Positions 1 to 64,000 of a DNA stretch of 64,000 nucleotides are shown here, one piece after another. This DNA is from Candidatus Parcubacteria bacterium (lineage in GTDB: Bacteria; Patescibacteriota; Minisyncoccia; Phycocordibacterales; Zambryskibacteraceae), in assembly GCA_019661785.1 (NCBI GenBank), contig JAIFWP010000002.1:39059-103058 (forward strand), in the 5' to 3' direction. Positions within the stretch are counted from its first letter, which is position 1. Every line of letters begins with the position of its first letter. Made by a program: the position numbers and the translations under genes. The notes under the pieces are model-generated. The model was not told where the DNA came from and ran no database searches. It worked only from the letters and a program-made list of their open reading frames with translations.

Positions 1-159
1 TAATCTTCTTCTCTGTCGGCACTATGACCTGGAAGATTTTGTCCTCCATGCCTAGGGACTCTATGCGCTGCTTCAAGTTGCGCTGAACAGCGTTCTCGTA
101 TCCGGCATAGGTATGTATGACGTACCAGTTTCGGCCTTCCGATATCTTTTGTTTAGCCA
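1..159 (-). CDS. nusG: Transcription termination/antitermination factor NusG, N-terminal part (gene runs off the window start)
   Basis: Minus-strand translation from ATG at 159 gives MAKQKISEGRNWYVIHTYAGYENAVQRNLKQRIESLGMEDKIFQVIVPTEKKI, a typical NGN domain. It lies immediately downstream of secE, as in the conserved secE-nusG pair. Confidence 0.65.
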
Positions 160-168
160 TAATAAAAA

Positions 169-354
169 TTAACCTATGACGAACTTCTGGATAATGAGAG
201 AGAAGAGATAGTCGAAGAATCCGAGGAGTAGAGACACGACTATAGATACGCCGATGACTATGAGCGTGAAGCCGAGAGCCTGCCTGCGGCTAGGCCATAC
301 GACGTGTACAAGCTCGGCTCTGGTGTCGCGGATGTATTGGATGAATGTGGACAT
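169..354 (-). CDS. secE: Preprotein translocase subunit SecE (minimal 61-aa form)
   Basis: MSTFIQYIRDTRAELVHVVWPSRRQ followed by a single TM helix matches the SecE signature. The ORF track extends to 414, but the extra 20 codons cover a hairpin/T-tract terminator, so Met21 at 354 is preferred. Confidence 0.65.
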   Translation of the reverse strand: MSTFIQYIRDTRAELVHVVWPSRRQALGFTLIVIGVSIVVSLLLGFFDYLFSLIIQKFVIG

Positions 355-384
355 CGGGTTTGTGTATTGAAGGCCTCTCGACCT

Positions 385-408
385 AAGAAAAAACGCCCCG
401 TGGCGTTT
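385..408 (-). terminator. Rho-independent terminator downstream of the SIMPL-domain gene
   Basis: The arms aaacgcc/ggcgttt are separated by a 4-nt loop, and the minus-strand transcript continues with TTTTTTCTT. Confidence 0.45.
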
Positions 409-441
409 CTTCACTATACTATAAGCCCCGAAAATTGCAAC

Positions 442-1233
442 CTACCTTATCTCGTAGGTAACCGAAACGTTGTCTATGACCTTATTCTGACCTACTGGGA
501 GAGTGGGCGCAGTGCTCTTGCCCGCGGAGATTCCAACAGTGTCATATGCATACATAGGATACGGTCCGCCGCCTGACTGGCCTTCGCTGAAGTCCACTAC
601 CCTGCCGAGGCGGACACCAAGAGACTTCGATAGAGCCTCGGCCTTAGTCTTGGCATCCTTGATGGCCTTGTCGCGAGCTTCTGCCTGGATAGCATTTGGG
701 TCATCAACAGTAAAGGAGATGCTCGATATGTTCGTAGCCCCTTTCTCACCTGCTAATGCCAAGGCCTTGCCTGCATCGTCGGTCTTGCGCACCTTCACAG
801 TGATAGTGTGGCTCACGGTGTACCCGTCGGCGACCTGTCGCGACGGAGGACAAGAGTTCACTGTACACACTGACTGCTGGTAAACATACTTTGGATAGAC
901 GGAGTAGTCGGTAGTGCGTATATCCTTCTCGTCTACGCCAAGGTCCTTAAGTCCGACAAGTATGGCATCGGTTTTCTTGGTCACCGTGTCCTGTGCGGAT
1001 GCGACTCCCGCTGCATCGGCCGAGACAGAGAAGCTGAAGCTCGCTATATCTGGCGTCGAGTACGCCTCGCCCTGTCCCGTGACAACTATAGTGCTCTGAG
1101 CTGTGCTTGGAGAGCTCCAGTCCTTAAAAGCTGACAAGCTCTTAGCTACTAGGAAAACTGCCAATAAACATACTGCTAATGTAGCAACCTTGAAGAAGCG
1201 TTTAACTTCTATCGTGTCAAAATATTCATTCAT
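442..1233 (-). CDS. SIMPL/DUF541 domain periplasmic protein (YggE-like)
   Basis: 263-aa ORF with an N-terminal hydrophobic anchor. Its overall composition and motifs resemble SIMPL-family (26 kDa periplasmic immunogenic protein) members. Confidence 0.5.
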   Translation of the reverse strand: MNEYFDTIEVKRFFKVATLAVCLLAVFLVAKSLSAFKDWSSPSTAQSTIVVTGQGEAYSTPDIASFSFSVSADAAGVASAQDTVTKKTDAILVGLKDLGVDEKDIRTTDYSVYPKYVYQQSVCTVNSCPPSRQVADGYTVSHTITVKVRKTDDAGKALALAGEKGATNISSISFTVDDPNAIQAEARDKAIKDAKTKAEALSKSLGVRLGRVVDFSEGQSGGGPYPMYAYDTVGISAGKSTAPTLPVGQNKVIDNVSVTYEIR

Positions 1234-1263
1234 GCGACGATTATATATTAGCCGAGGGAAAGT

Positions 1264-2001
1264 TTAAAGGCTTCTGACGTGCCGCCTCCACCACTCCCTC
1301 TCTGAGAGGAAGATGTTAAACACTAATATGGTGAGGCTCACGATGAGAAGCCCGAGCGAGATACCTGCCAGCACATCGAGCGCAAAGTGGGCACTAAGAT
1401 AGACCCGGGAGAAGGCCACAAGGACTGGCGCTATGATGCAAGCCGTCACTAAAGATATCTTCCCTCCCCAGCTCTTGGGCCAAGACCAGAAGGAGTAAGC
1501 TGTAGTGAAGAAGAAGGCCGTTGCCACAGTGGCATGTCCAGAGGGGAAGCTCCACCCAGAGAGCTCAGTTACCAGACTTCCTTCCGGCCTTGGCAAGTGA
1601 AGAGCGTTCTTCATGAGGACGAACCCGACGATAGAAAGGACGATGGATATTACATATAGGAGAGCATCATAAGCATCTCGCTTGAAGAAGAGGATGACGG
1701 CCAAGAGCACGGCGATCATTGAGAGTACGAAGGGCGAGCCCAAATTGGTCATGAGCAGCATGATGCTGGTCGAGAGCGGGGTGCGGAAGGGAGAGATGGC
1801 TGTCTCGACAGCAGTATTCACTGGCGTAAGTTCCCCGCTGCCCGTCGACACTCCGGCAGTGACAATAGCCAGAGTAAGGCCTGAGAAGATTGCGACGAGA
1901 AGGAACAAAATATTTTTTATAACGCGCGAGAGATTCATTGCTGAATTATTTGTGTTTATAAATCGTAACATGAAAAACGATAGCGCCCCGACCATGTGCA
2001 A
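1264..2001 (-). CDS. PAP2-family membrane phosphatase (undecaprenyl-diphosphatase / PgpB-like)
   Basis: A multi-TM protein carrying the three PAP2 motifs: KNALHLPRP, PSGH, and SRVYLSAHFALD. Confidence 0.6.
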   Translation of the reverse strand: MHMVGALSFFMLRFINTNNSAMNLSRVIKNILFLLVAIFSGLTLAIVTAGVSTGSGELTPVNTAVETAISPFRTPLSTSIMLLMTNLGSPFVLSMIAVLLAVILFFKRDAYDALLYVISIVLSIVGFVLMKNALHLPRPEGSLVTELSGWSFPSGHATVATAFFFTTAYSFWSWPKSWGGKISLVTACIIAPVLVAFSRVYLSAHFALDVLAGISLGLLIVSLTILVFNIFLSEREWWRRHVRSL

Positions 2002-2022
2002 TGGTCGGGGCGCGAGATTTCT

Positions 2023-2313
2023 TCAGGTTGTAGCGGGATTGGTCGGCTTGCTCTTCGGCTGCTTCCGGAACTTCTGGCTGAGGAAAGCCCTCACCTCTGC
2101 ATCCTTGGTGAAGAAGAGGGGTCGGATTTCAGGTTCCACCAGCCCGAAGTGCTTGCTGAGGAAGCTGAAGTCCTCGTGCCGCTGTGAGCCTGGGTTGCCG
2201 CGCATAGAGAGTCTTCGAACACGCTTGTAGCCGTCTTCCTCGATCTCTTTGCGGGTCTTCGGCCGCTCCTTCGCTGATGCCGCCACGGACTCACTAACGG
2301 TCTGCTCGGACAT
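2023..2313 (-). CDS. Hypothetical small basic protein
   Basis: A 96-aa ORF that fills the gap between co-directional genes. It is Lys/Arg-rich and has no recognisable family. Confidence 0.3.
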   Translation of the reverse strand: MSEQTVSESVAASAKERPKTRKEIEEDGYKRVRRLSMRGNPGSQRHEDFSFLSKHFGLVEPEIRPLFFTKDAEVRAFLSQKFRKQPKSKPTNPATT

Positions 2314-2426
2314 ACTCTCACCTATGGTGTTGGAGGTAGTTGGGCACAGAGCCCCAGGGGGATGAAAAAGAGCGCTTGCCCGCTGTCTATATAACTACCA
2401 GGAGCTCAAAACGTCAAGCAATGTAT

Positions 2427-4169
2427 TTATGCGCGTTCGCCTATCTGCTGTCTCCACATTGCATGATATAGACCATTCTTCTCCAAAAGCTCGGCGTGGC
2501 TGCCTGTCTCGGCTACTACCCCCTTTTCCAATACATAAATCCTATCAGCGTGCATGATAGTCGAGAGTCTATGGGCGATAAGAACAGTGATATGCGCATG
2601 CAAAGTCGAGATATCACGAACAGTCTTCCCGATTTCAGCCTCGGTGATGGAGTCGAGAGCGCTCGTCGCTTCGTCGAAGATAAGGATATTGGGCTTGCGG
2701 AGAAGTGCTCGCGCAATGGAGAGCCTCTGCTTCTCTCCGCCTGAGACCTTAACTCCGCCCTCGCCAATCACAGTGTCGAGGCCCTTGCCGCCGCGCTCTA
2801 AGAGGTTCTGACACTGAGCCTTGTGGAGAGCGTCGAGGCACTCCTCATCTGTCGCAACTGAGTTCACGAAGAGCAGGTTCTCGCGTATTGTGCCGGAGAA
2901 GAGCTGTGTGTCCTGCGTTACAAAACCAATCTGGCTTCGCATCTCTTCCTTATCTATCTCCTTATGCGGCACGCTGTTGTAGAGGATTGTGCCTTCGGTC
3001 GGCTCATATAGCCCCACCAAGAGCTTCACGAGCGAGGTCTTGCCCGAACCTGACGGCCCTACGAAGGCGATGGTCTCGCCCTTTGCCACTTCATACGAGA
3101 TATCTGAGAGGGCCTTGGTCTCGGCCGAGCGGTATCCGAAGGAGACATCTTTGAATTCTAAAGTATTTATATCGCCCAAAGCCTGTGGGGCCTCGGCCTT
3201 AGGCTCGGGCAGGGTCTCCATGAGCTTCGAGTAGTTGGCTAGAGAGGCCTCGGCCTGGCGATAAGTGCTTATGAAGCTAGTAATCTGCGCCATTGGGAAG
3301 AAAAGCCAGAACGAGTAAATGTTGAGAGACAGATATTGCCCGAAGGTAATCCTCTCAGTGAATATAAGATAGAAGAGGAAGAGATAAAGTCCGGCGCGGA
3401 TGAAGTTCGTCACTGTCCCCTGCACGAAGTCGAGCATGCGTAGGTAGCGGAGCTTCTTGAGTTCGAGCGCGAGAATCTTCTCTGTGACGTTGTTGAGACG
3501 TTCCACTTCTTGGTTCGCTAAACCTAACGCCTTTACCAATTCGATGTTCCTCAAAGACTCGGTGGTCGCACCGGCGAGAGCTGTCGTCTCCGCCACGATA
3601 GTCTGCTGGATGACTTTAATCTTCTTCGAGAAGGCTATGGTGATAGTGCTGACTATCGATATCATGCCGATGAAGATAAGCGGGATGAGCCAATAGACAA
3701 AAGCGGTATATACCAAGATAAAGGCGAGTATCACGACAGAGATGAAGACCACGTTAATGGTGTCGATGACGAGCTTCTCCGTATCCTGGCGAGCTTTCTG
3801 TAATTTACCCAAGGTCTCTCCGCTCCTCTCATCTTCAAAGACCATATAAGGTAAGGCGAGCGAGTGCTCTACCCCGGCTCGATACATGTCCGCGCCTGAG
3901 CGCTGGCTCACAGTGTTCAAATAATAATCCTGGAAGTTCTTCGCTATGCGGGATATAAAAGCGTTCCCGACAAAGACCAAGAGGAGGATAATCGTGCCGT
4001 GAAAGAACTCCGCGCGGGAGATCTCATGGAACCGAAGAGCATACTCATCGATAATGCGTTGAAAGATGATTGGCTCGAAAAGCGAGAAGACTTGGTTCAC
4101 CGCAGCTAGAACCAGCACGAAAACACAGAGTTTCCAGTACCTTCTAAGGTATGCATAAAGAATCTTCAT
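2427..4169 (-). CDS. ABC exporter, fused permease/ATP-binding protein (MsbA/MdlB-like)
   Basis: An N-terminal 6-TM domain followed by Walker A GPSGSGKTS, the ABC signature LSGGEKQRLSIARAL, and Walker B ILIFDEATSALD. Confidence 0.8.
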   Translation of the reverse strand: MKILYAYLRRYWKLCVFVLVLAAVNQVFSLFEPIIFQRIIDEYALRFHEISRAEFFHGTIILLLVFVGNAFISRIAKNFQDYYLNTVSQRSGADMYRAGVEHSLALPYMVFEDERSGETLGKLQKARQDTEKLVIDTINVVFISVVILAFILVYTAFVYWLIPLIFIGMISIVSTITIAFSKKIKVIQQTIVAETTALAGATTESLRNIELVKALGLANQEVERLNNVTEKILALELKKLRYLRMLDFVQGTVTNFIRAGLYLFLFYLIFTERITFGQYLSLNIYSFWLFFPMAQITSFISTYRQAEASLANYSKLMETLPEPKAEAPQALGDINTLEFKDVSFGYRSAETKALSDISYEVAKGETIAFVGPSGSGKTSLVKLLVGLYEPTEGTILYNSVPHKEIDKEEMRSQIGFVTQDTQLFSGTIRENLLFVNSVATDEECLDALHKAQCQNLLERGGKGLDTVIGEGGVKVSGGEKQRLSIARALLRKPNILIFDEATSALDSITEAEIGKTVRDISTLHAHITVLIAHRLSTIMHADRIYVLEKGVVAETGSHAELLEKNGLYHAMWRQQIGERA

Positions 4170-4173
4170 ATAT

Positions 4174-4246
4174 GGGTGGCTATCGGGAGTTGAACCCGAA
4201 CTAGAAGCTCCACAAGCTCCTGTGCTACCGCTACACCATAGCCACC
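4174..4246 (-). tRNA. tRNA-His (anticodon GTG)
   Basis: A cloverleaf that reads GGTGGCTATGGTGTAGCGGTAGCACAGGAGCTTGTGGAGCTTCTAGTTCGGGTTCAACTCCCGATAGCCACC on the minus strand. It has an extra 5' G paired with the discriminator C, and the anticodon loop is TTGTGGA. Confidence 0.8.
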
Positions 4247-4276
4247 ATCATGGTCACTGTAGCGCTAAACAAATTG

Positions 4277-4359
4277 TGCGCGGGAGAGGATTTGAACCTC
4301 CACACCCAGAGGGCGCTACCACCTCAAGGTAGTGCGTCTACCAATTTCGCCACCCGCGC
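4277..4359 (-). tRNA. tRNA-Leu (anticodon GAG)
   Basis: The minus-strand sequence GCGCGGGTGGCGAAATTGGTAGACGCACTACCTTGAGGTGGTAG has the anticodon loop TTGAGGT and the long variable arm of class II tRNAs. Confidence 0.8.
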
Positions 4360-4371
4360 AATAAGGCTATA

Positions 4372-4773
4372 CTACTTCACTTCTACAGATTCCTCAACAG
4401 GAGCGGCCTCAACCTCCGGAGCGGCTAAGCGGACATTACGCATCTGGCGTCGGATCTCCTTAGCTGCCTTGTCGCGTATATGGTAGAGCTTGGAGCGTCG
4501 TACCTTGGAGCGCTTGGTTATCTCGATCTTGTCTATCATAGGAGAGTAGAGCGGGAAGACCTTCTCGACGCCCACGCCTGAAGCTACGCGGCGCACAGTG
4601 AAGGTGGCTCCGGCTTCGGTACCGTGCTTCCTTGCGAGGACTAGGCCCTCAAAGGCCTGGAGGCGGGTCTTACCCTTCTCCATAATCTTCTGCCAGACGC
4701 GCACGGTGTCACCCGACCTAAGGTCGAGCTTCTGGCGGTCTTCAGTCTTGACTGGACTTATAACTCTTTGCAT
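4372..4773 (-). CDS. rplS: 50S ribosomal protein L19
   Basis: A 133-aa protein with VRRAKLYHIRD-type L19 motifs and an acidic C-terminal extension. Confidence 0.85.
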
Positions 4774-4817
4774 TAGGGAACCAATTTACCACGTCTTTGT
4801 ATATATGACAAATGGAA

Positions 4818-4841
4818 AGGCGCGTACGATTGTACGCGCCT
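4818..4841 (-). terminator. Rho-independent terminator after the GC-rich KH-domain gene
   Basis: A perfect 10-bp stem aggcgcgtac / gtacgcgcct with a gatt loop. On the minus strand it is followed by TTTCCATTTGTCAT. Confidence 0.6.
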
Positions 4842-4852
4842 GTTGCTTGTGA

Positions 4853-5383
4853 TCAAATCTTCACGAGCCTGATCCTCACGCCATGCTTCTTGCTGAGCTC
4901 GTTCACCTTCACGCCCTTCTTGCCGATGACTCGGCCCATGAACTCCTTCGGGCAGCGAACCTGGCCGCTCTCCGGGATTCGGATGACGAGCACCTTGCAC
5001 GTATCAGACCGGCGTACCCCTGGCCTGTGGTCGGTCGAATGGCCAGCCCAAACCAGGTCGTAACCCTTGGGCTTGTAGGCTCGAGACATCCCGTAGGCCT
5101 GCCGCCGGGGCAGAAGCGCGACATCGGCATCCCCCGGAAAGCTGCTCTGCATGCTCTCGATGAGTTCTTCTTCCGTTTCGACAAAATCGAACCAGAGCCC
5201 CATCACCCGCTTCGCATCTTCAAGGCTATCAAACTGATGCGGACCGCTGTGGTGTATGGGTCCACCAAGATGCTGGTAAAGCCTGACCACACCAGTAAAG
5301 CCGACCTCCGCTGGCTCGAGATCAAGCACATAGCAGTTGCCCCAGTTACTGACAGAAATGAGCCTGGTAACCATTTTATGCAC
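4853..5383 (-). CDS. KH-domain protein with uncharacterised N-terminal domain (GC-rich, foreign-looking)
   Basis: The C-terminus VIGKKGVKVNELSKKHGVRIRLVKI is a type-II KH motif. G+C and GC3 are much higher than in neighbours, there are no ATA codons, and a strong AGGAGGG Shine-Dalgarno precedes the ATG. Confidence 0.45.
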   Translation of the reverse strand: MHKMVTRLISVSNWGNCYVLDLEPAEVGFTGVVRLYQHLGGPIHHSGPHQFDSLEDAKRVMGLWFDFVETEEELIESMQSSFPGDADVALLPRRQAYGMSRAYKPKGYDLVWAGHSTDHRPGVRRSDTCKVLVIRIPESGQVRCPKEFMGRVIGKKGVKVNELSKKHGVRIRLVKI

Positions 5384-5434
5384 CCTCCTGTGGGTTTAGG
5401 AGCATGGCTGCTCCGAGTGAAAGAACTCGCTATA

Positions 5435-6145
5435 TTATATACCAGAAATACCTATTTTGTCAAGTGCTGTTTGGAAGTCATTTGGATAGGGCGCAACCAC
5501 AACGTTTTTCTCCCCTTTTACATTTGTGAAAGTTGCTTGGCGGGCATGGAGGGCCAGGCGCTCGAACCCGAGGAGTTTAGGTTTGGTGCGAGCATAGAGA
5601 GGGTCGGCTACGACTGGGTGGTGTAAGGCCTTGAAATGCACGCGTATCTGATGAGTGCGTCCCGTCTTCGGCTTGGCCTCGACTAGGCTCACCTCGGGAG
5701 TCTTCTTCATCACTTGGTAGTAGGTTACAGCCTCTCTTAGCTCGCCTCTGGCTCCCCTCTCAGCCGAGCGCTTGCGGAAGTCGGATGCGCTCTTACCAAT
5801 GGGCAAATTGATAGTGCCATGGTCCTCTTGGAATTCACCATATATGAAAGCATGATAGATCTTCTCTATCTCATGGTTTTGGAATTGTTCCTTGAGACAT
5901 GCATGGCCCTCCTTGGTCTTGGCCAAGAGCAAAACTCCACTCGTCTCGCGGTCTATCCTATGCACTATGCCTGGACGAGGAATATCTCCTAGAGGCTCCC
6001 CCACATCCTTGGCCTCTGGATATTTGCTCACGAACCACTCAGCCACACTCGGCTCCTTAGTATGTCCGTCCGCATGCACAACCAACCCCGCAGGCTTATT
6101 TATAGCCAGGATATCATCGTCCTCATATAAGATTTCTATTTTCAT
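5435..6145 (-). CDS. RluA-family 23S rRNA/tRNA pseudouridine synthase
   Basis: Carries HRIDRETSGVLLLAK, the catalytic-Asp motif, and GRTHQIRVH. Confidence 0.8.
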   Translation of the reverse strand: MKIEILYEDDDILAINKPAGLVVHADGHTKEPSVAEWFVSKYPEAKDVGEPLGDIPRPGIVHRIDRETSGVLLLAKTKEGHACLKEQFQNHEIEKIYHAFIYGEFQEDHGTINLPIGKSASDFRKRSAERGARGELREAVTYYQVMKKTPEVSLVEAKPKTGRTHQIRVHFKALHHPVVADPLYARTKPKLLGFERLALHARQATFTNVKGEKNVVVAPYPNDFQTALDKIGISGI

Positions 6146-6166
6146 GCAACTTTTCGCTCGACGTTG

Positions 6167-6239
6167 TGGGAGATACAGGACTCGAACCTGTGACCTTCTC
6201 AGTGTAAATGAGTTGCTCTACCAACTGAGCTAATCTCCC
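6167..6239 (-). tRNA. tRNA-Val (anticodon TAC)
   Basis: The minus-strand sequence GGGAGATTAGCTCAGTTGGTAGAGCAACTCATTTACACTGAGAAGGTCACAGGTTCGAGTCCTGTATCTCCCA has the anticodon loop TTTACAC. Confidence 0.8.
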
Positions 6240-6279
6240 AATGGTCCGATACTATCATATAATGTATGCTCTTTGCATC

Positions 6280-6361
6280 GAGCATGTGGCGGAATTGGTA
6301 TACGCGTACGGTTCAGAACCGTATCCCGTAAGGGTTGGGAGTTCGAGTCTCCCCATGCTCA
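6280..6361 (+). tRNA. tRNA-Leu (anticodon CAG)
   Basis: The acceptor stem is GAGCATG/CATGCTC, the anticodon stem-loop is TACGG-TTCAGAA-CCGTA, and there is a long variable arm plus a T-loop TTCGAGT. Confidence 0.8.
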
Positions 6362-6368
6362 CCCTCAA

Positions 6369-6430
6369 GGCAAAAGCAAAAATAAAACGCCGAGGGTGAT
6401 TTGTCTCGCCGTTTTATTTTTACTTTTGCC
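6369..6430. terminator. Long AT-rich inverted repeat, probable bidirectional terminator between convergent tRNA-Leu and DUF4383 gene
   Basis: The arm ggcaaaagcaaaaataaaacg pairs with cgttttatttttacttttgcc (21-nt arms, one mismatch). The arms flank an inner GC hairpin. Confidence 0.4.
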
Positions 6431-6435
6431 GAATC

Positions 6436-6804
6436 TTACATCGAGCCAGACCTCTTCGACATAGCTCCCCAGAGGAAGATAATGCCCAAGATGAGGTGGA
6501 GCCAATTGTCAGCGGCGTTAACCATAACAAGTCCGAGTACGGAACCCGTAGAGGAGAAGAAGCCGAGCAGGGCCATCAAGAGGTAAATAACGCCGAAGAC
6601 CTTCAAGGTAGTGGCGGCCTTGTGAGCTGCCCCATAAGCTACCCAGAGGAAGATAATGCCCGAGATAAGGTGCACGAGGTTGTGCGCCGTATCTGCCATG
6701 AACAATGCTCCAGATGACGAGCCTATGAGAGGGTTGTTAAAGAAGCCAAGAACACCGAGGACGATGAAGATCCAACCGAAGATCATCGCGAATTTCTTTG
6801 CCAT
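6436..6804 (-). CDS. DUF4383-like membrane protein with internal duplication
   Basis: A 4-TM protein containing two copies of the motif DxAHNxxHLIxGIIFLW[VG]A. Confidence 0.5.
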   Translation of the reverse strand: MAKKFAMIFGWIFIVLGVLGFFNNPLIGSSSGALFMADTAHNLVHLISGIIFLWVAYGAAHKAATTLKVFGVIYLLMALLGFFSSTGSVLGLVMVNAADNWLHLILGIIFLWGAMSKRSGSM

Positions 6805-6894
6805 ATTGTTAAGACTTGATAATCGATTATCTAATAAGGAACAATAAAATTATACAATGTAAATAGTTATGATAATGTATAGCTGTTGATAAAG

Positions 6895-6969
6895 GCCTCC
6901 ATAGCTCAATGGATAGAGCAGCGCTCTTCTAAGGCGTTGATGTGGGTTCGATTCCTGCTGGAGGCACCA
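6895..6969 (+). tRNA. tRNA-Arg (anticodon TCT), CCA encoded
   Basis: The sequence GCCTCCATAGCTCAATGGATAGAGCAGCGCTCTTCTAAGGCGT... has the anticodon loop CTTCTAA. Its 3' end is TGGAGGCACCA. Confidence 0.85.
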
Positions 6970-6971
6970 AA

Positions 6972-7253
6972 TTACTTCGAAGGATCTGGGGTGGTTTCTG
7001 GAACAGCTTTGACTCGGTCGAAGGCGGCACGCTTCTCATCGTAGTAGAGTGCGGCTCTATGTAGAGCGTTCTTGCTTAGAACCTCAGTGGCTATGTCGTC
7101 CTGCGGCAACGGCTTCACCTGCACTAGAGAGAACATCGCTATGCTGCCCACAATAGCGAGCACGAGCAGTATTAGGAAAATGCTAAACATTATCTGCCAA
7201 TCTGCCTGAGGAGAGTACCCCCATTTTTTGAAAGGATTATTCATATCACTCAT
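6972..7253 (-). CDS. Small single-TM protein at distal end of pilMNO operon (PilP-like position)
   Basis: A 93-aa protein with one TM helix. It overlaps the pilO-like stop and is co-oriented with it. Confidence 0.35.
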   Translation of the reverse strand: MSDMNNPFKKWGYSPQADWQIMFSIFLILLVLAIVGSIAMFSLVQVKPLPQDDIATEVLSKNALHRAALYYDEKRAAFDRVKAVPETTPDPSK

Positions 7254-7761
7254 TTAGTACAGTAAGAGCGAAGGTGTAATTGCCGCGCCAACCCTTGTCG
7301 CTCTGCGCGAGCTTGGCGTCGTCGACTGAGGCTTTGTACGGCAAGTTCTCTAGCATGTGAAGGAGTGTGAGATTCGATGCCCAGGTCCCCGTTGAGTCGA
7401 CAGCGATCTTCACTGTCATGGGAGTGCCGGTGGCCGAGGACGTGCCACCACTGATGGAAGCTATCGTTACTCCAAGACCGAGACTCTTGCCGAAGCTCTC
7501 TATCTGCGAGATGACATCAACGAGCTCAGTCTTAGTCACTGCCACTTTGTCTAGACGCGCTATGTCGTCGGCTTCAGACTGCTTAAGCGCACGCAGTCTC
7601 TGAGTGCGGCTGCCTGTGCCCGTGCGGGCCGACGCCTCGGCCGCGATGCTCGCGGCCTCGCTCCTCGCCTGCATCGTTACGGCAAACTCCTTAACCAGCG
7701 CTGCGCCAAGGATTACGAGTACTATGAGCCTCAGTACGAAAGATAGGGTAACGTGTCTCAT
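7246..7761 (-). CDS. pilO: Type IV pilus assembly protein PilO-like
   Basis: An N-terminal TM segment, then a coiled-coil, then a periplasmic domain. It sits third in a pilM-N-O arrangement with 4-nt overlaps. Confidence 0.4.
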   Translation of the reverse strand: MRHVTLSFVLRLIVLVILGAALVKEFAVTMQARSEAASIAAEASARTGTGSRTQRLRALKQSEADDIARLDKVAVTKTELVDVISQIESFGKSLGLGVTIASISGGTSSATGTPMTVKIAVDSTGTWASNLTLLHMLENLPYKASVDDAKLAQSDKGWRGNYTFALTVLNE

Positions 7762-8333
7762 AACTTTGGCATTAAGTTGAGCTGGAAATCGATATTGCTG
7801 TCCTTAGCCAAGTTATTCACCGGGAAGTCGACCTTTGTGAATTCTCCCGAGGCTACCAAAGAGCTCTGGAACCTGAGCAAAGTATCCCGGTCAGGCGCCT
7901 TGCCCTTGGCTATCATGCTATTTCCCGCCTTAGAGTAGGAGAGGCTCGTTATGCGTATAGTGGCAGGCTTCAGCTGGAGCATATCTGTGAAGTACTCGTA
8001 GGGGGCCGATGACGATGCTGCCGGTGAGAGCGCAGCGAGTTCTGTCCTGAGGCCTTGAGCCCAACTTGATAGAGACTCGGCCTCGCTTGTGTCGGTAGCC
8101 GCTCTGGCCCCTGAGAGCTCGACAATAGCGGCGTTCTTCTTGCCGAGAGAAAGTATGAGTGCTGGAGAGAAAACGACTAAAGCGAAGACAAGTAGAAGTG
8201 AAGCGAGAGTGAGAGCTGCCCTGGCTCGACGGGATTGATACTCTGCTTCCACCTTCAACTTTTCCTCTATTGTAAGCAGCTTATACATAGAGTTGGCGGC
8301 TAGGCGGCAGAAGAGCTCCGATAGCCGGAGCAT
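7758..8333 (-). CDS. pilN: Type IV pilus assembly protein PilN-like
   Basis: A short cytoplasmic N-terminus, a single TM (LTLASLLLVFALVVF), and a periplasmic domain, with the gene order typical of pilN. Confidence 0.45.
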   Translation of the reverse strand: MLRLSELFCRLAANSMYKLLTIEEKLKVEAEYQSRRARAALTLASLLLVFALVVFSPALILSLGKKNAAIVELSGARAATDTSEAESLSSWAQGLRTELAALSPAASSSAPYEYFTDMLQLKPATIRITSLSYSKAGNSMIAKGKAPDRDTLLRFQSSLVASGEFTKVDFPVNNLAKDSNIDFQLNLMPKL

Positions 8334-9150
8334 AGCGAAGCGACTCTCTGAAAGGCATCTCCGGAAGCCTGTGTTTGAAAGCTCTCACATTGACCCACAC
8401 ATTCCCTACGGAGTAAGGCGTATCCACCTCTCGCAGGAGCTCTGCGATGAAGGCGTCGTCCTCTGCGCCAACGCCCGTGAGAGTGACATGCTCTATCTTC
8501 TTATCCTTAGAGAAAAGGAAAACTTTGCGTATCTCGTTCTTGAGTAAGGCCATGGACTCTGTAGTATGGACACTCAAGTCTATAGGCAAAGTTGAGCTGA
8601 AGCGCACCATCTCGCTCTCGACTAAGTAGAGTCCGGTCTTAGTCTCGCTCAGGTCTAGGATGAGATACGCGCGAACATCGCCTCTCTCTATGAGCGCTCG
8701 CGCAACAGCCTCAGAGCGGAGGTCGTAGGATACTGGGGTAATGCCCGCAGCGCTCCACTCCTTGGCGTAACTCTCGGCCACATCGAGCGGCAAGACGGAC
8801 ACTGAGGCGGGAATGCTCTTCCCTTCCGCACTCGGCTCGCCCTCATACTCGAAGGAGTGCACGGATGTGGCGAGCTTCACAGGGGCGTTCTCCTCCACCG
8901 TGGAGGCCACGGCATCGCCCAAGTCTTTATAAGTAGCTGACTCAACCTTGATATTGAATACGTACGCCTTGTCATCTGGGATAGCCACACTTACGAAGTG
9001 GAAGCCCATAGCCTTGAACTTGTCCAAACTCATCTCTCCATAGCGAAATGGACTCAAAGAGATATATCTCACTATGCTACCCTCGACAGACACTCCTGCT
9101 TCAGCCAGATTCATATACTTAGGCGCAGGGAAAAGATCAAAAAAACTCAT
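8281..9150 (-). CDS. pilM: Type IV pilus assembly protein PilM-like (actin-like ATPase fold)
   Basis: A 289-aa protein with a PilM-like layout: the motifs AYLILDLSETKTGLYLV and LTGVGAEDDAFIAELL. It is first in the operon. Confidence 0.5.
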   Translation of the reverse strand: MSFFDLFPAPKYMNLAEAGVSVEGSIVRYISLSPFRYGEMSLDKFKAMGFHFVSVAIPDDKAYVFNIKVESATYKDLGDAVASTVEENAPVKLATSVHSFEYEGEPSAEGKSIPASVSVLPLDVAESYAKEWSAAGITPVSYDLRSEAVARALIERGDVRAYLILDLSETKTGLYLVESEMVRFSSTLPIDLSVHTTESMALLKNEIRKVFLFSKDKKIEHVTLTGVGAEDDAFIAELLREVDTPYSVGNVWVNVRAFKHRLPEMPFRESLRYAPAIGALLPPSRQLYV

Positions 9151-9183
9151 CTTGAGATTATATCACCGACATATCATTAAGTA

Positions 9184-9510
9184 TTACTTCACCTTAAGAC
9201 CGACTGGCGTGTCATCACTCACGCGCAAAAGAGAGAAAACAGTGTCTGTAGAGACAGCAAGTATCATGGCCTCGCTCGTAAGGCCCATGAGGGGTCTTGG
9301 TTCGAGATTCGTGGCAAAAGCACATCTTATGTTGACCAAATCCTGCGGATTTGGAAAATGTTTTCTAATCCCCGAGACTACAGTGCGCGGGCGCTCCTCG
9401 CCGAAATCCACTGTGAGCTTCAAGAGCTTGTCGCTTTGCTCGATGATCTCTACCGCTTTTATCTCCCCAATGCTTATCTCCCCCTTCTTGAATTCATCAA
9501 TTGTTATCAT
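9184..9510 (-). CDS. tRNA-binding domain protein (CsaA/Trbp111, MetRS C-terminal-like)
   Basis: KAVEIIEQSDKLLKLTVDFGEE...NLEPRPLMGLTSEAMIL is a typical OB-fold tRNA-binding domain. Confidence 0.7.
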   Translation of the reverse strand: MITIDEFKKGEISIGEIKAVEIIEQSDKLLKLTVDFGEERPRTVVSGIRKHFPNPQDLVNIRCAFATNLEPRPLMGLTSEAMILAVSTDTVFSLLRVSDDTPVGLKVK

Positions 9511-9890
9511 TTTGCTCTAGAGTCTATATAACTTTTTAATATGAGTGCCGCGGCCGAGGCATCGAGCATAGCATTCTCACCTTGGAGCTGCTTGGCCTCG
9601 AGCGAGGTGAGCATCTCTGGGTGGAGCACTACCTCTATGCCATGATCTTCGAGTGCTTGCTTGAAGACTGCTATCTCCGCCTGTATATCATTCGGCTCAC
9701 CCTTGAAGTCCTTCGACTCGCCGAGGATAACCCTCTCTACACCCTCTGCCTCACACATCTTCACTACCTCAGAAACCAAGTGGTGATCGTTTGGCAGAAC
9801 CGCTCTAGGCAGAGCGAACTCCCCTCGGCTATCAGTCGAGGCTACTCCCACCTTCTTTGAACCATAGTCTATACCCATGAGTCTCATCAT
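9507..9890 (-). CDS. ruvX: Holliday junction resolvase-like YqgF/RuvX
   Basis: The N-terminus MRLMGIDYGSKKVGVASTD and the C-terminus AAALILKSYI are both characteristic of this family. Confidence 0.8.
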   Translation of the reverse strand: MMRLMGIDYGSKKVGVASTDSRGEFALPRAVLPNDHHLVSEVVKMCEAEGVERVILGESKDFKGEPNDIQAEIAVFKQALEDHGIEVVLHPEMLTSLEAKQLQGENAMLDASAAALILKSYIDSRAK

Positions 9891-10137
9891 AGATAGATAT
9901 TATTATAACTGGTATACTAGCACCATGCTTAATTGGATAAACACGCACCCCTTCCTTAGCCTCCTTATCGTAGCCTGGACCCTAGCTTGGAAGGGTCTTG
10001 CCCTCTGGAAAGCCGCCGAGAGGAACCAGAAGTACTGGTTCGTCGCCATGCTTGTGGTGAGCACAGTGGGCATACTCGAAATCATCTATATCTTCTTTAT
10101 AGCTAATAAGTACAAGGTCGAAGTAATCCAAGACTAA
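9877..10137 (+). CDS. DUF5652-like small membrane protein
   Basis: An 86-aa 2-TM protein. The motif WKGLALWKAAERNQKYWFVAMLVVSTVGILEIIYIF is typical of a small family common in CPR genomes. Confidence 0.45.
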   Translation: MSLIIDRYYYNWYTSTMLNWINTHPFLSLLIVAWTLAWKGLALWKAAERNQKYWFVAMLVVSTVGILEIIYIFFIANKYKVEVIQD

Positions 10138-10141
10138 TCTG

Positions 10142-10228
10142 CGGAGGAGGTGAGATTCGAACTCACGGTAGCCTTTCGACCACGACAGTTTTCAAGACTG
10201 TTGCCTTAAACCGCTCAGCCACTCCTCC
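10142..10228 (-). tRNA. tRNA-Ser (anticodon TGA)
   Basis: The minus-strand sequence GGAGGAGTGGCTGAGCGGTTTAAGGCAACAGTCTTGAAAACTGT has a long variable arm and a discriminator G. Confidence 0.8.
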
Positions 10229-10251
10229 AAGGCCTATGCTACAATTTATTC

Positions 10252-10722
10252 GTGGCTAAATCTACCTTCACACTCGAGTGGCAGGCCCGAGAGTACGAGC
10301 ATAAGGAGCGTTCTCAAGACTGGTTTTGGGCGGCTGGCATCATCACTGCGGGGCTTGCGCTCGTCGCTTTCATCTTCGGCAATATCATATTTGGCATCCT
10401 TATACTCCTCTCGGCCTTCTCGCTCGCCCTGTTCATAAACCGTCCTCCAACAGATTTGCATATAGCCGTAACAGAGCTTGGGGTAACGCGAGGAAAGCTC
10501 TTCTACCCTGTTGAGACCTTAGCCTCCTTCTGGATAGACACCGACCACCCGCACAAGAAAGTGATACTCCGCTCTAAGAAGTTGCTCATGCCGCTTGTCG
10601 TCGTGCCTCTTGGCGAAGACGTCGACCCTGAGCGCTTGCACAGCCTTTTTATGAAAATCTTGCCCGAGGAATATCACCCTCTCCCCTTGCCCGAAAAGGT
10701 TTTGGAGTATTTGGGATTCTAG
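10252..10722 (+). CDS. Hypothetical 2-TM membrane protein with C-terminal soluble (bacterial PH-like?) domain
   Basis: A 156-aa ORF. No family match is confident from sequence alone. Confidence 0.45.
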   Translation: MAKSTFTLEWQAREYEHKERSQDWFWAAGIITAGLALVAFIFGNIIFGILILLSAFSLALFINRPPTDLHIAVTELGVTRGKLFYPVETLASFWIDTDHPHKKVILRSKKLLMPLVVVPLGEDVDPERLHSLFMKILPEEYHPLPLPEKVLEYLGF

Positions 10723-10747
10723 TCCCTGTATGATAATCTGACGACAC

Positions 10748-10819
10748 GCTCCTGTCGTTCAACGGATAGGACATCAGATTGCGGATCTGAAAATCCAGGT
10801 TCGATTCCTGGCAGGGGCA
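10748..10819 (+). tRNA. tRNA-Arg with anticodon GCG (unusual isoacceptor)
   Basis: The sequence reads GCTCCTG TC GTTC AACGGATA GGAC A TCAGA TTGCGGA TCTGA AAAT CCAGG TTCGATT CCTGG CAGGGGC A. The anticodon stem is a perfect 5 bp, and the loop TTGCGGA gives anticodon GCG. Confidence 0.6.
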
Positions 10820-10826
10820 CAAACAT

Positions 10827-10853
10827 GAAAAAAGCGACACGGGTCGCGTTTTT
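10827..10853. terminator. Bidirectional rho-independent terminator (tRNA-Arg / rpsT)
   Basis: The hairpin gcgac-acgg-gtcgc is flanked by AAAAAA on one side and TTTTT on the other. Confidence 0.55.
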
Positions 10854-10932
10854 CAGTTTGTGCCGGCCGGAGCGCGACGGCGCGAGGCGGGGTCGCGAGC
10901 GCTTTCGGTAGAAAGCGACTTGTGACCACATT

Positions 10933-11196
10933 TTACGAGAGTTTCTTTACCATCTGTGCAAGACGGCTTTTGCGGCGGGAGGCGGTGTTCTTGTCGAGGG
11001 CGTGGGTCTTCACGGCCTTGTCGAGAGCCTTCTGGGCCGTGCGGAGGGCGAGAGCGGCCTCCTTCTTCTTACCGCTGGCTACGAGCTTCTTCACCTCTTT
11101 GACGGCGTTCACTGAGGAAGTCTTCTTGGCCTGATTGAAGACGCGCTTCTTGTCGGAGCTGCGGAGGGCCTTCTTGGCGCTTCGTGTAATTGGCAT
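10933..11196 (-). CDS. rpsT: 30S ribosomal protein S20
   Basis: An 87-aa basic helical protein. The motif MPITRSAKKALRSSDKKRVFN is typical of S20. Confidence 0.8.
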   Translation of the reverse strand: MPITRSAKKALRSSDKKRVFNQAKKTSSVNAVKEVKKLVASGKKKEAALALRTAQKALDKAVKTHALDKNTASRRKSRLAQMVKKLS

Positions 11197-11218
11197 GCCG
11201 AGATGCTATCATACCCGC

Positions 11219-11791
11219 ATGATTGGCACAATCTCCGGCACAGTGCGTCATAAGGATTTGCACACCATTATCGTCGATGTAGGAGGGGTCGGATATAAGG
11301 TCTTCTCTACTACAGACACGGCTCTTGAAGCGACTGAAAATGGCCCCATCTTCCTCTGGACCTACCTCTCGGTTAAAGAAAATGCCCTTGACCTCTTCGG
11401 CTTCCTCGACAAGGACAACTTGGATGTCTTCGAGCTCCTCATAGGCATCTCAGGCATTGGACCAAAGACCGCTCTCTCAATACTTAATGTCGCGACCCCG
11501 GCTATGCTCCGACAGGCAGTGGCCTCGGACGACACCACTTACCTCACTAAAGTCTCCGGCATAGGCAGGAAGAACGCCGAGAAGATAGTCCTCGAGCTCC
11601 GAGACAAGCTCGTCACGACAGTCTCCGACAAGCGAGGAGACATGCGCGCAGAGGGAGATGTCATGGAAGCGCTACTCTCGCTTGGTTACGACGAGAGAGA
11701 TGTGCGCGGCGTGCTAAAGAAAATCCCAAAGGACTTAGAGAAAACGAGCGAGAGAGTCAAAGCCGCCCTAAAACTCCTTTCAAACGGATGA
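11219..11791 (+). CDS. ruvA: Holliday junction branch-migration complex subunit RuvA
   Basis: The sequence MIGTISGTV...GVGYKV...LIGISGIGPKTALSIL has HhH motifs. The ORF-track start at 11135 overlaps rpsT, so the ATG at 11219 is preferred. Confidence 0.8.
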   Translation: MIGTISGTVRHKDLHTIIVDVGGVGYKVFSTTDTALEATENGPIFLWTYLSVKENALDLFGFLDKDNLDVFELLIGISGIGPKTALSILNVATPAMLRQAVASDDTTYLTKVSGIGRKNAEKIVLELRDKLVTTVSDKRGDMRAEGDVMEALLSLGYDERDVRGVLKKIPKDLEKTSERVKAALKLLSNG

Positions 11792-13074
11792 TAGACGACG
11801 TCCTGCACTCTATTAAAAGATTTATACCAAAGCGCCTCTTCGACGCTCTGGCTCCGGCATACCACTACACATTAGCTTTCTTTGGAGCTCTCATCTTCGG
11901 CTTCCCTTCTAAGAAGCTCCTGGTCATCGCTGTCACTGGCACCAAGGGTAAGTCGAGCACAGCCGAGATGGTAAATGCTATCTTCGAGGCAGCCGGACAC
12001 AAGACCGTGCTCATATCCACCATCCGCTTCAAGGTCGGCGAGGACTCGAAGCCCAACAAGAGAAAGATGACTGTGCCAGGACGCTTCTTCATCCAGCGCA
12101 TGTTAAGGGCGGGTCTCCGACAAAATTGCGATGTAGCAATTTTGGAATTATCGAGCGAAGCCGCCAGACAATACCGGCACAAGTTCATATACCTAGATGC
12201 GCTCATCTTCACGAACCTCTCACCAGAGCATATCGAGAGCCACGGCTCCTTTGAGGCATACCGTAGAGCCAAGCTATCGCTCACGGAGACTTTGTGTAGG
12301 AGATTAAAGAAGCACAGCATCATCGTCGCCAATGCTGACGACCCAGAGGCTCACCACTTCCTGAAGTGCGGAGCCGTGGACCAGCGTCCCTTCTCTCTCC
12401 GCGATGCTGAGCCGTACGAGGTGAAGGCAAACGGAGTGAAACTCACCTTCCGCGGCATGAGCATCGAGTCGGGGCTCCGGGGCGAGTTTAATATAAGGAA
12501 CATCTTGGGCGCAGCTACCTGTGCTGAGGCTCTCGGCGTATCTCTCTCAGCTATTAAAGAGGGGGTGGAACAATTATCAATCATCAAGGGCCGAGTAGAA
12601 TTCGTGAAGTTAAATGGCGAGACCGAGCAAGACTTCGACATAGTAGTCGACTATGCGCATACATCCGGCTCACTCACCGAACTCTACAAAGCCTTCGGCA
12701 ATCAGCGCAAAATCTGCGTATTGGGCAACACTGGCGGCGGCAGGGATAAGTGGAAGCGCCCTGAGATGGCTCGCGTGGCTGACACCTTCTGCGACGACGT
12801 AATACTAACGAACGAAGACCCTTACGATGAGAACCCTGACAAAATCATCGAGGAGATGATGCCCGGCTTTAAACTCCACACTCCTGCCGTTGTCATGGAT
12901 CGCCGCGCTGCCATAGCTGAAGCCCTAAGGCGCGCCAAGGGCGGCGATGCCGTGCTCATCACAGGTAAAGGCACCGACCCATACATCATGGAAGCAAATG
13001 GTAAGAAAACTCCTTGGTCCGACTACGAAGTGGCCAAAGAAGAGTTGGAAAAACTTTTGAATAAGAATGCCTGA
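11788..13074 (+). CDS. murE: Mur ligase family protein, MurE-like (UDP-N-acetylmuramoyl-tripeptide synthetase)
   Basis: Carries VTGTKGKSSTAEMV (a P-loop) and the Mur ligase middle and C-terminal domains. Its start overlaps ruvA by 4 nt. Confidence 0.65.
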   Translation: MIDDVLHSIKRFIPKRLFDALAPAYHYTLAFFGALIFGFPSKKLLVIAVTGTKGKSSTAEMVNAIFEAAGHKTVLISTIRFKVGEDSKPNKRKMTVPGRFFIQRMLRAGLRQNCDVAILELSSEAARQYRHKFIYLDALIFTNLSPEHIESHGSFEAYRRAKLSLTETLCRRLKKHSIIVANADDPEAHHFLKCGAVDQRPFSLRDAEPYEVKANGVKLTFRGMSIESGLRGEFNIRNILGAATCAEALGVSLSAIKEGVEQLSIIKGRVEFVKLNGETEQDFDIVVDYAHTSGSLTELYKAFGNQRKICVLGNTGGGRDKWKRPEMARVADTFCDDVILTNEDPYDENPDKIIEEMMPGFKLHTPAVVMDRRAAIAEALRRAKGGDAVLITGKGTDPYIMEANGKKTPWSDYEVAKEELEKLLNKNA

Positions 13075-13918
13075 ACTGCCTGAGGTACAGACAACGGTCA
13101 ATGGCTTGAATGCCACTGTACGAGGTAAAAAGATTGTTGACGTCTGGACCGACTACAAGAGCACGCACAAAATGCATCGCGGGAGCGTGAAGGAGGCTAA
13201 ATTTTATAAAGAATTCTGCCAGAAGGTTACTGGCCAGAAGATTATTAAAGCCGAGCGCAGGGCTAAGAACATTTTGATACACCTTAGTGGCGGACACACT
13301 ATCCTCGTGCATATGAAGATGACGGGACACTTCGTTTATGACAGGCCGGAGTATCCGCATGTGCGATTCAGCCTTAAGCTCGATAATGGCAAGACTCTCG
13401 CTCTCTCAGACATGCGCCGCTTCGCCAAGATAACGGTTATCGACACTAAAAATCTTGATACATCACTCCATCTTGGTAACATCGGCCCGGAACCGCTCGA
13501 AACATCCTTCACTTATCCCAAATTTAAAGAGCGCTTGCTCACGAAGCCCAAAGGCAAGATAAAGACCGTGCTCATGGACCCATCTGTCGTAGCTGGCATA
13601 GGCAACATATACTCCGATGAGATACTCTGGCGCGCGTGCGTGCATCCAGTATCTACAGTAAACAAAATCCCAGAAAAGAATTTGAAACTAATGTTCACTG
13701 CTATGAAGGAGACTCTCAATAAGGGTATAGACTTCGGCGGCGACTCCATGAGCGACTATAGGAACATCAAGGGTGAGCGAGGCGACTTCCAGAACCATCA
13801 TGAAGCCTATAGGCGCACAAACCAAAAGTGCTCGAGAGACAAAGGAATTATAAAAAGATTAGTAGTTGGCAGCCGCTCAGCGCACTTCTGTCCCGTACAT
13901 CAGAAACTATTTCAGTAA
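13067..13918 (+). CDS. mutM: Formamidopyrimidine-DNA glycosylase (Fpg/MutM)
   Basis: The N-terminal catalytic motif MPELPEV and a C-terminal CxxC...CxxH zinc finger are both present. Confidence 0.8.
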   Translation: MPELPEVQTTVNGLNATVRGKKIVDVWTDYKSTHKMHRGSVKEAKFYKEFCQKVTGQKIIKAERRAKNILIHLSGGHTILVHMKMTGHFVYDRPEYPHVRFSLKLDNGKTLALSDMRRFAKITVIDTKNLDTSLHLGNIGPEPLETSFTYPKFKERLLTKPKGKIKTVLMDPSVVAGIGNIYSDEILWRACVHPVSTVNKIPEKNLKLMFTAMKETLNKGIDFGGDSMSDYRNIKGERGDFQNHHEAYRRTNQKCSRDKGIIKRLVVGSRSAHFCPVHQKLFQ

Positions 13919-14401
13919 TTGGTAGAGCGCTATGCCTGTTGCTACAGAGACATTTAAAGACTCCTTCTCCCCTTTCATCTCTATCTCTACTATCTCGTCC
14001 GACATATCTAGCGCTTCTTTAGATACTCCGTCCACTTCGTTGCCAATGATCAACGCAAAAGGTTCTAGGTGCTTGGTTCTAGGTTCTAGCTTTTGGGCCC
14101 GAGAATCTTGTTCAAGGGCGATGATTCTAAAATTTTGAGATTTAAGTTCTTCGATAACTGGTCCAATATCTTTGACATACTCCCACTCGAGCATATCCTC
14201 AGAGCCTAGAGAGACCTTGGCGAAGTCCGCGCGCTTGCGGCCAAAGCGGTCAAGCGGAGCAGGAGTTGTGCCTATTAGATAGACTTTTGAGACTCCGAGC
14301 CCCTCAGCAGTACGAAATATAGAAGCCGTATTCTCTACGCTCCGGAGATTGTCTAGGACTAAAATCATGCTTCTCATGGTCAGATTAGGACATGGTATCA
14401 T
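13907..14401 (-). CDS. SpoU/TrmH-family RNA 2'-O-methyltransferase
   Basis: Carries ILVLDNLRSVENTASIFRTAEGLGV, IIGNEVDGVS and VATGIALYQL. The true start is probably an internal Met (near 14368-14377). Confidence 0.65.
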   Translation of the reverse strand: MIPCPNLTMRSMILVLDNLRSVENTASIFRTAEGLGVSKVYLIGTTPAPLDRFGRKRADFAKVSLGSEDMLEWEYVKDIGPVIEELKSQNFRIIALEQDSRAQKLEPRTKHLEPFALIIGNEVDGVSKEALDMSDEIVEIEMKGEKESLNVSVATGIALYQLLK

Positions 14402-14767
14402 TTGGGCATGCTAAATCCATTCCCCGAACTACTCAGTTACTCGACCTTGGCCCCTTTCATATTGAGAGTGGTCCTTGGGCTCGTCTTCCTCGACCTTGGT
14501 ATTTTAAAGATAAAGAGGAAACACCTTAGTTGGCCAGCCCTGCTTGGCGCCATAGAAGTGATAGGGGCCATCATGCTCTTCGTCGGCTTCTACACTCAGA
14601 TAGCCGCTCTCGCCATAGTTATCACCACAGCCACCGAGCTATATATAGAGTGGAAGGATTCTCAAGTACTGAAGGGTGACTTCGTCTTCTATCTCCTCCT
14701 CCTCGCTATCTCCCTCTCACTTCTACTCACCGGTGCCGGTGCCTTCGCCAGAGATATCCCCTTATAG
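14402..14767 (+). CDS. DoxX-family membrane protein
   Basis: A 121-aa 3-4 TM protein with a DoxX-like N-terminus RVVLGLVFLDLG..K. Confidence 0.45.
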   Translation: MGMLNPFPELLSYSTLAPFILRVVLGLVFLDLGILKIKRKHLSWPALLGAIEVIGAIMLFVGFYTQIAALAIVITTATELYIEWKDSQVLKGDFVFYLLLLAISLSLLLTGAGAFARDIPL

Positions 14768-14885
14768 TCTGTTTGTGGTCACGGATAGTTTTCTGCTGAA
14801 AACTTCCTCGACCCCGCCTCGCGCCGCCGCGCTCCGGCCAGCACAAACCGCAAAAAGCAGCTCAGGCTGCTTCTTTGTGTGTTTG

Positions 14886-14956
14886 TGCTCCCACATGGAA
14901 TCGAACCATGATCAATTGCTTAAAAGGCAACTGCTCTACCACTGAGCTATGGGAGC
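14886..14956 (-). tRNA. tRNA-Lys (anticodon TTT)
   Basis: The minus-strand sequence GCTCCCATAGCTCAGTGGTAGAGCAGTTGCCTTTTAAGCAAT... has the anticodon loop CTTTTAA. Confidence 0.85.
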
Positions 14957-14974
14957 GATACAGCTTAGATTAGG

Positions 14975-15394
14975 CTATTTCCTCGACGAAGTCGAGGTTG
15001 CTAGAGTGCCGTTCATGGTGAGGGCGGATATCTCGACTACCTTGTTCTCCGATGGTCTCCAGAGCACAGCGCGCTTGGCTATCGGGTATATGAGCACCTG
15101 GTCTCCAGCTTTTGAATTAATAAAGAAGGGTTGATTAACAAGCTTCGACGGATCGGAGACAGTTGCCACTGTTGGTACCTCACTCGAAGGAAGCACTGCG
15201 GCATATGAGACCTTCTCTACTATCTGCCTTACCTTGTCTTCGGCCGAGAGAGCTGGAGCGCGATAAATCTCTAGCTGCTTCAACATGAAGAACATGGAGA
15301 CTAGGAGCAATACTACAAGGAGGGTCAGCGCTAAGGTGACACGGCGAACGTTCTTCGGCACTCGCTTGAAGAACTTATTATAGTAATCAATCAT
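14975..15394 (-). CDS. Hypothetical membrane-anchored protein downstream of giant repeat protein
   Basis: A 139-aa protein with an N-terminal TM anchor and no recognised domain. Confidence 0.4.
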   Translation of the reverse strand: MIDYYNKFFKRVPKNVRRVTLALTLLVVLLLVSMFFMLKQLEIYRAPALSAEDKVRQIVEKVSYAAVLPSSEVPTVATVSDPSKLVNQPFFINSKAGDQVLIYPIAKRAVLWRPSENKVVEISALTMNGTLATSTSSRK

Positions 15395-15402
15395 CCCCTA
15401 CA

Positions 15403-18400
15403 TTATGGGGCCAGACCGGGGTCAGAAGCAATGTCTAGAGTGGGTTCAGGAGTTGATGGAGTGTCTGAGGACTCTGGAGCAGGCTCTGTCGCAGGAGGCT
15501 CGCTCACAGTATCTGTAGTAGTGGCCTCCGGAGCAGAAGGAGGGGTCGTTATAGTCGCCGAACCCGCAGTGGAGCAGACACCCTGAGTCTTCACCATCTC
15601 TCCGTTCGTTACCTGGAGACAATATGTAGCGCCAGTAGCTGTATCTGTCATCTCAATGCCTTGCGTGACCTTCAAGGTAGCAGTCTCAACTCTTGTGAAT
15701 ATGCCGAGCGCGGCAGTAACCTTGCTGCCTACCCACTCAAGAGCATTCTGCAGGGCATTGTTAGGTGCCTGTGATATCTGCATAGAGCCCTCGAGAGAGG
15801 CAATCCTAGAAGCGAGGTTATCTATAGTCGGGCTATCGATGCGATCTGCATATACAAGGCCTGCGGTGAGCTTCGGAGTGATGATTTCTAGCCCTGCCAT
15901 CAAGCGGTCAGTGCTTATCTCAGATATATAGCCTATTGTCGTCAGGCTGCCTTCCATAAGAGCAGCGAGAACATTCCTTGAGTCAGGTAATGCGCCGTTA
16001 ACGGCGAGTCCTGGCAAATGCTCGGCTGATAATCCTGAGTAATAGGAATTCTTAACGAATATCATAATCTTCCCCACTCCTCCCCCCGAGTATCCCTCAA
16101 GAGCCTGGCCTATGACCACTCCGGCCTTGAGAGCCTTAGCACCTACGCCGGGAGTGGATGATAGCGATAGATAATCTCCGGCTTTGATAGCGCCGTTCTC
16201 TATAGTGACCTTGAGCGGCACGCGTCCTGCCAGAGCTATAGGCACATCGCCTGGGCGGTTCTCCGCATCTGGGCCCGAGCCTAATACGACGCCAGGCTTC
16301 GTAGAGACGACACCCATCATCTTATCCTTCTCGCCGAGTACAGCCTTAGCTACACCAATACCACTCACAACACTCACCACGTCTCCAGGCTCCAAAGCCT
16401 CATTAGCCTGGTACATTTCCGCCAAGTCGGAGTTGCCGATGAACGTGGACACTGACGATATGCGGCCTGTAGTGGAAGCGGTACACCAGCCATCGCTGTC
16501 AACACAGAGACCTCCCTTCAAAATGTTCAACCCCGAGGGCGTCTTACCATCACCTATAAGCACATACTGGCCAGTAGGTATGCCCATGCCGACTGCGGCA
16601 GTAAGACCGGTGGTTGTAGCGCCGAAGAACTGGATGGTAGATGTACCTGCGCTGTTGTTGAAGGACATCAGAGGATACGCGTTGGTAGCGGTGCTCGTGG
16701 CAATAACCCAGGCCTGGTCAGTGAGCTGGAGAGTGGTGGTGGAGCGGTTCAAGAAGTTCTGGAACCCGGCCTTGTAGTTCACCTGGTCAGTCGACACGTT
16801 ACCGAAGTTCCCGGTTGTAGCAAAGAAGTTCGTTGTAGTCGCCTGCGTCGAAGTCGAGTTCTGGGTGAATAAGTTCTGAAGCGTTGTAGAACCAATAGCT
16901 AAGAAGTTCGTCGTGAATAAGTTAGTTGAAGTCGCGGAAGTGGTTGTGCCTTGGGATGCAAAGAAGGTCTGCAGCGTTGTAGAACCAATAGCCAGAAATG
17001 CCGTAGTGTAGAGGTTCGTGGATGTGGCTGAAGTGGTAGTGCCTTGAGCGGCAAAGAAGTTTTGCAGCGTGGTTGAACCGATAGCGAGGAAGTTGGTTGT
17101 AAATAAGTTAGTCGAGGTTGCCGAGGTCGTAGTGCCTTGAGCAGCAAAGAACTTCTGTAGGGTGGTGGAACCAATGGAGAGGAAGTCAGTGGTGTAGAGG
17201 TTCGTGGATGTGGCAGAAGTGGTTGTGCCCCTTTGAGCAAAGAAGTTTTGGAGAGTAGTGGAGCCTATGGCCAAGAAATCTGTTGTAAATAAGTTCGTGG
17301 ATGTGGCAGAAGTGGTCGTTCCTCTCTGAGCAAAGAAGTTCTGAAGCGTTGTCGAACCTATAGCCAGGAAGTTCGTTGTGAATAAGTTGGTAGAGGTAGC
17401 GGAGGTTGTGGTCCCAGCAGTTGCGGTAAAGAGCTGCAGGGTCGTCGAGCCATTGGCCAAAAGGTTTGTGTAGTAGAGGTTTGTGGCCGTAGCGGACGTA
17501 GAGAAGAGGGCCTGGAAGGAGGAAGATGCAGTAACCAGAAGGTTTCCGGCGTATAGGTTCGTAGCAGTAGCTGACTGGACAAAGAGCTTTTGCAAGGTGG
17601 TGGAACCAATGGAGAGGAAGTCAGTGGTGTAGAGGTTCGTGGATGTGGCAGAAGTGGTTGTGCCTTGAGTTGAGGTGAATCTCTGCAGAGTAGTGGAGCC
17701 GACAACAAATAAATCCCCTGTTCCATTGAACGATGATGTGGCGGTAATGCCGAAGAAGGCGCTTCCGGCAGACAACACTGTCGAGGAAGAGTTGTTGAAA
17801 GTATTCAACAAGCTCCAAGAGTTGGCCGTTGTCGTCGAGAAGTTGAGAGAGAGAACGCTTGATCCGCTCAAGAGAAGCGGGTATGTGGCGGTGAAGCTAG
17901 CTGATGATACGGATGATGCTCCGACACAAACATTATTTATAGAGAAGCAACCCGTCGATATATTGAAGCCGTTTGATGCGGTAGTCGTTGCGCTCCCGAG
18001 TGTGAGCGCGCCGCTAATGCTGACTGTAGATGAGAAGGTCCCCGTGATAGATACGATGTCATCAAGACTTCTTGAGATGGAGCTTGATACGTTAGAAACA
18101 TTTCTATCGCTCTGCTTAGATATCGTCTCGCGCATATTGCTGATGGCAGCTTGCAGAGCAGAAAACTTTTCTTGTATCAAAGGATCAATCCTATATGTCG
18201 ACAGCGCGGCGGACGATATTGCGGCTGGGGCGGAAATAGTTTTGGCCGGAGCAATCTTAACTGGAACAGGTTTCGCCTGAGTAGCTGACTGTGTCGTCTC
18301 TACCAAAGTTCTCTCAGCTGGGTTCACTAAAGATTTAATGATTGAGAGAGCGGAGGCTGCAGTCTGCGTAGCGCTGTTCATCGTTTCGAAAGCGGCGGCT

Positions 18401-18645
18401 TTCAGATTCTCTGCCCCTCTCGTGATATTGGACACAATCTGCTTTGGCTCTACGACAACTACCTGACGGACAACTTCGTGATACGGCAGCGTAGGCAAGC
18501 TGGTGCTCCCGCCCACGGCTGCTATGAGAGCGCCAACCCTGCTCGCATCGAACTGAGCCGGATTCTTAAAAGTCTCAGCGTGTATAAGAGACGGCAGAAG
18601 AAGGATGGTGAATGAAGCGGCTGCAAAAGTTTTCCTGACGTCCAT
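15403..18645 (-). CDS. Giant secreted surface protein with 31-aa tandem repeats (adhesin/S-layer-like)
   Basis: A 1080-aa protein with an N-terminal signal peptide. It contains about nine copies of GSTTLQNFFAQRGTTTSATSTNL[FY]TT[DN]FLAI and a Cys-containing C-terminal domain. Confidence 0.6.
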   Translation of the reverse strand: MDVRKTFAAASFTILLLPSLIHAETFKNPAQFDASRVGALIAAVGGSTSLPTLPYHEVVRQVVVVEPKQIVSNITRGAENLKAAAFETMNSATQTAASALSIIKSLVNPAERTLVETTQSATQAKPVPVKIAPAKTISAPAAISSAALSTYRIDPLIQEKFSALQAAISNMRETISKQSDRNVSNVSSSISRSLDDIVSITGTFSSTVSISGALTLGSATTTASNGFNISTGCFSINNVCVGASSVSSASFTATYPLLLSGSSVLSLNFSTTTANSWSLLNTFNNSSSTVLSAGSAFFGITATSSFNGTGDLFVVGSTTLQRFTSTQGTTTSATSTNLYTTDFLSIGSTTLQKLFVQSATATNLYAGNLLVTASSSFQALFSTSATATNLYYTNLLANGSTTLQLFTATAGTTTSATSTNLFTTNFLAIGSTTLQNFFAQRGTTTSATSTNLFTTDFLAIGSTTLQNFFAQRGTTTSATSTNLYTTDFLSIGSTTLQKFFAAQGTTTSATSTNLFTTNFLAIGSTTLQNFFAAQGTTTSATSTNLYTTAFLAIGSTTLQTFFASQGTTTSATSTNLFTTNFLAIGSTTLQNLFTQNSTSTQATTTNFFATTGNFGNVSTDQVNYKAGFQNFLNRSTTTLQLTDQAWVIATSTATNAYPLMSFNNSAGTSTIQFFGATTTGLTAAVGMGIPTGQYVLIGDGKTPSGLNILKGGLCVDSDGWCTASTTGRISSVSTFIGNSDLAEMYQANEALEPGDVVSVVSGIGVAKAVLGEKDKMMGVVSTKPGVVLGSGPDAENRPGDVPIALAGRVPLKVTIENGAIKAGDYLSLSSTPGVGAKALKAGVVIGQALEGYSGGGVGKIMIFVKNSYYSGLSAEHLPGLAVNGALPDSRNVLAALMEGSLTTIGYISEISTDRLMAGLEIITPKLTAGLVYADRIDSPTIDNLASRIASLEGSMQISQAPNNALQNALEWVGSKVTAALGIFTRVETATLKVTQGIEMTDTATGATYCLQVTNGEMVKTQGVCSTAGSATITTPPSAPEATTTDTVSEPPATEPAPESSDTPSTPEPTLDIASDPGLAP
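16726..17700. repeat. 93-bp tandem repeat array inside the giant surface-protein gene, including a 69-bp exact duplicate
   Basis: The protein repeats recur every 31 aa from about residue 316 to 640. The DNA segment ggtggtggaaccaatggagaggaagtcagtggtgtagaggttcgtggatgtggcagaagtggttgtgcc occurs identically at 17161-17229 and 17596-17664. Confidence 0.7.
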
Positions 18646-18747
18646 GAATATGTATTTGTCCTTTAATATTACAGGCCAAACGACATATTTTTGACAAAAA
18701 GAAAAATACTTTGTGGATACAGCGAGAAATCGCTGTGAAACGCAGTG

Positions 18748-19191
18748 TTAGATTGATAAAATCGTGCGTTCTAAAAGCGAATCTACAGTCGACTTCCCTC
18801 TTCTCGACTCATGGTAGCCCTTTACGAGCTTTAGCGAGAGATGTTCTAGCTCTTGGCTTTTCCAGTTTTTTAAAAAAGATTTCGACTTTTTGTATACAAA
18901 TGGATTCAAACCAGCAACGAGAGCATCGTCGCATCTGTCTGACAAGATGAGCGACTTCACCCCCCACATCACTCTGTAAAATATTTCATCAGCAGTCATG
19001 CCAGAGGCCAAGGCCTTCTCATAAATCATCCACGCGTTGCGTTTATCGCGCGCGCCGATGGCATCAGTCAATGCGAAGATATTGAACTGCTCTTTAGGAG
19101 CAGAGAGCGGCGCGACAGATTCATCAGCGCCGATTAGGTCCACATCAACCTTCTCCCCAAAAAGATTCTTGCCGTAATATTCTTCCGCCAT
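18748..19191 (-). CDS. holA: DNA polymerase III delta subunit (HolA) C-terminal-domain-only protein
   Basis: FNIFALTDAIGARDKRNAWMIYEKALASGMTADEIFYRVMWGVKSLI resembles HolA domain III. There is no N-terminal AAA-like domain, and the gene starts 4 nt after the polA stop. Confidence 0.4.
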   Translation of the reverse strand: MAEEYYGKNLFGEKVDVDLIGADESVAPLSAPKEQFNIFALTDAIGARDKRNAWMIYEKALASGMTADEIFYRVMWGVKSLILSDRCDDALVAGLNPFVYKKSKSFLKNWKSQELEHLSLKLVKGYHESRRGKSTVDSLLERTILSI

Positions 19192-19194
19192 AAA

Positions 19195-21582
19195 TTATTC
19201 TATTGAGTTCATATCGTTCCAATTTTTACCAGCATGCGCTTCGGCAACTATCGGCACGCCGTGCGTCTCCATGTCGCCGAAAACTTCCTCCATTATCTTT
19301 TTGAATTCTTTTGCAACGTCGCTTACCTTTTCATCGCGGACTTCGCAAACAATTTCATCATGCACCTGTAAGACTTGTCGCACATCCTTGCTCCAATTAT
19401 TTTTTTCAATCCTGTCATTTATTTTTTTCATAGCGATTTTCACGATGTCCGCTTCCGTTCCTTGGATCGGCGCGTTCACCGCCATGCGCTCCGCTTGCGC
19501 GCGGATGTATGGCAACGGACTGCGCAGACCAGAGAAGTATCTTTTCCTTCCGAACATCGTCTCGGTGTACCCCTTACGCTCAGCATCCGATTTAACTTTG
19601 TCTAGATACGCAGCAAGCTCAGAGAAAGTTTGAAAATAATTATTGTAGAACTCTTGAGCCTCTTTGCGATCAGTCTTTAGATTCGCGCGGAGCGCATTTA
19701 CTCCCATACCGAAGAGCACTCCGAAATTTATCGTCTTGGCTTTCACACGCATAGCCTTGTCGACTTCGTCGGCGCGGACCCCGAAGACTCTCATTGCGAC
19801 TCCAGTATGAACATCAAGTCCTTCTTTAAATATCTCGATGAGTTTCGCATCTCTTGAGAGTATGGCGGCAATGCGGAGCTCGATTTGAGAGTAGTCGAGG
19901 GAGAGGAGGCTGTAGCTGTCTTCGGCGATAAAGGCCTCTCGTATGGCTCGCCCGAGCTCGGTCCTTATAGGGATGTTCTGCAGATTCGGATTCTGAGAGG
20001 CCATCCTGCCTGTAGTCGAGCCGGCTAATATGAAAGTAGAGTGGAGCCTTGAGTCCTTATCAAGCTGGCTTGGAATAGCGTCTATATATGTAGAGAGTAG
20101 CTTCTCTAGCTCCCTATACTCAAGGACATAACCGATAATCGGGCTTTTGTCCTTTATCTTCTCTAGCTCAGACTCCTTCGTAGAATAGCCTCCTGAAGCC
20201 GTTTTCTTCTGTCTCGGGCCTCCTAGGGCAAGCTTCTCGAAGAGGACTTGGCCTAGCTGCTTGGGCGAACCTATATTGAACTCCTCCCCAGCTAAGTCCC
20301 AGATTTTCTTCTCGAGCTTGTTACTCTCCTTACGATAGTCTTTCGCGAGCTTTGCCAAGGCCTCTTTATCTACCTTAACCCCGACGGCGTTCATCTTGTC
20401 GACCACGGGCATGAGAGGTTTCTCTATATCTTCATACACACTCCTCACCCCTCTCTTATCAAGCTCAGTATCAACAACCTGCCAGGCCTCTTTGGCCGTC
20501 TTCGCCTTGGTGAAAGCGAGGACGTCGTCCATGGTTGGGTTGGTCAGGTTCGAGTCTACTACCCAGAGAGCGAGCTCTAGCTCCTTGTCTTCGGCTACCT
20601 TCTCCTCCACTACTCCTTCTCTCTTCTCTTCTATTATCTTTTCTGGTTTATTTGCCTCTTTTTTATTATTCAGTAGATTTTTCACCCTCTCGACCATAGT
20701 GCGGAACTCTAACTTCCTATAAAGCTCGGTGACTACATCAAGGTCGAGAGTCTCGCGCCAGGGCTTCGGCAGCTTGAAGTTTATCGGAGCGTCGCGTCTT
20801 ATAGTAGCGAGAGTCTTCGAGAAGAGAGCCTCCTCCTCGTTATCTAGGAGAAGATTTTTTATGCGCTCGCTTATGCCGGCCTTCTTATACTCATCACCCT
20901 TCTTCAAGGCTTTGTATATCTTCTCTACTGTGCCGAAGGTCTGGATGAGCTGTGTAGCGGTCTTCTCACCAATTCCGCGCACTCCGATGATATTGTCCGA
21001 GGGATCGCCACGGAGTCCTTTGTAATCAGGCAGGAGCTCGGGCGCGAAGCCAAAGCGCTCCTCCACCTTCTTCTCGTCATAGAGCACGATGTCAGTGAGT
21101 CCCTTGCGCAGAGTGTAGACCAGCACGCGCTTGCCATCGACGAGCTGCATGGTGTCCATGTCCCCCGAGGCGATGACTATCTCCATCTCCTTATCTTTCT
21201 TTAGGTCCTCGACTATCGTGCCAAGCACATCGTCCGCTTCAAAACCTGGGCACGAATATATGGGTATTCCCCAAGCTATGAATACATCTTTAGCTCGCTC
21301 GAGCTGGAGAGCCAGGTTCTCATCTATCTTCTTGCGAGAGCCCTTGTAAGCTTCGTAAGCCTCGTGGCGATGCGTCTTCTCCGGCAAATCGAAAGCTGCC
21401 GCCATGTACGTGGGTGATAAGTCAGAGATGAGCTTAACGAGCATGGTCGAGAGACCATAAAGAGCGCCTGTGGGCTCGCCCTGTGCCGTAGCAAACTCCG
21501 GCAGAGCGTGATAAGCCCTGTGGATTATGGCGTGAGCATCAAGGAGTACTAATCTCGATTTTGCGGGTGGTTTCGTCTTCAT
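19195..21582 (-). CDS. polA: DNA polymerase I (5'-3' exonuclease + polymerase domains)
   Basis: An N-terminal FEN/5'-nuclease domain (LVLLDAHAIIHRAYHAL) is followed by the polymerase motifs A/B/C (DYSQIELRI, RRxAKxxNFGxxYG, HDEIV). The 795-aa size suggests a reduced 3'-5' exonuclease domain. Confidence 0.9.
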   Translation of the reverse strand: MKTKPPAKSRLVLLDAHAIIHRAYHALPEFATAQGEPTGALYGLSTMLVKLISDLSPTYMAAAFDLPEKTHRHEAYEAYKGSRKKIDENLALQLERAKDVFIAWGIPIYSCPGFEADDVLGTIVEDLKKDKEMEIVIASGDMDTMQLVDGKRVLVYTLRKGLTDIVLYDEKKVEERFGFAPELLPDYKGLRGDPSDNIIGVRGIGEKTATQLIQTFGTVEKIYKALKKGDEYKKAGISERIKNLLLDNEEEALFSKTLATIRRDAPINFKLPKPWRETLDLDVVTELYRKLEFRTMVERVKNLLNNKKEANKPEKIIEEKREGVVEEKVAEDKELELALWVVDSNLTNPTMDDVLAFTKAKTAKEAWQVVDTELDKRGVRSVYEDIEKPLMPVVDKMNAVGVKVDKEALAKLAKDYRKESNKLEKKIWDLAGEEFNIGSPKQLGQVLFEKLALGGPRQKKTASGGYSTKESELEKIKDKSPIIGYVLEYRELEKLLSTYIDAIPSQLDKDSRLHSTFILAGSTTGRMASQNPNLQNIPIRTELGRAIREAFIAEDSYSLLSLDYSQIELRIAAILSRDAKLIEIFKEGLDVHTGVAMRVFGVRADEVDKAMRVKAKTINFGVLFGMGVNALRANLKTDRKEAQEFYNNYFQTFSELAAYLDKVKSDAERKGYTETMFGRKRYFSGLRSPLPYIRAQAERMAVNAPIQGTEADIVKIAMKKINDRIEKNNWSKDVRQVLQVHDEIVCEVRDEKVSDVAKEFKKIMEEVFGDMETHGVPIVAEAHAGKNWNDMNSIE

Positions 21583-21976
21583 GAGTGAATACTATATGTA
21601 TAGCATCTTCGGGCAGAATTGACCCGACCTTCTCTGCCCACTCTACTAAGACCAGATTACTGGGCTTTTTCACTATATCTCGCCAGCCAAGATCTAGGAG
21701 TTCCCTCTCGCTTTCTAGCCTGTAGGCGTCTATATGCACAAGGTGTTGCCAAGGCTTGCCGCTTAATTCATATATCTTCTCGATGAGGAAGGTGGGGCTC
21801 TGTATAGGGTCGTGTACTCCCAAGCACTCTCCTATATATTGTGAGAAGGTGGTCTTCCCGCTCCCTAGGTCGCCGTCGAGAGCTATAACCAAAGCGTGGT
21901 CTCGGGCGGAGAGAGACTCTACCAGCTCTATTGCGACTCGCTTAGTGTCCAGAGGAGATTTGGATACATAGTTCAT
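21539..21976 (-). CDS. tsaE: tRNA threonylcarbamoyladenosine biosynthesis protein TsaE
   Basis: Carries LDGDLGSGKTTFSQ (a P-loop) and SPTF. Confidence 0.75.
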   Translation of the reverse strand: MNYVSKSPLDTKRVAIELVESLSARDHALVIALDGDLGSGKTTFSQYIGECLGVHDPIQSPTFLIEKIYELSGKPWQHLVHIDAYRLESERELLDLGWRDIVKKPSNLVLVEWAEKVGSILPEDAIHIVFTHEDETTRKIEISTP

Positions 21977-21994
21977 GTAAATACTATAAACGAA

Positions 21995-22032
21995 AAGGGC
22001 GGAGAATTCTTCCTAAAGAATTCTCCGCCCTT
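21995..22032 (-). terminator. Strong rho-independent terminator after GC-rich lipoprotein gene
   Basis: A perfect 15-bp stem aagggcggagaattc / gaattctccgccctt with an 8-nt loop. On the minus strand it is followed by TTTTCGTTTAT. Confidence 0.65.
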
Positions 22033-22037
22033 GGTAT

Positions 22038-22502
22038 TCAGTTCTCGCCACTTCTCTTGCGGGCCTTCTTGGTACAGGTCGCGCCATTTGGCGAGTCGAG
22101 CTTGTCGACCGTGAGGAGCTTCTGGTGCCCGGAGTAGTATGTATCGACGCCCCAGGGACCGTGCTCAGCGAGGCCGATCTCCTCTCCGCGAGAGTCATAC
22201 GCCTTCACCACGACGTGCATCCAGTAGCCGTAGTCTCCAGCGCCCATTGGCCGGCGGATCTCGACCGTATGCGACGAGTCCTGCAGGATTATCGTCGCCG
22301 TCTCGAGCGTCGTGTGGTCGATGGTGAAGACAGCGATGGCAGGTGCGCACTCGTTCGAGACGAGGAGCACGATGTGCTGGCGCGATAATGGTGAAATGTT
22401 CCTCGGCGCCTGCACGTCACGTCCGCTCTGGGGCACCCACTTCGCGCCCGTAGCGCAGCCTGTGAGAGCCACAAGCCCAAGCAAGTAAAGAATCTTTTTC
22501 AT
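22038..22502 (-). CDS. Hypothetical lipoprotein (GC-rich, foreign-looking)
   Basis: It starts MKKILYLLGLVALTGC, a signal peptide plus lipobox. G+C is clearly elevated, and many spurious ORFs appear on the other frames. Confidence 0.5.
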   Translation of the reverse strand: MKKILYLLGLVALTGCATGAKWVPQSGRDVQAPRNISPLSRQHIVLLVSNECAPAIAVFTIDHTTLETATIILQDSSHTVEIRRPMGAGDYGYWMHVVVKAYDSRGEEIGLAEHGPWGVDTYYSGHQKLLTVDKLDSPNGATCTKKARKRSGEN

Positions 22503-22599
22503 CGGAATGGCTCCGTTGAGGGTCTACATATTATTATACACCCATGTTTTGATTATGTCAAGGGGCAGTAAAGGCAGGGTGAGGCCGTATAATAGAGCC

Positions 22600-24282
22600 A
22601 TGGTAGTCTTCGACGAAGAGAAGCAAAATGAGCGCATAGACTTTCTCCACAAGAAAGAGGAGGAGGAATTGGCCAATGCCCTTTCGGCCAAGTATGGCAT
22701 CCCCTACTTGGACCTCACTGCGCATCCTATAAATATCGACGCGCTCCGAGTTGTGAAGGAGGATGACGCTCGGGCCGCCTCGCTCGCTGTCTTCAACCAA
22801 ACAGATAAGAACATTGATGTCGGTGTGCTCTCTCCAGATGATGCCTTGACCCAAGCGTCTATCGCCCAATTCAAGGAGCGCGGATACATCCCCTCTCTCT
22901 ACCTCGTATCGCACGTATCGCTAAAGAGAGTCTGGGACAGATACAAGGACCTTTCGTATTCCTTCGAGACCAAGTCTGGCGCGCTCGATATATCGAACGA
23001 CGAGATACTCGAAGCGGTGAAGAAGGTAACGAAGCTCGCTGACGTGGAGAAGGAGATTCAAGGAGTGCTCGGGCAGAAGAAGGTCTACCGCGTCTCTAAG
23101 ATACTTGAGATAATCCTGGCTGGCGGCATTAGCATGAAGGCCTCAGACATACATATAGAACCCGAAGAGAACGACATCCGCCTGCGATACAGGCTCGACG
23201 GCGTGCTCACCGATATACTCAGGTTCGACAAAGATACCTTCGAGCTCCTCCTCTCGCGCATAAAGCTAGTTTCGAATGTGAAGTTGAATGTGAAGGATAA
23301 GGCCCAGGACGGACGCTTCACTATTAAATTGAAAGACGATGCCATAGAGGTCCGCGTATCACTCCTCCCAGGACCGAACGGCGAGTCGGTAGTGCTCCGT
23401 GTCCTCGTGCCAGACTCTATCAATGTGCCTCTGGAGAACTTGGGCATTCATCCAAAGCTCCTCACTATATTGCAAAGAGAGATATCGAAGCCTAACGGCA
23501 TGATACTTACCACTGGTCCTACAGGGAGCGGCAAGACCACTACCCTCTACGCCTTTTTGAAGAAGATCTACAGTCCCGAGATCAAAGTCATCACCATAGA
23601 GAACCCGATAGAGTATCACCTAGCTGGCATCGTCCAGACCCAGACCGACGACGAGAAGGGGTACACCTTCGCTGAGGGTCTCCGCTCCGCGCTCCGCCAG
23701 GACCCTGATGTCATCATGGTCGGCGAGATAAGAGACCACGAGACTGCCGAGACGGCTGTGAACGCCTCACTCACCGGACACTTGGTGCTCTCGACCTTGC
23801 ACACCAACAACGCGGCAGGCACCTTCCCCCGCTTACTCGACCTCGGCGTGAATCCTAAAGTCATCTCCTCCGCAGTTTCCGTCGCCATCGCTCAGCGCCT
23901 AGTGCGCAAGCTCTGTGACAATTGTAAGAAGGAGGTGGCTTTAACTCCCACTGACAAGACGCTCGTAGATAAAGTATTGGGCGGAATCCGCGACAAGTCT
24001 TACATGGAAGGCGTCCAGACAGACAAAGTCTGGGAGCCTGTCGGCTGCGAGAAGTGCAACGGCTCGGGCTTCAAGGGACGCATAGGAGTCTTCGAGGTCA
24101 TCCTCGTAGACGAGAAGATAGAGAAGGCTGCCGTGAACAACCCCTCCGAACGCGACATCGAAGCGGCATCGCTCGACCAGAACCTCCTAAACCTCGTGCA
24201 AGACGGCGTTATAAAAATCCTGCAGGGCCAAACCTCTCTCCCAGAACTCAAACGCGTCGTGGATCTCTCCGCTCTAGACTAA
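22600..24282 (+). CDS. pilB: Type IV pilus assembly ATPase PilB (GspE family)
   Basis: A GSPII_E N-terminal domain is followed by Walker A GPTGSGKTTT and then a Walker B/His box with a tetracysteine motif. The ORF-track start at 22507 would leave a 4-bp divergent spacer to the lipoprotein gene, so Met32 at 22600 is preferred. Confidence 0.8.
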   Translation: MVVFDEEKQNERIDFLHKKEEEELANALSAKYGIPYLDLTAHPINIDALRVVKEDDARAASLAVFNQTDKNIDVGVLSPDDALTQASIAQFKERGYIPSLYLVSHVSLKRVWDRYKDLSYSFETKSGALDISNDEILEAVKKVTKLADVEKEIQGVLGQKKVYRVSKILEIILAGGISMKASDIHIEPEENDIRLRYRLDGVLTDILRFDKDTFELLLSRIKLVSNVKLNVKDKAQDGRFTIKLKDDAIEVRVSLLPGPNGESVVLRVLVPDSINVPLENLGIHPKLLTILQREISKPNGMILTTGPTGSGKTTTLYAFLKKIYSPEIKVITIENPIEYHLAGIVQTQTDDEKGYTFAEGLRSALRQDPDVIMVGEIRDHETAETAVNASLTGHLVLSTLHTNNAAGTFPRLLDLGVNPKVISSAVSVAIAQRLVRKLCDNCKKEVALTPTDKTLVDKVLGGIRDKSYMEGVQTDKVWEPVGCEKCNGSGFKGRIGVFEVILVDEKIEKAAVNNPSERDIEAASLDQNLLNLVQDGVIKILQGQTSLPELKRVVDLSALD

Positions 24283-24580
24283 AGAACTCTGACACAGGTT
24301 TGATATAGGGGCAAAAGCGTGTTTATAAAAGGAAAACACCTTGCGGCAAAGGTGGTAAAATGAATAATGGGTCGAGGTGAGAGCAAGCGCTCCAGAGCGT
24401 ACATCTCCAAGCAATAAGCATAACCTATGAGGATAGCGGCAGTACCGGCAAGCCGGACCACGTACGTCCTTAAGGAGACGCTCAAAGCCCGCGAAGGCAT
24501 TGCTTAGAGATGTATGACCTGGAACAGGGACGAAAAGAGACTGACTCGTTCGACCTATACCCTAGCATAGAATATTTTTT

Positions 24581-25624
24581 ATGTCAAGCCCTAAAAATAA
24601 GATGGAGAAAACCGAGAAGACAGCCGCAAAACCCTCTCACGACAACTCATACCTCGATACCGAGCTCCGCCCCTCACGCTGGGACGACTATGTAGGGCAA
24701 AAGTCTATTAAAGATAACTTGCGCATCCTCCTTGGCGCAGCCGCCGAGCGCGGCACCCCGCCTGAGCACATACTCTTCTATGGACCGCCTGGACTAGGCA
24801 AAACAACTCTTGCTCACCTCATAGCCAAGGAGACTGGCAGGCAGATGAAGGTGACTTCAGGCCCAGCTATAGAGAAGGTGGGCGACCTCGCGAGCGTGCT
24901 TACGAACCTCGCTCCGGGAGACATCCTCTTCATCGACGAAATACACCGTTTAAATAAAACCATTGAGGAAGTCCTCTACCCTGCCATGGAGTCAGGCACT
25001 TTAGACATCATCATCGGCAAAGGGCCGAGCGCTCGCACTATACAGCTCGAGCTCCCAGCCTTCACCATGCTTGCTGCAACCACGCGCGTGGCCATGATCT
25101 CTTCCCCACTGCGCTCACGCTTCTCTGGAGGGACCTTCAGACTCGAGTTCTATACTGAGCCGGAGATTGAGGAGATTATCAAGCGCTCTGCAAGGATACT
25201 TGGGGTCAAGACCGCTAAGGGCGCGGAGAAGGCTATCGCCAAGCGAGCGCGCTTTACCCCGCGAACCGCAAACTACTTCCTAAAGCGCGCTCGCGACTAT
25301 GCACAGGTGAACAAACGAGACTTAGATGAGCAGACTGTTGAAGAAGCCCTCGAACTCCTTGGTGTCGACCATGTAGGACTCAATCCTTCAGACAGAAAGC
25401 TCTTAGAAACCTTGGCGGATAAATTCAACGGCGGACCAGTCGGCCTCGGCACTATAGCTGCCGCTCTCTCAGAGGAGGAGGCCACCATTGAGGAGTTCAA
25501 CGAGCCATACCTCATCCAGATGGGCTTCATCGAGCGCACACCCCGCGGCCGCGTCCTATCAGCGAACGGCTACGCCCACCTCGGCAAAAAAGCTCCCAAG
25601 AACCTCCAAGAGAAACTTTTATAA
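24581..25624 (+). CDS. ruvB: Holliday junction DNA helicase RuvB
   Basis: Carries YGPPGLGKTTLAHLIA and FIDEIHRL and has the AAA+ RuvB architecture. Confidence 0.9.
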   Translation: MSSPKNKMEKTEKTAAKPSHDNSYLDTELRPSRWDDYVGQKSIKDNLRILLGAAAERGTPPEHILFYGPPGLGKTTLAHLIAKETGRQMKVTSGPAIEKVGDLASVLTNLAPGDILFIDEIHRLNKTIEEVLYPAMESGTLDIIIGKGPSARTIQLELPAFTMLAATTRVAMISSPLRSRFSGGTFRLEFYTEPEIEEIIKRSARILGVKTAKGAEKAIAKRARFTPRTANYFLKRARDYAQVNKRDLDEQTVEEALELLGVDHVGLNPSDRKLLETLADKFNGGPVGLGTIAAALSEEEATIEEFNEPYLIQMGFIERTPRGRVLSANGYAHLGKKAPKNLQEKLL

Positions 25625-25632
25625 AAAGAAAA

Positions 25633-25656
25633 CACTTCCCTGTTTGTTGGGAAGTG
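25633..25656 (-). terminator. Terminator hairpin in convergent ruvB / YHS-gene spacer
   Basis: An 8-bp stem cacttccc / gggaagtg. On the minus strand it is followed by TGTTTTCTTTTTA. Confidence 0.4.
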
Positions 25657-25715
25657 CGAATGTCACTAGTCTTTGGTCAAACGGATCTGGTGTACTGCTA
25701 ACTTAATTGAGATTT

Positions 25716-25946
25716 CTACTCGTCCTCGTACTGGTTGAAGTACTCTTCGCTCCATTTGCTGTAGCAAACATCCCCGCAGAAGAATTTGCTGCCATCGTGG
25801 ACTTTCCTACCCTCCTCCATTCGATAAAGATACTGGATGATCATATTGTGACCTATACAGATATCCTTACCGCACGATTCACAGCCTTCTTTCGGTGAAA
25901 ATCTCGCCTTTACATCCTTGGTCTTCCCAAGCAAGATGTTCGGCAT
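25716..25946 (-). CDS. YHS/TRASH-domain small metal-binding protein
   Basis: CESCGKDI...(27 aa)...KFFCGDVCYSKW..EY matches the CxxC...FCSxxC pattern of YHS domains. Confidence 0.45.
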   Translation of the reverse strand: MPNILLGKTKDVKARFSPKEGCESCGKDICIGHNMIIQYLYRMEEGRKVHDGSKFFCGDVCYSKWSEEYFNQYEDE

Positions 25947-26037
25947 TCCGCATCACCCCCTCCGTTAGTTCTTAGTTAATTCTACTCTTAAAGTTCCTGT
26001 TTGTCAAGTAGCGGAATGTGGGCTAAAATAAGCTCAA

Positions 26038-26568
26038 ATGAGCGGGCACAACAAATGGTCGAAGATCAAGCGGCAGAAGGGGGCTACGGATGCGGCTAAG
26101 TCGAAGATGTTTAGCAAATTTGCCAAGCTCATATCGACGACCTCGCGCGACGCCAAGGGTGACGTAAACTCCCCTAGCCTCCGAGCTGCCATAGAGAAGG
26201 CGCGCGAGTACAACATGCCAGCGGACAACATTGAGCGCGCGGTGAAGAAGGGTGTGGGCGGCGGCGAGGAAGCTCTCGAAGCTATTACTTATGAGGCTTA
26301 TGGTCCCGGAGGCTCGGCTCTCGTCATAGAAGCTCTCACCAGCAATCGCAACAAGGCAGCCCAGGAGGTGAAGCACGCTCTAACATTGAATGGCTTCGAA
26401 CTCGCTACCCCCGGCTCGGCGCTGTGGGCATTTAGAAAAGAGAATATGGAGTGGAAGCCAACCATGACCGTGCCGCTGTCTGAAGAGGATTCGTCTGTGC
26501 TAGAGAAGTTAATGAACGACTTGGAAGAAAATGATGAAGTCCAAGAAGTCTATACAAATGCCGAGTAA
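26038..26568 (+). CDS. yebC: YebC/PmpR-family DNA-binding regulator (short form)
   Basis: The N-terminus MSGHNKWSKIKRQKGATDAAKSKMFSKFAKLI is diagnostic. The protein is 176 aa, shorter than usual. Confidence 0.75.
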   Translation: MSGHNKWSKIKRQKGATDAAKSKMFSKFAKLISTTSRDAKGDVNSPSLRAAIEKAREYNMPADNIERAVKKGVGGGEEALEAITYEAYGPGGSALVIEALTSNRNKAAQEVKHALTLNGFELATPGSALWAFRKENMEWKPTMTVPLSEEDSSVLEKLMNDLEENDEVQEVYTNAE

Positions 26569-27043
26569 GTCTAGCAGTAGGACCATAGGAATTGACCCTG
26601 GCTTCGACAGATGCGGCGTGGCGATACTTGAAGGCACTAAGTCGAAGCAAACACTCCTCTTCTCCACCTGCATCATGACTGACAAGAAGCAGGCTCACGA
26701 AGACCGCCTGCTCACTCTTGGAAGCGAGCTCGCGAGCATAATTAAGAAGTGGAAGCCCGAATCTCTCGCAACAGAAAAACTCTTCTTCAACATTAACGTC
26801 CGCACAGGTATCAAAGTTGCCGAAGCAAGAGGCGTCATCCTCTACGAAGCGGCGCGAGCACGACTAGATGTGTATGAATATAGCCCTCAAGACGTTAAGA
26901 TCGCCGTGACTGGATATGGCAAGGCTGACAAGCGCCAAGTGGAGGATATGACTCTCCGAATCCTCGGTATGAAGCAGGCTCCAAAGTATGACGACGAGAC
27001 CGATGCTATTGCATTGTGCATAACTCATCTTGCGTCGGCTTAG
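26531..27043 (+). CDS. ruvC: Crossover junction endodeoxyribonuclease RuvC
   Basis: Carries RTIGIDPGFDRCGVAIL and DETDAIALCITH. The alternative start at 26558 gives a smaller overlap with yebC. Confidence 0.8.
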   Translation: MMKSKKSIQMPSKSSSRTIGIDPGFDRCGVAILEGTKSKQTLLFSTCIMTDKKQAHEDRLLTLGSELASIIKKWKPESLATEKLFFNINVRTGIKVAEARGVILYEAARARLDVYEYSPQDVKIAVTGYGKADKRQVEDMTLRILGMKQAPKYDDETDAIALCITHLASA

Positions 27044-27100
27044 AGCATCTGGTACAAATAAGCACGTTAAAGCCAGATAAATATAGAGACAAATATAAAA

Positions 27101-27301
27101 ATGAACGACGACCTCACAAATGACGACCCTTTAGTGCCCCACGATGACCCGATAGAGGACGACGAGCTCGACGCCGATGCCGTAGTCGACCCCTTGAAGA
27201 CTCCCCACCTAGACCCAGACGAGGAAAGCCTCGAGGACTTGGCTGAAGCGGAAGAGGAGGAAGAGGGTCTCGACCTCGACGACGAGGACGGAGGCTTCTA
27301 G
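27101..27301 (+). CDS. Putative very acidic 66-aa protein (low confidence)
   Basis: The ORF is more than 50% Asp/Glu and sits in the gap between ruvC and tyrS. It has no Shine-Dalgarno and may be non-coding. Confidence 0.2.
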   Translation: MNDDLTNDDPLVPHDDPIEDDELDADAVVDPLKTPHLDPDEESLEDLAEAEEEEEGLDLDDEDGGF

Positions 27302-28461
27302 GACAGAGTCAGCTTGACGAAGCGGTGTTTGCCCACGCGGTAGACGCCGCTTTTCATTTCCGTATCTATTGAGTCAACCTTCTCCCCTGCTTCCGTCTCA
27401 ATAGCACCTGCCTCAACGAGACGCCTGAGCTCGCTCACAGATAGACCGAGCGTCTCTGAGAGATCGCGGAGTTTGGAACCGGACTTTATGGATATATCCT
27501 CTGCGCTGCCAGGCTTTAAGAAATTATTTGCCGCTTCCTCGGCTGCTTCCTTGCTATTAAGATCTGAAACGATTTGAAAAGCTAGTTGTTTCTTGAAGGT
27601 CATTGGGTTCTCGCCATTTTTCATGGCTTCATCTATTTTCACAACCTCGGCCATAGGGATTCTCGTCAAAACTTCGAAGCATTTCACAATGACCTCGTCA
27701 GGAAGAGACATCATCTTGCCATAGAGGTCTCCGGGCTTGTCGGTGAGAGCGATGGCATTGCCTTCAGACTTTCCAATCTTGTTGCCGCTTGCATCAGCGA
27801 GGAGCGGAGTCGTCATAACAAACTTATCCTTCCCCTTCATCGCCTTCATGAGAGTCCTTCCGAAAAGCATGTTAAAGGTCTGGTCACTTCCACCGATTTC
27901 CAAATCCACGTCCATGGCCACCGAGTCATAAGCCTGCAAGAATGGGTACAAGGCCTCTCGCATGTTGAGTTCGCTGCCTTGCTTAATCCTTTCTTGGAAC
28001 AAATCCCTCTCGGCCAACTGCTGCCAAGTGAAGTTCCCAGCAATATTAAGAAAATCAGCAAGTTTCAAATCATTGAGCCAATCGCCGTTGAAAAGGACCT
28101 CGACAGGATTGTCACCGTCAAAACGGACAATCTTTGATGCTTGCTTCACATAATTTGTGGCGTTGGCCCTGAGCTCATCACGAGTGAAAAATTTCTCCCG
28201 ACCCGTCTTCTTGCCCGAAGGGTCTCCGGCCTGTCCTGTACCATCGCCAATTACGAAAATGACATGGTGTCCTGCATTCTGCCAATCAGAGAGCTTTCTA
28301 AGCCCAACCATGTGCCCTATATGAAGCTTGTCTCCAGTTGGATCAAAGCCTTGGTAGAGGCGGAGCTTCTTGCCAGTCTCGAGCACCTCTTCAAGAGCCT
28401 CGCGAGACGGGTAAATCTTGTCTACCCCGCGAGAAAGGAGTTCTTGTACGTCTTTAGTCAT
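27298..28461 (-). CDS. tyrS: Tyrosine--tRNA ligase
   Basis: Carries the HIGH motif (KLHIGHMVG), KMSKS-like KIGKSEG, and a C-terminal S4-like domain. Confidence 0.85.
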   Translation of the reverse strand: MTKDVQELLSRGVDKIYPSREALEEVLETGKKLRLYQGFDPTGDKLHIGHMVGLRKLSDWQNAGHHVIFVIGDGTGQAGDPSGKKTGREKFFTRDELRANATNYVKQASKIVRFDGDNPVEVLFNGDWLNDLKLADFLNIAGNFTWQQLAERDLFQERIKQGSELNMREALYPFLQAYDSVAMDVDLEIGGSDQTFNMLFGRTLMKAMKGKDKFVMTTPLLADASGNKIGKSEGNAIALTDKPGDLYGKMMSLPDEVIVKCFEVLTRIPMAEVVKIDEAMKNGENPMTFKKQLAFQIVSDLNSKEAAEEAANNFLKPGSAEDISIKSGSKLRDLSETLGLSVSELRRLVEAGAIETEAGEKVDSIDTEMKSGVYRVGKHRFVKLTLS

Positions 28462-28492
28462 TGAGCCAACTGTAGCATGCTAAAATGAATTT

Positions 28493-30700
28493 ATGAACCC
28501 CTTCCGAGGCGAGCGCCGAAGCCCGAATAAGCGCCAAAATCTCGTTTTCCTGGGCCTTTCCGGGCTCTTGTTCGTGGCTGGACTAGTCTTCCTCTGGGTA
28601 GCAACGCTCAAAATCCCCGATCTCTCCGACCTCACGACAAGGAGAGTAGCCCAGTCGACCAAAATTTACGACCGCACAGGCACTATTCTTCTCTACGACC
28701 TCGGACAAGACATGCGCCGCACCCTAGTACCCTTTGAGGACATCTCACCGGACGTAAAGCGGGCTGTGGTGTCTATAGAGGATAAGAACTTCTACACCCA
28801 TGGAGGCATAGACCTAGGAGCCATGCTCCGCGCAGTTTTTGTCGATGTCTCGTCGCTATCCTTCTCTCAAGGCGGCTCGACCATAACTCAGCAGGTGGTG
28901 AAGAACTCCATCCTCACGAACGACAAGTCCATCACGAGGAAGTTGAAGGAGTGGGTCCTCGCCCTAAAGCTCGACAATGCGCTCAGCAAAGATGAGGTAT
29001 TGAACTTATATCTCAACGAAATCCCTTTCGGCGGCAACTTGTACGGAGTAGAGGAAGCCTCTATGAGCTTCTTCAACAAGCACGCTAAGGATGTGGACTT
29101 GGCCGAGTCTGCTTATCTCGCCGCTATCATCAACGCTCCTACTTACTACTCTCCTTACGGCTCGCACACAAGCAACCTCGAGGACAGAAAGAACCGAGTA
29201 TTGAAAGAGATGCTCGACCAGAAGAGCATCACTCAGGAAGAGTACGACGCTGCGAAGTCGCAAGTGGTCGTCTTCAGCCCCAAGGAGAACACTGGCGGCA
29301 TCAAGGCTCCGCACTTTGTCTTCTTCGTCATCGACTGGCTGCGTGACCGCTACGGCGAGGATGCGCTGCAGAACGGAGGCCTCAAGATAACTACCACTCT
29401 CGACTACGACATCGAGTCCAAGGCCGAGGCTCTCGCCAAGAAGTACGGCGACATCAACCAAGCGCAATTCAACGCCAACAACAACGCCATCGTGGCCATA
29501 GATCCGAAGTCAGGAGATATCCTTGCCATGGTCGGCTCGAGAAACTATTTTGACCAAAAGATTGGAGGCAACTTCAACGCCGCTACTGGGCACCGCCAGC
29601 CAGGCTCTACCTTCAAGCCCTTCGTCTACTCAGTCCTCTTCGACCGAGGCTATACTCCGGACACAATACTGTGGGATGTGCCAACTGAGTTCTCAACCGA
29701 CTGCGCTTGGAACGACTTCAATGATACAGACCCGACTAACAAGTGCTACTCTCCTCAAGACTATGATGAGAAGTTCCGCGGCCCCATGAAGATACGCGAC
29801 GCGCTAGCCCAGTCGATAAATGTCCCCGCCGTCAAAGCTCTATACCTCGCTGGCATCCAAAGCGCCATCGACCGAGCCAAGGACATGGGCATCACAAGCC
29901 TTACCAACCCTGCACAGTACGGACTCACGCTAGTCTTGGGAGGCGGCGAAGTATCCCCGCTTGAGATGGTCTCGGCTTATAGCGTCTTTGCTAACGACGG
30001 CGTGAGGAATCCCTATAACCCAATATTGAAAGTTGAGGATGGCAATGGCCAGGTCCTTGAGGAGCACACTCCTTCGCCTATGCGCGTACTGGAGGCTGAC
30101 ACAGCGAGGAATATCTCTGACATCCTCTCGGATGCCGTTGCCCGCCTGCCGGCTTATGGCGCAGGCTCTCCCCTCACTATCACCGATCGCCCTGTGGCGG
30201 TGAAAACCGGTACGACGAACGACTCTAAGGACGCTTGGATAATAGGCTACACGCCTAATATCGCGGTCGGAGCCTGGGTCGGCAATAATGAGAACACCCC
30301 CATGGTCAAGAAGGTGGCCGGACTCATCGTAGCTCCTATGTGGCGCGCGCTGATGGACCAGATACTGCCGAATCTCCCTGTAGAGACCTTCCCTGCTCCG
30401 CCGCCGGTCGACCAAACTATAAAGCCAATACTGCGCGGCGACTGGTCGACTGGCGGCGTCCACTCAATACTCTACTGGGTAGACAAAACAAACCCCCTTG
30501 GTCCGCAACCTTCTAACCCAGGCAGAGACTCTCAGTATTCAAATTGGGAGAACGCCATCCAATCATACGTAAGCACTCACGGATTCAACCAGCCACAAGC
30601 CGTTCCACAGCAGCAGCAGCAAGTCTTGCCAGTCACTCCCAACTACTACCCCGGCTATCCATACCCTATATACCAAACTCCCGGAGTGACGACTCAGTAA
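28493..30700 (+). CDS. Class A penicillin-binding protein (PBP1A-like transglycosylase/transpeptidase)
   Basis: Carries GT51 motifs (EDKNFYTHGGID, RKLKEW) and the transpeptidase SGSTFKP, SxN and KTGT motifs. The C-terminus has a Gln/Pro/Tyr-rich tail. Confidence 0.85.
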   Translation: MNPFRGERRSPNKRQNLVFLGLSGLLFVAGLVFLWVATLKIPDLSDLTTRRVAQSTKIYDRTGTILLYDLGQDMRRTLVPFEDISPDVKRAVVSIEDKNFYTHGGIDLGAMLRAVFVDVSSLSFSQGGSTITQQVVKNSILTNDKSITRKLKEWVLALKLDNALSKDEVLNLYLNEIPFGGNLYGVEEASMSFFNKHAKDVDLAESAYLAAIINAPTYYSPYGSHTSNLEDRKNRVLKEMLDQKSITQEEYDAAKSQVVVFSPKENTGGIKAPHFVFFVIDWLRDRYGEDALQNGGLKITTTLDYDIESKAEALAKKYGDINQAQFNANNNAIVAIDPKSGDILAMVGSRNYFDQKIGGNFNAATGHRQPGSTFKPFVYSVLFDRGYTPDTILWDVPTEFSTDCAWNDFNDTDPTNKCYSPQDYDEKFRGPMKIRDALAQSINVPAVKALYLAGIQSAIDRAKDMGITSLTNPAQYGLTLVLGGGEVSPLEMVSAYSVFANDGVRNPYNPILKVEDGNGQVLEEHTPSPMRVLEADTARNISDILSDAVARLPAYGAGSPLTITDRPVAVKTGTTNDSKDAWIIGYTPNIAVGAWVGNNENTPMVKKVAGLIVAPMWRALMDQILPNLPVETFPAPPPVDQTIKPILRGDWSTGGVHSILYWVDKTNPLGPQPSNPGRDSQYSNWENAIQSYVSTHGFNQPQAVPQQQQQVLPVTPNYYPGYPYPIYQTPGVTTQ

Positions 30701-30951
30701 ACTATCTTCTTAAAATTTATCTTCGTTTCAAGCCTCGCTTGGGAGAGTACCTTCGCTTCCTCTAGCTTGATGCTGTTCCTCTTAGTTGGGCTCGTTTTTA
30801 TCCGCAGAGTGTCATTCTTCACACTTATGTCTTCAAGCCTTATGTCGAGCCCTGTAGCGTCTTTGACGCACCTAGCCACAATCTCCCTCGTCTCCACATC
30901 TCGCCCGAGTGAGCGCTTAAAGCGATTTAGGAGATTATCGAGCCCTTCCAT
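30694..30951 (-). CDS. DUF721/DciA-like protein downstream of dnaN
   Basis: An 85-aa protein. IVARCVKDATGLDIRLEDISVKNDTLRIKTSPTKRNSIKLEEAKVL resembles the DciA core, and the position after dnaN is typical. Confidence 0.4.
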   Translation of the reverse strand: MEGLDNLLNRFKRSLGRDVETREIVARCVKDATGLDIRLEDISVKNDTLRIKTSPTKRNSIKLEEAKVLSQARLETKINFKKIVY

Positions 30952-32051
30952 TAGCGATTCATCGGCATGAGTAGGTAGCGGAAGCTCTTATCCCCTACGC
31001 CTTCGACGAGTATGGGTTTGCCTTCTCCGGCAAAGGAGAGCGCGAGGCTATCCGATGGAGTTGAGCCGAATCCGTCGGTCAGGTATCTATGGTTAACGCT
31101 CACAGCAAGCTCCCCGCCTTCAAGCGCAGCAGGGACCAGGTAGGTGTTCTCCCCAACGTTTTGGTTCTTAGACTCTATCTCGAATTGATTCTTCTTTGGA
31201 GCTAGAGAGAGCTTCAGCTGGTTGAAATTATCGGTGAAGACGAGTGCAGTCTTGAGTGAGGTTATGAGGTCCTGCTTTAGGACTATGGCTTTAGCCACGC
31301 TCACACTCGGGATAATCTGTTTATAGTCTGGGAAGGTGCCGTCAATAGTCCTTGAGGTTATGTATATGTTCTCCGAGCGCAGAGCTATCTGGTTGTCCTC
31401 GATAGTGATGGATACATCGGTGTCCAGACCGTCTAGAATCCTTATAATCTCGACGGCGTTCTTCTGCGGGATGAGGATTTGGGTGAAGTTAGGAATCTTC
31501 TTCACCTTGACCTTCTTCTCCGCAAGGCGGAAGGAGTCCGTAGCGACGAAGACAAGACTCTCGGCATCGTGCAAGAGACAAATCGACGATAATTCCGGCT
31601 TCACACTGCCCGTAGCTGCCGCGTAGATGACCGCACGAAGCCCTTGGACGAGATCTTTGGCCGGTAATGAGAAGTTGCTCCCTCCCCCTATCTCCGGGAT
31701 GATAGGGAACTCCTCAGGAGGCAAGGTCATAACTTTGGAGTGGACGCTCGGGGTGTCGAGAGAGAGCGTCTGGCCGTCTGAAGATAGGGTGATGTTCTTC
31801 TCTCGGGTGAGCGACCCGAGGAGAGAGGAAAATACTTGTGCTGGCACCACCAAGTGTCCCTCCTCAAGCACCTTCACAGGCAGATGGATAGATATGCCGA
31901 GGTCTAGATTCGTGGCTCTCACGGTGAGTATGGCGCCAAGAGCCTCAAGTGAGAGGCCTGATAGCACAGGCAAGGTTGGGTTCCTTTGAGCAACCTTCTC
32001 CGCTCTCTGGATGGCTTCCACAATCTTCTCCCTAATTGCTTCTATTTTCAT
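30951..32051 (-). CDS. dnaN: DNA polymerase III beta sliding clamp
   Basis: A 366-aa protein with the three-domain clamp layout, positioned immediately downstream of dnaA. Confidence 0.85.
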   Translation of the reverse strand: MKIEAIREKIVEAIQRAEKVAQRNPTLPVLSGLSLEALGAILTVRATNLDLGISIHLPVKVLEEGHLVVPAQVFSSLLGSLTREKNITLSSDGQTLSLDTPSVHSKVMTLPPEEFPIIPEIGGGSNFSLPAKDLVQGLRAVIYAAATGSVKPELSSICLLHDAESLVFVATDSFRLAEKKVKVKKIPNFTQILIPQKNAVEIIRILDGLDTDVSITIEDNQIALRSENIYITSRTIDGTFPDYKQIIPSVSVAKAIVLKQDLITSLKTALVFTDNFNQLKLSLAPKKNQFEIESKNQNVGENTYLVPAALEGGELAVSVNHRYLTDGFGSTPSDSLALSFAGEGKPILVEGVGDKSFRYLLMPMNR

Positions 32052-32221
32052 ATATAAATACTTGTTACTACTACTAGGGGTGTGGATATGTGGAAAACCT
32101 GGATAACCCTTAATGTTGAGCTTAAAACATCGGAAGCGAAAATGAAAGGACGGGGATAGCTCGGGCTCATTGGGGATGGTTTTGCGTTCATGATGAGTTT
32201 ATCCGCTGTTATACACAGCTA
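32052..32221. promoter_or_regulatory. dnaN-dnaA intergenic region with DnaA boxes (oriC candidate / dnaN promoter)
   Basis: TTATACACA at 32209-32217 is a perfect TTATNCACA box. Two adjacent one-mismatch boxes lie on the opposite strand at 32081-32097 (tgtggatat, tgtggaaaa), and the AT-rich stretch tatataaata is at 32051-32060. Confidence 0.5.
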
Positions 32222-33571
32222 CTACACAACCAAAAGGTTCCTAATCTGGGATAACTCTTGGCCTAGGAGCTGGTCTTGCTTTAGGTCCTCCTTTATCTTC
32301 TCGCACGAGTGGATGACCGTGGTGTGGTCGCGGCCGCCGAGCTTCTCCCCTATGGATGGATATGAGATGTTGAAGTCCTCCCTCAGGATGTACATGATGA
32401 TTTGGCGGGGCTTGATGACCTCCTTTCTCCTGGTCTTCTCATAGATGCTGTCTTCCTCGACAGAGTAGAACTCAGAGATGATCTTCACTATGTCTTTGAC
32501 CGCCACGGCGCGCTTAGGCTTCTGGTTCGACTTCACCAGGTTCCTTACATCTGTCACAGATATCTCGCGGCCCTTGAGCTGAGCGTGAACGATAAGAGTG
32601 TTGAGAGCTCCTTCGAGGTCGCGGATGTTCCCTACTACGGTGTGGGCTAGGTAGTCGATGACTTCTTGCGAGAGGACCATGCCGTGCGTGCGAGCTTTAG
32701 CCGTGAGGATGGCAATGCGAGACTCCTGGTCTGGCTGGGGGATGTCGATAATCATGCCGGCAGACATGCGGCTCTTAAGCCTGTCCTCGAGTCCTTGGAT
32801 GAAGTGCGGATGCTTGTCGGAAGAGAAGATGACCTGCTTGTTGTTGTCGTAGAGGGTGTTGAAAAGGTGGAAGAGCTCTTCCTGGAACTTCTGCTTCTCC
32901 GAGAAGAACTGGATATCGTCCATGATGAGGACGTCGTACTTGCGGTACTTCTCCTTGAAGATGCTCATCTTCTGGTTTTGGAGGGCGTTCATGCAGTCTT
33001 GTCCGAAGCGCTCCGAAGTCATGTAGAAGACGCGCTTAGAGGGGCTTGTGGCCTTCACGTGGTTTCCTATCGCTTGGATGAGGTGTGTCTTGCCGTGGCC
33101 AGTGGAGCCGTAGATGAAAAGAGGATTGTACATGAGGCCGGGAGACTTGATGACTGCTTGGGCTGCCGCGTGAGCCAGCTCGTTGAAGGGGCCGATGACG
33201 AAGGTGTCGAAGGTGTAGCGGGGGTTTAAGTTGTCCTCTTTGTTCACATTGGTCTCAGGCAAAGGCAGGCTGGTCATGCCGGCGGCTTGAGACTTATCAT
33301 CACGGGCGTCTCGCCTCTTAGGCTCGTCGCGGTTGATGGCGTACTCTATGGCGTGTATGGTGTGGTCTCGCTCGCGGAGGAGTTTTAGGATGGTAGCGTG
33401 GTACCTAGCCTGGAACATGTCGCGAGCGAAGGCGTTCGGCACGGAGAGAATCATGGTGTTCTCGTCGCGTTTGACTATGTGGGTATCCTTGAACCAGGTG
33501 GCGAAGGCCGGTTTTGACACAGCAAGCTCTACTTCTGCCAATATGCTGTCCCAAAGTTGTCGATAGTCCAT
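32222..33571 (-). CDS. dnaA: Chromosomal replication initiator protein DnaA
   Basis: Carries the AAA+ Walker A GSTGHGKTHL, Walker B DDIQF and a C-terminal DnaA-box-binding HTH. It is divergent from rpmH. Confidence 0.9.
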   Translation of the reverse strand: MDYRQLWDSILAEVELAVSKPAFATWFKDTHIVKRDENTMILSVPNAFARDMFQARYHATILKLLRERDHTIHAIEYAINRDEPKRRDARDDKSQAAGMTSLPLPETNVNKEDNLNPRYTFDTFVIGPFNELAHAAAQAVIKSPGLMYNPLFIYGSTGHGKTHLIQAIGNHVKATSPSKRVFYMTSERFGQDCMNALQNQKMSIFKEKYRKYDVLIMDDIQFFSEKQKFQEELFHLFNTLYDNNKQVIFSSDKHPHFIQGLEDRLKSRMSAGMIIDIPQPDQESRIAILTAKARTHGMVLSQEVIDYLAHTVVGNIRDLEGALNTLIVHAQLKGREISVTDVRNLVKSNQKPKRAVAVKDIVKIISEFYSVEEDSIYEKTRRKEVIKPRQIIMYILREDFNISYPSIGEKLGGRDHTTVIHSCEKIKEDLKQDQLLGQELSQIRNLLVV

Positions 33572-33624
33572 ATGAGTTTAGAAAGACGCTAGTAGTATAT
33601 CCTTCGAATCGAAATACCCGAAAC

Positions 33625-33653
33625 TTGTTCAAACCGTGAAAATTGTTTATAAT
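33625..33653 (+). promoter_or_regulatory. Putative sigma70 promoter of rpmH-rnpA-yidC
   Basis: The -35-like element ttgttc is separated by a 17-nt spacer from TATAAT at 33648-33653, about 25 nt upstream of the rpmH ATG. Confidence 0.35.
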
Positions 33654-33677
33654 GTGTTCATAACCTGTTGACGAACA

Positions 33678-33812
33678 ATGTCTACAACATACCAACCAAA
33701 GAAGCGCAAGAGAGCCCGCTCGCACGGGTGGAGGAAACGAGCCGTATCTAGCGGTGGACGCCGCACGGTCGTCGCTCGCCGCCGCAAGGGGCGCAAGCGC
33801 TTGACTGTCTAA
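33678..33812 (+). CDS. rpmH: 50S ribosomal protein L34
   Basis: A 44-aa ORF, MSTTYQPKKRKRARSHGWRKRAVSSGGRRTVVARRRKGRKRLTV, that falls below the ORF-track length cutoff. It occupies the classic position before rnpA. Confidence 0.8.
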   Translation: MSTTYQPKKRKRARSHGWRKRAVSSGGRRTVVARRRKGRKRLTV

Positions 33813-34144
33813 TGCTTTCGAGGGGTAACAGGATTCCTAGGAGACTCTTCTCCCCCATACTCTCGAGTCGGAGCTTCAAAAACTCGCTTCATTTCACTCT
33901 TCGCATAGGAGAGTCCAGCGTTAATGTGCCCAGAATCGCAGTTTCCGTGTCTAAAAAGGTCGCTAAGGGCGCCGTAGAGAGAAATACGCTCCGTCGGAGG
34001 GTCTACGCAGTCTTAAAAGACGAAATCAGAGGACTTAAGGCGGGCCTCTATCTCTTCGTGGCGAAAAGAGGAGCCTCTGGCATGAAGGGCGAAGCGCTCA
34101 AGAAAGAGGTGCTAGAGCTTCTCAATTCAGTTCAAAGGGCATAA
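33812..34144 (+). CDS. rnpA: Ribonuclease P protein component
   Basis: Carries the RNR-like motif SKKVAKGAVERNTLRRRV. Its start overlaps the rpmH stop (TAATG). Confidence 0.75.
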   Translation: MLSRGNRIPRRLFSPILSSRSFKNSLHFTLRIGESSVNVPRIAVSVSKKVAKGAVERNTLRRRVYAVLKDEIRGLKAGLYLFVAKRGASGMKGEALKKEVLELLNSVQRA

Positions 34145-34154
34145 GATTAGTCTC

Positions 34155-34868
34155 ATGTCGTATTTGTACCACCACTTCCTTGTTGCTCCGATATATAACG
34201 TATTGGTCTGGCTTCTCAATGTACTCCCCTTCTCCGATGCGGGGCTCGCTATCATCATCATCACAATCCTCGTCCGCCTTATCCTATTCCCGCTTTCGAA
34301 GAAGGCCGTGACCGCTCAAGTGGAAATGCAAAGAATAGCTCCCGAGCTTGAGAATATAAAAACCAAGTACCAGGATGACCAGGAGGAGCAGGCCAGAAGA
34401 ACCTTGGCTTTGTATAAAGAGAGAGGAGTGAACCCCTTCTCCGGCATTCTTGTGCTCGTGATACAGCTCCCAGTCATCTTCGCTCTTTACAGAATCTTTT
34501 TGTACACCGGTTTTCCGAAGATAGACTCGACCATGCTCTATACCTTCATCCATGTGCCAGCACAGGTGAGCTCAGTCTTCCTTGGGCTAGACCTGACAGA
34601 GAAGAGCGCTATCCTTGCTTTGCTCGCGGCTGTTGCCACTTTCTTCCAGATACGCTTGGCTACAGTTAATCTGCCAAAGAAGAGCGGCAAGTCTTCGTTC
34701 GGAGATGATCTCGCAAAGAATATGCAAGCTCAGATGAAATACTTTCTCCCGGTGCTTGTCTTCTTCATCGCTTATAAGATTTCAGGAGTCATTGCTCTCT
34801 ACTGGCTTACCACAAACCTATTTACCATCGGCCAAGAGATAGTCGTGCGAAGGAAGCTTAAGGTATGA
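34155..34868 (+). CDS. yidC: Membrane protein insertase YidC (short Oxa1-like form)
   Basis: A 237-aa protein with 5 TM helices and conserved YidC core helices. It occupies the rnpA-yidC position. Confidence 0.7.
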   Translation: MSYLYHHFLVAPIYNVLVWLLNVLPFSDAGLAIIIITILVRLILFPLSKKAVTAQVEMQRIAPELENIKTKYQDDQEEQARRTLALYKERGVNPFSGILVLVIQLPVIFALYRIFLYTGFPKIDSTMLYTFIHVPAQVSSVFLGLDLTEKSAILALLAAVATFFQIRLATVNLPKKSGKSSFGDDLAKNMQAQMKYFLPVLVFFIAYKISGVIALYWLTTNLFTIGQEIVVRRKLKV

Positions 34869-36084
34869 GCTTAAGAGCCCAGAGGGAGAGGTCGGATTTA
34901 TTTATAAAGAAGAGGTAATCCTCGCTAGGGCTTAGGAACGGCTTCTCTACATCTATGTCGGTATGGAAGTCAGTGCTTGGGTCCGCTAAAACATCTGTCG
35001 AGTTTGTTGTCACATCTATCCTCCACACTCTATCGGCGAAGCTAGTTAGGCCCTTGTACCACAAGTCAGGCTGACCACTTGGGAATCCGCCGCTCGGCGC
35101 GCCGCAGTAGACAGTGGAGGAGGACTTCACGCTCCAGGCGCACTTCTCTGGCAAGGTGTTTGGGAATAAGGTGGTCGAAGCTTTCGATGAGAGGTTCAAT
35201 ATAGAAAACGTGTTCGACCCATCACTCTCGTAGGCAAAGAGCGCCCGCTTGCCGTCTGGGGAGAGGTTTGCAGTGAGTCCTAGGAGAGGGCCAAGTACCT
35301 TTGTCATAGCGCCGGTCGAGAGATTCAAGGTATAAGCATATCCTAGGGCTTGCTCGGAGGCCTTGGTATAAATGAGAGCCGTTGAGGCATTTACAGGCAC
35401 AAGGCGCCAGTTAGTGAACGGCATCGTGAAAAGGGTTTTGGGCTTCTCCCCGAGGAAGCTAGACAGGGCTAGAGCGCCTGTGTCATCGAGGACATACAAG
35501 AGATTGCCGTTAGGCATCACGGCAAGTTCGTCCACGCTGCCGCGGAGCAAGGTTGCTGTCTCGGTGTATAAGTTTGATGTAGAGGTGGACTTCGGGGCTA
35601 TAAGAGTGATAGATGCGTTCTTCACTACATCATGCCCCTCGTCGAGTGAGCGAGCCACAAAGCCGGATGCATCGCCTTTCCACAGCGCCTCATATACCTT
35701 TGGTATAGTCGTGTTCGCTATCTGCTGCTTCTCAAGAGTGGCAAGGTTTATTTCAAGTACATGTCCTGTGGCGCGGTCGACGTAGCGCACAAACGTGAGG
35801 CCGTTCTTCGCAAAGCTCACGCTGCCTGCTACCGGGGCGTCCGAGAGTTTGAAGAGCTTGGCCAGAGGCTTGCCATCTGCTCCCAAGCCGGTTTGTGTCC
35901 CATCGTCATCATTTGAACCATCATTTGTCACAGGATTGCTAGAGCCATCAGGAGATGTGCCGAATGGCAGACTATTGATGATAGTCGATACGACTGGGGA
36001 CTTGCCGCCCAAGAGGAAGTACAAGACAGCCGTACCGGCAATGAGGACTAGAGGTATAGAAATGAATAGGGCTCGTCGGGACAT
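34858..36084 (-). CDS. Membrane-anchored PD40/TolB-like beta-propeller protein (last gene of T4SS-like operon)
   Basis: An N-terminal TM segment followed by repeated PD40-like motifs (SPDGKRALFAYESDGS, MPNGNLLYVLDD). Confidence 0.45.
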   Translation of the reverse strand: MSRRALFISIPLVLIAGTAVLYFLLGGKSPVVSTIINSLPFGTSPDGSSNPVTNDGSNDDDGTQTGLGADGKPLAKLFKLSDAPVAGSVSFAKNGLTFVRYVDRATGHVLEINLATLEKQQIANTTIPKVYEALWKGDASGFVARSLDEGHDVVKNASITLIAPKSTSTSNLYTETATLLRGSVDELAVMPNGNLLYVLDDTGALALSSFLGEKPKTLFTMPFTNWRLVPVNASTALIYTKASEQALGYAYTLNLSTGAMTKVLGPLLGLTANLSPDGKRALFAYESDGSNTFSILNLSSKASTTLFPNTLPEKCAWSVKSSSTVYCGAPSGGFPSGQPDLWYKGLTSFADRVWRIDVTTNSTDVLADPSTDFHTDIDVEKPFLSPSEDYLFFINKSDLSLWALKLIP

Positions 36085-36085
36085 G

Positions 36086-36988
36086 TTAGATTCTTACTCT
36101 TATGCCTTCAGGGATATTGCCGAAGCAAGTGAATTTGCTTTTGTAGCTCGCCAGCTTGGCGCTAGTCATAAATGAGTTATAACGAGAGCTATTGCAAATG
36201 AGGTGATATTGAAAGTCGACATTGCCTGTGACCTGAAGGTCTCTTAGGAATCTTGCTACCTGAGTCTCAGTCGTATCTGGCGTAAGGCTAATGTCAATAC
36301 AGCTTCCAGCTTGAGACAAGTCTTTTGTGTTACAAACAGTCAATGGCGTTGTAGATGTGGCAAAAGGAAAGGCCGCGCTTATCTCCCATGGGACGGCCAC
36401 ATACTCTCCTTTGGCATCGTCTATCGCGTCACGGACAACACTCACTTTAGACCAGAAGGCCAAGAGCCGATCATTCAAGGTTTTCTGTACGTAACACGGG
36501 TTATTGGTGCAGGCGTTTGAGTCTATCGGGATTATCGCTGCGATGGGCACGCAATTATTGGTGCAGCCTAATTCGGCCGCAGTTTTAGTTGCTAGGCTTC
36601 CCTTGATTGCCTGGCCTTGCTTGACTGGCTGCAGGGCAAACTGGATATTAACTAGGCCTGGATTCACTGTATTAAGTATCGTGTAGGCGCTTATGGCCAA
36701 AAGCAGCCCGATGAGAGCGTTTTGTATAGTCTCTTTGGCGGAGGATTTGCCGCTGAAGGCATCTGTCGACATGTACTGTATGCCGCCAATGATAATGCGT
36801 ATGACTGCCAATCCGCCAGCGATAGCGATGATGAGCTTTATCATGGCCGGGATGTACGTGCTCACATCTATAGAGCCGACTATGTCCCCGCCTTTTCCTA
36901 GGGGAAGTTTTTCAAGGAGGGTGTAATCAGCCGCGTGGAGATGTGTGATAAGGAAGGAGAGCATGTTAGAAGCTGTTCTGCTTGCCAA
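36086..36988 (-). CDS. VirB2/TrbC-like pilin fused to a Cys-rich C-terminal domain
   Basis: The N-terminal ~115 aa form two hydrophobic helices (MIKLIIAIAGGLAVIRIIIGGIQYM...ALIGLLLAISAYTILNTVNP), as in TrbC/VirB2 pilins. A 180-aa domain with 12 Cys follows. Confidence 0.4.
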   Translation of the reverse strand: MASRTASNMLSFLITHLHAADYTLLEKLPLGKGGDIVGSIDVSTYIPAMIKLIIAIAGGLAVIRIIIGGIQYMSTDAFSGKSSAKETIQNALIGLLLAISAYTILNTVNPGLVNIQFALQPVKQGQAIKGSLATKTAAELGCTNNCVPIAAIIPIDSNACTNNPCYVQKTLNDRLLAFWSKVSVVRDAIDDAKGEYVAVPWEISAAFPFATSTTPLTVCNTKDLSQAGSCIDISLTPDTTETQVARFLRDLQVTGNVDFQYHLICNSSRYNSFMTSAKLASYKSKFTCFGNIPEGIRVRI

Positions 36989-37712
36989 ATTGTACCAGGA
37001 AACTCTTGTCGAGCGGCTGCACGAGGGCAGATTTGTTCCTTGCCTCCACTGTTACCCTAGAGCTGCCGCTCGAGTTGTCTGGTATGCGGTAGGTGACCTT
37101 GTTGCCTGAGCGGTCGTCGCTCCCGCTTGCGAGCCATCGGTATGTCTCAGCCGGAGCAGTGCGGCTTGATACGCCAGAGAAGAACGGTAGGGCTGAGAAG
37201 GAGACCTCTTGTCCGCCGAGGTCGAAGCTTTCCCCTATGGCACGGTGAAGCATGAGCCCATAGAGAGGGCTATCTTCAACAACTAGAGTCTCTGAGGTCG
37301 TTGGGATGAGGCTCACCGAAGCGCTGCCTACATCTGTTTGTCCGTCTGGCAACGTGACGTCGACTCGAACTTCGGTTGGGAGAGAGAGGACAGAGTCATT
37401 CCATGAGAGGGTCCTCCTCCCTGCTCCAGAGCTGTTGCCGAGCACGGTACCGCCTTGAGTCCATTTATATATAAGAGCGTTGGGGTTAGTGTTTCCGCTC
37501 ACCACAGCCACCAAAGTTATCCTGGTCTGGTGCCCCCATAAAGCACGTCCAAGGTAGAAGGGAGGAGTGTAAGTCTCTCCTTGCCAGAGGATGTCCACCT
37601 TGGTTGGCGCTGGCAGAGTCTGTGCGGATGCTCCCACTGGCAGAATCAAAGTCAAAAAAAAGAGATGAGGGAGCAGAGCTCTTCGAAATGTCATCTGTCT
37701 ATTATATACCAA
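36966..37712 (-). CDS. Secreted hypothetical protein (signal peptide) in T4SS-like operon
   Basis: A 248-aa protein with an N-terminal signal peptide (LTLILPVGASAQ), a beta-rich sequence, and no known family. Confidence 0.4.
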   Translation of the reverse strand: MVYNRQMTFRRALLPHLFFLTLILPVGASAQTLPAPTKVDILWQGETYTPPFYLGRALWGHQTRITLVAVVSGNTNPNALIYKWTQGGTVLGNSSGAGRRTLSWNDSVLSLPTEVRVDVTLPDGQTDVGSASVSLIPTTSETLVVEDSPLYGLMLHRAIGESFDLGGQEVSFSALPFFSGVSSRTAPAETYRWLASGSDDRSGNKVTYRIPDNSSGSSRVTVEARNKSALVQPLDKSFLVQFGKQNSF

Positions 37713-38067
37713 CAGTTTTCTTGATTTTGTAGTCTAGGGCTATCCGAGCGATAAGACCGGTCCAGACAGGAAGATCGCCCAAGAATGGGATTAATTTTAT
37801 GACGACACTGGCGCCGATTAGCTTGCCCCTTCTTGCTGTGAAGAAGTCGAGACCCTTCAGTTTGAACCAAAGCCAGAAAGTAAAGATAGCCACTGGCGGT
37901 ACAAGCAGCCATCCGAGGAAGATAAAATCCAAAAGAGCTTGCATTGCGTCGAAAAACAAAGCCACAGCTATCATGAAAGCAATAGTTTTGTTGTCGAGCT
38001 CGGGCTGTTTTTTGGACTCAGGCTCTGTTGGCGGTTGCGGTGCTTGTTGCTGTGGTTGCGGCGGCAT
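37702..38067 (-). CDS. Small 3-TM membrane protein with Pro/Gln-rich N-terminus, immediately downstream of VirB4
   Basis: A 121-aa ORF. It overlaps the VirB4 stop by 50 nt. Confidence 0.35.
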   Translation of the reverse strand: MPPQPQQQAPQPPTEPESKKQPELDNKTIAFMIAVALFFDAMQALLDFIFLGWLLVPPVAIFTFWLWFKLKGLDFFTARRGKLIGASVVIKLIPFLGDLPVWTGLIARIALDYKIKKTVGI

Positions 38068-39889
38068 TTGGTTCCTTAGACTCCTCTAATTCTAACTTGG
38101 CTTTCTTCATGGCGAGGACCTGGCCTGGGTCTGAGGTGATGATCTGGTCCTCGGTATAGCTTGCAATGACCTTAATGGCCACATGCTTCAATCCGGCAAA
38201 GAAGATACCCTCCCCCACATCAGACTCGAGGAGGAGATACTTCTCTTCGTCGGTGAGGTTAAAGGTCTTCTGCAAGTTGTCGATAGTGGTCGGCGACTGC
38301 TTCAGGAGTATTTGGATGGAGGAGTTTGTGATGATAGGCAGACCATAAGGCGATTTCAAGAAGTCGCCTACGTCTTGAGTGATGGTGGCGACGCCCAAGT
38401 AGTACTTGCGTCCGCGCTTCACGAGGCCGGTGAGGAAGCTCGCTGTGTCGTCCGACTTCATCATCCACCAGGCCTCGTCGATGACGAGGAGGCGCTTCTT
38501 CAGCTCTCTTCTCACGGCATTCCAGATGAAGTGGGTGACGATGTACATGGCTATGGGCTTCAACTCATCTTCCATATCGCGGAGCGAGAAGACAACGAGC
38601 TTCTTCGATATGTCGACATTTGTCGGTCTGTTTATGAATCCTGACCAAGTGCCCTTGGTGTACTTTGTAAGGCGTTGGGCTAAGGACTCCCCTCCCTCAA
38701 GGCCGGTGAGCACGAGCTCGAAGTCGCTCATGAGAGGCGGCTCTATAGAGCGGAAGTCAGAGTCGGCAGTGATGTCTTTAAGAGCATAGGTCTCAGTGAT
38801 GGCGCGGTCGATGAGAGCATCTTCCTCGGCGGTGAGTCCGCCCATCATGAGGCGGAAGAGGCCCACGAGGTTAATGATGTTCGAGCGCAAGACATTTGCC
38901 GGGTCTTCGTCTGCTACTGGTATCGGAAGGTCGAAGGGGTTGATGTGGTGCTCGGAGTTTAAGGAAATCTTGAAGTACCTGCCGCCCACGACCTCGGCCA
39001 TGTACTCGTACTCGTTTTCTGGGTCCATAATCATGACATCTGTGTCGAACATGAGTGTTCTCAAGATTTCGAGCTTGGTGAGGTAGCTCTTGCCGGCACC
39101 GGACTTAGCAAAGGTGACGGAGTTGTAGTTCTCAAGACTGAATCGGTCGAAGAGCACGAGCGAGGAGTTGTGCCTGTTCACTCCGTAGAGGATGCCCTTG
39201 TCGCTCGTGAGGTCAAAGGAGGTGAATGGGAAGAGCGAAGAGAGCGGTGATGAATTTAACTTCTGGTGCACGCCCAGGAGGTCGTCACCAAGTGGCAGAG
39301 TCGACTTGTAGCCCTGCTCTTGTTGGAAGAGAGCCGGCTTCACATAGACGAGCTTGGCCTCGAGGATGCCCTTGATCTCGTTCTCGATTTTGTCGAGCTC
39401 AAGCTCGGAGTCGGCGTAGATAGTTATATAGAGCCCAACGTCGAAGAGCTTTTCCTGTGCTTGCTGGAGCTGGTCGCGCAAGTTCTCCAGGTCTTGGTAG
39501 GCCACATCGAGCATTGGATCGCGCACTAAGCCCTTGTCCTCTCTCTCGTGAATCTGCGATTCTACCTCGGCCACCTTCTTTTGGAACTGGTGCAGTATCT
39601 TAGACGTCTCGATAGGATGCACGAAGATAGCCACGTCGAAGACCTTGTCCATATTGAGTACCGGCGAGAACCACTCTTCGGAGAGGAAGCGCGGATAAGA
39701 GATGACGAAGAAGCTCCTAAGTATCTTCTCACCCAGGTCGAGTCCTCGGGGAGAGATTTTCAATGCTGAGGGGGCGATAATGTCTTTCAATTCCAATGCT
39801 CCGGCCTGGTAAACCTCAGCTGGCAGGATAGAAGCGAGATTTGGCTTCTCTTCCTTCTTCCTTCCTAATAATGTGTCGAAGAGTCCCAT
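38018..39889 (-). CDS. virB4: VirB4/TraE-family type IV secretion ATPase (Gram-positive type), C-terminal 623-aa part
   Basis: Carries RSFFVISYPRFLSEEW (the TraE/TcpF-type motif), Walker A FAKSGAGKSY, and Walker B LLVIDEAWWMM. Confidence 0.75.
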   Translation of the reverse strand: MGLFDTLLGRKKEEKPNLASILPAEVYQAGALELKDIIAPSALKISPRGLDLGEKILRSFFVISYPRFLSEEWFSPVLNMDKVFDVAIFVHPIETSKILHQFQKKVAEVESQIHEREDKGLVRDPMLDVAYQDLENLRDQLQQAQEKLFDVGLYITIYADSELELDKIENEIKGILEAKLVYVKPALFQQEQGYKSTLPLGDDLLGVHQKLNSSPLSSLFPFTSFDLTSDKGILYGVNRHNSSLVLFDRFSLENYNSVTFAKSGAGKSYLTKLEILRTLMFDTDVMIMDPENEYEYMAEVVGGRYFKISLNSEHHINPFDLPIPVADEDPANVLRSNIINLVGLFRLMMGGLTAEEDALIDRAITETYALKDITADSDFRSIEPPLMSDFELVLTGLEGGESLAQRLTKYTKGTWSGFINRPTNVDISKKLVVFSLRDMEDELKPIAMYIVTHFIWNAVRRELKKRLLVIDEAWWMMKSDDTASFLTGLVKRGRKYYLGVATITQDVGDFLKSPYGLPIITNSSIQILLKQSPTTIDNLQKTFNLTDEEKYLLLESDVGEGIFFAGLKHVAIKVIASYTEDQIITSDPGQVLAMKKAKLELEESKEPNAAATTATSTATANRA

Positions 39890-39890
39890 A

Positions 39891-40532
39891 TTACTTTTTT
39901 ACTAGAGCTTTCTCTGTCTCGCCTGGGTTGAAGGCTTTATAAAACAGCTCTATCACTTCGTCAGTGCCGAGCCTTGCCACTCGTATGCCAGTGCGCACTA
40001 GCCCCTGCTCAACGATAGCCAGGCGTTCCTCGAGCTGGGTACGAGCTTCCTCGAAGCCGGAGGTCTTCTCCCCTGCCTTATCCTTAGAGCTTTTCTTGCC
40101 GAGGAAGGAGGTCAGAGCGCCGACCTTCTCCCCTGAGATGGCACCCGGGTTATAGGAGACTACTACAAAGAAGTTCTTGGTCATAATGTTAGTCGACTCG
40201 GTGAAGCTCCTTATGAACTCTATATACTCCCTGGTCTGGATTTTCATAAGGTCTACTTGCTGCTCCTTCTCCTGCTTCTCAAGGAGAGCGAGATAGGGGC
40301 GGATGTCGAGTTTTCTCGATTGGATGACGATTTGGACCGAGAAGTCGAGCGAATTGAGGAAGTCTTGGAACTGGAGGAGAATAGCGTTCTTCTCATCCTC
40401 GGATTTGAGGGAGAAGTTCAAGGACGAGGCCAAGAGGATGCCTCGCATGCCGCCATCCTTCTCTAAGATGATGCCGTCGCGGACTTCTTTGATAGGAACG
40501 AAAGATTGAGTCGAGCTTGAACTCGGTGCCAT
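39891..40532 (-). CDS. VirB4 N-terminal-domain-like protein (separate ORF)
   Basis: FVPIKEVRDGIILEKDGGMRGILLASSLNFSLKSEDEKNAILLQFQDFLNSL resembles the extreme N-terminus of Gram-positive VirB4/TraE proteins. The ORF ends in a TAA-n-ATG junction with the ATPase ORF. Confidence 0.4.
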   Translation of the reverse strand: MAPSSSSTQSFVPIKEVRDGIILEKDGGMRGILLASSLNFSLKSEDEKNAILLQFQDFLNSLDFSVQIVIQSRKLDIRPYLALLEKQEKEQQVDLMKIQTREYIEFIRSFTESTNIMTKNFFVVVSYNPGAISGEKVGALTSFLGKKSSKDKAGEKTSGFEEARTQLEERLAIVEQGLVRTGIRVARLGTDEVIELFYKAFNPGETEKALVKK

Positions 40533-40539
40533 GAGTAAA

Positions 40540-40977
40540 TTATACAGTATCTTTGGTCTGATCTTTTGTAATGGGGTTCGACTGATTCTTCACATCGAGC
40601 TCGAAGGTGAGGTCACGGAGCTTTGACTGTGACAGCTTGGGCACGTATACCTGGTCGTAAGGTTTGCCGGCCGGATCATCAGCCTTCCCCTTAGTCTCTT
40701 CACTCCGCTTCCATATATATAGTCTGCCGCCCACGTAGTACTTAAAGAAATCTTCAATGATGAGGGCGAAGGGGCGCTCGTTGACCTTGAAGAAGGCTAG
40801 GGCCAAGCCTAGACCGGCTACAGGCAGGGAGAGGATGATGGCTATGAACTTGGGCAAAAGGGTGAAGAGGACCGCGCACAAGCCCGCCGCTCCGGCGAGG
40901 TAGACGAACTGCTTGAAGGTCAAAGGGCCGAATATCTTGTCCTCCACCTCAATGTATTGTGGTACTTGGAAGCGCAT
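40540..40977 (-). CDS. PrgI-like (VirB3-analogue) small membrane protein
   Basis: MRFQVPQYIEVEDKIFGPLTFKQFVYLAGAAG followed by two TM helices matches the PrgI-family N-terminal signature. Confidence 0.45.
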   Translation of the reverse strand: MRFQVPQYIEVEDKIFGPLTFKQFVYLAGAAGLCAVLFTLLPKFIAIILSLPVAGLGLALAFFKVNERPFALIIEDFFKYYVGGRLYIWKRSEETKGKADDPAGKPYDQVYVPKLSQSKLRDLTFELDVKNQSNPITKDQTKDTV

Positions 40978-40978
40978 G

Positions 40979-41620
40979 TTAGTTGGTGGGCTCTCTATAT
41001 GGATCTAAGCCGCCAGGGTACTTCGAACTTTGGCTTGGGCTTGCGACGACCTGGGTCAGTTTCTCTGTTATAAAATCCTTCGGCTTATCGGCCGGCATGC
41101 TTGGCAAGTTGGCGGGAGCAAGAGAGGTCTTTGACGCATTCATCACAGGAGGCTCGAGCTTGAGCTCTTGAGGAGGGGCCTCAAGTGGGATGCGATTTAC
41201 AGAAGGCGCGCTCGCCCCGCTCTGCTCGACGACAACTCTCGGAGCAATCTCCTGTGTAGCCGGCTTAGTATCTGGCATGCTCTGCAAAGTCTCATCGGTT
41301 TTCTGTGCTAATTCAGTCGCTTTGGCTAATATGACTGCAAAGACTTTATCCTCAATCTCTTTGGCAAGGGTCACCGCTTTAGACATATCGATGCCGAGCT
41401 CTCTAGCAATATTAGCTGCGAAGTTATCATCGCTATCGAAGCTATAGATGATGAGCATCGTCTCAGTTTCAAGGCTATCGGCCTTGGCTTCATCCAGCCC
41501 ATTCATTATCGAGATGCCTCGAGTGAGCTTGCGCCAAGGAGTGAGTGAAATGGCTCTCTGCACTGGCTGAGGCAAGGTCTTGAATTGCTCTTGTATTAAC
41601 TTGTCTGTGTCTTGCTCCAT
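40979..41620 (-). CDS. Hypothetical cytoplasmic protein in T4SS-like operon
   Basis: The ORF track starts at 41698 and overlaps the upstream gene. Met27 (41620) is preferred, giving a helical N-terminal half and a Pro/Ala/Ser-rich C-terminal half. Confidence 0.35.
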   Translation of the reverse strand: MEQDTDKLIQEQFKTLPQPVQRAISLTPWRKLTRGISIMNGLDEAKADSLETETMLIIYSFDSDDNFAANIARELGIDMSKAVTLAKEIEDKVFAVILAKATELAQKTDETLQSMPDTKPATQEIAPRVVVEQSGASAPSVNRIPLEAPPQELKLEPPVMNASKTSLAPANLPSMPADKPKDFITEKLTQVVASPSQSSKYPGGLDPYREPTN

Positions 41621-41621
41621 A

Positions 41622-43664
41622 TTATGGCGTTGGTGTTGCTGGCGGCGGCACTCCTCCTCCAGTTGGCGGAGTTGCTGGCGTGGCAGGGGCTCCCGCATCT
41701 TCTGCGGCTTGTCCAGCTTTGTTTAACTCCTCGGCCAATTTGTCAGCTGGCTTCTTATCCTTTGCTTTTTTACGTATAGCTATTGCTCCGGCCAGGTTCT
41801 CTCTCTTTACTGGACCGAATATGAGTACGCGGCCGGTTGTATCAAAGCCCACATATCTGTTGCCCATGCCGAAGGTCTTCTGCTCCTCAATCTCTTTGGC
41901 GTAGGCTTCCGCCCTGCTTCTTTGTGCGCTTTTAACTTCCTCTGGCGCCCAGCCAATTCCTGCTGCCTTGGCCTGATCTTTGGCTTCTTTTTCGCTGAGG
42001 CCAGTTGCCTTGAGCCTCTCCACTTCGCGCGTCCTTTCTGTTTCCAGCCTGTCCATTTCAGCCTTAGAGCCCTTTTTATCAAAGCCGTTTTTAATAAGAT
42101 CTAATTGCTTTCTCTTGCGTGCCTCGTCTTCATTGACTCCCTTGAGATCGTCAACATCCTTCTGGGCAGCGGCTATCCTGATTGCGTTGCCAGTTTGCTT
42201 GGCCGCCTCGAGCTTTTTCTCCGCGTCAGAAATGACGATGTCAGACGGTTTGAAGTTCTCAGCAGCTTGCTCCGCGCCCTTGATCTTGTTCTTCAAGTCA
42301 GCAGCGAAGCCTCCCTTCTGAGCTTTGCCCGCATCAAGCGCTCCGCCAACTGGAGTCGCGCGCAGGTCGAAGCTCGATGCCGCCGTACCTCGGCCCGCAG
42401 CGAGAGTGTACTTAGCAAGCTTGGAGAAGCGAGATGAAGAGACGGCCGTTTTCTTCAGGGCCTCGCTGTCGGCTACTGCTTGACCGAGTCTGCCGACAGT
42501 ACCGCGATTGAAGCGCCCTGCCAGGCCAAGGCTTGTGCCTCCAGCCAGTCCAAGCGCTGCGCCAGTGAGCTTCTTTACCCCGCTTCCCGCTCGCTCGGCC
42601 CAGCTCTTCGAGACGATGAGCGAGACTATGAGGAAGGCGATGATGACTATGAAGTTGAGGAAGGTCGGCACGAGCCCCGCTTCGAAGTGGGCACTCGCTG
42701 CGCCGTTTGCCGCTGTTTTGACGGTTCCTGATAGGGCGGCGCTGAAGTCGCTCGGTGCCCCGTTCAGGTTCGCTTTTGTGATGCCTTGGATGACGACTAT
42801 AGATACCCAAGTGAGGAGGAAGTAGATAGGTGCAAAGAAGGCTTGTCCCAAGAGGGCGTCCCACCACTGTCCGCTATACTTCTTCACTCCGGGCAAAATA
42901 TTAGCGACAAAGGCTATTGGTGAAAGGATGAGGACAAAGATGAGCACGACGTAGCGTATGACGAACATGATACCTATAGCGAAGAAGATAAACGCCGAAA
43001 CTAGAAGGACGATAGAGGCCAGGATGCCCATGATGGAGAAATTTGATATATGCGATAATGCGCCGCCAGAGGCTTGCCAGAGAGTAGTGATACCCATGGG
43101 TTCGACGATAGCGTTTGATATGCCGCTTGAGAGGAAGTCAGCACCGGCACTAGGCGCTATAGCGCGGTAGAAGGTAAGGGCCAGCAGGTTCGATGCGTCG
43201 ATAATGACTTTGGTAAAAAATAGACTGAAGTTTATGAGTATGGCGGCTATAACTGTGCGCACGATAGTCTCGCGATAGTTCCCTTCCCCAAAGATGGTCA
43301 TAATGGCCGTGTAGAGGAGGACGAAGATGAATCCCATGTTGGCCACGTCGCGTATGACTCCCCAGGCCGTGTCGATGGCCGGCAAGTTGGCGAAGTTCTC
43401 CGCCATCTTTGTCACGGTGAAGTAGACTGCGGCATTGAGCGCCACGCCTCCGAGCATGGTGAGGAAGCTAGTTAGCTTCAAGAGCACGAGGACTAGCGGT
43501 GAGAGGATGGTGCCGATGAAGTCGAGCGTGACAAGGCCTGCGGCTTTGGCCCCAATGCTCGCGATGGCATCAGGGATAACGTTCTGGGCATGCGCTACAG
43601 GGACAAATCCAACTATGCTTATGGCGAGGACCAGGGCGGCGATGTATGGGGCGCTCTTTCTCAT
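41622..43664 (-). CDS. VirB6/TrbL-like polytopic membrane protein with long coiled-coil and Pro-rich tail
   Basis: A 680-aa protein with a signal peptide and at least 6 TM helices in its first 370 aa. A ~280-aa Lys/Glu/Ala-rich region follows, ending in PATPATPPTGGGVPPPATPTP. Confidence 0.45.
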   Translation of the reverse strand: MRKSAPYIAALVLAISIVGFVPVAHAQNVIPDAIASIGAKAAGLVTLDFIGTILSPLVLVLLKLTSFLTMLGGVALNAAVYFTVTKMAENFANLPAIDTAWGVIRDVANMGFIFVLLYTAIMTIFGEGNYRETIVRTVIAAILINFSLFFTKVIIDASNLLALTFYRAIAPSAGADFLSSGISNAIVEPMGITTLWQASGGALSHISNFSIMGILASIVLLVSAFIFFAIGIMFVIRYVVLIFVLILSPIAFVANILPGVKKYSGQWWDALLGQAFFAPIYFLLTWVSIVVIQGITKANLNGAPSDFSAALSGTVKTAANGAASAHFEAGLVPTFLNFIVIIAFLIVSLIVSKSWAERAGSGVKKLTGAALGLAGGTSLGLAGRFNRGTVGRLGQAVADSEALKKTAVSSSRFSKLAKYTLAAGRGTAASSFDLRATPVGGALDAGKAQKGGFAADLKNKIKGAEQAAENFKPSDIVISDAEKKLEAAKQTGNAIRIAAAQKDVDDLKGVNEDEARKRKQLDLIKNGFDKKGSKAEMDRLETERTREVERLKATGLSEKEAKDQAKAAGIGWAPEEVKSAQRSRAEAYAKEIEEQKTFGMGNRYVGFDTTGRVLIFGPVKRENLAGAIAIRKKAKDKKPADKLAEELNKAGQAAEDAGAPATPATPPTGGGVPPPATPTP

Positions 43665-45400
43665 GGGTTTGTTTCCTGAGTGCTGTCAGATACCTTAATA
43701 CTGCCGCAAGATACTGTGTCGATTGTATTTTGATCGGCATCTAGGGCTGATACGCTGGCCTTCTTGTCGCCCTCGCTAGTATATTTCAAAGCTAGGGTGT
43801 CAGAAGTAGCGTCGGAGCTGACATCGTCGCCCGACCATACGTACGAGGCGGTAGTGGTCGGTGCAGAGTTCACGGCCCATGTTACGAGAGCATTCGTATT
43901 AACGAAGGTCTTGTCTGGTGAGCAGGACAAGGCGATAGGCTGGCCATCGGGGTTGTTCACAGTGCCAATGCCGCGGTACTGGCACTTCTTTGCTATGCCT
44001 GGTACTGGGTCTCCGCCGAAGGATGAGATAGCGCATTTTACATTATTTTCAGCCGTACCAATATTATAAATACCGTTGGCGCCAAAACGTACCTGTTTTG
44101 TTCCGGGAAATGAGCATGTGCCGCCCTCGCTTGCACAGGTTATCCAGTTCGTGGATCCTTGGCCTTCCACCACGACACCTCTAGTCTGCCCGTAGTATGC
44201 GCATGTCTTAGGCACGACATTAAATTGAGCGGGCAGTTTGACAGCCCCGAAGACATCACTCGAACACTTGGCCCCATCAGTAAGAGTAAGCTCTATGTAA
44301 GTGCCGGCTGCCCCATAGCGCACCTTCTCCTCTCCGTCGAAGACGCACTGCTCGCCTTCCTTGGCGCAAGTAATCCATCCGAATTCAGGCATCTTCAAAG
44401 TAGATGAGTCCGCGCCAGCATTGAAGCTGTCGTTATACTTGCTGCTGAAGAGCCCCTTTGGACCGAAGACGTATCTCTGCAAGAGCCCGCTCGCGAAGGC
44501 TCCTACGAGCTGGTCTACCTGAGTCGCATTGACGAGCTTGTTCATGCCAGTTGGGAGAGTGTCATTGAGCTGCTTGGCGATGACAGAGCCAGGTGTGACA
44601 ACGTCGCCGTAGTCTAAGCAGGTTCCGGCAGGCTTATCGAGGTCGAATTTGCCGTAAGTGAAAGTGACATTCTCCTCTGGGACCACCCCATTCAGATAAT
44701 CCTCTATTACATCATCCGGTATCTTCGGATTCTTAGCCAAGCAGGGCTTGTAGCTTAGGAAGCCGCTGCTTATCTGCCTGTCTGTCTGAGCTAAGCCGAG
44801 CTCGTTCGCGAGCCTCGAGTCGATGTTTGACTTAATGTTGATATAAGAGCCGTATGGGTTGTTGTTGTCTTGCTGGGTCATATCGAACCAGGCTCCCCAT
44901 CCCCCGGCACTGAAGCTCTTGTAGAAGTCGGTAAGGTTCCTCCCTATCTGGTCGAAAGTACATTGGGGCTGGTATTCCTGCACATATTGCTGCACGAGCG
45001 AGAGCTTGATCTGAGCCTGGAAAGGCGAACACACGAAGCCTAAGTTGGAGCCGCTTATCGCGTCCGTAATAACTCCCTCGCCGATTTTGCCGAAGTATCT
45101 TTTCGGATTTGTCACATAGGCTGGGTTGCCCTCGAAGCCGGTATTGGCCCAGGTGATAGTCGACTTGACCATATTGTCGATAATCCTCCTTGCATAGACT
45201 TGCGCGGCGGCGTCGATAAGCCTCTTAGCCAGAGCCGCTACGTCCGTCGTGATAGAGGTGTCGACGATACCGAATATCGCTTGCGCCTTAGGCGCGAAGG
45301 CCGGGGCATAGAAGAAGCTTGCCACTGTGAGCATGAGCAAAGTCCCCAGGATCTTTCCGCTCACTTTTTCTGCAAAGTTTTTTGTAAGTTTAGAGTCCAT
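43661..45400 (-). CDS. Large secreted protein with duplicated 4-Cys ~75-aa modules
   Basis: A 579-aa protein with a signal/TM at its N-terminus. The modules WITCAKEGEQCVFDGEEKVRYGAAGTY...KC...KTCAYYG and WITCASEGGTCSFPGTKQVRFGANGIY...KC...KKCQYRG form a tandem repeat. Confidence 0.4.
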   Translation of the reverse strand: MDSKLTKNFAEKVSGKILGTLLMLTVASFFYAPAFAPKAQAIFGIVDTSITTDVAALAKRLIDAAAQVYARRIIDNMVKSTITWANTGFEGNPAYVTNPKRYFGKIGEGVITDAISGSNLGFVCSPFQAQIKLSLVQQYVQEYQPQCTFDQIGRNLTDFYKSFSAGGWGAWFDMTQQDNNNPYGSYINIKSNIDSRLANELGLAQTDRQISSGFLSYKPCLAKNPKIPDDVIEDYLNGVVPEENVTFTYGKFDLDKPAGTCLDYGDVVTPGSVIAKQLNDTLPTGMNKLVNATQVDQLVGAFASGLLQRYVFGPKGLFSSKYNDSFNAGADSSTLKMPEFGWITCAKEGEQCVFDGEEKVRYGAAGTYIELTLTDGAKCSSDVFGAVKLPAQFNVVPKTCAYYGQTRGVVVEGQGSTNWITCASEGGTCSFPGTKQVRFGANGIYNIGTAENNVKCAISSFGGDPVPGIAKKCQYRGIGTVNNPDGQPIALSCSPDKTFVNTNALVTWAVNSAPTTTASYVWSGDDVSSDATSDTLALKYTSEGDKKASVSALDADQNTIDTVSCGSIKVSDSTQETNP

Positions 45401-46142
45401 GGGCTTTTAAGATATTCCTCATGTCGGCGATGAGCGGGTCCTCTGCCTTGAGGTTCTCGTTGTACTTAGCCATGCCGGCGAAGGCGATTGTGGGATCCTT
45501 GTCTACCTGCGCGAGGGCCTTCAAGGCGGCCGTGTTCGAGAGGTACATGTTGGTGAGCTTCACATGGTCGTCGAGTATCGACGACGGAACAGCCATGCCG
45601 AGGAGCGCCTTGGATGCATGCTCGTACGCGGCGGCGAGCTTCAAAGATATGCCGGAGATGTCAGTGCCAGCGAGGCTCACTGCCGAGCCGCTATCAATCT
45701 TTGCTGCTGTGGCCATAGTCTCGTTCGTTAGGTCTGCCAAGGCATTGCCATAAGCTTTGAAGGCGCTCAAGCTATCGGGCACTATTTTTATGTCCGTAGC
45801 GTTTATAACTTTGGCCTGGGTAAGCGTTGGGAGGCTCTCTACGTACCTTGCCGCAAGGGCATTGATGTTCTCCTCAGTGGTTTGTCCGGTAGCGGCCAAG
45901 TTCATGTAGTCAGAGAGCATTTGTCTGCTGACAAGATCCGTAGTGCTGAGGTCCTCCTGCTTGGCTGGCAGAAGATCTGTAGAGCTTGCGGCCGCATAAG
46001 ATACGGCGGATCCGGAGCTTGGTGCTATGTCTATGGCTACTAGCACTGGAGGAGTCGACGACTCTGACCTGAAGCGGAGGAATCCGGCACCCAAAATGAG
46101 GAGGCCTGATAGGGAAAGAGCGGTCAAGATGCGAAATCGCAT
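45390..46142 (-). CDS. Secreted hypothetical protein, first gene of T4SS-like operon
   Basis: A 250-aa protein with a signal peptide and an alpha-helical sequence. It has no family assignment. Confidence 0.35.
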   Translation of the reverse strand: MRFRILTALSLSGLLILGAGFLRFRSESSTPPVLVAIDIAPSSGSAVSYAAASSTDLLPAKQEDLSTTDLVSRQMLSDYMNLAATGQTTEENINALAARYVESLPTLTQAKVINATDIKIVPDSLSAFKAYGNALADLTNETMATAAKIDSGSAVSLAGTDISGISLKLAAAYEHASKALLGMAVPSSILDDHVKLTNMYLSNTAALKALAQVDKDPTIAFAGMAKYNENLKAEDPLIADMRNILKAHGL

Positions 46143-46184
46143 ATTAACCCAAATTATATCAGAGATATATAGGCCCTTTGTCCT

Positions 46185-46991
46185 TTATACACACAAAATC
46201 TGCGCCAGTTTGCCCCAGGTTAAGAGCTGCACATCCTCGGCGCGCGCATTCTCATCCAAACCGAGTTTCGCAAACGCTTGAAGGACCGAATCTTTGGGGT
46301 AAATCCTGGCTAAGTTTGAAGAAAGCTTCTTCCTCTTCGAACTAAAGCCAGCATGGAGCATTTGGAAGAACTCTGGCTCAGTAAAGCCGTTAAAGAAGTC
46401 TTTAGAGATGTTTTCTATAAGCAAAATAGACGAGTCGACCTTAGGAGCGGGGGTAAATGAGCCTGCTTTGACAGTCTCTACGTACTTTGGCTTGCCATAA
46501 CACTTCACAGACAGAGATAGGATGCTCTCCTTGTCATCTCTGCCTTTTTCTCTAGTCACTATCCTTTCTGCCACTTCCTTTTGCACAAGGAGCACCACCC
46601 TCTCAGGCTCGTACTCGGCGCTTAAGAACTTCTCAAGTATCGCGCCAGTGATGTTGTATGGAATGTTCGCAACAAGTTTATAAGTTAGGTCTTTGTAGAA
46701 CCTTAAGACCTCAGGGTCGAAGTCGAGTATGTCGCCATGTATTAAATCAAGTTTGCCTTGAGCAATCTCATCTTTGAATCTTCCACTCAGTTCCTCGTGT
46801 AATGCATCATCTTTTTCTACCGCTATCACTTTAGCGGCAAAGGTGAGAAGGATTTTGGTGAGCACTCCCTCGCCTGGGCCGATTTCCAATATCAAATCAT
46901 CGCCCTTAGGGTCAGAGGCATCTCGTATGGAGCTAAGAGCCCTTTCACTTCGCAAAAAGTGCTGCCCCAGTGATTTTTTGGCATATACCAT
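46185..46991 (-). CDS. rsmA: 16S rRNA (adenine1518/1519-N6)-dimethyltransferase RsmA/KsgA
   Basis: Carries QHFL, the SAM-binding motif LEIGPGEGVLT, and NIPYNI. Confidence 0.85.
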   Translation of the reverse strand: MVYAKKSLGQHFLRSERALSSIRDASDPKGDDLILEIGPGEGVLTKILLTFAAKVIAVEKDDALHEELSGRFKDEIAQGKLDLIHGDILDFDPEVLRFYKDLTYKLVANIPYNITGAILEKFLSAEYEPERVVLLVQKEVAERIVTREKGRDDKESILSLSVKCYGKPKYVETVKAGSFTPAPKVDSSILLIENISKDFFNGFTEPEFFQMLHAGFSSKRKKLSSNLARIYPKDSVLQAFAKLGLDENARAEDVQLLTWGKLAQILCV

Positions 46992-46992
46992 A

Positions 46993-48969
46993 CTAGAAGT
47001 CTATCTCAAGCAAGGGGCGGCGTCTCTTGTCGGGCCTTGGCATGTCGGCCTCGTCGAAGGCGACCTCCTCCGTAAGCTCTGGCGGCACATCGAAGATAAA
47101 TTCGGACGGAATGTTTACCTCTCTTTGGCCGAAGACTGTGCGCACTTGGGCGTAGGAGAGGAATATCTTCTTCCTCGCTCGAGTGAGTGCAACGTAGAAG
47201 AGCCTGCGCTCCTCCTCCGCCTCCTCCGCTGTGATGCCGTCCCTTGTCACTTTGTGATGCGGGAAGAGTCCGTCCTCAAGCCCTGTCACGAAAACTGTAT
47301 CGAACTCGAGACCCTTAGAGGCGTGCACGGTCATAAGTCTTACGCCCTTCTTCTCCTTCTTGCCGTCTTGGTCGAGCTCGTCTTGGTCACTCTGGAGCGC
47401 CGCGTCAGAGAGGAAGGTCTCAATACCAACCTCAGGCTCGAGATGGTCATAGCGCGCGGCGAAGGCCGAGAGCTCGTAGGCGTTCTCAAGTCGGTCTAAG
47501 TCGTCGTCCTTGCCCTGCTTCCACTCTGCTTCCATGCCGCTCGCCGTGATAATGAATGCGACAGTCTCCGATGGTCTCGCGCTCTTGGCTTTGTCTGCAA
47601 TGTCCGCGAGGAGTTTCCTGAAGTTATTTATCTTCGACCTAGTACCTGCCGGGAGAGAGGCCTCGTCCTTGGCGAAGACCTTGGCTACCGTGGCTTTGCC
47701 AATCCCCCGCGCAGGCACATTGATAACTCGCTTTATGTCGGCCAAGCAGTCTGGATTTAGCGCTGCTCGCAGGTACGAGAGCACATCCTTAATCTCTCTG
47801 CGCTCGAAGAAGCGCGTACCAAGGAGCTGATATGGGATTTGTCGCTCGAGGAAGGCTTCCTCCAAGACTCTCGACTGGAAGTTCGCTCTATAGAGCACAG
47901 CTATCTCCTCGCTCGGAGTGCCAGCGCGCAGCTCGGCCTGAGCTCTCTCTGCCACAAAACCTGCCTCAGAGACTTCGTCGAAGCCGGTGTAGAGACCTAT
48001 CTTCTCCCCTGCTCCTTGCGAGGTGAAGAGGTTCTTCTTAACTCTAATCTTGTTCTTCTCGATGACAGCATTCGCGGCGTCGAGGATGTTCTTGCTCGAA
48101 CGGTAGTTCTCCTCAAGAAGGATGACTTTGGCGGCGGGGAAATCCTTCTCGAACTTGAGGATATTCTGGATATCAGCTCCGCGCCAAGAGTAGATGTTCT
48201 GGTCTATGTCGCCCACCACGCAGAGATTCTCCGCCTCTCCAACGAGAAGCCGCGCTATCTCGTACTGCACTTTGTTCGTATCTTGGTACTCGTCGATGTG
48301 GACGTACTGCCAGACCTTCCTGTAGTAGTCGCGTACCTCCGGGTTGCCGCGCAAGAGGCGCACAGTTTTCAAGAGGAGATCGTCGAAGTCGAGAGCGTTC
48401 GACTCCTTGAGAGCCTTCTCATACTCGCGCCAAATGTCGACGACCACTCCGGAGAAGTATCCTCCTTCGGCATGAGCCGCGTACTCCTCTACCACGGTGT
48501 CGCGGCCCTTCTCCTTCGAGATGATGGAGAGTATGCGCTCGGGCTCGTGAGTCTTAGGGTCAAGTCCTTGGTTTACGAGGGCCTCCTTAACAGCGCGCTT
48601 GGCGTCGTCTTTGTCAAAGATAGTAAAGTGCCGTCTCAAGCCTATCCTGTGACCCTGCTCCCTTAGAATGTGTACTCCAAGAGAGTGGAAGGTCGAGAGG
48701 AAGGGACGCTCGTTCATCGACACGGGCCTGTTCAACCCCTTGTCCTCGTCTAGCATCCGCCCGACTCTCTCGCGCATCTCTTTGGCCGCCTTGTTTGTGA
48801 AGGTGATGGCGAGGATAGAGGACGCGGCAACACCCTTGTATATGAGGTGTCGGATGCGCTCAGCAATGGTCTTTGTCTTCCCTGCCCCGGCGCCAGCCAG
48901 TATGAGCAAGGGGCCCTCCGTGGCCTCTACTGCCTCCCTTTGTTTAGCGTTCAAATGGCTAAAATCCAT
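46993..48969 (-). CDS. pcrA: ATP-dependent DNA helicase PcrA/UvrD family
   Basis: Carries Walker A AGAGAGKTKT, motif II VDEYQDTN, and the remaining SF1 helicase motifs. Confidence 0.85.
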   Translation of the reverse strand: MDFSHLNAKQREAVEATEGPLLILAGAGAGKTKTIAERIRHLIYKGVAASSILAITFTNKAAKEMRERVGRMLDEDKGLNRPVSMNERPFLSTFHSLGVHILREQGHRIGLRRHFTIFDKDDAKRAVKEALVNQGLDPKTHEPERILSIISKEKGRDTVVEEYAAHAEGGYFSGVVVDIWREYEKALKESNALDFDDLLLKTVRLLRGNPEVRDYYRKVWQYVHIDEYQDTNKVQYEIARLLVGEAENLCVVGDIDQNIYSWRGADIQNILKFEKDFPAAKVILLEENYRSSKNILDAANAVIEKNKIRVKKNLFTSQGAGEKIGLYTGFDEVSEAGFVAERAQAELRAGTPSEEIAVLYRANFQSRVLEEAFLERQIPYQLLGTRFFERREIKDVLSYLRAALNPDCLADIKRVINVPARGIGKATVAKVFAKDEASLPAGTRSKINNFRKLLADIADKAKSARPSETVAFIITASGMEAEWKQGKDDDLDRLENAYELSAFAARYDHLEPEVGIETFLSDAALQSDQDELDQDGKKEKKGVRLMTVHASKGLEFDTVFVTGLEDGLFPHHKVTRDGITAEEAEEERRLFYVALTRARKKIFLSYAQVRTVFGQREVNIPSEFIFDVPPELTEEVAFDEADMPRPDKRRRPLLEIDF

Positions 48970-49007
48970 ATATTTAGGGCTATTATATCACACCTCTAAT
49001 TTTCTCC

Positions 49008-49035
49008 TTGACAAACTCATCTATTATGATATAAT
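49008..49035 (+). promoter_or_regulatory. Consensus sigma70 promoter of GC-rich lipoprotein gene
   Basis: TTGACA at 49008-49013 is separated by a 16-nt spacer from TATAAT at 49030-49035. A strong SD AGGAGGG follows at 49071-49077. Confidence 0.55.
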
Positions 49036-49081
49036 GGTAGAAGGACCGTTGTTTGGCAAATCACCATCTCAGGAGGGCCCC

Positions 49082-49855
49082 ATGAACATCCGTTTTCTCG
49101 CTGTTGCGTCACTTGCTCTACTCATCGCCGCCTGCTCCTCCAAGGAGCCCGCACCGATGTCGCAGGCCGCTCCCGTCGACTCTGTCGTTCCCTCCTCGGC
49201 ACCCGCCGTGGACTCCGCCAGGATCCGGCATGAGCGGGAAATCCGTTCCGAGTATGCCGATCTGATCCGCAAGGACAGCATCGCCGACGCTCCGGCAGTT
49301 CGCGAAATCGCCCTCGGCCTCAATGCAGAGCGCGCGTGGACTGGCCGCAGTTTCTGCCAGCGGTACGAGCGGACTCACAGGTGGGCACGTCTCAGAAACG
49401 ACCTCGCTTCGTCGCCCGCCCTCGCAACATGGCTCCAGATCAGCCGGGAGGAGGTGCGGCGCCATTACATTGCCAACGTCAAAGCCATCGCACCGATGCT
49501 TCTCTCACAGGAGGGCAAGCGGTCATCCGAGTTTTTGGACAATTACTACATCTACTCGGAATGCGATGGAGAGATGCTCGACGTGATGGAAAAGGTGATG
49601 AGCTGGGTGCTCGATTCCGGACTCGAACCGGCGACTCTTGGCTTGACTCGTCAGGCTGTCCGCGCCAAAGCGGCCGGCATCTTCGCGAGAGAGGTCCGCG
49701 GCGCACTCAAGCAGGGCGACTACGGCCTCGTGAACTGCCACTGCGAGAGCTCGATTCCTTTTTATTTCGATGAGTACAAGTTTACTCGTCGGGAGCTCGG
49801 TTTTACCGAGAAGGAATGGTCGCTGACTCTGAATGACAGCACCAAGAAGTCCTGA
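49082..49855 (+). CDS. Hypothetical lipoprotein (GC-rich, foreign-looking)
   Basis: It starts MNIRFLAVASLALLIAAC, a lipobox. The ORF track begins at 48668 inside pcrA, so the internal ATG at 49082 is preferred. The gene has high G+C and CGG/CGC Arg codons, with no ATA codons. Confidence 0.55.
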   Translation: MNIRFLAVASLALLIAACSSKEPAPMSQAAPVDSVVPSSAPAVDSARIRHEREIRSEYADLIRKDSIADAPAVREIALGLNAERAWTGRSFCQRYERTHRWARLRNDLASSPALATWLQISREEVRRHYIANVKAIAPMLLSQEGKRSSEFLDNYYIYSECDGEMLDVMEKVMSWVLDSGLEPATLGLTRQAVRAKAAGIFAREVRGALKQGDYGLVNCHCESSIPFYFDEYKFTRRELGFTEKEWSLTLNDSTKKS

Positions 49856-49873
49856 GCGCATCGCTCAGGCATA

Positions 49874-49910
49874 GGGTCCAGGAACTACACGTTCCTGGAC
49901 CCTTTCTCAT
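49874..49910 (+). terminator. Rho-independent terminator
   Basis: A perfect 12-bp stem gggtccaggaac / gttcctggaccc with a tacac loop, followed by TTTCTCATTGTTTATT. Confidence 0.7.
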
Positions 49911-49945
49911 TGTTTATTCGGTATAAATAAGGACATAAAACCTGG

Positions 49946-49973
49946 TTGCCTGGCTAGGTGGATGAGGTATAAT
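49946..49973 (+). promoter_or_regulatory. Putative promoter of LysM-M23 peptidase gene
   Basis: TTGCCT is separated by a 16-nt spacer from TATAAT at 49968-49973. Confidence 0.4.
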
Positions 49974-50098
49974 AGATACCTACCGCAAAGGAGCCCTGAC
50001 CGCCCGACCAAATACAAGTTTAACCCTCGTTTATCTCTAAGTTTCCACAATTTGATACCTCTAAGTCACGCGTTAGCCTCATTGTCGGGCTTTTTCTT

Positions 50099-51112
50099 TT
50101 GGTCTCTATTGTAGGGGCGGCTGAGGCTCGAGCTCAGGGGGACAAATTCGCGAAGCTCCCCAATATCATCACGAGCCAGACCTCGCAGACTATGCCTCTC
50201 CTTGAGGCTCATTTGAACTATAACCCCGTAGCCTCGGCTGGAGGCAAGCTCGCCGTCGTCGACAATAGCGCCCTAGAGCCTCTTACCATAGACAGCGGGG
50301 ACACCTTCGCCGATGCGGGGCAGAACGGAGGCCAGATCTCGACATACATAGTTAAGGAGGGCGATACCCTATCGAGCATCGCCAAGCTCTTCGGCGTCTC
50401 GCAGAACACCATCGTCTGGGCGAACAATGTGAAGGGCGGGCGCATCACTCCTGGCCAAGAGCTCGTCATCTTGCCGATCTCCGGCGTGCGCCACACTGTG
50501 GTTAGAGGTGACACCATCGCTACTCTCGCCAAGAAGTACAATGCCGATGTAGGCGACATCCTTTCATACAACGGTTTGGCCTCTGATGCCAAGCTTACAG
50601 CAGGCGACATCATCATAGTCCCCGATGGTGAAATAGGTTCGATACCAAGCACTCCTGCCGGCAGCAAGCCGGGCGTGTGCGGCATCAAAGTCTCTACTTA
50701 CGAACGACTCCTGGTTAACCCTTGTAGCCTCCCTTCCTATCCTGGCTACTTTGCGAGACCTCTTGCCGGAGGCATCAAATCTCAGGACCTCCATGGCTAT
50801 AACGCTATAGACTTTGCGGTTCCACAGGGCACGCCTATCATGGCGGCTGCAGCTGGTACTGTTATCGTCTCCCGCACTGGCGGATACAACGGCGGCTACG
50901 GCACGTATGTAGTTATAAGCCATCCTAACGGTACCCAGACTCTCTATGCTCACATGAGCGTTAACGGCATGACTCTGGGTCAGAAGGTCACTCAAGGCCA
51001 GGTTATCGGTGCTATTGGTTCGACTGGCAAGTCTACCGGCGCCCATCTCCACATCGAAGTCCGCGGCGCCCATCTCCACATCGAAGTCCGCGGCGCCAAG
51101 AATCCGTTCTAA
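50099..51112 (+). CDS. LysM-domain M23-family peptidoglycan endopeptidase
   Basis: It has two LysM repeats (YIVKEGDTLSSIAKLFGV, HTVVRGDTIATLAKKY) and an M23 domain with HxxxD, ending in HLHIEVR. The annotated start is TTG. Confidence 0.7.
   Translation: MVSIVGAAEARAQGDKFAKLPNIITSQTSQTMPLLEAHLNYNPVASAGGKLAVVDNSALEPLTIDSGDTFADAGQNGGQISTYIVKEGDTLSSIAKLFGVSQNTIVWANNVKGGRITPGQELVILPISGVRHTVVRGDTIATLAKKYNADVGDILSYNGLASDAKLTAGDIIIVPDGEIGSIPSTPAGSKPGVCGIKVSTYERLLVNPCSLPSYPGYFARPLAGGIKSQDLHGYNAIDFAVPQGTPIMAAAAGTVIVSRTGGYNGGYGTYVVISHPNGTQTLYAHMSVNGMTLGQKVTQGQVIGAIGSTGKSTGAHLHIEVRGAHLHIEVRGAKNPF
51038..51097. repeat. Perfect 27-bp tandem duplication (2 copies plus 6 nt) inside M23 peptidase gene
   Basis: ggcgcccatctccacatcgaagtccgc occurs at 51038-51064 and again at 51065-51091. 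This encodes GAHLHIEVR twice, in frame. Confidence 0.85.
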
Positions 51113-51756
51113 ACGAAGTTCACTAGGACATTTAATACGAAGGCTAAGGTGAGGTGCGCCACCACTCCTGGCAGTACGGACTTTGTTCTATAGGTGATGA
51201 AAGTAAATATAAGACCTATTACGAAGGCCCAAAGTACTTCCGTAAGAGGCTTCCCTATATGGAGGAGGGCGAAGATGAGGTTAGATATCCATAAGGCGTG
51301 GTACTTGTATCTGTCCCAAAGGCCAAAGAAGAGGAATCCGGTGAAGATGAACCCCTCAGCCAAGTAATATATTGCTCCAAGTAGGACTGTGAGTAATAGG
51401 AAAAGCCCAAACCCCTGTTTGACCGCATAGTACTCTTGGAAGGCAGGCTGCTTCGACAGCCCCACTACGATAGTAGCGAGGGTGAGCTTCACAGCCTCAG
51501 ACATATTCTCTGGCAATCGCAGGCCAAAGTCCCGCAGAGGTCTGCGGAAGACGAATTTTATAATGAGAGCGGGCACCACAAGCATGAGGACAAGCGCTCC
51601 GAGCGCCTCGGCTACGTAGTCCGAAGCATCGCCCTTGGCAAATATGTGATGTGAAAGGCCGTATATGACAGGCCAGTTGCTATAGAAGGCTAAAACCGAG
51701 GCCATTATTATGAGCGGCAGCGGTTTTTGAAGCCAAGTTCTTACTTTGTGCTGCAT
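51109..51756 (-). CDS. CPBP-family intramembrane metalloprotease (CAAX protease/Abi domain)
   Basis: Carries EGFIFTGF (EExxFRG-like), NLIFALLH, and HLTLAFVLN on a multi-TM scaffold. Confidence 0.5.
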   Translation of the reverse strand: MQHKVRTWLQKPLPLIIMASVLAFYSNWPVIYGLSHHIFAKGDASDYVAEALGALVLMLVVPALIIKFVFRRPLRDFGLRLPENMSEAVKLTLATIVVGLSKQPAFQEYYAVKQGFGLFLLLTVLLGAIYYLAEGFIFTGFLFFGLWDRYKYHALWISNLIFALLHIGKPLTEVLWAFVIGLIFTFITYRTKSVLPGVVAHLTLAFVLNVLVNFV

Positions 51757-51761
51757 GTGTA

Positions 51762-53303
51762 TTACATATCAAACTTCTTTGGTCTATATTCTACCGCCTC
51801 GAGGATGTGGTCGCGGGAGACCTCGGGCGACCCCTCGAGATCAGCGATGGTCCGAGCCACTTTGAGCATGCGGTGATAGACGCGAGGGCTAAAGCCGAGC
51901 CGCTCGGCCGCCATGTTCAAGGTCTGCCTCGCCTCTGGCTTCAATGGGACGAAGTTTATGATGTCGCGCGCGCTCATCTCGGAGTTCTTGCCGGCCTTGG
52001 ACTTGAGCTTCTCAAATCTCGCTCGCTGGAGCTCTCTCGCATCGGTCACCTTCTGTCTAAAGAGATGGCTTGCTGCGCCGTCGGGTCCCTCGGAGAGGTC
52101 TCTTGGCAGCACCCTATCTACCTCAAGCCACAAGTCTATGCGGTCGACGATAGGTCCAGACATCTTCCTTCTGTATCTTTGCAAAGCGCCTGGGCTGCAG
52201 ACGCATTGCTTGCCGCGGAAGCCGAAGTTCCCGCATGGGCATGGGTTCATGGCTGCTATGAGGATGACATCCGCTGGGAAGCGCACTGTGCCCTTGGCGC
52301 GCGAGACTGAGATGATCTTGTCCTCAAGCGGTTGGCGCAAGCTCTCAATGACCCGCCTCTCAAACTCTGGGAACTCGTCCATGAAGAGGACTCCCCTGTG
52401 CGCGAGCGTGACCTCGCCTGGCTTGGGAGTCGCGCCTCCGCCTACGAGCGATACATATGAGGCTGTGTGGTGAGGCGAGCGGAAGGGCGGCTCAGTGACG
52501 AAGCCGGAGAGTATTCCTGCGACTGAGTATATGGAAGTAGCTTCAAGAGCTTCATCAAAGGTTAGCTCAGGCAGGATGCCGGCGAAGGCCTTGGCGAGCA
52601 TGGTCTTGCCAGTGCCAGGCGGTCCGTACATGGAGACGTTATGCCCGCCCGCGGCAGCTATGAGGAGACCGCGCTTAGCCCGCTCTTGTCCTCGCACATC
52701 GGCGAAGTCGACCGAAGTACGCTCGCGACTCTTGCCGAAGGCAGTTTTGGCCTGCTTCTTAATGAGCTTCTCCCCCGATAGGTGCTTCAGGAGTTCTCCA
52801 AGAGACTCTACACCGTACACATCGAGGCCTTCGATAAGTGCGGCCTCCTTGGCATTGTCCTTGGGCACATACATTTCTTTGTAGCCCTTCTCTTTGGCAA
52901 ATTTGGCCACTGGCAATACTCCGCGCACGGCCCTAAGCCCTCCGTCGAGAGAGAGTTCGCCCAAGAAGAGTTTGCTCTTAGGGTTGAAGTCTACATCCTC
53001 CGCGGCCAGAAGGTACGAGAGAGCAATGGCGAGGTCGAAGGCGGCACCCTCCTTCTTTTCGTTTGCCGGAGCTAGAGAGATAACTATCTTCTGGTTCTTC
53101 TGCTTGGGACTCGTTAAGCCAGAATTTTTAATAGCGGCCCCTACCCTGTCCTTGGCTTCCTCAACAGCTTGGTCAGGCAGGCCGATAACGGAGAAGGCAT
53201 ACAGTCCGCGCGAGAGGTCAGTCTCGACCTCAACGGCATATACGCTAAGTAAATTAGTTTGCGCACTCGTAACCTTTGAAACACTCATCAAAATATTGTA
53301 CAC
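51762..53303 (-). CDS. comM: YifB/ComM-family Mg-chelatase-like AAA ATPase
   Basis: An N-terminal Lon-like domain, then Walker A YGPPGTGKTMLAKA and Walker B VLFMDEFPEF, then a C-terminal domain. Confidence 0.85.
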   Translation of the reverse strand: MYNILMSVSKVTSAQTNLLSVYAVEVETDLSRGLYAFSVIGLPDQAVEEAKDRVGAAIKNSGLTSPKQKNQKIVISLAPANEKKEGAAFDLAIALSYLLAAEDVDFNPKSKLFLGELSLDGGLRAVRGVLPVAKFAKEKGYKEMYVPKDNAKEAALIEGLDVYGVESLGELLKHLSGEKLIKKQAKTAFGKSRERTSVDFADVRGQERAKRGLLIAAAGGHNVSMYGPPGTGKTMLAKAFAGILPELTFDEALEATSIYSVAGILSGFVTEPPFRSPHHTASYVSLVGGGATPKPGEVTLAHRGVLFMDEFPEFERRVIESLRQPLEDKIISVSRAKGTVRFPADVILIAAMNPCPCGNFGFRGKQCVCSPGALQRYRRKMSGPIVDRIDLWLEVDRVLPRDLSEGPDGAASHLFRQKVTDARELQRARFEKLKSKAGKNSEMSARDIINFVPLKPEARQTLNMAAERLGFSPRVYHRMLKVARTIADLEGSPEVSRDHILEAVEYRPKKFDM

Positions 53304-53341
53304 CCAAGCTCATCATTAGGATGACGAGTTTACGAGTCAGT

Positions 53342-53707
53342 TTATAGAGAGTTGATGTGCTCTTTGCAGGTTCTGGCGGCGGGGTTGGCTTCGAGGCGGT
53401 CTTGTTCGATTTCCTTTTTGCATATTTGGCAGATGCCGAAGACGTTGTGCTTCATCTTGTCGAGGCCGCTCCTCACGTCATTCAATCGCTTCTCTAGTGC
53501 GCTCGCTATGGCGGCGTTGTCCTCGTACTCCTCTATAGCATCGGCAACCACGTTCTCGTCGGCTTGAGAGCCCTCATGCTCGTTCGGCATTGGTATCCAC
53601 TCCGAAGGGTTGGTGGGGTTCTTCCTCGCTACGCGGGAGAGCTCTTGCTCGAGCCGCGCCTGCTCTTCTTCAAGCTTAGCCTTGAAGTGCTCTATATTAG
53701 TTGTCAT
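53342..53707 (-). CDS. DksA/TraR-family C4 zinc-finger protein
   Basis: The coiled-coil N-terminus and CQICKKEI...CKEH C-terminus form a C4 zinc finger. Confidence 0.55.
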   Translation of the reverse strand: MTTNIEHFKAKLEEEQARLEQELSRVARKNPTNPSEWIPMPNEHEGSQADENVVADAIEEYEDNAAIASALEKRLNDVRSGLDKMKHNVFGICQICKKEIEQDRLEANPAARTCKEHINSL

Positions 53708-53718
53708 TGGCTATAAGT

Positions 53719-54630
53719 CTATCTTGAAAGTTTCTCTGATTGCAATCGGTTGACAATAGTGCGGAAGGTGTCCTCGTTGTCAGTCATGATGAGCATCTTG
53801 TTCTCGTAGAAGGCATACAAGAGGACGGTGTGGCCTGTCGGGTCTTTCAATATCCTCGCGTCTCGGTTCGATAGGGTGACGTCGCTCCACTCGGTGTTGG
53901 TAGGTACATTGGCTGCTACCCCCTCGCTTGCGAAGAGGGGCAGAAGGTCCTCAGAGAGCCTCGACTCCCAGTTGAGCATGCCTGGGAAGGCGCTCTCGAA
54001 GGATGCGAGGTTCACTAGTAGGAAGGTGTGTGAGGGGTCGCCAAGGAGCCCAAGCATGAAGAGCGGACCGAAGGCGCGCACTAATGGCGCCGGAGCATGT
54101 GAGCCAAGCCGAGTCAGGAAGTCCTCTGTGGTGAGTAGCTCTGATGCAGGCAGCGCGCCGCGGCGCAACTCTACTTGCTCTATGGCGGATGCGCCGCGGC
54201 TCTTAGCTCGCTCCGCGTTTATGGCTACTAGGAGAGTTTGTCGCGAGAGAGTCGAGGCGTCGACGTTCACGAGGCTCTCCGTCGAGATGAACTGGTTCGC
54301 CGGAGTCTCGACGGTTGGGAGGGCGGATTTCTCAGTATAAGTTTTGTAGGCATACCAAATACCAGTAGCACCAAGGGCTAGGAGGAGGAGGGTGAGTCCA
54401 AGATAGATAAGAGCCTTGCTCCCCTGGCGAGCCTCCACATCTTGTGGACCAAGCACGCGTATGGCATCACGCCTGGCTTGCTCGGCCTCGGCCATAGAGA
54501 CTACAGACTCGCTCTGTCTCTTGATAGTTTCGGCTACGTCACCCTCAAAGGTGCGTATCTGCTTAAGATGCGAGATCTCCTCCGGCTGCTGGGGCGGCGT
54601 CGGCGTTAGTTGGTTTAGAGCGTCGGGCAT
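53719..54630 (-). CDS. Hypothetical single-TM membrane protein
   Basis: A 303-aa protein with a TM segment at about residue 84-104. It overlaps the upstream NYN gene by 68 nt and has an alternative start, Met46, at 54495. Confidence 0.35.
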   Translation of the reverse strand: MPDALNQLTPTPPQQPEEISHLKQIRTFEGDVAETIKRQSESVVSMAEAEQARRDAIRVLGPQDVEARQGSKALIYLGLTLLLLALGATGIWYAYKTYTEKSALPTVETPANQFISTESLVNVDASTLSRQTLLVAINAERAKSRGASAIEQVELRRGALPASELLTTEDFLTRLGSHAPAPLVRAFGPLFMLGLLGDPSHTFLLVNLASFESAFPGMLNWESRLSEDLLPLFASEGVAANVPTNTEWSDVTLSNRDARILKDPTGHTVLLYAFYENKMLIMTDNEDTFRTIVNRLQSEKLSR

Positions 54631-55159
54631 TGTCCCATTTTACATTAGTTCTTGGTGCGATGAGGTACTTCTTCGGATTTGAGTCGAGGTCGAGGAAGTC
54701 GTCAGCGGCTTCTATGAGTTTGGCTGAGGACGATTTGCCGAAGGAGACTACCTCCACCTGCATGCCGTGGGTGTTTTGCAAGTACTCGACGAGGGAGACC
54801 ATGTCGCCGTCGCCTGTTATGAGGATGGTAGTGTCGAGCTTGGGAGCAAGCTTGACCGCGTCCATGGCGAAGTCGATGTCCCAGTTGGCTTTCTTGGCTC
54901 CGCCAGCGAAGATTTGCAGGGGCTTGGTGCGAGTTTCGATACCTACCTTGCCGAGGGCGTCGAAGAAGGCCTTCTCCTCCCCGCCTTCCGTAGTAGCTAC
55001 GTAGGCTATGGCGCGCACGAGTACGCGTCCGTCGAGGGCGTCCTTGATGATGGCGCCGAAGTTGGCCTTGGCGTGGTAGAGGTTCTTAGCCGAGTGATAA
55101 ATGTTTGCCGTGTCGATAAAAATACCTACACGCTGGGCTTTGTGTTTGATAACTGTCAT
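54563..55159 (-). CDS. NYN-domain (LabA/DUF88-like) protein
   Basis: Carries VGIFIDTANIYHSAK, LVRAIAYV and ILITGDGDM, acidic motifs typical of the NYN/PIN-like fold. Confidence 0.55.
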   Translation of the reverse strand: MTVIKHKAQRVGIFIDTANIYHSAKNLYHAKANFGAIIKDALDGRVLVRAIAYVATTEGGEEKAFFDALGKVGIETRTKPLQIFAGGAKKANWDIDFAMDAVKLAPKLDTTILITGDGDMVSLVEYLQNTHGMQVEVVSFGKSSSAKLIEAADDFLDLDSNPKKYLIAPRTNVKWDNARRSKPTNADAAPAAGGDLAS

Positions 55160-55219
55160 GTCTGTTTTTGGACTTCAGTAAACTGAAGTCTTCTACTAAT
55201 TATAAATGTGAACCGAAGA

Positions 55220-55486
55220 CTACTTCTTGAGGCCGAGTTTCTTCACGAGGGCGCTGTGGCGCTTTGGGTGCTTCTTCTCGAGATATTTCAAATGAGCGAG
55301 GCGCGATGCGACAAGCCCAAGGAGTCCGCGGCGGGAGTGGTTGTCCTTCTGATTTTTCTTCAGATGGCTTGCCAACTCCTCAATGCGGGCCGTAAGTATT
55401 GAAATTTGCGCTTCAGGAGAGCCGTTATCCTTGTCGTGGATGCGGGTTTCCTTTATGACGCGTGCCTTTTTGGTCTTAGAAATCAC
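55220..55486 (-). CDS. rpsO: 30S ribosomal protein S15
   Basis: Carries HDKDNGSPEAQISILTARIEELASHLKKNQKDNHSRRGLL. A GTG start is inferred. Confidence 0.85.
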   Translation of the reverse strand: MISKTKKARVIKETRIHDKDNGSPEAQISILTARIEELASHLKKNQKDNHSRRGLLGLVASRLAHLKYLEKKHPKRHSALVKKLGLKK

Positions 55487-55492
55487 GTATAG

Positions 55493-55521
55493 ATAATAGC
55501 ACGTCTCTCTACCAATTGCAA
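55493..55521 (-). promoter_or_regulatory. Putative sigma70 promoter of rpsO
   Basis: On the minus strand TTGCAA is separated by a 17-nt spacer from TATTAT, located 6 nt upstream of the GTG start. Confidence 0.4.
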
Positions 55522-55536
55522 GGGGTAAATTGGCAG

Positions 55537-55564
55537 CAAAACGCGGACCTTGAGGGGTCCGCGT
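55537..55564 (-). terminator. Rho-independent terminator after GC-rich hypothetical gene
   Basis: A 9-bp stem acgcggacc / ggtccgcgt with a 6-nt loop. On the minus strand it is followed by TTTTGCTGCC. Confidence 0.5.
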
Positions 55565-55574
55565 TGCGCACGTA

Positions 55575-55937
55575 TCACCGAGGGCTTGGCTGAGGCCGGA
55601 TCATGTTGAGCTCATGGATCTTCGAGATGAGGATGCTCTCCCGGCTGATTGCGCCGCTGAGGGTGACTCCCTTCTCGAAGGCTCGTTCGCGGATTTCCTC
55701 TACGATGGCACGCAGGTCTCTGCCGAAGGAAACTGAATCGTGCGGCGTGAGAGCGCCCGTTTTCTGCAGGTATTCCAACACGTCGAGCATCCCGTAGGCG
55801 TTCCGAAACACGGGATCCTCCCACGGGTCGTCTTCCTTCCCGTTGGTTGCGGCCATGATGCTATTTTTCATCATGTAGTAGAACTCTCGGTTTTCCGGCT
55901 TGTAGGCCGGCTTTTGTGGGACTTGCGAGGTCGCCAT
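55575..55937 (-). CDS. Hypothetical 120-aa protein (GC-rich, foreign-looking)
   Basis: G+C and GC3 are elevated, there are no ATA codons, and the gene has its own terminator. No family is recognised. Confidence 0.4.
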   Translation of the reverse strand: MATSQVPQKPAYKPENREFYYMMKNSIMAATNGKEDDPWEDPVFRNAYGMLDVLEYLQKTGALTPHDSVSFGRDLRAIVEEIRERAFEKGVTLSGAISRESILISKIHELNMIRPQPSPR

Positions 55938-56013
55938 TTCTTGGTCCTTGCTAGAGTGAGCGGTTCTAGAATTACCCTACTATCCTGAAACACCGAAAGC
56001 AAATGTTATAATA

Positions 56014-56943
56014 TTGTGCGACATGACCATCGCCACAGAGATTGAAAGGCTGAAACGGGAATTCCTCGAGCACACGGAGATAGCCAAGGGCCGCGCGGTG
56101 AAGACTATAGAGAACTACGACCACTACCTCACTCGTTTCATCGAGCAGAGCAAGGTCAAGAAGGCTGCTGACATCACTGAGGAGGTGGTGCGCGAGTTCC
56201 GCCTCTGGTTAAACCGTCAGTCGACGGGACACAAGTCTCCGCACAATGAAACTCTATCGAAGAAGACGCAGAACTACTACCTCATCGCGCTCCGCGCCTT
56301 CCTCAAGTTCTTGGCCAAGCGCGGAGTGAAGTCTCTAGCGTCAGAATATATCGAGCTAGCTAAGGTGGGCGAAAGGCACCTCGACCTCATCTCCTCCGCC
56401 GAGCTCGGCCGACTGCTCGACTCGGCCAAGGGCGAGGACCTAAAGAGCCTCCGCGACAAAGTCATCTTGGAACTTTTATTTTCTACCGGGCTCCGCGTCT
56501 CTGAGCTATGCTCGCTCACTACGGATATCGACTTCCAGGCTGGCGAGTTCCCTATCAAGGGCAAGGGCGGCAAGATTCGCGTGGTCTTCATCTCGGACGA
56601 CGCTCTCAAAGCGGTTAAGGACTATCTCAAGGCTCGCAAGGACATGGAGGAGTCGCTACTAGTGAGGATTACCCAAGCTGGCAAAGTAGCCGGGGCTCTC
56701 GGCCGCCGCTCTGTCGAGCGCATTATTAAGGAGAGAGCTATTCAAGCCGGCATATCAAAGAAGGTCACTCCCCACGTCATGCGGCACATGTTCGCTACGG
56801 ACCTGCTCTCTAACGGCGCTGACCTGCGCTCAGTCCAGATGCTCCTCGGTCACGCCAACATCGCCACCACGCAAATCTACACCCACGTCACCGACAAAGC
56901 TCTCCGCGACACGCATAAGAAGTTTCATAGCCGGGGGAAGTGA
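56014..56943 (+). CDS. xerC: Tyrosine site-specific recombinase XerC/XerD family
   Basis: An N-terminal SAM-like domain and a C-terminal catalytic domain with R...HxxR...Y (HVMRHMFAT, LLGHANIATTQIYTHV). Confidence 0.8.
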   Translation: MCDMTIATEIERLKREFLEHTEIAKGRAVKTIENYDHYLTRFIEQSKVKKAADITEEVVREFRLWLNRQSTGHKSPHNETLSKKTQNYYLIALRAFLKFLAKRGVKSLASEYIELAKVGERHLDLISSAELGRLLDSAKGEDLKSLRDKVILELLFSTGLRVSELCSLTTDIDFQAGEFPIKGKGGKIRVVFISDDALKAVKDYLKARKDMEESLLVRITQAGKVAGALGRRSVERIIKERAIQAGISKKVTPHVMRHMFATDLLSNGADLRSVQMLLGHANIATTQIYTHVTDKALRDTHKKFHSRGK

Positions 56944-56955
56944 TATAGTGACTAT

Positions 56956-57690
56956 ATGGAGAAAAACCAATTTTTCGATATAAACAAGCTCCCGCCAGAG
57001 AAGGGTCTTCTTCTTTTCGGCCTTTCGATGAATAAACTTTTCAATCGGCAAAGTCCAGAGAATTGTCTTGAGGATATAAGACACTTCACGCCTTCCAAAG
57101 TTTCTAAGCCCCTGATTGGACTCAATTTTATTTACAGCGATTTTCTCTATCTCTACAGCGACGAGCCAGCACCGGAACTGAAGAACACATTCATGAGCGA
57201 GGTTATTGCTCATCGTAATGGCGTGCAAAAAATTATTGAGAAAAACCATCTTGAGTTTCAAATCCAACATGCTTTCAATTACATCGTATGGAGCCAGCTT
57301 TATGTAGGAACAAAGAATTTCAATCAGCTGTTCATCTCACTCAAGAAGATTTACGCCGAAGACTCGCTATTTCAGAAATACATAAACGAGGATTGCCAAA
57401 GATATGGTCGAGAAATGGAAGATAACCAAGTCAACTTCTTCCTCGAAGAGATACTTATGATGTATCTATTGACTAAAAACCAAGTGAAACTCCCTAACGA
57501 ATACATAGAAGGACAGCAGAAATGGATTCTCTTCTGTTACCCAGGCCGTCCGCTCAAGAGCACTGTCTATATGTACCAGCTAAATCCCTTTAATCTTGAT
57601 TGGTCGGAGAACCAATATCAAAATAGCCATTTTGATTTAGAAGCTAAGCAGCTCATAGACTTCAACAGGGTCGACCTAGAGACGTACTAG
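56956..57690 (+). CDS. Hypothetical 244-aa protein, markedly low G+C
   Basis: G+C is roughly 40% against the ~52% background. It is rich in Asn/Tyr/Phe/Gln, has no TM or signal peptide, and lies directly 3' of xerC. Confidence 0.4.
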   Translation: MEKNQFFDINKLPPEKGLLLFGLSMNKLFNRQSPENCLEDIRHFTPSKVSKPLIGLNFIYSDFLYLYSDEPAPELKNTFMSEVIAHRNGVQKIIEKNHLEFQIQHAFNYIVWSQLYVGTKNFNQLFISLKKIYAEDSLFQKYINEDCQRYGREMEDNQVNFFLEEILMMYLLTKNQVKLPNEYIEGQQKWILFCYPGRPLKSTVYMYQLNPFNLDWSENQYQNSHFDLEAKQLIDFNRVDLETY

Positions 57691-57720
57691 TTGACAACTT
57701 CGGTGGGGTGTGGATATAAT
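57691..57720 (+). promoter_or_regulatory. Consensus sigma70 promoter upstream of nusA
   Basis: TTGACA at 57691-57696 is separated by an 18-nt spacer from TATAAT at 57715-57720. Confidence 0.6.
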
Positions 57721-57750
57721 AGATGGGTAATAAGTGCTGTTCTGTTATTG

Positions 57751-57772
57751 GGGTTCGCCGAAAGGCGAACCC
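57751..57772 (+). promoter_or_regulatory. Leader hairpin between nusA promoter and start codon (possible attenuator)
   Basis: A perfect 9-bp stem gggttcgcc / ggcgaaccc with a GAAA tetraloop, followed by GTTTCGTATCAATTTT. Confidence 0.4.
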
Positions 57773-57802
57773 GTTTCGTATCAATTTTAAGCAAATACAC
57801 AT

Positions 57803-58939
57803 ATGTTCGACCTCAAAGTCATCAATAGCGTCCTCGGCGAACTCGAAGAAGTCCGCGGCATCCCTCGTGAGAAGATCATCGAGGCTATAGAAGCTGCCCT
57901 AGCTACTGCCTATAAGAAGGAGTACGGCAAGAAGGGCCAGATAATCCGCGCCAAGTTCGATATTAAGACTGGCGAGGTCGAGTTCATGCAGGTGAAGGTC
58001 GTTGTCGACGCTACCAGGGTCATCTTTGATGAGGAGGAGATACCAGGAGAGGGCGACGAGCGAACATACTACAATCCTGAACAGCACATCCTCCTAGAGG
58101 ACGCCAAGAAGATAAAGCGTAATGCAGTACTCGATGACGAGGTTGTCTTCCCTATTGAGTCGAAGGGCGACTACGGCCGCATCGCCGCTCAGACTGCCAA
58201 GCAGGTCATCATGCAGAAGATACGCGAGGCAGAGAAGGTCTCCGTGCTTGGTGAGTTCGGCGCGCGAGAGGGCGAGATAGTCTCGGGCACTGTGCAGCGC
58301 ATAGAGAGGGGCAACATCTTCGTCGACATGGGCCGCGCTACAGGCCTTCTCCCCTACGAGGAGCAGATACCTGGAGAGCACTTTGCTCAAGGTGAGAGAG
58401 TCCGCGCATATCTATATAGAGTAGAGGAGTCTCCACGAGGCGTCTTCCTGCGTCTCTCTCGCTCGCACCCTAAGTTCCTAGAGAAGCTCTTCGAAGCCGA
58501 GGCTCCCGAGCTCCAGAACGGCGCTATCGTAGTGAAGGCTGTGGCTCGTGAGGCTGGCTACCGTTCTAAAATAGCAGCGCAGGCCCTCGACACGCACATT
58601 GACCCTGTCGGCGCTCTCGTCGGACAGCGCGGAGTACGCGTGTCTACCGTCATGAGCGAGCTTAGAGGCGAGAAGATAGACGTCATAGAGTGGAACGAGG
58701 ATGTGAAGAAGTTCATCGAGGAGGCTCTCTCCCCAGCGAAGATACTCGATATCAAACTAGATGATGAGATGAAGACCGCCACTGTCCACGTATCAGAGTC
58801 CGAGCAGTCGCTCGCTATCGGTAAGGGCGGACAGAACGTGCGCCTAGCCGCCAAGCTCACAGGCTGGAAGATAGATATCCAGAGTGCTAAGGGTGAGGAA
58901 CTTGCCACAGCAGAGGCTAAGACTGATAATATAGAGTAA
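57803..58939 (+). CDS. nusA: Transcription termination/antitermination protein NusA
   Basis: An N-terminal domain, an S1 domain, and two KH domains (GQNVRLAAKLTGWKIDI). Confidence 0.85.
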   Translation: MFDLKVINSVLGELEEVRGIPREKIIEAIEAALATAYKKEYGKKGQIIRAKFDIKTGEVEFMQVKVVVDATRVIFDEEEIPGEGDERTYYNPEQHILLEDAKKIKRNAVLDDEVVFPIESKGDYGRIAAQTAKQVIMQKIREAEKVSVLGEFGAREGEIVSGTVQRIERGNIFVDMGRATGLLPYEEQIPGEHFAQGERVRAYLYRVEESPRGVFLRLSRSHPKFLEKLFEAEAPELQNGAIVVKAVAREAGYRSKIAAQALDTHIDPVGALVGQRGVRVSTVMSELRGEKIDVIEWNEDVKKFIEEALSPAKILDIKLDDEMKTATVHVSESEQSLAIGKGGQNVRLAAKLTGWKIDIQSAKGEELATAEAKTDNIE

Positions 58940-59475
58940 TGAATCTCTGGCACGAAATAGATCCGGGCACTAAGGATGAGATGAATGTTATCGTCGAAAT
59001 CCAGAAGGGCTCGAAGAACAAATACGAAGTTGATAAGAAGACAGGTCTCATAGCCCTCGACCGCGTTTCGCATACCGCACAGGACTTCCCTTTCGACTAC
59101 GGCTTCGTGCCGCAGTCTCTTTGGCATGACGGCGACCCTCTCGATGTGGTCCTCCTTACCACGCACCCTCTCTTCCCTGGCGTCTTGGTGAAGGCGCGCC
59201 CAGTCGCTATCATGCACATGATCGACTCCGGTGAAGGCGACGACAAGATTATTGCTGTGCCTGTAGACGATCCTCGCTTCGCCAATGTGAAGGACCTTGC
59301 CGACCTAAACCCTCATTTCTTGAAGGAAATGGAGCATTTCTACTCGACCTATAAGAAGCTCCAGAACAAGGTTGTAGAGGTAAAAGGCTTTGAGGGCGTA
59401 TCTGAGGCCAAGGCCTCCTTTGACGAAGGTTTGAAGCTCTACAGGGAGAAATTTGCAGAGAAACTCTCGAAATAG
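58939..59475 (+). CDS. ppa: Inorganic pyrophosphatase (family I)
   Basis: Carries EIPKGSxNKYE-like VEIQKGSKNKYEVD and the DGDPLDV motif. Confidence 0.85.
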   Translation: MNLWHEIDPGTKDEMNVIVEIQKGSKNKYEVDKKTGLIALDRVSHTAQDFPFDYGFVPQSLWHDGDPLDVVLLTTHPLFPGVLVKARPVAIMHMIDSGEGDDKIIAVPVDDPRFANVKDLADLNPHFLKEMEHFYSTYKKLQNKVVEVKGFEGVSEAKASFDEGLKLYREKFAEKLSK

Positions 59476-59504
59476 ATTGTAGTTTAGGTCAACTTGACCG
59501 CGTG

Positions 59505-59511
59505 TTATAAT
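59505..59511 (+). promoter_or_regulatory. Extended -10 promoter element (TGtTATAAT) upstream of secreted coiled-coil protein gene
   Basis: tgttataat at 59503-59511 lies about 40 nt upstream of the ATG at 59549. Confidence 0.3.
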
Positions 59512-59548
59512 GTATACGCGCGCATAACTGCGCGCCTTAACTACAACC

Positions 59549-60175
59549 ATGAAAAAACTATTACTTTCCGGTGCTGTGCTAAGCATGCTTGTTGCCACTC
59601 CCGCTCTGGCGCAAGGCAGCTTGAAGGACGTTGTTAGGTCAGAAATCGAGTCCAAGAAGATTGAGCTCAAAGACGCTCAGGAAAAGATAAGGGCTACAGT
59701 AGCGAAATCCAAGGAAGAGGCCTCTACTACGAAGAAGGAGCTTAAAGACGAGCGCAAAGAGGCCAAAGACTTCCGCTCGGACATTGCTAAGATGCGCGCT
59801 TCCGTAGCTAGCAAGGTTTTCACCGCGACTATCGGCCGCTTGGAGAAGCTCACAACTCGCATAGAGTCGAGGATGGCCAAGCTCGACGCGAGTGGAGCTA
59901 CTACGACCGATGCCAAGGCTTTCGTAGCGATTGCTAAGCAGAATATCGCTGACGCGAAGACTCACATAGCCACGATGCAGGCCATAGATATCTCCCTCAC
60001 CTCGACCTCGACAGCGAAGGTGAACTTCGACAAGATAAAGGCTGAGGCCAAGGCTGCGAAGGAACTCTTGGTGAAGGCCAAGCAGAACTTGCAGAAAGCT
60101 GTGAACTCTCTTGCTAAGTGGGAGAAGGATCATCGCGACAAGACAGCGACCTCGACCAAGTCTGAAGTAAACTAA
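59549..60175 (+). CDS. Secreted alpha-helical/coiled-coil protein
   Basis: The signal peptide is MKKLLLSGAVLSMLVATPALAQG. The rest is Lys/Ala/Glu-rich helical sequence. Confidence 0.45.
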   Translation: MKKLLLSGAVLSMLVATPALAQGSLKDVVRSEIESKKIELKDAQEKIRATVAKSKEEASTTKKELKDERKEAKDFRSDIAKMRASVASKVFTATIGRLEKLTTRIESRMAKLDASGATTTDAKAFVAIAKQNIADAKTHIATMQAIDISLTSTSTAKVNFDKIKAEAKAAKELLVKAKQNLQKAVNSLAKWEKDHRDKTATSTKSEVN

Positions 60176-60200
60176 AAGCGCACTAAAATAATCTTCCAAC

Positions 60201-60458
60201 ATGCAACCTTCAAATGAGAACTCTGTCGGTCCAGTAGTAGGGGTCATCATCATCCTCGCTGTCATCGTGCTCGGCGGACTCTACTTCTGGGGCACAAGAG
60301 ACAATGCAACGGACGGCGTGAACCAGAACGTAGCAACTCCAAGCGGAGACAGCGCCTCGGCTATCGAGACGCAGTCCTCCTCGGACGATACGTCTAGCAT
60401 CCAGACTGATCTAGACAACACCAATACGAATCTCGACACAGAGTTGAATGCCTCCTAA
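60201..60458 (+). CDS. Small N-terminally anchored protein with Ser/Thr/Asp-rich tail
   Basis: An 85-aa protein with one TM helix (VVGVIIILAVIVLGGLYFW). Confidence 0.3.
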   Translation: MQPSNENSVGPVVGVIIILAVIVLGGLYFWGTRDNATDGVNQNVATPSGDSASAIETQSSSDDTSSIQTDLDNTNTNLDTELNAS

Positions 60459-61203
60459 ACCCGCAGAAAAACACAGCCACAAGCATTTCGAAGGCTTGAA
60501 GTTGGAGATGCTCCCCGACGGGGAGGCCCAAATCACAGGGGAGCTCACTCTCCCCTTTTTGGCAGAGTGCAGGACAGTGGCGCTCAAGGCTCTCACCGAC
60601 CGCATAGAGATACCAGGCTTCCGCAAGGGCCATATACCCGAGAGCGCTCTAACGAAACACTTAGGCGAGATGCGCATACTTGAGGAGGCGGCGGAGGTTG
60701 GCTTGGCCGAGGAGTATGGACACATCATAACGGAATTGAAGCTCTCTCCTATCGGTCGACCGCACATCGCAGTGACCAAACTCGCTCCCGGGATACCGCT
60801 CGAGTTTAAGATATTGGTGCCGCTTGAGCCTGAGCTTACTCTGCCTGACTACAAGAAAGTCGCCAAAGAAGTTCCTAAATCTGAGTTTAAGGACGATGCC
60901 AAGGAGGAAGAAAAATTCTGGGCCAGAGAGAAGCGCCGCGCCGCAATACTCGACGCCATAGTCAAAGCTACAGATATAAAACTGCCCAAAATCCTTAGAG
61001 AGAACGAGAATAAATCCAAAGCCGAACTCATCTTGCTCAAAATTGCCGAAGCAGAGAAGATAGAACCGACACCAGAGGAGCTAGAGGCCGAAGCGCTCCA
61101 CATCCTAAAGCATCATCCTGAGGCCGATCCCCTGCGAGCTCGCCTATACGTATATCAACTCCTTCGCAATACCAAGGTCTTGGAGTTCCTTGAAACTCTG
61201 TAA
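60448..61203 (+). CDS. tig: Trigger factor-like chaperone lacking the PPIase domain
   Basis: The ribosome-binding N-domain signature IEIPGFRKGHIPESAL is present, followed by a C-terminal helical arm domain. There is no FKBP domain, and clpP follows as in tig-clpP operons. The alternative start is Met21 at 60508. Confidence 0.5.
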   Translation: MPPKPAEKHSHKHFEGLKLEMLPDGEAQITGELTLPFLAECRTVALKALTDRIEIPGFRKGHIPESALTKHLGEMRILEEAAEVGLAEEYGHIITELKLSPIGRPHIAVTKLAPGIPLEFKILVPLEPELTLPDYKKVAKEVPKSEFKDDAKEEEKFWAREKRRAAILDAIVKATDIKLPKILRENENKSKAELILLKIAEAEKIEPTPEELEAEALHILKHHPEADPLRARLYVYQLLRNTKVLEFLETL

Positions 61204-61493
61204 CTCCGCCATGTATAATTGGGCAAGGCCCGCTTCGGAGAGATGATGCAAAGACGCATATTGCGCCGAGCAGTAGAGCAAGCCCAACGTCGAAACCAGC
61301 TCACCCTACCTCCCCCTCCCGCTCTCGAGCCCGAAATCCCGAGGAGCGGCGCCTTACCGGAGGCCGAGCCTCCATCCGAACCTGAAGCACCTTCCGTGAA
61401 GCCCCCGCAGTGACGGGGGTTTCATTATGCTTCTCAATGCATTCTTGCTTCGCAAGCGTCTTTTATATATAGTGCAGGCATAACAGCATACAT

Positions 61494-62069
61494 ATGAGCT
61501 ATCTCATCCCCACAGTCATAGAGAAGTCCCCTCTCGGCGAGCGCGCTTATGACATTTACTCACGCCTCTTGAAGGAGCGCATTATCTTCCTCACGGGCTC
61601 GATAGACGACGATGTCGCGAACATCGTCATAGCCCAGTTACTCTTCCTCCAGTCCGAGGACCAGAAGAAGGATATCTCCCTATACATCAACTCCCCTGGC
61701 GGCTCGGTCACTGCCGGCCTCGCCATCATCGACGCTATGAATCATGTGAAGCCCGATGTCTCTACCGTCTGCGTCGGCATGGCCGCATCTATGGGCTCGC
61801 ACATCCTGGCCGCAGGCACCAAGGGCAAGCGCTTCGCCCTGCCTAACTCTGAGATAATGATTCATCAGCCTCTTGGAGGTGCTGAGGGCCAAACATCGGA
61901 TATCGCTATCAGGGCCGAGTGGTATATCAAACTGAAGAAGCGCTTATCAAAGATGATGTCCGAGGCCACCGGCCAGTCTCTGGCTAAGATAGAAAAGGAT
62001 GAGGATAGGGACTTCTTCATGGACTCCGAAGCCGCCAAGAAATACGGCATTATTGACAAGATTTTATAG
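61494..62069 (+). CDS. clpP: ATP-dependent Clp protease proteolytic subunit
   Basis: Carries [16 protein letters not shown], and GMAASMGS with the catalytic Ser. The His and Asp residues are also in place. Confidence 0.9.
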
Positions 62070-62159
62070 GTGGCGTACTCTAAGGCTGTTCACTCTTAAA
62101 TTGTTTTCCTGAAACTTCCAGTCCGCTAAGTCGCGGATCCCGTTAACGGCTGAAATCTG

Positions 62160-63689
62160 ATGTCACTCAAACTCGCCTTTTTGCTCATGTTGCTCGCCGC
62201 TGGAGCCGGTACCGGCTTCGGCTATTTGCTGCGCCTTATTGTGGCCTTCGGCAAGAAGGGTTCCGTCGAGCTCGATGTGAAGCAAATGGAACTCCGAGCC
62301 AAGGAGGAGGCCCAGGCTGTCCTAGACAAAGCTGACGCCGAGGCCAAAGAGCTTGTAGATAAGGCCCAGTCCGAGATTAAGGAGCGCGAGGAGAGGAACA
62401 AGAAGACCGAAGACCGTTTGATAAAGAAGGAGGAACTTCTCGACAATAGACAAGTAGACCTCGATAAGGAGGCCGAGTATATAAAGGAGAAGGCTGCCGA
62501 GATACGCGCTATCAAGGAGAGGGCTGACGAGCTCATAGCCGCACGCACCTTGGAGCTCTCGCGTGTGGCTGGACTCACAGGCGCAGAGGCTCGCGAGGAG
62601 CTCTTGCGCCAAGTGGAGCGCTCGGCTGAGGAAGACCTCTTGATACGCATGCAGAAGCTCGAGCGCGAGGCCGAGGAGCGCATGGACAGCCGCGCCAAGG
62701 AAATATTGGCTACCTCCATCCAGCGCTTGGCCTCCTCTATATCGGGCGAGATGATGTCGACCAACATCCCACTTCCCTCTGACGAGCTCAAGGGCAAGAT
62801 TATCGGCAAGGAAGGTAGGAACATCAAGGCTTTTGAACGAGCTACAGGCGTCGAGGTCATCGTCGACGATACGCCAGGAGCTATCACTATTGCATCCTTT
62901 GACCCTGTGCGACGCGCCGTAGCTAGAGTGGCGCTTGATAACCTCATTGCTGATGGACGCATCCAGCCAGCCAAGATTGAGGAGTTCGTCGACAAGGCCA
63001 AAGTAGAAGTAAATAAGATTATTAAGGAGAAGGGCGAGCAAGCTGCCTACGAGTGCGGAGTCTATAACCTTGATCCTAAGCTCTTGTCCATACTCGGACG
63101 ACTCTACTTCCGCACTTCGTATGGGCAAAATGTGCTCGAGCACTCAGTTGAGATGTCTCACCTTGCAGGCATGATAGCCGAGGAGCTCAAGGCCAATGTG
63201 GCTGTGGCCAAGGCTGGCGCGCTTCTCCACGACATAGGCAAGGCTCTTGATCACGAGGTTGCCGGCACGCATGTCGAGATTGGCAGGAAGATATTGCAGA
63301 AGTTCGGCGTCTCAGAAGATATAATGAAGGCTATGCAGGCTCACCATGGCGAGTATCCATATGAGACCGTCGAGAGCGTTATCGTCCAGACAGCCGATGC
63401 TATCTCCGGTGGACGCCCAGGCGCTAGGCGCGACACCGTTGAGCACTACCTTAAGCGTCTAGAGGACCTTGAGCGCATTGCCACCTCCTTCGACGGTGTA
63501 GAGAAGGCCTATGCCCTCCAGGCAGGGCGCGAGATACGCGTCTTCGTCGAGCCGGGCAAGGTCGGAGACCTAGAGGCCAAGAATATGGCTAGGAATATAG
63601 CTATAAGGATAGAGAAGGAGCTCCGCTACCCTGGCGAGATTAAGGTCAATGTCATAAGAGAGAATCGGTCTATCGAGTTCGCGCGCTAG
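62160..63689 (+). CDS. rny: Ribonuclease Y
   Basis: An N-terminal TM, then a coiled-coil, a KH domain (GKIIGKEGRNIKAFERATGVEV), and an HD domain (LLHDIGKA...HH). Confidence 0.85.
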   Translation: MSLKLAFLLMLLAAGAGTGFGYLLRLIVAFGKKGSVELDVKQMELRAKEEAQAVLDKADAEAKELVDKAQSEIKEREERNKKTEDRLIKKEELLDNRQVDLDKEAEYIKEKAAEIRAIKERADELIAARTLELSRVAGLTGAEAREELLRQVERSAEEDLLIRMQKLEREAEERMDSRAKEILATSIQRLASSISGEMMSTNIPLPSDELKGKIIGKEGRNIKAFERATGVEVIVDDTPGAITIASFDPVRRAVARVALDNLIADGRIQPAKIEEFVDKAKVEVNKIIKEKGEQAAYECGVYNLDPKLLSILGRLYFRTSYGQNVLEHSVEMSHLAGMIAEELKANVAVAKAGALLHDIGKALDHEVAGTHVEIGRKILQKFGVSEDIMKAMQAHHGEYPYETVESVIVQTADAISGGRPGARRDTVEHYLKRLEDLERIATSFDGVEKAYALQAGREIRVFVEPGKVGDLEAKNMARNIAIRIEKELRYPGEIKVNVIRENRSIEFAR

Positions 63690-63758
63690 TCGAGTAGCAC
63701 AAAAAAACGGCTTAATATATAATCTTTGTGGGTTTACCAATACTAATAATCGTAGAAA

Positions 63759-64000
63759 ATGAATAAGCAGGCAATTGTAGAAGCCGTTCACGGCAAACTC
63801 GGCGGCACCAAGGTGCAGGCTGAGGAAGTTGTCGATACTGTCATCGAGAGTATCGTCGGAACCTTGAAGAAGGGCGGCGAAGTCTCCATTGCCGGTCTAG
63901 GCATCTTCTCCACGAAGACGAGAGCTGCTAGGCAGGCGCGCAATCCGCGCACTGGCGAGAGCATCTCTGTCCCCTCGATGCGCGTACCCAAGTTCCGCCC
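63759..64000 (+). CDS. hup: HU-family DNA-binding protein (N-terminal 80 aa; runs off window end)
   Basis: MNKQAIVEAVHGKLGGTKVQAEEVVDTVIESIVGTLKKGGEVSIAGLGIFSTKTRAARQARNPRTGESISVP matches HU/IHF. Confidence 0.7.
   Translation, partial: MNKQAIVEAVHGKLGGTKVQAEEVVDTVIESIVGTLKKGGEVSIAGLGIFSTKTRAARQARNPRTGESISVPSMRVPKFR

Follow-up and report, generated by a model that had tools for sequence, protein, structure and literature searches.

We consider it fairly probable that the 1080-aa protein encoded by a single ORF on the minus strand of the window (the whole 64-kb stretch of DNA that was analysed) is exported through Sec by an uncultivated Parcubacteria (CPR) bacterium and forms a homotrimeric surface fibre with the architecture of a phage tail fibre. 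Its C-terminal part contains a homologue of the auto-chaperone domain of phage phi29 gp12, with the gp12 fold, and the presence of this module casts the tandem repeats of the protein in the role of a shaft within a trimeric structure that resembles a tail fibre. We infer a trimeric state, autocleavage and the fold of the shaft, and also that the fibre helps in attaching to a host or substrate. In the model that we propose, the chains would be exported in an unfolded state, and three of them would be set in register by the C-terminal module, which consists of the gp12-type beta domain followed by a coiled-coil-like segment. This module would template the folding of the upstream beta-rich shaft of 31-aa Thr/Ser-rich units, and would then probably be removed by autoproteolysis at S739/D740 through the conserved D-x-A-E motif. 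The length of the shaft would be set by the number of units.

Layout of the fibre gene and its product

The protein corresponds to the NCBI hypothetical protein KW800_00875 from a Candidatus Parcubacteria metagenome-assembled genome (MAG), and it is a 100% match to P0001, encoded on a 236-kb contig. An earlier note on this DNA had described it as "giant", which overstates a length of 1080 aa. The following features were distinguished in the fibre gene and immediately downstream of it:

15403..18645, minus strand: fibre gene (ORF list and match to P0001)
18577..18645, minus strand: signal-peptide-like N-terminus, aa 1-23, MDVRKTFAAASFTILLLPSLIHA followed by ET (by reading of the sequence and from orthologues)
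17701..18576, minus strand: N-terminal region, aa 24-315, with a helical motif and Cys pair 233/240 (orthologue sequences and Cys positions)
16801..17700, minus strand: repeat array, presumed fibre shaft, aa 316-615 (repeat searches)
17596..17664, minus strand: exact 69-bp copy 1, aa 328-350, in the unit starting at aa 316
17161..17229, minus strand: exact 69-bp copy 2, aa 473-495, in the unit starting at aa 461
16429..16800, minus strand: non-repetitive conserved region, aa 616-739 (conserved in P0002-P0008)
16006..16428, minus strand: phi29 gp12-type (Peptidase_G2-like) intramolecular chaperone/trimerisation domain, aa 740-880
15676..16005, minus strand: helical (coiled-coil-like) segment, aa 881-990 (AF2 helices and orthologues)
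15568..15675, minus strand: small beta-hairpin module with Cys pair 1009/1024, GIEMTDTATGATYCLQVTNGEMVKTQGVC (AF2, pLDDT 73-88)
15406..15567, minus strand: acidic Pro/Thr-rich tail, aa 1027-1080 (composition)
14975..15394, minus strand: downstream partner gene, 139 aa, with an N-terminal TM helix (ORF list)

By reading, the N-terminus shows a positively charged n-region, a hydrophobic core and an IHA/ET site, and equivalent N-termini were present in all seven orthologues in which this end is intact, including P0002, P0003 and P0005-P0008. The six cysteines of the protein are arranged as three local pairs (233/240, 714/721 and 1009/1024), which would fit an extracytoplasmic location. Both features favour the earlier proposal of a secreted Thr/Ser-rich repeat protein, as far as the sequence allows this to be judged. 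The N-terminal region was modelled by AF2 with low confidence and contains the motif L..LENQ...LR.LI.RQSD.N, conserved among orthologues. The region between the repeats and the gp12-type domain (aa 616-739) holds Cys pair 714/721, ends in GGLCVDSDGWCTASTTGRISS...NS and is predicted to include the last residues of the mature fibre. Beyond the domain, aa 881-990 were modelled as helices at low confidence, with a heptad-like sequence in the orthologues, and the Cys beta-hairpin module was also found in P0002, P0004, P0006, P0007, P0024, P0028 and P0038. The tail (22% P, 33% T+S, 17% D+E and no K+R) contains no TM segment or sorting signal, and no LPXTG or other cell-anchoring signal was found in the protein; that no anchoring signal accounts for retention at the surface is a point against the model.

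Whole-protein searches of NCBIfam and PDB gave no matches, and a PHROGs search returned only weak matches to tail fibres. Using blastp without composition correction, the Thr/Ser-rich low complexity of the protein produced spurious full-length coverage, and these searches were replaced by per-segment phmmer. No paralogues of any fibre segment were detected elsewhere in the 64-kb window, and a promoter/terminator scan gave no signal above background.

A phi29 gp12-type domain and its possible cleavage

Homology of the C-terminal domain to phi29 gp12 was established by profile and structure comparisons. Profile A1 (32 family members) matched 3gqh_A, the C-terminal fragment of phi29 gp12, with an E-value of 5.7e-4, and the alignment began at residue 1 of 3gqh_A, the first one after cleavage (DFAEYFE...), facing D740-L-A-E743 of the fibre protein. 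AF2 modelled aa 737-870 with pLDDT 86-98, and a Foldseek search with the domain model retrieved 3suc, the pre-mature gp12, showing the gp12-type fold. PF11962 (Peptidase_G2) was matched by 17 of the 32 family members, with a best E-value of 4.4e-6. The fibre protein itself scored 18.6 bits (E 1.4e-3) over its whole length and 22.4 bits with the isolated domain, both below the gathering cut-off of 25. No match to PF13884 (Peptidase_S74) was found in the fibre protein with Pfam. The earlier note had not mentioned a C-terminal chaperone domain.

Residues D740 and E743 were invariant, and A742 conserved in at least 90%, among the 32 diverse members, within a Ser/Ala-Asp-x-Ala-Glu pattern at the predicted cleavage boundary. 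The acidic residues of D-x-A-E are presumably those with a catalytic role in gp12. Judging from these residues, the motif D740-L-A-E743 probably marks an autocleavage site at S739/D740. The motifs ADLAE..GVISTKPG..ALAGRVPVKV of the domain recur in two phage proteins, in which they are located at the extreme C-terminus: a virion protein of PA5oct, detected by mass spectrometry and encoded beside a long-tail-fibre gene, and an unannotated protein of Atu_ph07. In phi29 the domain is likewise placed at the very C-terminus; in the two phage proteins 10-15 aa separate its end from the stop codon, whereas about 200 residues follow it in the fibre protein. This non-terminal position and the sub-threshold PF11962 score count against the model. 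The domain belongs to a large family, being carried by about 30,000 protein clusters (50% identity), whose longest members reach about 6,800 aa; the matches of a word-indexed search with the domain profile were mostly unnamed short fragments.

The closest known system for this domain is the phi29 pre-neck appendage (tailspike) gp12, represented by PF11962 and by 3gqh/3suc. The Parcubacteria protein differs from it in being cellular, with a signal-peptide-like N-terminus, in having a novel 31-aa repeat shaft upstream of the domain where gp12 has a pectate-lyase-like beta-helix, and in the coiled coil, Cys hairpin and Pro/Thr tail that make up its additional residues; its cleavage is predicted from sequence. 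The same assembly logic is found in Peptidase_S74 systems, such as the K1F endosialidase, the T5 pb1 L-shaped tail fibre, the GA-1 appendage and the eukaryotic MYRF. In Peptidase_S74 fibres a trimeric beta fibre is folded from a C-terminal chaperone, which self-cleaves off (PMC4690869). The fibre protein has no S74 domain, and its chaperone-like domain is of the unrelated gp12 beta-fold type.

A second reading keeps the same fibre but takes the gp12-like domain as a permanent, uncleaved trimerisation or "knob" domain, like the structurally related trimeric capsid cement/decoration proteins of phages; the mature protein would then retain the coiled coil, the hairpin with its Cys pair and the Pro/Thr tail, perhaps in a cell-proximal position. 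We regard this as a serious though rather unlikely alternative. Speaking for it are the roughly 200 conserved residues past the domain, which set the protein apart from the phage proteins, and the placement of the domain in the family, typically 250-450 aa from the C-terminus and often duplicated in tandem. The structural neighbours ranked next after 3gqh_A also point to it, since they are not proteases but capsid cement/decoration proteins (Pam3 gp6, the HFTV1 capsid stabilisation protein, the phi29 gp8.5 head-fibre base, TW1 and XM1 gp53). These proteins differ in being small, free-standing and capsid-binding and in lacking an upstream fibre, and their fold match is weaker than that of gp12. 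Against this reading, the D and E of D-x-A-E are invariant exactly at the gp12 cleavage position, in the phage proteins as well as in the 32 members.

Divergence and copy number of the repeat array

Of the ten units in the array (aa 316-615), seven are canonical and measure 31 aa, two measure 26 aa, and the terminal one is degenerate. Nine units start with GSTTLQ (aa 316, 347, 399, 430, 461, 492, 523, 554 and 585) and one with ASSSFQ (aa 373). The tandem 31-aa (93-bp) repeats reported in the earlier note were thus recovered, while its count of about nine and its limits of aa 316-640 had to be amended. Thr and Ser account for 41% of the array. Tandem Repeats Finder detected 5.6 copies with a 93-bp period at 16871-17388 (74% matches), or alternatively a period of 186 bp, and a repeat search detected 6-7 in-register copies at 93-bp spacing with 64-76% DNA identity. 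A half-period of 15-16 aa within the unit was weak (hydrophobic autocorrelation about 0.15, vs 0.97 at 31 aa). When the repeats and knob (aa 196-739) were modelled as a monomer with AF2, the repeats came out as all-beta at low confidence; with a mean pLDDT of 47.6 the model was unfit for a fold search, and this poor model of the repeats is a further point against the proposed fibre. A profile of the repeat/knob region gave only chance matches against PDB sequences.

Comparison of the units with each other revealed 77-94% identity in amino acids and 60-77% in nucleotides. For residues identical between two units the same codon was used in only 38% of cases (range 12-56%; pairs other than the 69-bp one). 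Protein identity is so much higher than DNA identity, and synonymous sites so scrambled, that the array must be old and maintained by selection at the protein level. Strong purifying selection of this kind would be expected from units that are structural, as we propose. The one exception is the 69-bp segment at 17161-17229 and 17596-17664, which the earlier note had correctly reported as an exact duplicate: both copies are identical at 69/69 positions, lie 435 bp apart and cannot be extended. Given the codon sharing of 38%, 23 identical codons in a row have p ~2e-10, so that this identity is far beyond chance; in our model it would stem from a single recent event, either a gene conversion or a duplication. 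The gene holds no other exact repeat of 25 bp or more, which makes this pair the only good recombination substrate.

Differences in unit number were observed between orthologues. P0002, which is 75% identical to the fibre protein, lacks exactly 186 aa (6 x 31), in register; the array of P0003 has seven 31-aa units, and other orthologues differ in unit number, with unit lengths of 16, 26, 31 and 41 aa. No strain-level relatives (>90% identity) or near-identical variants were found in the databases searched, and a related-locus search with the single fibre sequence gave only distant giant relatives. The expansion and contraction foreseen in the earlier note stands as a shift of unit number over evolutionary time; the view of the array as a substrate for ready switching does not. 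Copy number would change rarely, through in-register unequal recombination. In the relatives P0009, P0021, P0047 and P0052, GSTTLQ-type repeats were found joined to true Peptidase_S74 chaperones, which indicated that this repeat module is habitually paired with fibre-assembly chaperones.

These data bear on whether the protein could be an adhesin or S-layer-like protein of the hypervariable, contingency type, whose array expands and contracts often by recombination. The whole-unit difference from P0002 and the presence of mosaic paralogues in the same MAG are in keeping with this, and recombination across the perfect 69-bp pair would remove 435 bp in frame. Nevertheless, we judge it unlikely: divergent units with few shared codons are those of an ancient array that has not been homogenised, a second exact tract of at least 25 bp is missing, near-identical strain variants were not found in the databases, and no SLH or other S-layer family was matched in Pfam and NCBIfam, which also removes the basis for an S-layer identity. 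The fibre gene shows no sign of fast-switching variability, and the protein is more probably a structural fibre. The Gram-positive adhesins of the alpha C/Rib and Bap/Esp types are likewise secreted, with tandem repeats whose copy number varies between lineages. Their repeats are near-identical in DNA and recombine readily, whereas those of the fibre gene are only 60-77% identical and the protein has no LPXTG or other anchor.

That the array or its 69-bp duplicate is an assembly artefact, through a chimeric join of strains or a collapsed or expanded repeat, appears very improbable. The source is a short-read MAG, 69 bp exceeds common k-mer sizes and the exact protein occurs on one contig only; an exact-match scan for the 69-bp repeat in metagenome contigs and GTDB genome contigs gave no matches and so provided no independent assembly of the array. 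On the other side, an unbroken reading frame spans the array, and adjacent units are too diverged for collapse, to which the earlier note had thought such arrays prone. Moreover, orthologues from independent assemblies share the unit consensus, have arrays of similar length and begin with the same first unit, LYTTDFLSIGSTTLQK.

Genomic setting and significance

The neighbours of the fibre gene are polA, a holA-like gene, DoxX, a SpoU methylase, fpg and a tRNA, and no phage genes were found near it. The order polA, holA-like gene, fibre gene and gene for a small TM protein is kept in four genomes, even though their fibre proteins are only 45-54% identical. This conserved housekeeping synteny indicated that the fibre gene is cellular and not part of a prophage. 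The partner gene starts 8 bp past the stop codon of the fibre gene; its 139-aa product has no Pfam match, and it adjoins the fibre gene in three other loci, being 47% identical to the copy in L001. That the gene encodes a tail fibre of a prophage or tailocin, or one derived from a phage, as the domain shared with the phi29 gp12 tail appendage and the PA5oct virion structural protein might suggest, can be dismissed almost entirely in view of this setting, the signal-peptide-like N-terminus and the bacterial surface domains (Ig-like and LVIVD) carried by relatives.

We tentatively suggest that CPR/Patescibacteria may have adopted the gp12-type fibre-assembly domain at very large scale for Sec-exported trimeric fibres with interchangeable shafts and tips, and that syntenic, lineage-core fibres such as this one could determine how these episymbionts recognise their host cells and attach themselves. 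If so, the family would define a cellular form of the domain, with a coiled coil, a Cys module and a Pro/Thr tail behind it; no description of such a form was found in the literature searched, nor anything relevant on S74/G2 chaperones in CPR. A life attached to other cells is assumed for most CPR bacteria, and we know of essentially no attachment molecules from CPR lineages other than Saccharibacteria. The fibre gene would offer a concrete candidate class of these, combining phage tail-fibre logic with export by the cell and a conserved chromosomal site. Its array would represent a conserved structural shaft, with DNA too diverged for routine recombinational switching or assembly collapse. 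The C-terminal domain, which Pfam covers poorly, would also serve as a practical handle for tens of thousands of such proteins.

The putative fibre gene and its neighbourhood

The fibre gene is the sole ORF of its region in the ORF list, and its product is 100% identical to a hypothetical protein (KW800_00875) encoded on a 236-kb contig of a Candidatus Parcubacteria MAG. With 1080 aa it is a large protein, not the giant one described in the earlier note. The named homologues found by the same protein search all belong to CPR/Patescibacteria (Parcubacteria, Paceibacterota, Zambryskibacteria, Vogelbacteria, and Saccharimonadales); Kaiserbacteria, together with one locus from an Omnitrophota-labelled MAG, came to light in a later scan of genomes.

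Features of the fibre locus
15403-18645, minus strand: fibre gene (1080 aa)
15568-15675, minus strand: Cys hairpin module within the fibre gene (...TG..YC......G...K..G.C)
14975-15394, minus strand: small membrane-protein gene (139 aa, N-terminal TM helix), 8 bp downstream of the fibre gene

The neighbours in the window are polA, a holA-like gene (DNA_pol3_delta_C), the small membrane-protein gene, tRNA-Lys, DoxX, a SpoU methylase gene, and fpg. Three further assemblies, with fibre proteins of 45-54% identity, share the order polA, holA-like gene, fibre gene, and gene for a 137-142-aa protein. These housekeeping neighbours and the recurring gene order indicate that the fibre gene belongs to the chromosome of this lineage, where it is conserved, and not to a prophage. 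The 139-aa neighbour, which keeps its position in the three assemblies and shows 47% identity with the copy in L001 (one locus with the same gene order), gave no match in a Pfam search. Eight tRNA genes are spread through some 11 kb upstream of the locus (4174-14956), among them the tRNA-Lys gene (14885-14956) directly following the membrane-protein gene.

The N-terminus of the protein, read from the sequence, resembles a Sec signal peptide (MDVRKTFAAASFTILLLPSLIHA/ET), and equivalents occur in each of the seven orthologues whose N-terminus is intact, in line with the signal peptide noticed earlier. The six Cys residues form three close pairs (233/240, 714/721, and 1009/1024), an arrangement that would fit an extracytoplasmic protein.

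The gp12-like domain

Pfam analysis of the whole protein revealed only a sub-threshold match to Peptidase_G2 (PF11962; residues 724-790, E 1.4e-3, 18.6 bits versus a cut-off of 25); whole-protein searches of NCBIfam and PDB gave no matches, and PHROGs gave weak tail-fibre matches. Segment-wise comparison showed that residues 723-880 are the module most widely common to the homologues. In an alignment of 32 diverse domain copies, 17 of which individually matched PF11962, D740 and E743 were invariant within D-[LIFVY]-A-E, and the motifs GVVST.PG, ALAGRVPVKV, and GD.L..S..PG were also conserved. The profile of this alignment matched PDB 3gqh_A (E 5.7e-4), a crystallised C-terminal piece of gp12, the pre-neck appendage of phage phi29, and the match opened exactly at chain residue 1 (DFAEYFE...), which we take to be the new N-terminus made by gp12 autocleavage. 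In an AlphaFold2 model of residues 693-1045, residues 737-870 were confidently predicted (pLDDT 86-98), residues 889-983 were helical with low confidence, and a small hairpin at 997-1021 was reasonably confident.

Searches of phage genomes by tblastn identified domain copies 35-38% identical that begin at the S/D boundary, located at the extreme C-terminus of Pseudomonas phage PA5oct gp359 (L006 1969-3405), a virion structural protein detected by mass spectrometry whose gene adjoins a long-tail-fibre gene, and of an unannotated protein of Agrobacterium phage Atu_ph07 (L007 1567-3390). Both contain ADLAE, GVISTKPG, and ALAGRVPVKV. The two are jumbo phages, and both proteins are annotated merely as structural or hypothetical.

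Since the invariant D-x-A-E of the window protein lies in register with the gp12 cleavage site, autocleavage at the predicted site between S739 and D740 is likely. Alternatively, the domain could act as a permanent trimerisation knob, as would befit the roughly 200 residues that follow it in the window protein, whereas in the phage homologues nothing of the kind follows. In the window protein and in homologues that include P0003, P0005, P0015, P0016, and P0022, the domain is followed by one or other of two small Cys modules, each with an acidic Pro/Thr-rich (Pro/Thr/Glu-rich) tail after it: the hairpin module found in the window protein, or KxLCIxDxC(V/I)TxxQLxxLL. Neither module matched a Pfam family.

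The repeat array

Tandem Repeats Finder detected an array with a 93-bp period at 16871-17388 (5.6 copies, 74% matches; alternative period 186 bp), and a repeat search found six to seven in-register copies spaced by 93 bp with 64-76% DNA identity. Together with the listing of units, these results confirmed the tandem 31-aa array. The earlier note had placed some nine copies at residues 316-640; the start holds, but the array comprises ten protein-level units and ends at about residue 615.

Units of the repeat array (first residue)
316, 399, 430, 461, 492, 523, 554: seven canonical 31-aa units
347, 373: two 26-aa units
585: one degenerate terminal unit

A half-period of 15-16 aa gave a weak signal within the unit. 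The AF2 monomer model of the repeat region was poor (mean pLDDT 47.6; 65-75 at residues 490-580) and all-beta with long hairpins, and a PDB sequence search with this region found no relative. The strongest GC skew in the window (+0.18, 2-kb block 16000-18000) mirrors the Thr/Ser codon bias (ACC/ACT etc.) of the minus-strand repeats.

Between canonical units, protein identity is 77-94% and DNA identity only 60-77%, and the same codon is used at 12-56% (mean 38%) of the residues identical between two units. Such near-scrambled synonymous sites beside a constant peptide are the mark of an old array whose protein sequence is kept by purifying selection, and not of one recently amplified or evolving in concert. 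Only one pair departs from this pattern: units 316 and 461 have 92% of their codons in common owing to the 69-bp duplicate. This repeat, reported earlier, is indeed exact and not extendable (17161-17229, encoding residues 473-495, and 17596-17664, encoding residues 328-350), and a scan of the fibre gene for exact repeats of at least 25 bp found no other. Its 23 consecutive identical codons have a chance probability of about 2e-10 at the background codon-sharing rate, so that the tract marks one recent gene-conversion or duplication event. Given the diverged DNA and this lone tract, the array contains just one good substrate for homologous recombination, which would delete 435 bp in frame. The diverged units also make it unlike the arrays often collapsed in assemblies, with which it had been classed.

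The difference between the window protein and orthologue P0002 (75% identical) is exactly 186 aa, or 6 x 31 aa in register; at the breakpoint, the beginning of unit 399 meets the end of unit 585. Motif spacings provided the unit counts in other positional orthologues.

Repeat units in positional orthologues
P0003: seven 31-aa units
P0004: four 31-aa units
P0005: alternating units of about 32 and 26 aa
P0007: 16-aa units
P0008: units of about 41 aa

These differences show that shaft length and composition are labile between species. The proposal of recombinational variation in an S-layer-like surface protein finds partial support: unit number differs between species, but the array has a single good recombination substrate, and the orthologues compared, none of them a strain-level variant, give no sign of rapid switching within populations. 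The same MAG encodes, outside the window, at least two mosaic paralogues with GSTTLQ units: P0019 (KW800_02090) and P0038 (KW800_02815), the latter combining a GSTTLQ unit, GNVGIGTTTP repeats, a gp12-like domain, and the Cys hairpin of the window protein.

A putative trimeric fibre and its relatives

GSTTLQ-type units also occur in other CPR proteins, which have a genuine Peptidase_S74 chaperone of the endosialidase type at their C-terminal end (P0009, E 1e-10; P0021, E 8e-8; P0052, E 1e-11; P0047, E 2e-10), and about a dozen other proteins carry them upstream of the gp12-like domain. The units are thus habitually paired with either of two unrelated phage-type fibre-assembly domains, and this is the main argument for their forming a trimeric fibre shaft. 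The best-supported reading of the window protein is a Sec-exported homotrimeric fibre, in which the 31-aa units would form a beta-structured shaft and assembly would be nucleated from the C-terminal gp12-type domain and a coiled-coil-like segment. This architecture, which resembles that of a phage tail fibre and places a gp12-type chaperone domain in a cellular gene that is conserved, is more informative than the repeats themselves. An anchor signal for cell-surface retention was not found in the window protein; the 139-aa membrane protein may be a candidate anchor or assembly partner. The architecture and the episymbiotic CPR lifestyle suggest a role in attachment as an adhesin, and essential predicted adhesins have been reported in Saccharibacteria (PMC11665869). 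The finding would matter more should CPR bacteria turn out to recognise their hosts by means of such fibres. A literature search found no paper tying CPR proteins to S74- or G2-type chaperones.

When 1.84 billion cluster representatives were scanned in full with the domain profile (HMMER), 30,273 proteins matched at E <= 1e-3 and 25,740 at E <= 1e-10. They reach 6,814 aa, two tandem domain copies are frequent, and among the examples listed 250-450 aa usually separate the domain from the C-terminus. One copy with 47% identity (L005 807-1196) is located on a 9-kb contig of a Candidatus Omnitrophota-labelled MAG, reflecting either spread beyond CPR or a mis-binned contig. Two relatives from GTDB genomes (Kaiserbacteria and Patescibacteria MAGs; L003 301-7413 and L002 163-7461), of 2,370 and 2,432 aa, carry the domain near the C-terminus, and the 2,370-aa protein also bears LVIVD repeats and a bacterial-surface Ig-like domain.

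Follow-up and report, generated by a model that had tools for sequence, protein, structure and literature searches.

A chromosomal type IV secretion system between yidC and rsmA in a Candidatus Parcubacteria bacterium, probably host-directed rather than conjugative

A stretch of 64,000 nucleotides from a Candidatus Parcubacteria bacterium (hereafter the window) carries eleven tightly packed minus-strand genes (positions 34858-46142) between yidC and rsmA, next to the replication origin and with dnaA ~1.3 kb away. We are confident that this operon encodes the chromosomal type IV secretion system (T4SS) of an ultrasmall Paceibacteria/Parcubacteria bacterium, and that the system is inherited vertically, non-conjugative and host-directed. 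That confidence covers the identity of the system and its non-conjugative, host-directed role; the direction of transport lies outside it. The T4SS probably serves an episymbiotic lifestyle. Domain searches, a structure match, synteny and composition agree with the proposal of an earlier note on this DNA that the locus is a core-chromosome T4SS and not a mobile element. The locus is a correct rediscovery of a system described between 2023 and 2025 and no new kind of system: Quinonero-Coronel 2025 reported the same composition, relaxase-free and in the same dnaA/dnaN/rnpA/ksgA neighbourhood, across 2,407 Patescibacteria assemblies (PMC12102498), and a non-mobile T4SS was also concluded for Patescibacteria in that study and in two others (PMC10633639, PMC12857230). 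The Patescibacteria account for a large share of the diversity of bacteria and apparently subsist on other cells; the T4SS is the leading candidate for the machine by which they extract what they need from their hosts, and the present locus is a clean, complete Paceibacteria example.

All of the open reading frames (ORFs) of the minus-strand cluster that had been proposed from the sequence were found, at the positions given in the table. Gene junctions within the operon range from +7 to -77 nt, and rnpA, dnaA and dnaN are placed just past the flanking genes. Syntenic homologues of each of the eleven genes occur in other genomes, so they are real genes and not chance ORFs. Elsewhere, the window holds the type IV pilus genes PilB and PilM, and the M23/LysM peptidase nearest to the operon is encoded ~4 kb off (50099-51112).

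Table 1. Genes of the operon and its two flanks, with positions in the window
Gene	Position	Strand	Remarks
yidC	34155-34868		flank; convergent with operon
g01	34858-36084	-	408 aa; last gene
g02	36086-36988	-	300 aa
g03	36966-37712	-	248 aa
g04	37702-38067	-	121 aa
g05	38018-39889	-	623 aa
g06	39891-40532	-	213 aa
g07	40540-40977	-	145 aa
g08	40979-41698 (listed ORF); 40979-41620 (likely true extent)	-	239 aa (listed ORF); ~213 aa (likely)
g09	41622-43664	-	680 aa
g10	43661-45400	-	579 aa
g11	45390-46142	-	250 aa; first gene
rsmA	46185-46991		opposite flank to yidC

The hallmark protein of a T4SS, a VirB4-family ATPase, is predicted for g05 (middle and C-terminal ATPase domains). The protein scores 369.5 bits against the NCBIfam model conju_CD1110 (cut-off 325; model positions 184-733 covered), matches Pfam P-loop_TraG at 9.2e-26 and has intact nucleotide-binding motifs (Walker A AKSGAGKS, read from the sequence, and Walker B LLVIDE); a weak partial match to CedB (E 1e-8) was also seen. 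The best-scoring HMM, the MPF-FATA-type CD1110 model, and 76-88% identity to Paceibacteria proteins (best 80 of 588 relatives) suggest that g05 belongs to a Patescibacteria-specific VirB4 clade nested in MPF-FATA, the monoderm conjugation class (Firmicutes, Actinobacteria, Tenericutes, Archaea) from which the Patescibacteria T4SS derives (PMC12102498). The earlier note overlooked the identity of g06, which sits 1 nt upstream of g05 and which, from its NCBIfam matches, is a predicted TrsD-like protein, that is, a free-standing VirB4 N-terminal domain (Mbov_0397 VirB4 model positions 101-234, E 3e-12; CD1110 VirB4 model positions 2-120; TrsD/TraD, E 7.5e-5). Of 80 loci (those of the best 80 of 588 relatives), 78 have it as an ORF of its own, with a median identity of 62%. 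The possibility that g06 and g05 are the two halves of a frameshifted VirB4 pseudogene was rejected, because the split is kept in those 78 of 80 species and matches the TrsD arrangement already known in Patescibacteria T4SS (PMC12102498).

The predicted membrane components and pilin are encoded close to virB4, as in the Patescibacteria-clade T4SS. The product of g07, a two-helix membrane hairpin (transmembrane segments 24-42 and 44-62), scores 42.2 bits against Pfam PrgI (gathering score 27) and is assigned on that basis to the PrgI family, as the VirB3 equivalent; it was found in 75 of 80 loci (best 80 of 588 relatives; median identity 50%). The protein encoded by g09 has a signal peptide, ~6 transmembrane helices and a charged tail of 280 aa that is rich in Ala, Lys and Glu and has a Pro-rich stretch at its end. 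The window protein itself has no Pfam match, and a profile of its orthologues returned nothing useful among PDB sequences apart from coiled-coil noise from the tail. An AlphaFold model of residues 1-420 (pLDDT 80, pTM 0.72) has as its top six matches among 350,542 PDB chains only R388 TrwI/VirB6 stalk chains (E 2.6e-3, prob 1.0), a moderate fold match with a TM-score of 0.42-0.47 normalised to target length. Pfam TrbL is matched by 2 of 41 g09 orthologues, and relatives carry precomputed PF19590/PF04610 annotations. The model and the orthologues together point to a VirB6/TrbL-like polytopic channel subunit. A similar reliance on orthologues applies to g02, which scores 24.9 bits against Pfam T4SS_pilin, just below the gathering score of 26.6, and also matches TrbC weakly; 49 of its 51 syntenic orthologues match T4SS_pilin (best E 3.8e-12), and by this evidence g02 is a predicted VirB2-like T4SS pilin. 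Its pilin domain (aa ~40-110) is followed by a variable, Cys-containing C-terminal domain of ~190 aa, and single orthologues have a C-terminal SLT or Peptidase_M15_4 domain; the conserved part makes up ~35% of the protein, and the orthologue profile retrieved nothing useful from PDB sequences. The four assignments made earlier (VirB4-type ATPase, PrgI-like VirB3 analogue, VirB6/TrbL-like channel, VirB2/TrbC-like pilin) are borne out by these matches.

Family searches of the eleven proteins and their orthologue sets found no VirB7, VirB9, VirB10 or VirB11, and nothing in the operon could be identified as a VirB8-like protein or a wall hydrolase. Having neither an outer-membrane core nor a VirB11, the operon differs from the diderm VirB/D4-type T4SS (class MPF-T). 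It shares with the Patescibacteria-clade T4SS in its Paceibacteria arrangement the VirB4, adjacent TrsD, PrgI/VirB3, VirB6 and VirB2-like pilin, as well as the phylum, the dnaA/dnaN/rnpA/ksgA (rsmA) site and the lack of a nearby relaxase or coupling protein; there is no essential difference, although the published account does not include the six accessory genes of the operon or the VirB5-like candidate described below (PMC12102498). The T4SS of Southlakia epibionticum ML1 (SEML1_0006-0019), the only member experimentally shown to be essential (by Tn-seq), is likewise monoderm-type, has pilin genes and low locus-tag numbers, and has no recognisable relaxase or coupling protein (PMC10633639). 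It differs in belonging to the class Saccharimonadia and in having an array of six divergent pilins with adjacent peptidase/lysozyme genes, whereas the window operon encodes a single pilin, with a long extension at its C-terminus, and no wall hydrolase. The conjugative MPF-FATA systems (e.g., pGO1 Trs, pCF10 Prg and the CD1110-type system of CTn2) have in common with the operon a CD1110-family VirB4, PrgI, TrsD (in the pGO1 subclass), a VirB6/PrgH-type channel and no outer-membrane core. However, they are borne on plasmids or elements, depend on a relaxase and a coupling protein, employ adhesins (PrgB, for example) and have no VirB2-like pilins, while the window operon is chromosomal, relaxase-free and equipped with a pilin. 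The Helicobacter pylori ComB and archaeal Ced systems, both importers, are VirB4-driven and free of relaxase and coupling protein like the window operon, but ComB is a diderm VirB2-4/6-10 system and Ced uses CedA/A1/A2, and no component-level similarity to the operon was found beyond VirB4.

VirB4, TrsD, PrgI and VirB6 all have homologues in the conjugation apparatus of Gram-positive plasmids and of integrative elements. A rival reading sees in the operon an intact or relic integrated conjugative element that moves DNA between cells, the genes for its relaxase and coupling protein lying somewhere beyond the window. Such genes do occur in the phylum: most Patescibacteria genomes have VirD4-like genes, usually far from virB4, and 109 relaxases were counted across 103 genomes, but ~97% of the genomes surveyed have no relaxase (PMC12102498). 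An ORF inventory and Pfam scans of the 64-kb window found no relaxase or VirD4 coupling protein, in agreement with the earlier note, and within the window the absence of both beside the cluster goes together with a site near dnaA/dnaN/rnpA/ksgA, as in the Patescibacteria-clade T4SS. The earlier claim that there is no integrase holds for mobile-element integrases but not to the letter, since the window encodes one tyrosine recombinase of the Phage_integrase family (56014-56943, 10 kb from the operon), which is of the XerD housekeeping type. No flanking direct repeats were found besides chance 14-20-mers, and none is att-like; no tRNA gene is present at the operon borders. The claim of host-like codon usage was upheld, with a GC3 of 0.625 for the operon versus 0.630 and an RSCU correlation of r 0.92, inside the control range; GC3 and codon usage are in line with those of the flanks.

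Synteny is what largely refutes a conjugative element. The loci compared were those of the best 80 of 588 VirB4 relatives and, having been chosen by VirB4 similarity, they form a biased comparison. All of these best 80 of 588 relatives of g05 (76-88% identity) occur in Patescibacteria metagenome-assembled genomes, the nearest being those of Parcubacteria/Paceibacteria/Zambryskibacteria, and database entries identical to the window proteins are labelled as hypothetical proteins of Candidatus Parcubacteria. The order uvrD-rsmA-operon-yidC-rnpA-dnaA-dnaN recurs in the loci examined, 39 of which have both flanks. The synteny check that had been suggested earlier finds the same neighbourhood, with identical yidC-rsmA position and order near dnaA, in no fewer than 39 further Paceibacteria species. 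The features of an integrative conjugative element or conjugative plasmid (relaxase and VirD4 within the window; an element integrase, att repeats, odd composition and patchy distribution) were not found, the conservation of VirB4 beyond that of DnaA is unlike that of a mobile-element gene, and a mobile-element origin is regarded as extremely improbable.

Conservation differs between the parts of the operon. In these loci, which were selected by VirB4 similarity, the median identity is 79% for VirB4 versus 60% for DnaA and 25-32% for the proteins encoded by g09, g10, g01, g03 and g11, and in 52 of 52 loci g05 ranks first in conservation among the genes of the region. As judged from these identities, the motor appears strongly constrained and the exposed parts appear to be diverging fast; a cytoplasmic core that is conserved beyond DnaA alongside fast-evolving exposed parts is a small addition to the published picture.

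The genes g01, g03, g04, g08, g10 and g11 encode six lineage-specific envelope or accessory proteins. The statement of the earlier note that most components have no characterised homologue was too strong, as five of the eleven genes, and probably one more, correspond to named T4SS components. The g10 protein begins with a signal or anchor segment and a conserved N-terminal helical domain (aa ~40-325) and continues with two Cys-rich modules (aa ~338-475), found also on glycoside hydrolases, and a C-terminal PKD/Ig-like domain. Among orthologues, conservation is limited to the N-terminal domain, whose family comprises 5,909 clusters at 50% identity and always occupies the N-terminal position, while the C-terminal modules of relatives are Ig-like, InlB B-repeat, SdrD_B, PKD or F5/8C. 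A large family with a fixed N-terminal domain and apparently swappable adhesin modules is a second small addition. In an AlphaFold model (mean pLDDT 71.6) the C-terminus resembles PKD, intimin and carbohydrate-binding domains. The window protein has no match to DUF4141 or TrbJ models, and orthologue profiles of the full length and of the N-terminal domain retrieved nothing useful from PDB sequences. Among relatives, DUF4141, which is CTnDOT TraI, a VirB5 homologue (PMC4027160), is matched by 3 of 46 and 5 of 91 proteins, two of them above the gathering score of 30 (33.0 and 32.5 bits), and TrbJ models match with E 1.2e-4 to 0.029; these matches span only residues ~10-58, in all ~40-45 N-terminal residues, among which the signal peptide is counted along with the mature N-terminus. 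The g10 product is named here as a candidate VirB5-like surface adhesin. Its position directly upstream of the virB6-like g09, with relatives that have a VirB5-family N-terminus, mirrors the virB5-virB6 order of the R388/Agrobacterium VirB stalk and pilus, systems that also share the TrwI/VirB6-like fold of g09 and a VirB2-like pilin. Unlike in those systems, g09 has its 280-aa charged tail, and g10 is 2-5 times the length of VirB5, has adhesin modules and is a VirB5 candidate only.

The remaining accessory proteins are less readily classified. The g01 protein has an N-terminal anchor (transmembrane segment 6-24), a low-complexity linker and a C-terminal region that is probably the TolB-like beta-propeller proposed earlier; it has no Pfam match, its orthologue profile retrieves TolB chains alone from the PDB (best E 0.004), which suggests the propeller weakly, and it was found in 56 of 80 loci (best 80 of 588 relatives). 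A signal-like segment (12-30) and beta-sandwich (Ig-like) domains are predicted for the secreted g03 protein, whose orthologue profile weakly matches the Ig domains of Hoc in the PDB (E 8.7e-4) and which is present in 70 of the 80 loci (again the best 80 of 588). The small membrane protein of g04 has 2-3 hydrophobic helices and a Pro/Gln-rich N-terminus (homologues in 27 of 80 loci, best 80 of 588 relatives), and that of g08 consists of a small helical domain and a low-complexity tail with no transmembrane segment. The g11 protein has an N-terminal membrane anchor or signal peptide (hydrophobic residues 4-22) and an extracytoplasmic Ala/Leu-rich domain; 25 of 80 loci (best 80 of 588 relatives) have a homologue in the syntenic position, at 21-33% identity. 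Pfam scans found no informative family for g04, g08, g11 or their orthologues, and g11 has no match in NCBIfam either.

Taken as a machine, VirB4/TrsD would dock on PrgI and VirB6 in a single membrane and provide the energy to build a VirB2-like tube or pilus that crosses the wall, with g10 (possibly VirB5-like, with exchangeable adhesin modules), the Ig-like g03 and the propeller g01 forming the exposed, host-contacting part. The whole would constitute a host-contact conduit that an epibiont needs for its way of life. In Saccharibacteria, Wang 2023 found T4SS and pilin genes to be essential in Southlakia and comEC to be dispensable (PMC10633639; PMC12857230); for the present bacterium, a need of the T4SS for host-dependent growth is inferred from a VirB4 conservation that exceeds that of DnaA, the Tn-seq data being those from Southlakia. 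Since no relaxase or coupling protein lies alongside, the operon is in all likelihood not a conjugation apparatus, and conjugation as its use is scarcely credible. The uptake of host macromolecules (nucleic acids) is tentatively favored as the most likely use, at somewhat less than an even chance; in a cultivated relative, uptake of host RNA and putative T4SS tubes reaching the host have been reported (bioRxiv 10.64898/2026.06.21.733656).

The same preprint describes shrinkage of the host cytoplasm at attachment sites, which would fit a T4SS that injects proteins into the host bacterium or secretes them onto it. Effector translocation is the commonest role of non-conjugative T4SS, the Ptl and Brucella systems need no coupling protein to export proteins (PMC12102498), and protein export was proposed by Wang 2023 given the absence of coupling protein and relaxase (PMC10633639). 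However, systems that translocate effectors usually depend on VirD4 as a receptor, Pfam and NCBIfam searches recognised neither an effector nor a chaperone nor a secretion-signal protein among the operon genes and their neighbours, and all of the extra genes resemble structural envelope proteins and are conserved in synteny; effector export is considered rather unlikely. The pilin gene, the adhesin modules of g10, the Ig-like g03 and the propeller g01 could alternatively belong to an adhesion or pilus-assembly device in which VirB4 builds a VirB2-like filament, with the adhesin-like proteins at its tip or along its surface, and nothing is transported, and the rapid evolution of the exposed parts fits host-range adaptation. 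Type IV pili (PilB, PilM) are already present for adhesion and motility, though, and the retention of a VirB6 channel together with an exceptionally conserved ATPase suggests translocation over mere filament growth; a device of this kind seems improbable.

A more specific form of the uptake reading, which is doubtful as a whole, is a hybrid in which an MPF-FATA ATPase and membrane chassis would carry a VirB6 stalk and a VirB2 tube in the Gram-negative style, with a VirB5-like g10 tip whose lineage-swapped adhesin modules set the host range while host nucleic acids are drawn through. If so, the machine would be an uptake needle that recognises the host with g10, g03 and g01 at one end, and host specificity across Paceibacteria could be read from the g10 family. 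A location of g10 at the tip of the T4SS filament would provide a handle on host recognition and on the prediction of host range from genomes.

Some minor observations concern gene starts and expression. The true start of g08 is likely the ATG at 41620, which is codon 27 of the listed ORF and lies 1 nt after the g09 stop, and homologue alignments of g08 start at residue ~27-30. A promoter and terminator scan of the region yielded no excess over shuffled expectation. Read by eye, a putative extended -10 motif (TGATATAAT) ends 10 nt before the ATG of g11, and putative extended -10 motifs also precede g06 and uvrD.

The eleven-gene locus is a real feature, it was correctly interpreted in the earlier note as a domesticated type IV secretion system (T4SS) apparatus, and it represents a kind of system that is already known. 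A survey of 3,035 Patescibacteria genomes (Quinonero-Coronel et al. 2025, PMC12102498) describes a monophyletic VirB4 clade nested within MPF-FATA (the monoderm conjugation class), with TrsD, PrgI/VirB3, VirB6, and VirB2-like pilins adjacent, relaxases nearly absent, coupling-protein genes mostly distant from virB4, and, in Paceibacteria and Microgenomatia, a site near dnaA, dnaN, rnpA, ksgA, and rpmH. The interpretation in the note agrees with the published work in nearly every respect, which makes the locus a rediscovery.

All eleven claimed ORFs, which are co-oriented and encode, from the last gene (g01) to the first (g11), proteins of 408, 300, 248, 121, 623, 213, 145, 239, 680, 579, and 250 aa, are present at precisely the coordinates claimed for them. 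The junctions have gaps of 7 nt at most and overlaps of 4-77 nt; the 77-nt overlap is removed if the second ATG of the 239-aa gene is taken as its start, which is also the point from which its homologue alignments run. The flanking genes bear out the claimed position between yidC and rsmA, with rnpA, dnaA, and dnaN beyond the operon on one side and a UvrD/PcrA helicase gene on the opposite side. Within the gap 5' of g11 is TGATATAAT, whose end is 10 nt away from the ATG; it counts as an observation, because a formal promoter scan of the operon region gave no excess over shuffled expectation. Extended -10 motifs (TGATATAAT, TGTATAAT, and TGTGATATAAT) lie just 7-14 nt 5' of the ATGs of g11, g06, and uvrD, none of them with a Shine-Dalgarno sequence; such proximity suggests near-leaderless transcripts, and an internal promoter ahead of the TrsD-VirB4 pair (g06-g05) is possible.

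Coordinates of the operon and other features of the window
Feature	Position	Strand	Remark
Operon (g01-g11)	34858-46142	-	
yidC			operon border, convergent, 11-nt overlap
rsmA			other operon border, 42 nt upstream
Pilin-domain gene (g02)	36086-36988	-	
579-aa gene (g10)	43661-45400	-	
239-aa gene (g08), second ATG	41620	-	
TGATATAAT	46143-46184	-	42-nt gap 5' of g11
TGTATAAT	40533-40539	-	ahead of g06
TGTGATATAAT	48970-49000	-	ahead of uvrD
Conservation comparison	38018-39889 vs 32222-33571	-	loci L001-L080
Phage_integrase-family gene	56014-56943		
XerD-type gene and 244-aa ORF	56014-57690	+	
Probable lipoprotein gene region	49008-49903	+	start near 49080, end 49855
Lipoprotein promoter	49008-49035		
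Lipoprotein terminator	49873-49903		
Ser/Thr-rich surface protein	15403-18645	-	1,080 aa
93-nt tandem repeats	16871-17388		~5.6 copies
LysM/M23 peptidase gene	50099-51112		
27-nt tandem duplication	51037-51090		perfect
Type IV pilus/ComM stretches	7246-9150	-	
	22507-24282	+	
	51762-53303	-	

The membrane core and motor proposed in the earlier note are recovered, with one addition. Two profiles identify the 623-aa protein (g05) as a VirB4 ATPase: NCBIfam conju_CD1110 at 369.5 bits (curated cut-off 325), over model positions 184-733, and Pfam P-loop_TraG at 9.2e-26. Walker A (AKSGAGKS) and Walker B (LLVIDE) are both intact in g05. The VirB4-model N-terminal part that g05 is missing corresponds to the 213-aa protein (g06) encoded directly upstream, which matches CD1110 model positions 2-120, a mycoplasma VirB4 N-terminus (E 3e-12), and the TrsD/TraD family, a TrsD-like identity that the earlier note had overlooked. 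The split is not a pseudogene, since 78 of 80 species retain it. The 145-aa two-helix hairpin (g07) scores 42.2 bits against the PrgI profile (gathering score 27) and is thereby identified as PrgI, which is equivalent to VirB3. The 680-aa protein (g09), which is extended by a 280-aa charged tail, has no Pfam match of its own, and TrbL is matched by 2/41 of its orthologues. When a model of residues 1-420 (pLDDT 80, pTM 0.72) was searched with Foldseek against 350,542 PDB chains, the six best matches were all R388 TrwJ/TrwI (VirB5/VirB6) stalk chains (E 2.6e-3 to 4.2e-2, prob 1.0, TM-score 0.42-0.47 normalised by target length), giving moderate but specific support for the claimed VirB6-like channel subunit.

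The claimed VirB2-like pilin is the 300-aa protein (g02); its T4SS_pilin score (24.9 bits) is slightly below the gathering score of 26.6, and 49 of 51 syntenic orthologues match the family (best E 3.8e-12), so that profile evidence assigns it a VirB2-type pilin domain. In the orthologues (L001-L076), as in the window, the pilin domain continues into a variable C-terminal domain of 100-400 aa, which in single cases is an SLT transglycosylase or M15 peptidase, a hint that wall-cutting activity is sometimes joined to the pilin-like protein. The orthologue profile of the 408-aa protein (g01) matches TolB chains only (best E 0.004), and the 248-aa protein (g03) looks Ig-like from a match to Hoc (E 8.7e-4). 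Domain-family searches yielded no identity for the 121-, 239-, and 250-aa proteins (g04, g08, and g11), and no operon protein resembles VirB7, VirB9, VirB10, or VirB11.

Conservation among orthologues of the 579-aa protein (g10) is confined to the first ~320 residues. A profile of this N-terminal domain collects 5,909 clusters at 50% identity (5,045 with E < 1e-10), in which the domain is N-terminal in every case and the proteins are 235-1,247 aa long. The domains at the C-termini of the relatives are of Ig-like surface, InlB B-repeat, SdrD B, PKD, fn3, or discoidin type, while the window protein ends in two Cys-rich modules, found on glycoside hydrolases too, and a PKD-like domain. High variability of these C-terminal adhesin modules is also seen across relatives P0186-P0391 of this very large family. 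A minority of the relatives match DUF4141 (3/46 and 5/91, two above the gathering score) or models of TrbJ, the P-type VirB5. These matches span residues ~10-58 alone (i.e., the signal peptide and the mature N-terminus AQW[IV]VxDPxN), and the window protein, whose N-terminal domain is modelled with low certainty, matches neither. Its gene immediately precedes the VirB6-like gene, and virB5 and virB6 have the same order. In conjugative transposons of Bacteroides, DUF4141 genes adjoin traG and traJ, and DUF4141 corresponds to TraI, which is homologous to VirB5 (Guglielmini et al., PMC4027160). Given the short span of the matches and their absence from the window protein, a VirB5-like tip adhesin is a lead rather than a finding, and somewhat less likely than not. 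No VirB5-like component is mentioned for the Patescibacteria-clade system in the literature searched, nor do the published surveys searched mention this family and its DUF4141/TrbJ N-termini. The remaining interest of the locus lies in this possible adhesin family and in the accessory genes without family identity.

Synteny is the most decisive evidence against a mobile element: the order uvrD-rsmA-(g11...g01)-yidC-rnpA-dnaA-dnaN is repeated in the other species examined, with both flanks present in 39 loci. As claimed, no relaxase or VirD4-type protein occurs among the ORFs of the 64-kb window. The claim that integrases are lacking holds in part, as a lone Phage_integrase-family gene is present, 10 kb away, and is of XerD type by end-to-end alignment to XerD, XerC, and XerA models. 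Neither operon border has a tRNA gene or repeats beyond chance 14-20-mers, and codon usage is host-like, as had been proposed (GC3 is 0.625 versus 0.630 in the remainder of the window, and the RSCU r of 0.92 compares with a control mean of 0.94 and a 5th percentile of 0.90). An integrated element is therefore practically excluded and the domesticated reading upheld; conjugation as the present use of the machinery is very improbable. The XerD-type gene is followed by a 244-aa ORF without a family match (GC 0.40 versus 0.52 for the window), possibly a small acquired gene.

A search of one genome per species returned 588 relatives of the VirB4 protein, the best 80 of which (76-88% identity) are all from Parcubacteria, Paceibacteria, Zambryskibacteria, Taylorbacteria, or generic Patescibacteria MAGs; 'uncultured Saccharibacteria' is the label on some of the records. 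Sequences identical to those of the 680- and 579-aa proteins have been deposited as hypothetical proteins KW800_01010 and KW800_01015 (Candidatus Parcubacteria bacterium, 236-kb contig). Median identity across loci is 79% for VirB4, 62% for TrsD, 60% for DnaA, 55% for UvrD, 50% for PrgI, and 44% for DnaN, and the VirB6-like, 579-aa, propeller, Ig-like, and 250-aa proteins show 25-32%. VirB4 is the most conserved in 52/52 loci also holding dnaA, a contrast inflated by the selection of loci on VirB4 similarity but still large. A cytoplasmic motor under strong constraint, combined with exposed parts that evolve fast, fits an indispensable machine touching a changing partner.

The components and their chromosomal, non-mobile nature are established; the working of the machine is proposed by analogy with homologous systems: VirB4/TrsD would dock onto PrgI and the VirB6-like protein at the single membrane and power the building of a VirB2-like tube, the exposed end presumably comprising the adhesin-module, Ig-like, and propeller proteins. 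In Saccharibacteria, Tn-seq found the cluster and pilins essential and comEC not (Wang et al. 2023, PMC10633639). A 2024 perspective considered the role completely unknown, a 2025 review called the systems notable newcomers and speculated on an uptake conduit, and a June 2026 preprint (bioRxiv 10.64898/2026.06.21.733656) reports a cultivated member that takes up host RNA, with putative T4SS tubes reaching the host. Context and literature point to a host-contact conduit rather than conjugation. Uptake of host macromolecules ranks first, at a little under even chances. The local lack of a coupling protein recalls the ComB and Ced import systems, nucleotide synthesis is beyond these organisms, and competence has proved dispensable in the cases tested. 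Export of effectors through the conduit ranks second and is appreciably less probable, and a solely adhesive pilus, ranked third, is unlikely.

Several other features occur in the window. A probable lipoprotein gene (motif LIAAC) has a perfect TTGACA-16-TGxTATAAT promoter ahead of it and a 13-bp-stem terminator behind it. The repeat-bearing Ser/Thr-rich protein weakly matches Peptidase_G2, an intramolecular-chaperone domain typical of the tail spikes and fibres of phages. A duplication towards the 3' end of the gene for the LysM/M23 peptidase doubles the peptide GAHLHIEVR, and this peptidase could be the wall hydrolase that the operon is without. Type IV pilus genes (one PilM-like, with two small neighbours, and one for a PilB/GspE ATPase) lie within the same 64 kb, as does ComM; the organism therefore has a pilus and competence toolkit apart from its T4SS.

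Follow-up and report, generated by a model that had tools for sequence, protein, structure and literature searches.

A VirB2-like pilin carrying a predicted, catalytically degenerate LAS-fold domain at a T4SS-like locus of Parcubacteria

In the 64,000-nucleotide stretch of Candidatus Parcubacteria DNA analyzed here (hereinafter, the window), one gene appears to join a T4SS pilin to a large, cysteine-rich C-terminal domain, which raises the question of what a domain of this kind would be doing on a pilin. The first-pass annotation took a length of about 100 aa to be normal for T4SS pilins, presented the architecture as exceptional, and suggested that the additional domain is an adhesive or enzymatic tip of the filament subunit.

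The open reading frame (ORF) concerned, 36086..36988 on the minus strand, consists of 300 uninterrupted codons, and its product is identical (100%) to MBX4198835.1, an NCBI protein entitled 'pilin [Candidatus Parcubacteria bacterium]'; the NCBI annotation begins at the ATG at 36964 and gives 292 aa. The reading frame given in the first pass, open throughout and identical to the NCBI protein, is therefore retained, and only the start is likely to shift: the ATG at 36964 is the likelier start codon because it lies one base after the stop of the upstream gene, with the TTG at 36988 being an alternative that would add 8 residues to the fusion protein. The start codon is, as such, ambiguous, and residue numbers are given below in the 292-aa or the 300-aa numbering where this is indicated. 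The leader comprises 11 aa if translation starts at the ATG and 19 aa if it starts at the TTG, compared with the 20–35 aa that are typical of signal peptides in the alignment of homologs. In that alignment, the signal peptides end just ahead of the motif (A)DYxLLxxxP, in which Y14 and L17 are invariant; judged by this boundary, the leader of the window protein seems unusually short for a signal peptide.

Downstream of the leader, AlphaFold2 predicts two long helices of hydrophobic character (34-66 and 70-100 in the 292-aa numbering; pLDDT 87-96) that are linked by a short polar/basic loop, STDAFSGKSSAKE, and hydropathy analysis delineates hydrophobic stretches at about 45-74 and 87-113 in the 300-aa numbering, bearing out the two-helix, pilin-like N-terminus proposed at first pass. 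The pilin reading itself is backed by profile matches, so that the refuting condition named at first pass, a lack of any TrbC/VirB2 HMM hit, does not hold. The Pfam T4SS_pilin model (PF18895) matches residues 41-99 of the window protein with E = 2e-5 and 24.9-25.0 bits, 1.7 bits short of the gathering cutoff of 26.6, and TrbC (PF04956) yields E = 0.02. Among the 120 family members, PF18895 matches 118 (best E-value, 2.9e-13) and TrbC matches 38 (best E-value, 5.8e-6), and the family profile reaches E = 0.19 with the VirB2 T-pilus chain 8cue. Although the score of the window protein itself falls below the threshold, its homology to pilins follows by transitivity from the matches of its relatives. 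The other Pfam and NCBIfam models that were hit by the single protein are at the noise level (MVD-like_N, E = 0.13; ICE_Mbov_0396_TM, E = 0.005), and no second pilin-like gene is detectable in the window, so the fusion gene is the sole one. Taken together, the profile matches support the assignment of the N-terminus to the VirB2/TrbC-type T4SS pilins.

The setting of the gene is that of a T4SS, three genes away from a VirB4-like ATPase in a conserved T4SS locus that adjoins the replication origin (Table 1). The genes for VirB4, TrsD and PrgI lie on the same strand as the pilin gene and thus form a VirB4-containing T4SS cluster. The TrsD/TraC-like gene corresponds to the N-terminal domain of VirB4 encoded as a separate gene, and its syntenic homologs match the TraC-like family PF26593. 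The large polytopic membrane protein has no Pfam or NCBIfam match and is a candidate VirB6 analogue of this locus. The protein encoded directly downstream of the pilin gene, at the loci that we inspected gene by gene, is u408, which has no Pfam or NCBIfam match and no significant hit in a PDB sequence search. For u248, homologs of which occur in almost every one of the 81 loci, there is likewise no match in Pfam or NCBIfam, and in PDB only a weak similarity (E of about 0.01) to a factor-H-binding-protein-like beta region. No family match in Pfam or NCBIfam was obtained for u121, and nothing significant was found in the PDB sequence search for u579. We observed no relaxase or coupling protein at the locus. 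Related genomes show this gene order as well, again beside yidC-rnpA-dnaA, and it is found across 79 Patescibacteria genome loci, and the published organization of Patescibacteria T4SS matches that of the window locus (PMC12102498).

Table 1. Features of the pilin locus in the window.
Feature	Coordinates	Strand	Evidence and remarks
u408, membrane-anchored protein	34858..36084	-	directly downstream of the pilin gene; homologs in nearly all related loci
Pilin–LAS fusion gene, complete	36086..36964	-	292 aa plus stop; ORF listing, NCBI identity
LAS-fold (Hedgehog/DD-peptidase-like) domain, residues 134-292 (predicted)	36089..36565	-	four cysteine pairs, degenerate catalytic set
Linker, ~28 residues	36566..36649	-	pLDDT 42-60, poorly conserved
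VirB2/TrbC-like pilin hairpin, residues ~34-105	36650..36865	-	PF18895 match, AF2 helices, hydropathy
N-terminal leader MLSFLITHLHA	36932..36964	-	precedes the conserved mature-end motif (A)DYxLLxxxP; homolog alignment
u248, secreted protein	36966..37712	-	gene directly precedes that of the pilin in almost every related locus
u121, small polytopic membrane protein	37702..38067	-	between VirB4 and u248; homologs in many related loci
VirB4-like T4SS ATPase	38018..39889	-	PF19044 P-loop_TraG 9e-26, AAA_10 3e-11
TrsD/TraC-like protein	39891..40532	-	NCBIfam VirB4_plasma N-terminal region 3e-12, TrsD 7.5e-5
PrgI/VirB3-like protein	40540..40977	-	PF12666 PrgI 1.2e-10
Large polytopic membrane protein, 680 aa	41622..43664	-	many hydrophobic segments; homologs in related loci

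The C-terminal part of the protein is predicted by AlphaFold2 to be a separate globular domain of about 160 residues (pLDDT ~90), which agrees with the large Cys-rich domain of the first-pass annotation except for the count of 12 cysteines: there are 8, at positions 142, 146, 160, 165, 219, 230, 265 and 288 in the 300-aa numbering, and the peptides quoted in that annotation also contain 8. The model confidently assigns to this domain the LAS fold, that is, the characteristic alpha/beta fold of MepA, VanX/VanY and ShhN. A profile built from 15 C-domain sequences retrieved nothing meaningful from the PDB sequences, whereas the 120-sequence family profile retrieved the Sonic hedgehog (Shh) N-domain chains with E-values of 0.0016-0.009 and with the zinc motif correctly aligned. 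Specifically, the family motif VTEayPPtvtHqn.pChqnGtCVD aligns with the region of Shh that contains the zinc ligands H141 and D148 (PMC6027127). No Pfam family was found for the C-domain in either the window protein or the 120 family members, and the Pfam M15 and HH_signal models do not match any of the latter. By its predicted fold, the domain belongs to the LAS/Hedgehog–DD-peptidase group of peptidoglycan peptidases. The cysteines are arranged in four pairs (C134/C138, C152/C157, C211/C222 and C257/C280 in the 292-aa numbering) that co-occur throughout the family (phi 0.84-1.0) and are all retained in the window protein, as are the hydrophobic core positions; this covariation points to four probable disulfides stabilizing the domain. 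There is no second LAS-like gene in the 64 kb.

This architecture turned out to be the common state in the lineage rather than the exception for which it had been taken. The C-domain is present in at least 953 protein clusters (50% identity clusters, E ≤ 1e-3) and is almost never free-standing: 146 of the 158 sequences that carry it also contain the pilin domain. The 79 related genome loci encode 90 pilin-like ORFs, 64 of which have a C-terminal extension of at least 45 aa and 26 of which are bare, so a length of about 100 aa cannot be presupposed for the T4SS pilins of this lineage. In other genomes, the syntenic pilins bear VanY, NlpC/P60, SLT or YkuD domains instead, and Peptidase_M15_3 as well as two further LAS-like types are also found on such pilins. 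Pilins that carry cell-wall enzymes are, apparently, a large undescribed group. The Patescibacteria T4SS literature that we examined does not mention pilins fused to wall-enzyme domains, and we found no pilin–hydrolase fusions in CPR or T4SS in a literature search with few subscription journals in its scope.

This wide spread bears on the most skeptical explanation, namely, that the N-terminal helices are a signal peptide and a TM anchor of an unrelated secreted enzyme, or that the gene is an assembly or frameshift artefact. Such an explanation could invoke the PF18895 score of the window protein, slightly under the gathering threshold, and a C-domain without a Pfam family, but we give it hardly any credence in view of the family-wide PF18895 and TrbC matches, the conserved position at T4SS loci of 79 genomes, the recurrence of the two-domain architecture in hundreds of independent clusters, and the identical NCBI protein call. 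Both the assembly artefact and the generic signal peptide with an anchor are rejected on these grounds.

Unlike most of the family, the window protein has lost nearly the entire catalytic set. Six positions are conserved in the family (E65, 96%; H73, 95%; H78, 88%; D85, 97%; E114, 94%; H147, 81%), and at least five of these six residues are present in 149 of 160 family domains; the window protein retains a single one, Asp224. The zinc triad of the type H-x(3-6)-D … H, represented in the family by H78, D85 and H147, is replaced by N212, D224 and G287, whereas the catalytic general-base Glu and the auxiliary His (E65, H73 and E114 in the family) give way to A197, P207 and H254. With five of the six conserved residues replaced and a single histidine within residues 126-292, the domain cannot form the zinc site. 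The first-pass proposal of an adhesive or enzymatic domain is thus partly supported: the predicted fold is that of peptidoglycan peptidases, but the residues required for catalysis and zinc binding are absent here, which makes binding or a structural function more likely than enzymatic activity. It could be argued that the domain remains an active hydrolase with a non-canonical site that involves, for example, Asp224, His254 and Glu286 together, or a cysteine, given that Asp224 retains a zinc-ligand position, a His substitutes for the conserved Glu at 254, and Glu286 adjoins the position of the lost His. This is very unlikely because a LAS zinc site takes two His residues plus an Asp (PMC6027127), whereas the domain offers a single His, because the cysteines are accounted for by the co-varying, family-wide pairs, and because the substitutions differ in other degenerate relatives: the six positions read APNDHG in the window protein and EDFRNT, VNYDNS, ENRYQR and RSLYR- in the relatives, so that no alternative conserved site is evident.

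The same lack of common replacements, together with the loss of five of six catalytic residues, would be expected if the C-domain were a functionless, decaying remnant under relaxed selection, with only the pilin part being of consequence. The rate of evolution points in this direction as well: at equal identity of the pilin domains, the C-domain identity is about 25% among degenerate members compared with about 39% among intact ones. This acceleration is equally compatible with relaxed constraint, in which function is being lost, and with the acquisition of a new role in binding. Nevertheless, decay appears improbable to us, considering that all 160 codons remain open without truncation, the LAS fold is predicted with confidence (pLDDT ~90), and neither the four cysteine pairs nor the residues of the hydrophobic core have been lost. 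Moreover, at least four divergent relatives (P0002, P0003, P0005 and P0007) also keep full-length degenerate domains, which is unlikely for useless sequence in streamlined CPR genomes. Despite the residue losses, the window protein maintains its predicted fold and its cysteine pairs, and its gene has stayed in place within the locus.

The hairpin and the C-domain are connected by a linker that varies in length from about 20 to 90 aa among homologs and is often rich in Gly, Pro or Thr (alignment columns 170-235). C-terminal processing is established for the VirB2/TrbC-family pilins of RP4 and Ti, with the RP4 TrbC being trimmed before cyclization. By this precedent, the C-domain might be cut off during pilin maturation, leaving a mature pilin of about 100 aa and releasing the LAS-like domain extracellularly, and the long, flexible and poorly conserved linker (pLDDT 42-60) would be accessible to a protease. 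Such an outcome is not likely, however, because the linker contains no cleavage motif conserved across the homologs, no TraF-like or other maturation peptidase is detectable at the locus, and the strict conservation of the fusion (146 of 158 sequences) suggests that physical tethering matters.

We consider it somewhat more likely than not that the window protein is a VirB2-like pilin that tethers a disulfide-stabilized, non-catalytic LAS-fold module with a wall-binding, adhesive or scaffolding role in a T4SS-like machine. The gene would then encode the pilin of a chromosomal, origin-proximal T4SS-like machine of Parcubacteria (Paceibacteria, Patescibacteria/CPR). Both hydrophobic helices would insert into the membrane as the usual pilin hairpin, with both ends outward and the basic loop facing the cytoplasm or the pilus lumen, and the flexible linker of about 28 residues would hold the LAS-fold domain of about 160 residues outside the cell. 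The intact family domains, with a complete H-x6-D…H zinc site and conserved Glu and His, are for this reason most likely pilin-tethered peptidoglycan peptidases that would cleave wall peptides at the sites of T4SS passage through the bacterium's own wall or of contact with that of the host. Such an enzyme would supply the VirB1-type activity that is otherwise absent from these loci; a VirB1-like hydrolase activity is plausible for the members with intact motifs and unlikely for the window protein, in which the domain would now serve as a non-catalytic module carried by the pilin.

Whether this pilin polymerizes is a separate matter. The MPF_FATA-type T4SSs of monoderms are normally devoid of a pilus, and none has so far been observed for a T4SS of Patescibacteria (PMC12102498, PMC12857230), so that polymerization of the window pilin is only putative; furthermore, a globular domain of about 18 kDa per subunit may hinder filament packing. 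It is possible, although we doubt it, that the hairpin never polymerizes and is a mere membrane anchor that parks a VirB1-like domain for wall remodeling (in the window protein, for wall binding) at the T4SS channel, in the manner of the anchored hydrolases PrgK, TraG of pIP501 and CwlT in Gram-positive T4SSs. PrgI, TrsD and VirB4 mark the locus as one of the MPF_FATA type of monoderms, which generally lacks pili (PMC12102498), most Patescibacteria T4SS loci have no VirB1 homolog (PMC12102498), and the C-terminal extensions represent many kinds of wall enzymes, as expected of VirB1 substitutes; NCBIfam also gives a weak match (E = 0.005) to a Mycoplasma ICE transmembrane protein of 306 aa, the gene of which neighbours that of VirB4. 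However, PF18895 and TrbC connect the hairpin to true pilins by homology, and 26 of the 90 syntenic ORFs at the same locus position are bare pilins, which indicates that the ancestral role of this position was that of a pilin and not of an enzyme anchor. The anchor and the tethering pilin overlap as explanations, polymerization being the sole difference between them.

The closest described systems are the VirB2-like pilins of Patescibacteria (CPR; Wang et al. 2023, PMC10633639; Quinonero-Coronel et al. 2025, PMC12102498), which have in common with the window protein the two-helix hairpin and the HMM family PF18895, to which the window protein belongs through its relatives, its own score being just under the cutoff. 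The corresponding T4SS loci are MPF_FATA-like (VirB4, TrsD, PrgI/VirB3, VirB6-like) and located beside dnaA, as in the window. The described pilins, however, are small and, in Saccharimonadia and Microgenomatia, encoded in arrays of 2-11 genes, in contrast to the single pilin gene with a LAS-fold domain of about 160 aa found here.

The LAS/Hedgehog–DD-peptidase group comprises MEROPS M15 and its relatives, including MepA, VanX, VanY, LdcB, phage L-Ala-D-Glu peptidases and the Sonic hedgehog N-domain. The pilin family resembles these peptidases in the H-x6-D spacing within HxxGxCxD, a pattern that we take to match the M15 pattern HxxGxAxD, in the C-terminal His, and in the conserved Glu, and differs from them in the extra N-terminal cysteine pairs and in the almost invariable location of the domain behind a pilin; the window protein additionally lacks both zinc-binding His and the conserved Glu residues. 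Peptidase folds stripped of catalysis have been recruited elsewhere: among degenerate LytM domains, EnvC and NlpD are amidase activators, and SpoIIQ is a scaffold of the forespore 'feeding tube' channel, where its module contributes to a secretion-like conduit that links two cells. Drosophila Hedgehog also contains a non-catalytic LAS-type domain (H-x6-T, H-x-Y, E177V; PMC6027127). Like the window domain, these four proteins have a peptidase fold minus the metal-binding and catalytic residues that is kept for binding or scaffolding, but the LytM (M23) domains belong to a different branch of the LAS group and none of the four is fused to a pilin. The VirB1-type hydrolases of monoderms, the role of which the intact pilin–LAS members could fill, include PrgK (pCF10), TraG (pIP501) and CwlT (ICEBs1), membrane-anchored proteins encoded in T4SS loci and needed for wall crossing (PMC12102498). 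These combine SLT/muramidase with CHAP/NlpC-P60 domains on a single TM anchor rather than a VirB2-like hairpin, and, in contrast to them, no activity is predicted for the window copy.

A bolder scenario, which we regard as speculative and rather unlikely, is that the Paceibacteria T4SS subunit is a modular 'tool holder', with every pilin carrying a LAS, VanY, NlpC/P60, SLT or YkuD domain, and that a lytic or wall-gripping filament breaches or clamps the host wall during epibiotic attachment; the window protein would then represent a switch from cutting to gripping (lectin-like). If true, this would amount to an enzyme-decorated conjugative-type pilus, and we know of none in any bacterium.

Patescibacteria account for a large share of bacterial diversity and are host-dependent, and the only member amenable to genetics cannot grow on its host without the T4SS and its pilins (PMC10633639). 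The present analysis shows that VirB2-type pilins are not, as assumed, confined to a length of about 100 aa, and it delineates a LAS-fold subfamily of considerable size, with at least 953 clusters, that lacks a Pfam model. In Paceibacteria, the single T4SS pilin would usually bear a peptidoglycan-active domain, which some lineages appear to have rendered non-catalytic. Pilin-borne wall domains would explain the apparent absence of VirB1 homologs from these loci and provide a concrete hypothesis on how the T4SS of these bacteria deals with cell walls, their own or those of their hosts.

The pilin gene lies on the minus strand, within an ORF of 300 codons (36086..36988) whose product is 100% identical to MBX4198835.1, annotated at NCBI as 'pilin [Candidatus Parcubacteria bacterium]' with 292 aa. 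The start codon is ambiguous. Only one base separates the annotated ATG at 36964 from the upstream gene's stop codon (TAA-C-ATG), and therefore we adopted the 292-aa numbering; this start yields an 11-aa leader lacking a charged n-region. Initiation at TTG 36988, instead, would overlap the upstream gene by 23 nt and give a 19-aa leader, MASRTASNMLSFLITHLHA, which looks more like a signal peptide. The same short leader is found in the relative P0005; in most homologs, the signal peptide measures 20-35 aa. Hydropathy analysis detects two hydrophobic segments, and the AlphaFold2 model (120-sequence alignment; mean pLDDT 84.5, 87-96 in the hairpin and ~90 in most of the C-terminal domain) contains long helices at 34-66 and 70-100, then ~28 linker residues with little order and a compact alpha/beta domain (~134-292). 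Thus, the first-pass annotation correctly recognized a pilin-like N-terminus joined to a separate C-terminal domain; the cysteines that it counted as 12 number 8.

The N-terminal part is, judging by profile matches, a VirB2-like pilin. The T4SS_pilin family (PF18895) matches the window protein at E=2e-5 (24.9 bits, 1.7 bits under the gathering cutoff) and 118 of the 120 full-length relatives (best 2.9e-13); the respective values for TrbC are E=0.02 and 38 of 120 (best 5.8e-6). VirB2/TrbC HMM hits are therefore present, and the original pilin reading stands. The Agrobacterium VirB2 T-pilus chain (8cue) matches the family profile weakly (E=0.19). Residues 37-115 also show a weak NCBIfam match (E=0.005) to NF045889, a 306-aa transmembrane protein of a Mycoplasma ICE (Mbov_0396) encoded beside the ICE VirB4 (Mbov_0397), a hint that Mollicutes ICE T4SSs, too, could possess VirB2-like hairpins followed by long C-terminal extensions.

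The C-terminal domain matches no model of Pfam or NCBIfam, whether in the window protein or in its 120 relatives. Fold comparison retrieved the Sonic hedgehog (Shh) N-domain (score 7.6-7.8), E. coli MepA (7.7; 133-134 residues aligned), Drosophila Hedgehog (6.6-7.0) and VanX (5.8-6.2), followed, at lower scores, by LdcB, VanXYg, VanXYc, VanYB, phage L-Ala-D-Glu peptidases and the S. albus DD-peptidase. The profile of 120 relatives matched Sonic and Indian hedgehog N-domain chains (E=0.0016-0.009), pairing the family motif VTEayPPtvtHqn.pChqnGtCVD with an Shh stretch such that H141 and D148, Shh zinc ligands with the defining H-x6-D spacing (PMC6027127), align with the family His and Asp. Given the similarity of the folds and the profile match to Shh, the domain represents a hitherto unmodelled branch of the LAS / Hedgehog–DD-peptidase group of peptidoglycan peptidases.

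Among 160 instances of the domain, six polar positions hardly vary: E (96%), H (95%), H (88%), D (97%), E (94%) and H (81%) at profile positions 65, 73, 78, 85, 114 and 147, respectively. Five or more of the six residues are retained in 149 of these instances. The window protein has A197, P207, N212, D224, H254 and G287 in these positions, so that only D224 is kept. Residues 126-292 include a single histidine, and thus the H/D/H zinc site cannot form; going by these residues, the domain is catalytically dead. Of the adhesive and enzymatic roles initially proposed, the residue losses speak against the latter in this copy of a LAS-fold peptidase relative. A handful of relatives have degenerated to the same extent, with replacements that differ from one to the next: P0002, P0003, P0005, P0007 and a single domain copy in each of P0046 and P0177. 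In neighbour-joining trees, P0002, P0003 and P0005 group with the window protein and P0007 is placed elsewhere, which suggests that the catalytic residues were lost at least twice independently, with long-branch attraction a possible source of this placement. P0046 (442 aa) and P0177 (496 aa) carry two tandem LAS-like domains after the pilin, one copy in each having lost the conserved residues (QEFDN- and RDQV--); these may represent intermediate stages of enzyme-to-binder divergence.

Loss of catalysis accompanies faster change: at 60-70% identity between the pilin domains, the C-terminal domains average 38.8% identity in intact pairs (n=127) and ~25% in pairs with at least one degenerate member (n=40). 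The domain might simply be decaying. The degenerate window domain is full length, confidently folded by AlphaFold2, and has lost none of the four cysteine pairs, the members of which occur together throughout the family: C134/C138 (phi 1.0), C152/C157 (0.84), C211/C222 (1.0) and C257/C280 (0.88; present in only ~15% of the family).

Genes of the T4SS-like locus and the adjoining chromosomal genes
Feature	Coordinates	Strand	Match
u250 ORF	45390-46142	minus	
u579 ORF	43661-45400	minus	
680-aa polytopic membrane protein, possible VirB6 analogue	41622-43664	minus	
u239 ORF	40979-41698	minus	
PrgI/VirB3-like	40540-40977	minus	PF12666, 1.2e-10
TrsD-like	39891-40532	minus	
VirB4-like	38018-39889	minus	PF19044, 9e-26
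u121, small membrane protein	37702-38067	minus	
u248, secreted	36966-37712	minus	
Pilin–LAS fusion	36086-36964	minus	
u408 ORF	34858-36084	minus	
rnpA and yidC	33812-34868		
dnaA	32222-33571		
dnaN	30951-32051		

The genes from u250 to u408 form one minus-strand operon, and the 64-kb window contains no second pilin-like ORF. The 239-aa ORF (u239), which encodes a low-complexity, Pro- and Gln-rich protein, overlaps the ORF of the 680-aa membrane protein by 77 nt as listed; its true start is probably further downstream. Directly past the operon come yidC, rnpA, dnaA and dnaN, and the cumulative GC skew is lowest at ~30-32 kb, beside dnaN and dnaA. The T4SS locus is therefore chromosomal, beginning within ~1.3 kb of dnaA, near the likely replication origin, as is often the case in Patescibacteria (PMC12102498). 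Its organisation is that described for Patescibacteria T4SSs, which are MPF_FATA-like, with VirB2-like pilins and usually without VirB1 and relaxase (Quinonero-Coronel et al. 2025, PMC12102498).

This gene order around the pilin is repeated in relatives and also in 79 loci from different Patescibacteria genomes (labelled mostly Parcubacteria, Paceibacteria, Zambryskibacteria, Nomurabacteria or Wolfebacteria). The genes u248 and u408 flank the pilin gene in two relatives inspected gene by gene, and nearly every one of the 79 loci has homologs of the two. Neither matches a Pfam or NCBIfam model, or any PDB sequence significantly. Both are candidates for components that work with the pilin, for instance a chaperone, tip or adhesin. 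One locus (L040, DATGWK010000074.1) is labelled 'Candidatus Nanoarchaeia archaeon', yet has the Patescibacteria-type u121–u248–pilin–u408 arrangement; this contig is probably mis-binned. Many TPA-assembly loci labelled 'uncultured Candidatus Saccharibacteria' also have the Paceibacteria-type locus, so these labels look generic.

An exhaustive profile search with the C-terminal domain alone yielded 953 clusters (50% identity) at E<=1e-3, a number that falls to 685 at E<=1e-10; almost all are proteins of ~300 aa with the domain C-terminal; the pilin hairpin is also present in 146 of the 158 domain-bearing sequences examined. Comparison of 90 pilin-like ORFs from the 79 loci revealed a LAS-like domain after the hairpin in 29 (three subtypes, all lacking a Pfam model), another extension in 35 and nothing in 26 (bare pilins). 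This architecture, first seen as an oddity, is the rule in this lineage. Among the other extensions, Pfam identified VanY (L074, L068, L055), NlpC/P60 (L051, L053), SLT (L032) and YkuD (L058, L060), and one homolog (P0026) carries Peptidase_M15_3; in this locus, then, the pilin position carries wall-active domains in modular fashion. In L026, L045, L044 and L034, the pilin ends in an extension of ~140-180 aa that is Cys-rich and apparently repeated; having neither a Pfam match nor the LAS motif, these extensions represent another class of pilin cargo domain.

The established layout is a VirB2-like hairpin connected by a linker to a LAS-fold domain, encoded in a conserved place of the T4SS locus, with the catalytic residues lost. 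In the VirB2/TraA topology, both protein ends face outward; combined with the paired cysteines and the wall-enzyme fold, this would make the domain extracytoplasmic. By a rough estimate from F-pilus geometry, an 18-kDa domain per subunit fits only if splayed out on linkers. The protein might not polymerise at all, or the C-terminal domain could be cleaved off during maturation. On our analysis, the most likely role of the window protein is that of a non-catalytic module for wall binding, adhesion or scaffolding. Precedents are the LytM domains of EnvC, NlpD and SpoIIQ, which are degenerate as well, and Drosophila Hedgehog is one for a non-catalytic module of the LAS type (PMC6027127).

The initial interpretation was thus broadly right, with the refinement that the domain is a LAS-fold peptidase relative, apparently dead here, in a common architecture. 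Patescibacterial VirB2-like pilins and T4SS wall hydrolases were each known already; the T4SS and CPR literature searched, an incomplete sample that leaves novelty unproven, yielded no mention of their fusion and no description of the present LAS subfamily. The family-level pattern is of more interest than the single degenerate window copy. The motif and the variety of alternative wall-enzyme fusions suggest that intact members are pilin-tethered peptidoglycan peptidases; these could stand in for the VirB1-like activity that the loci lack, or they could target the wall of the host.
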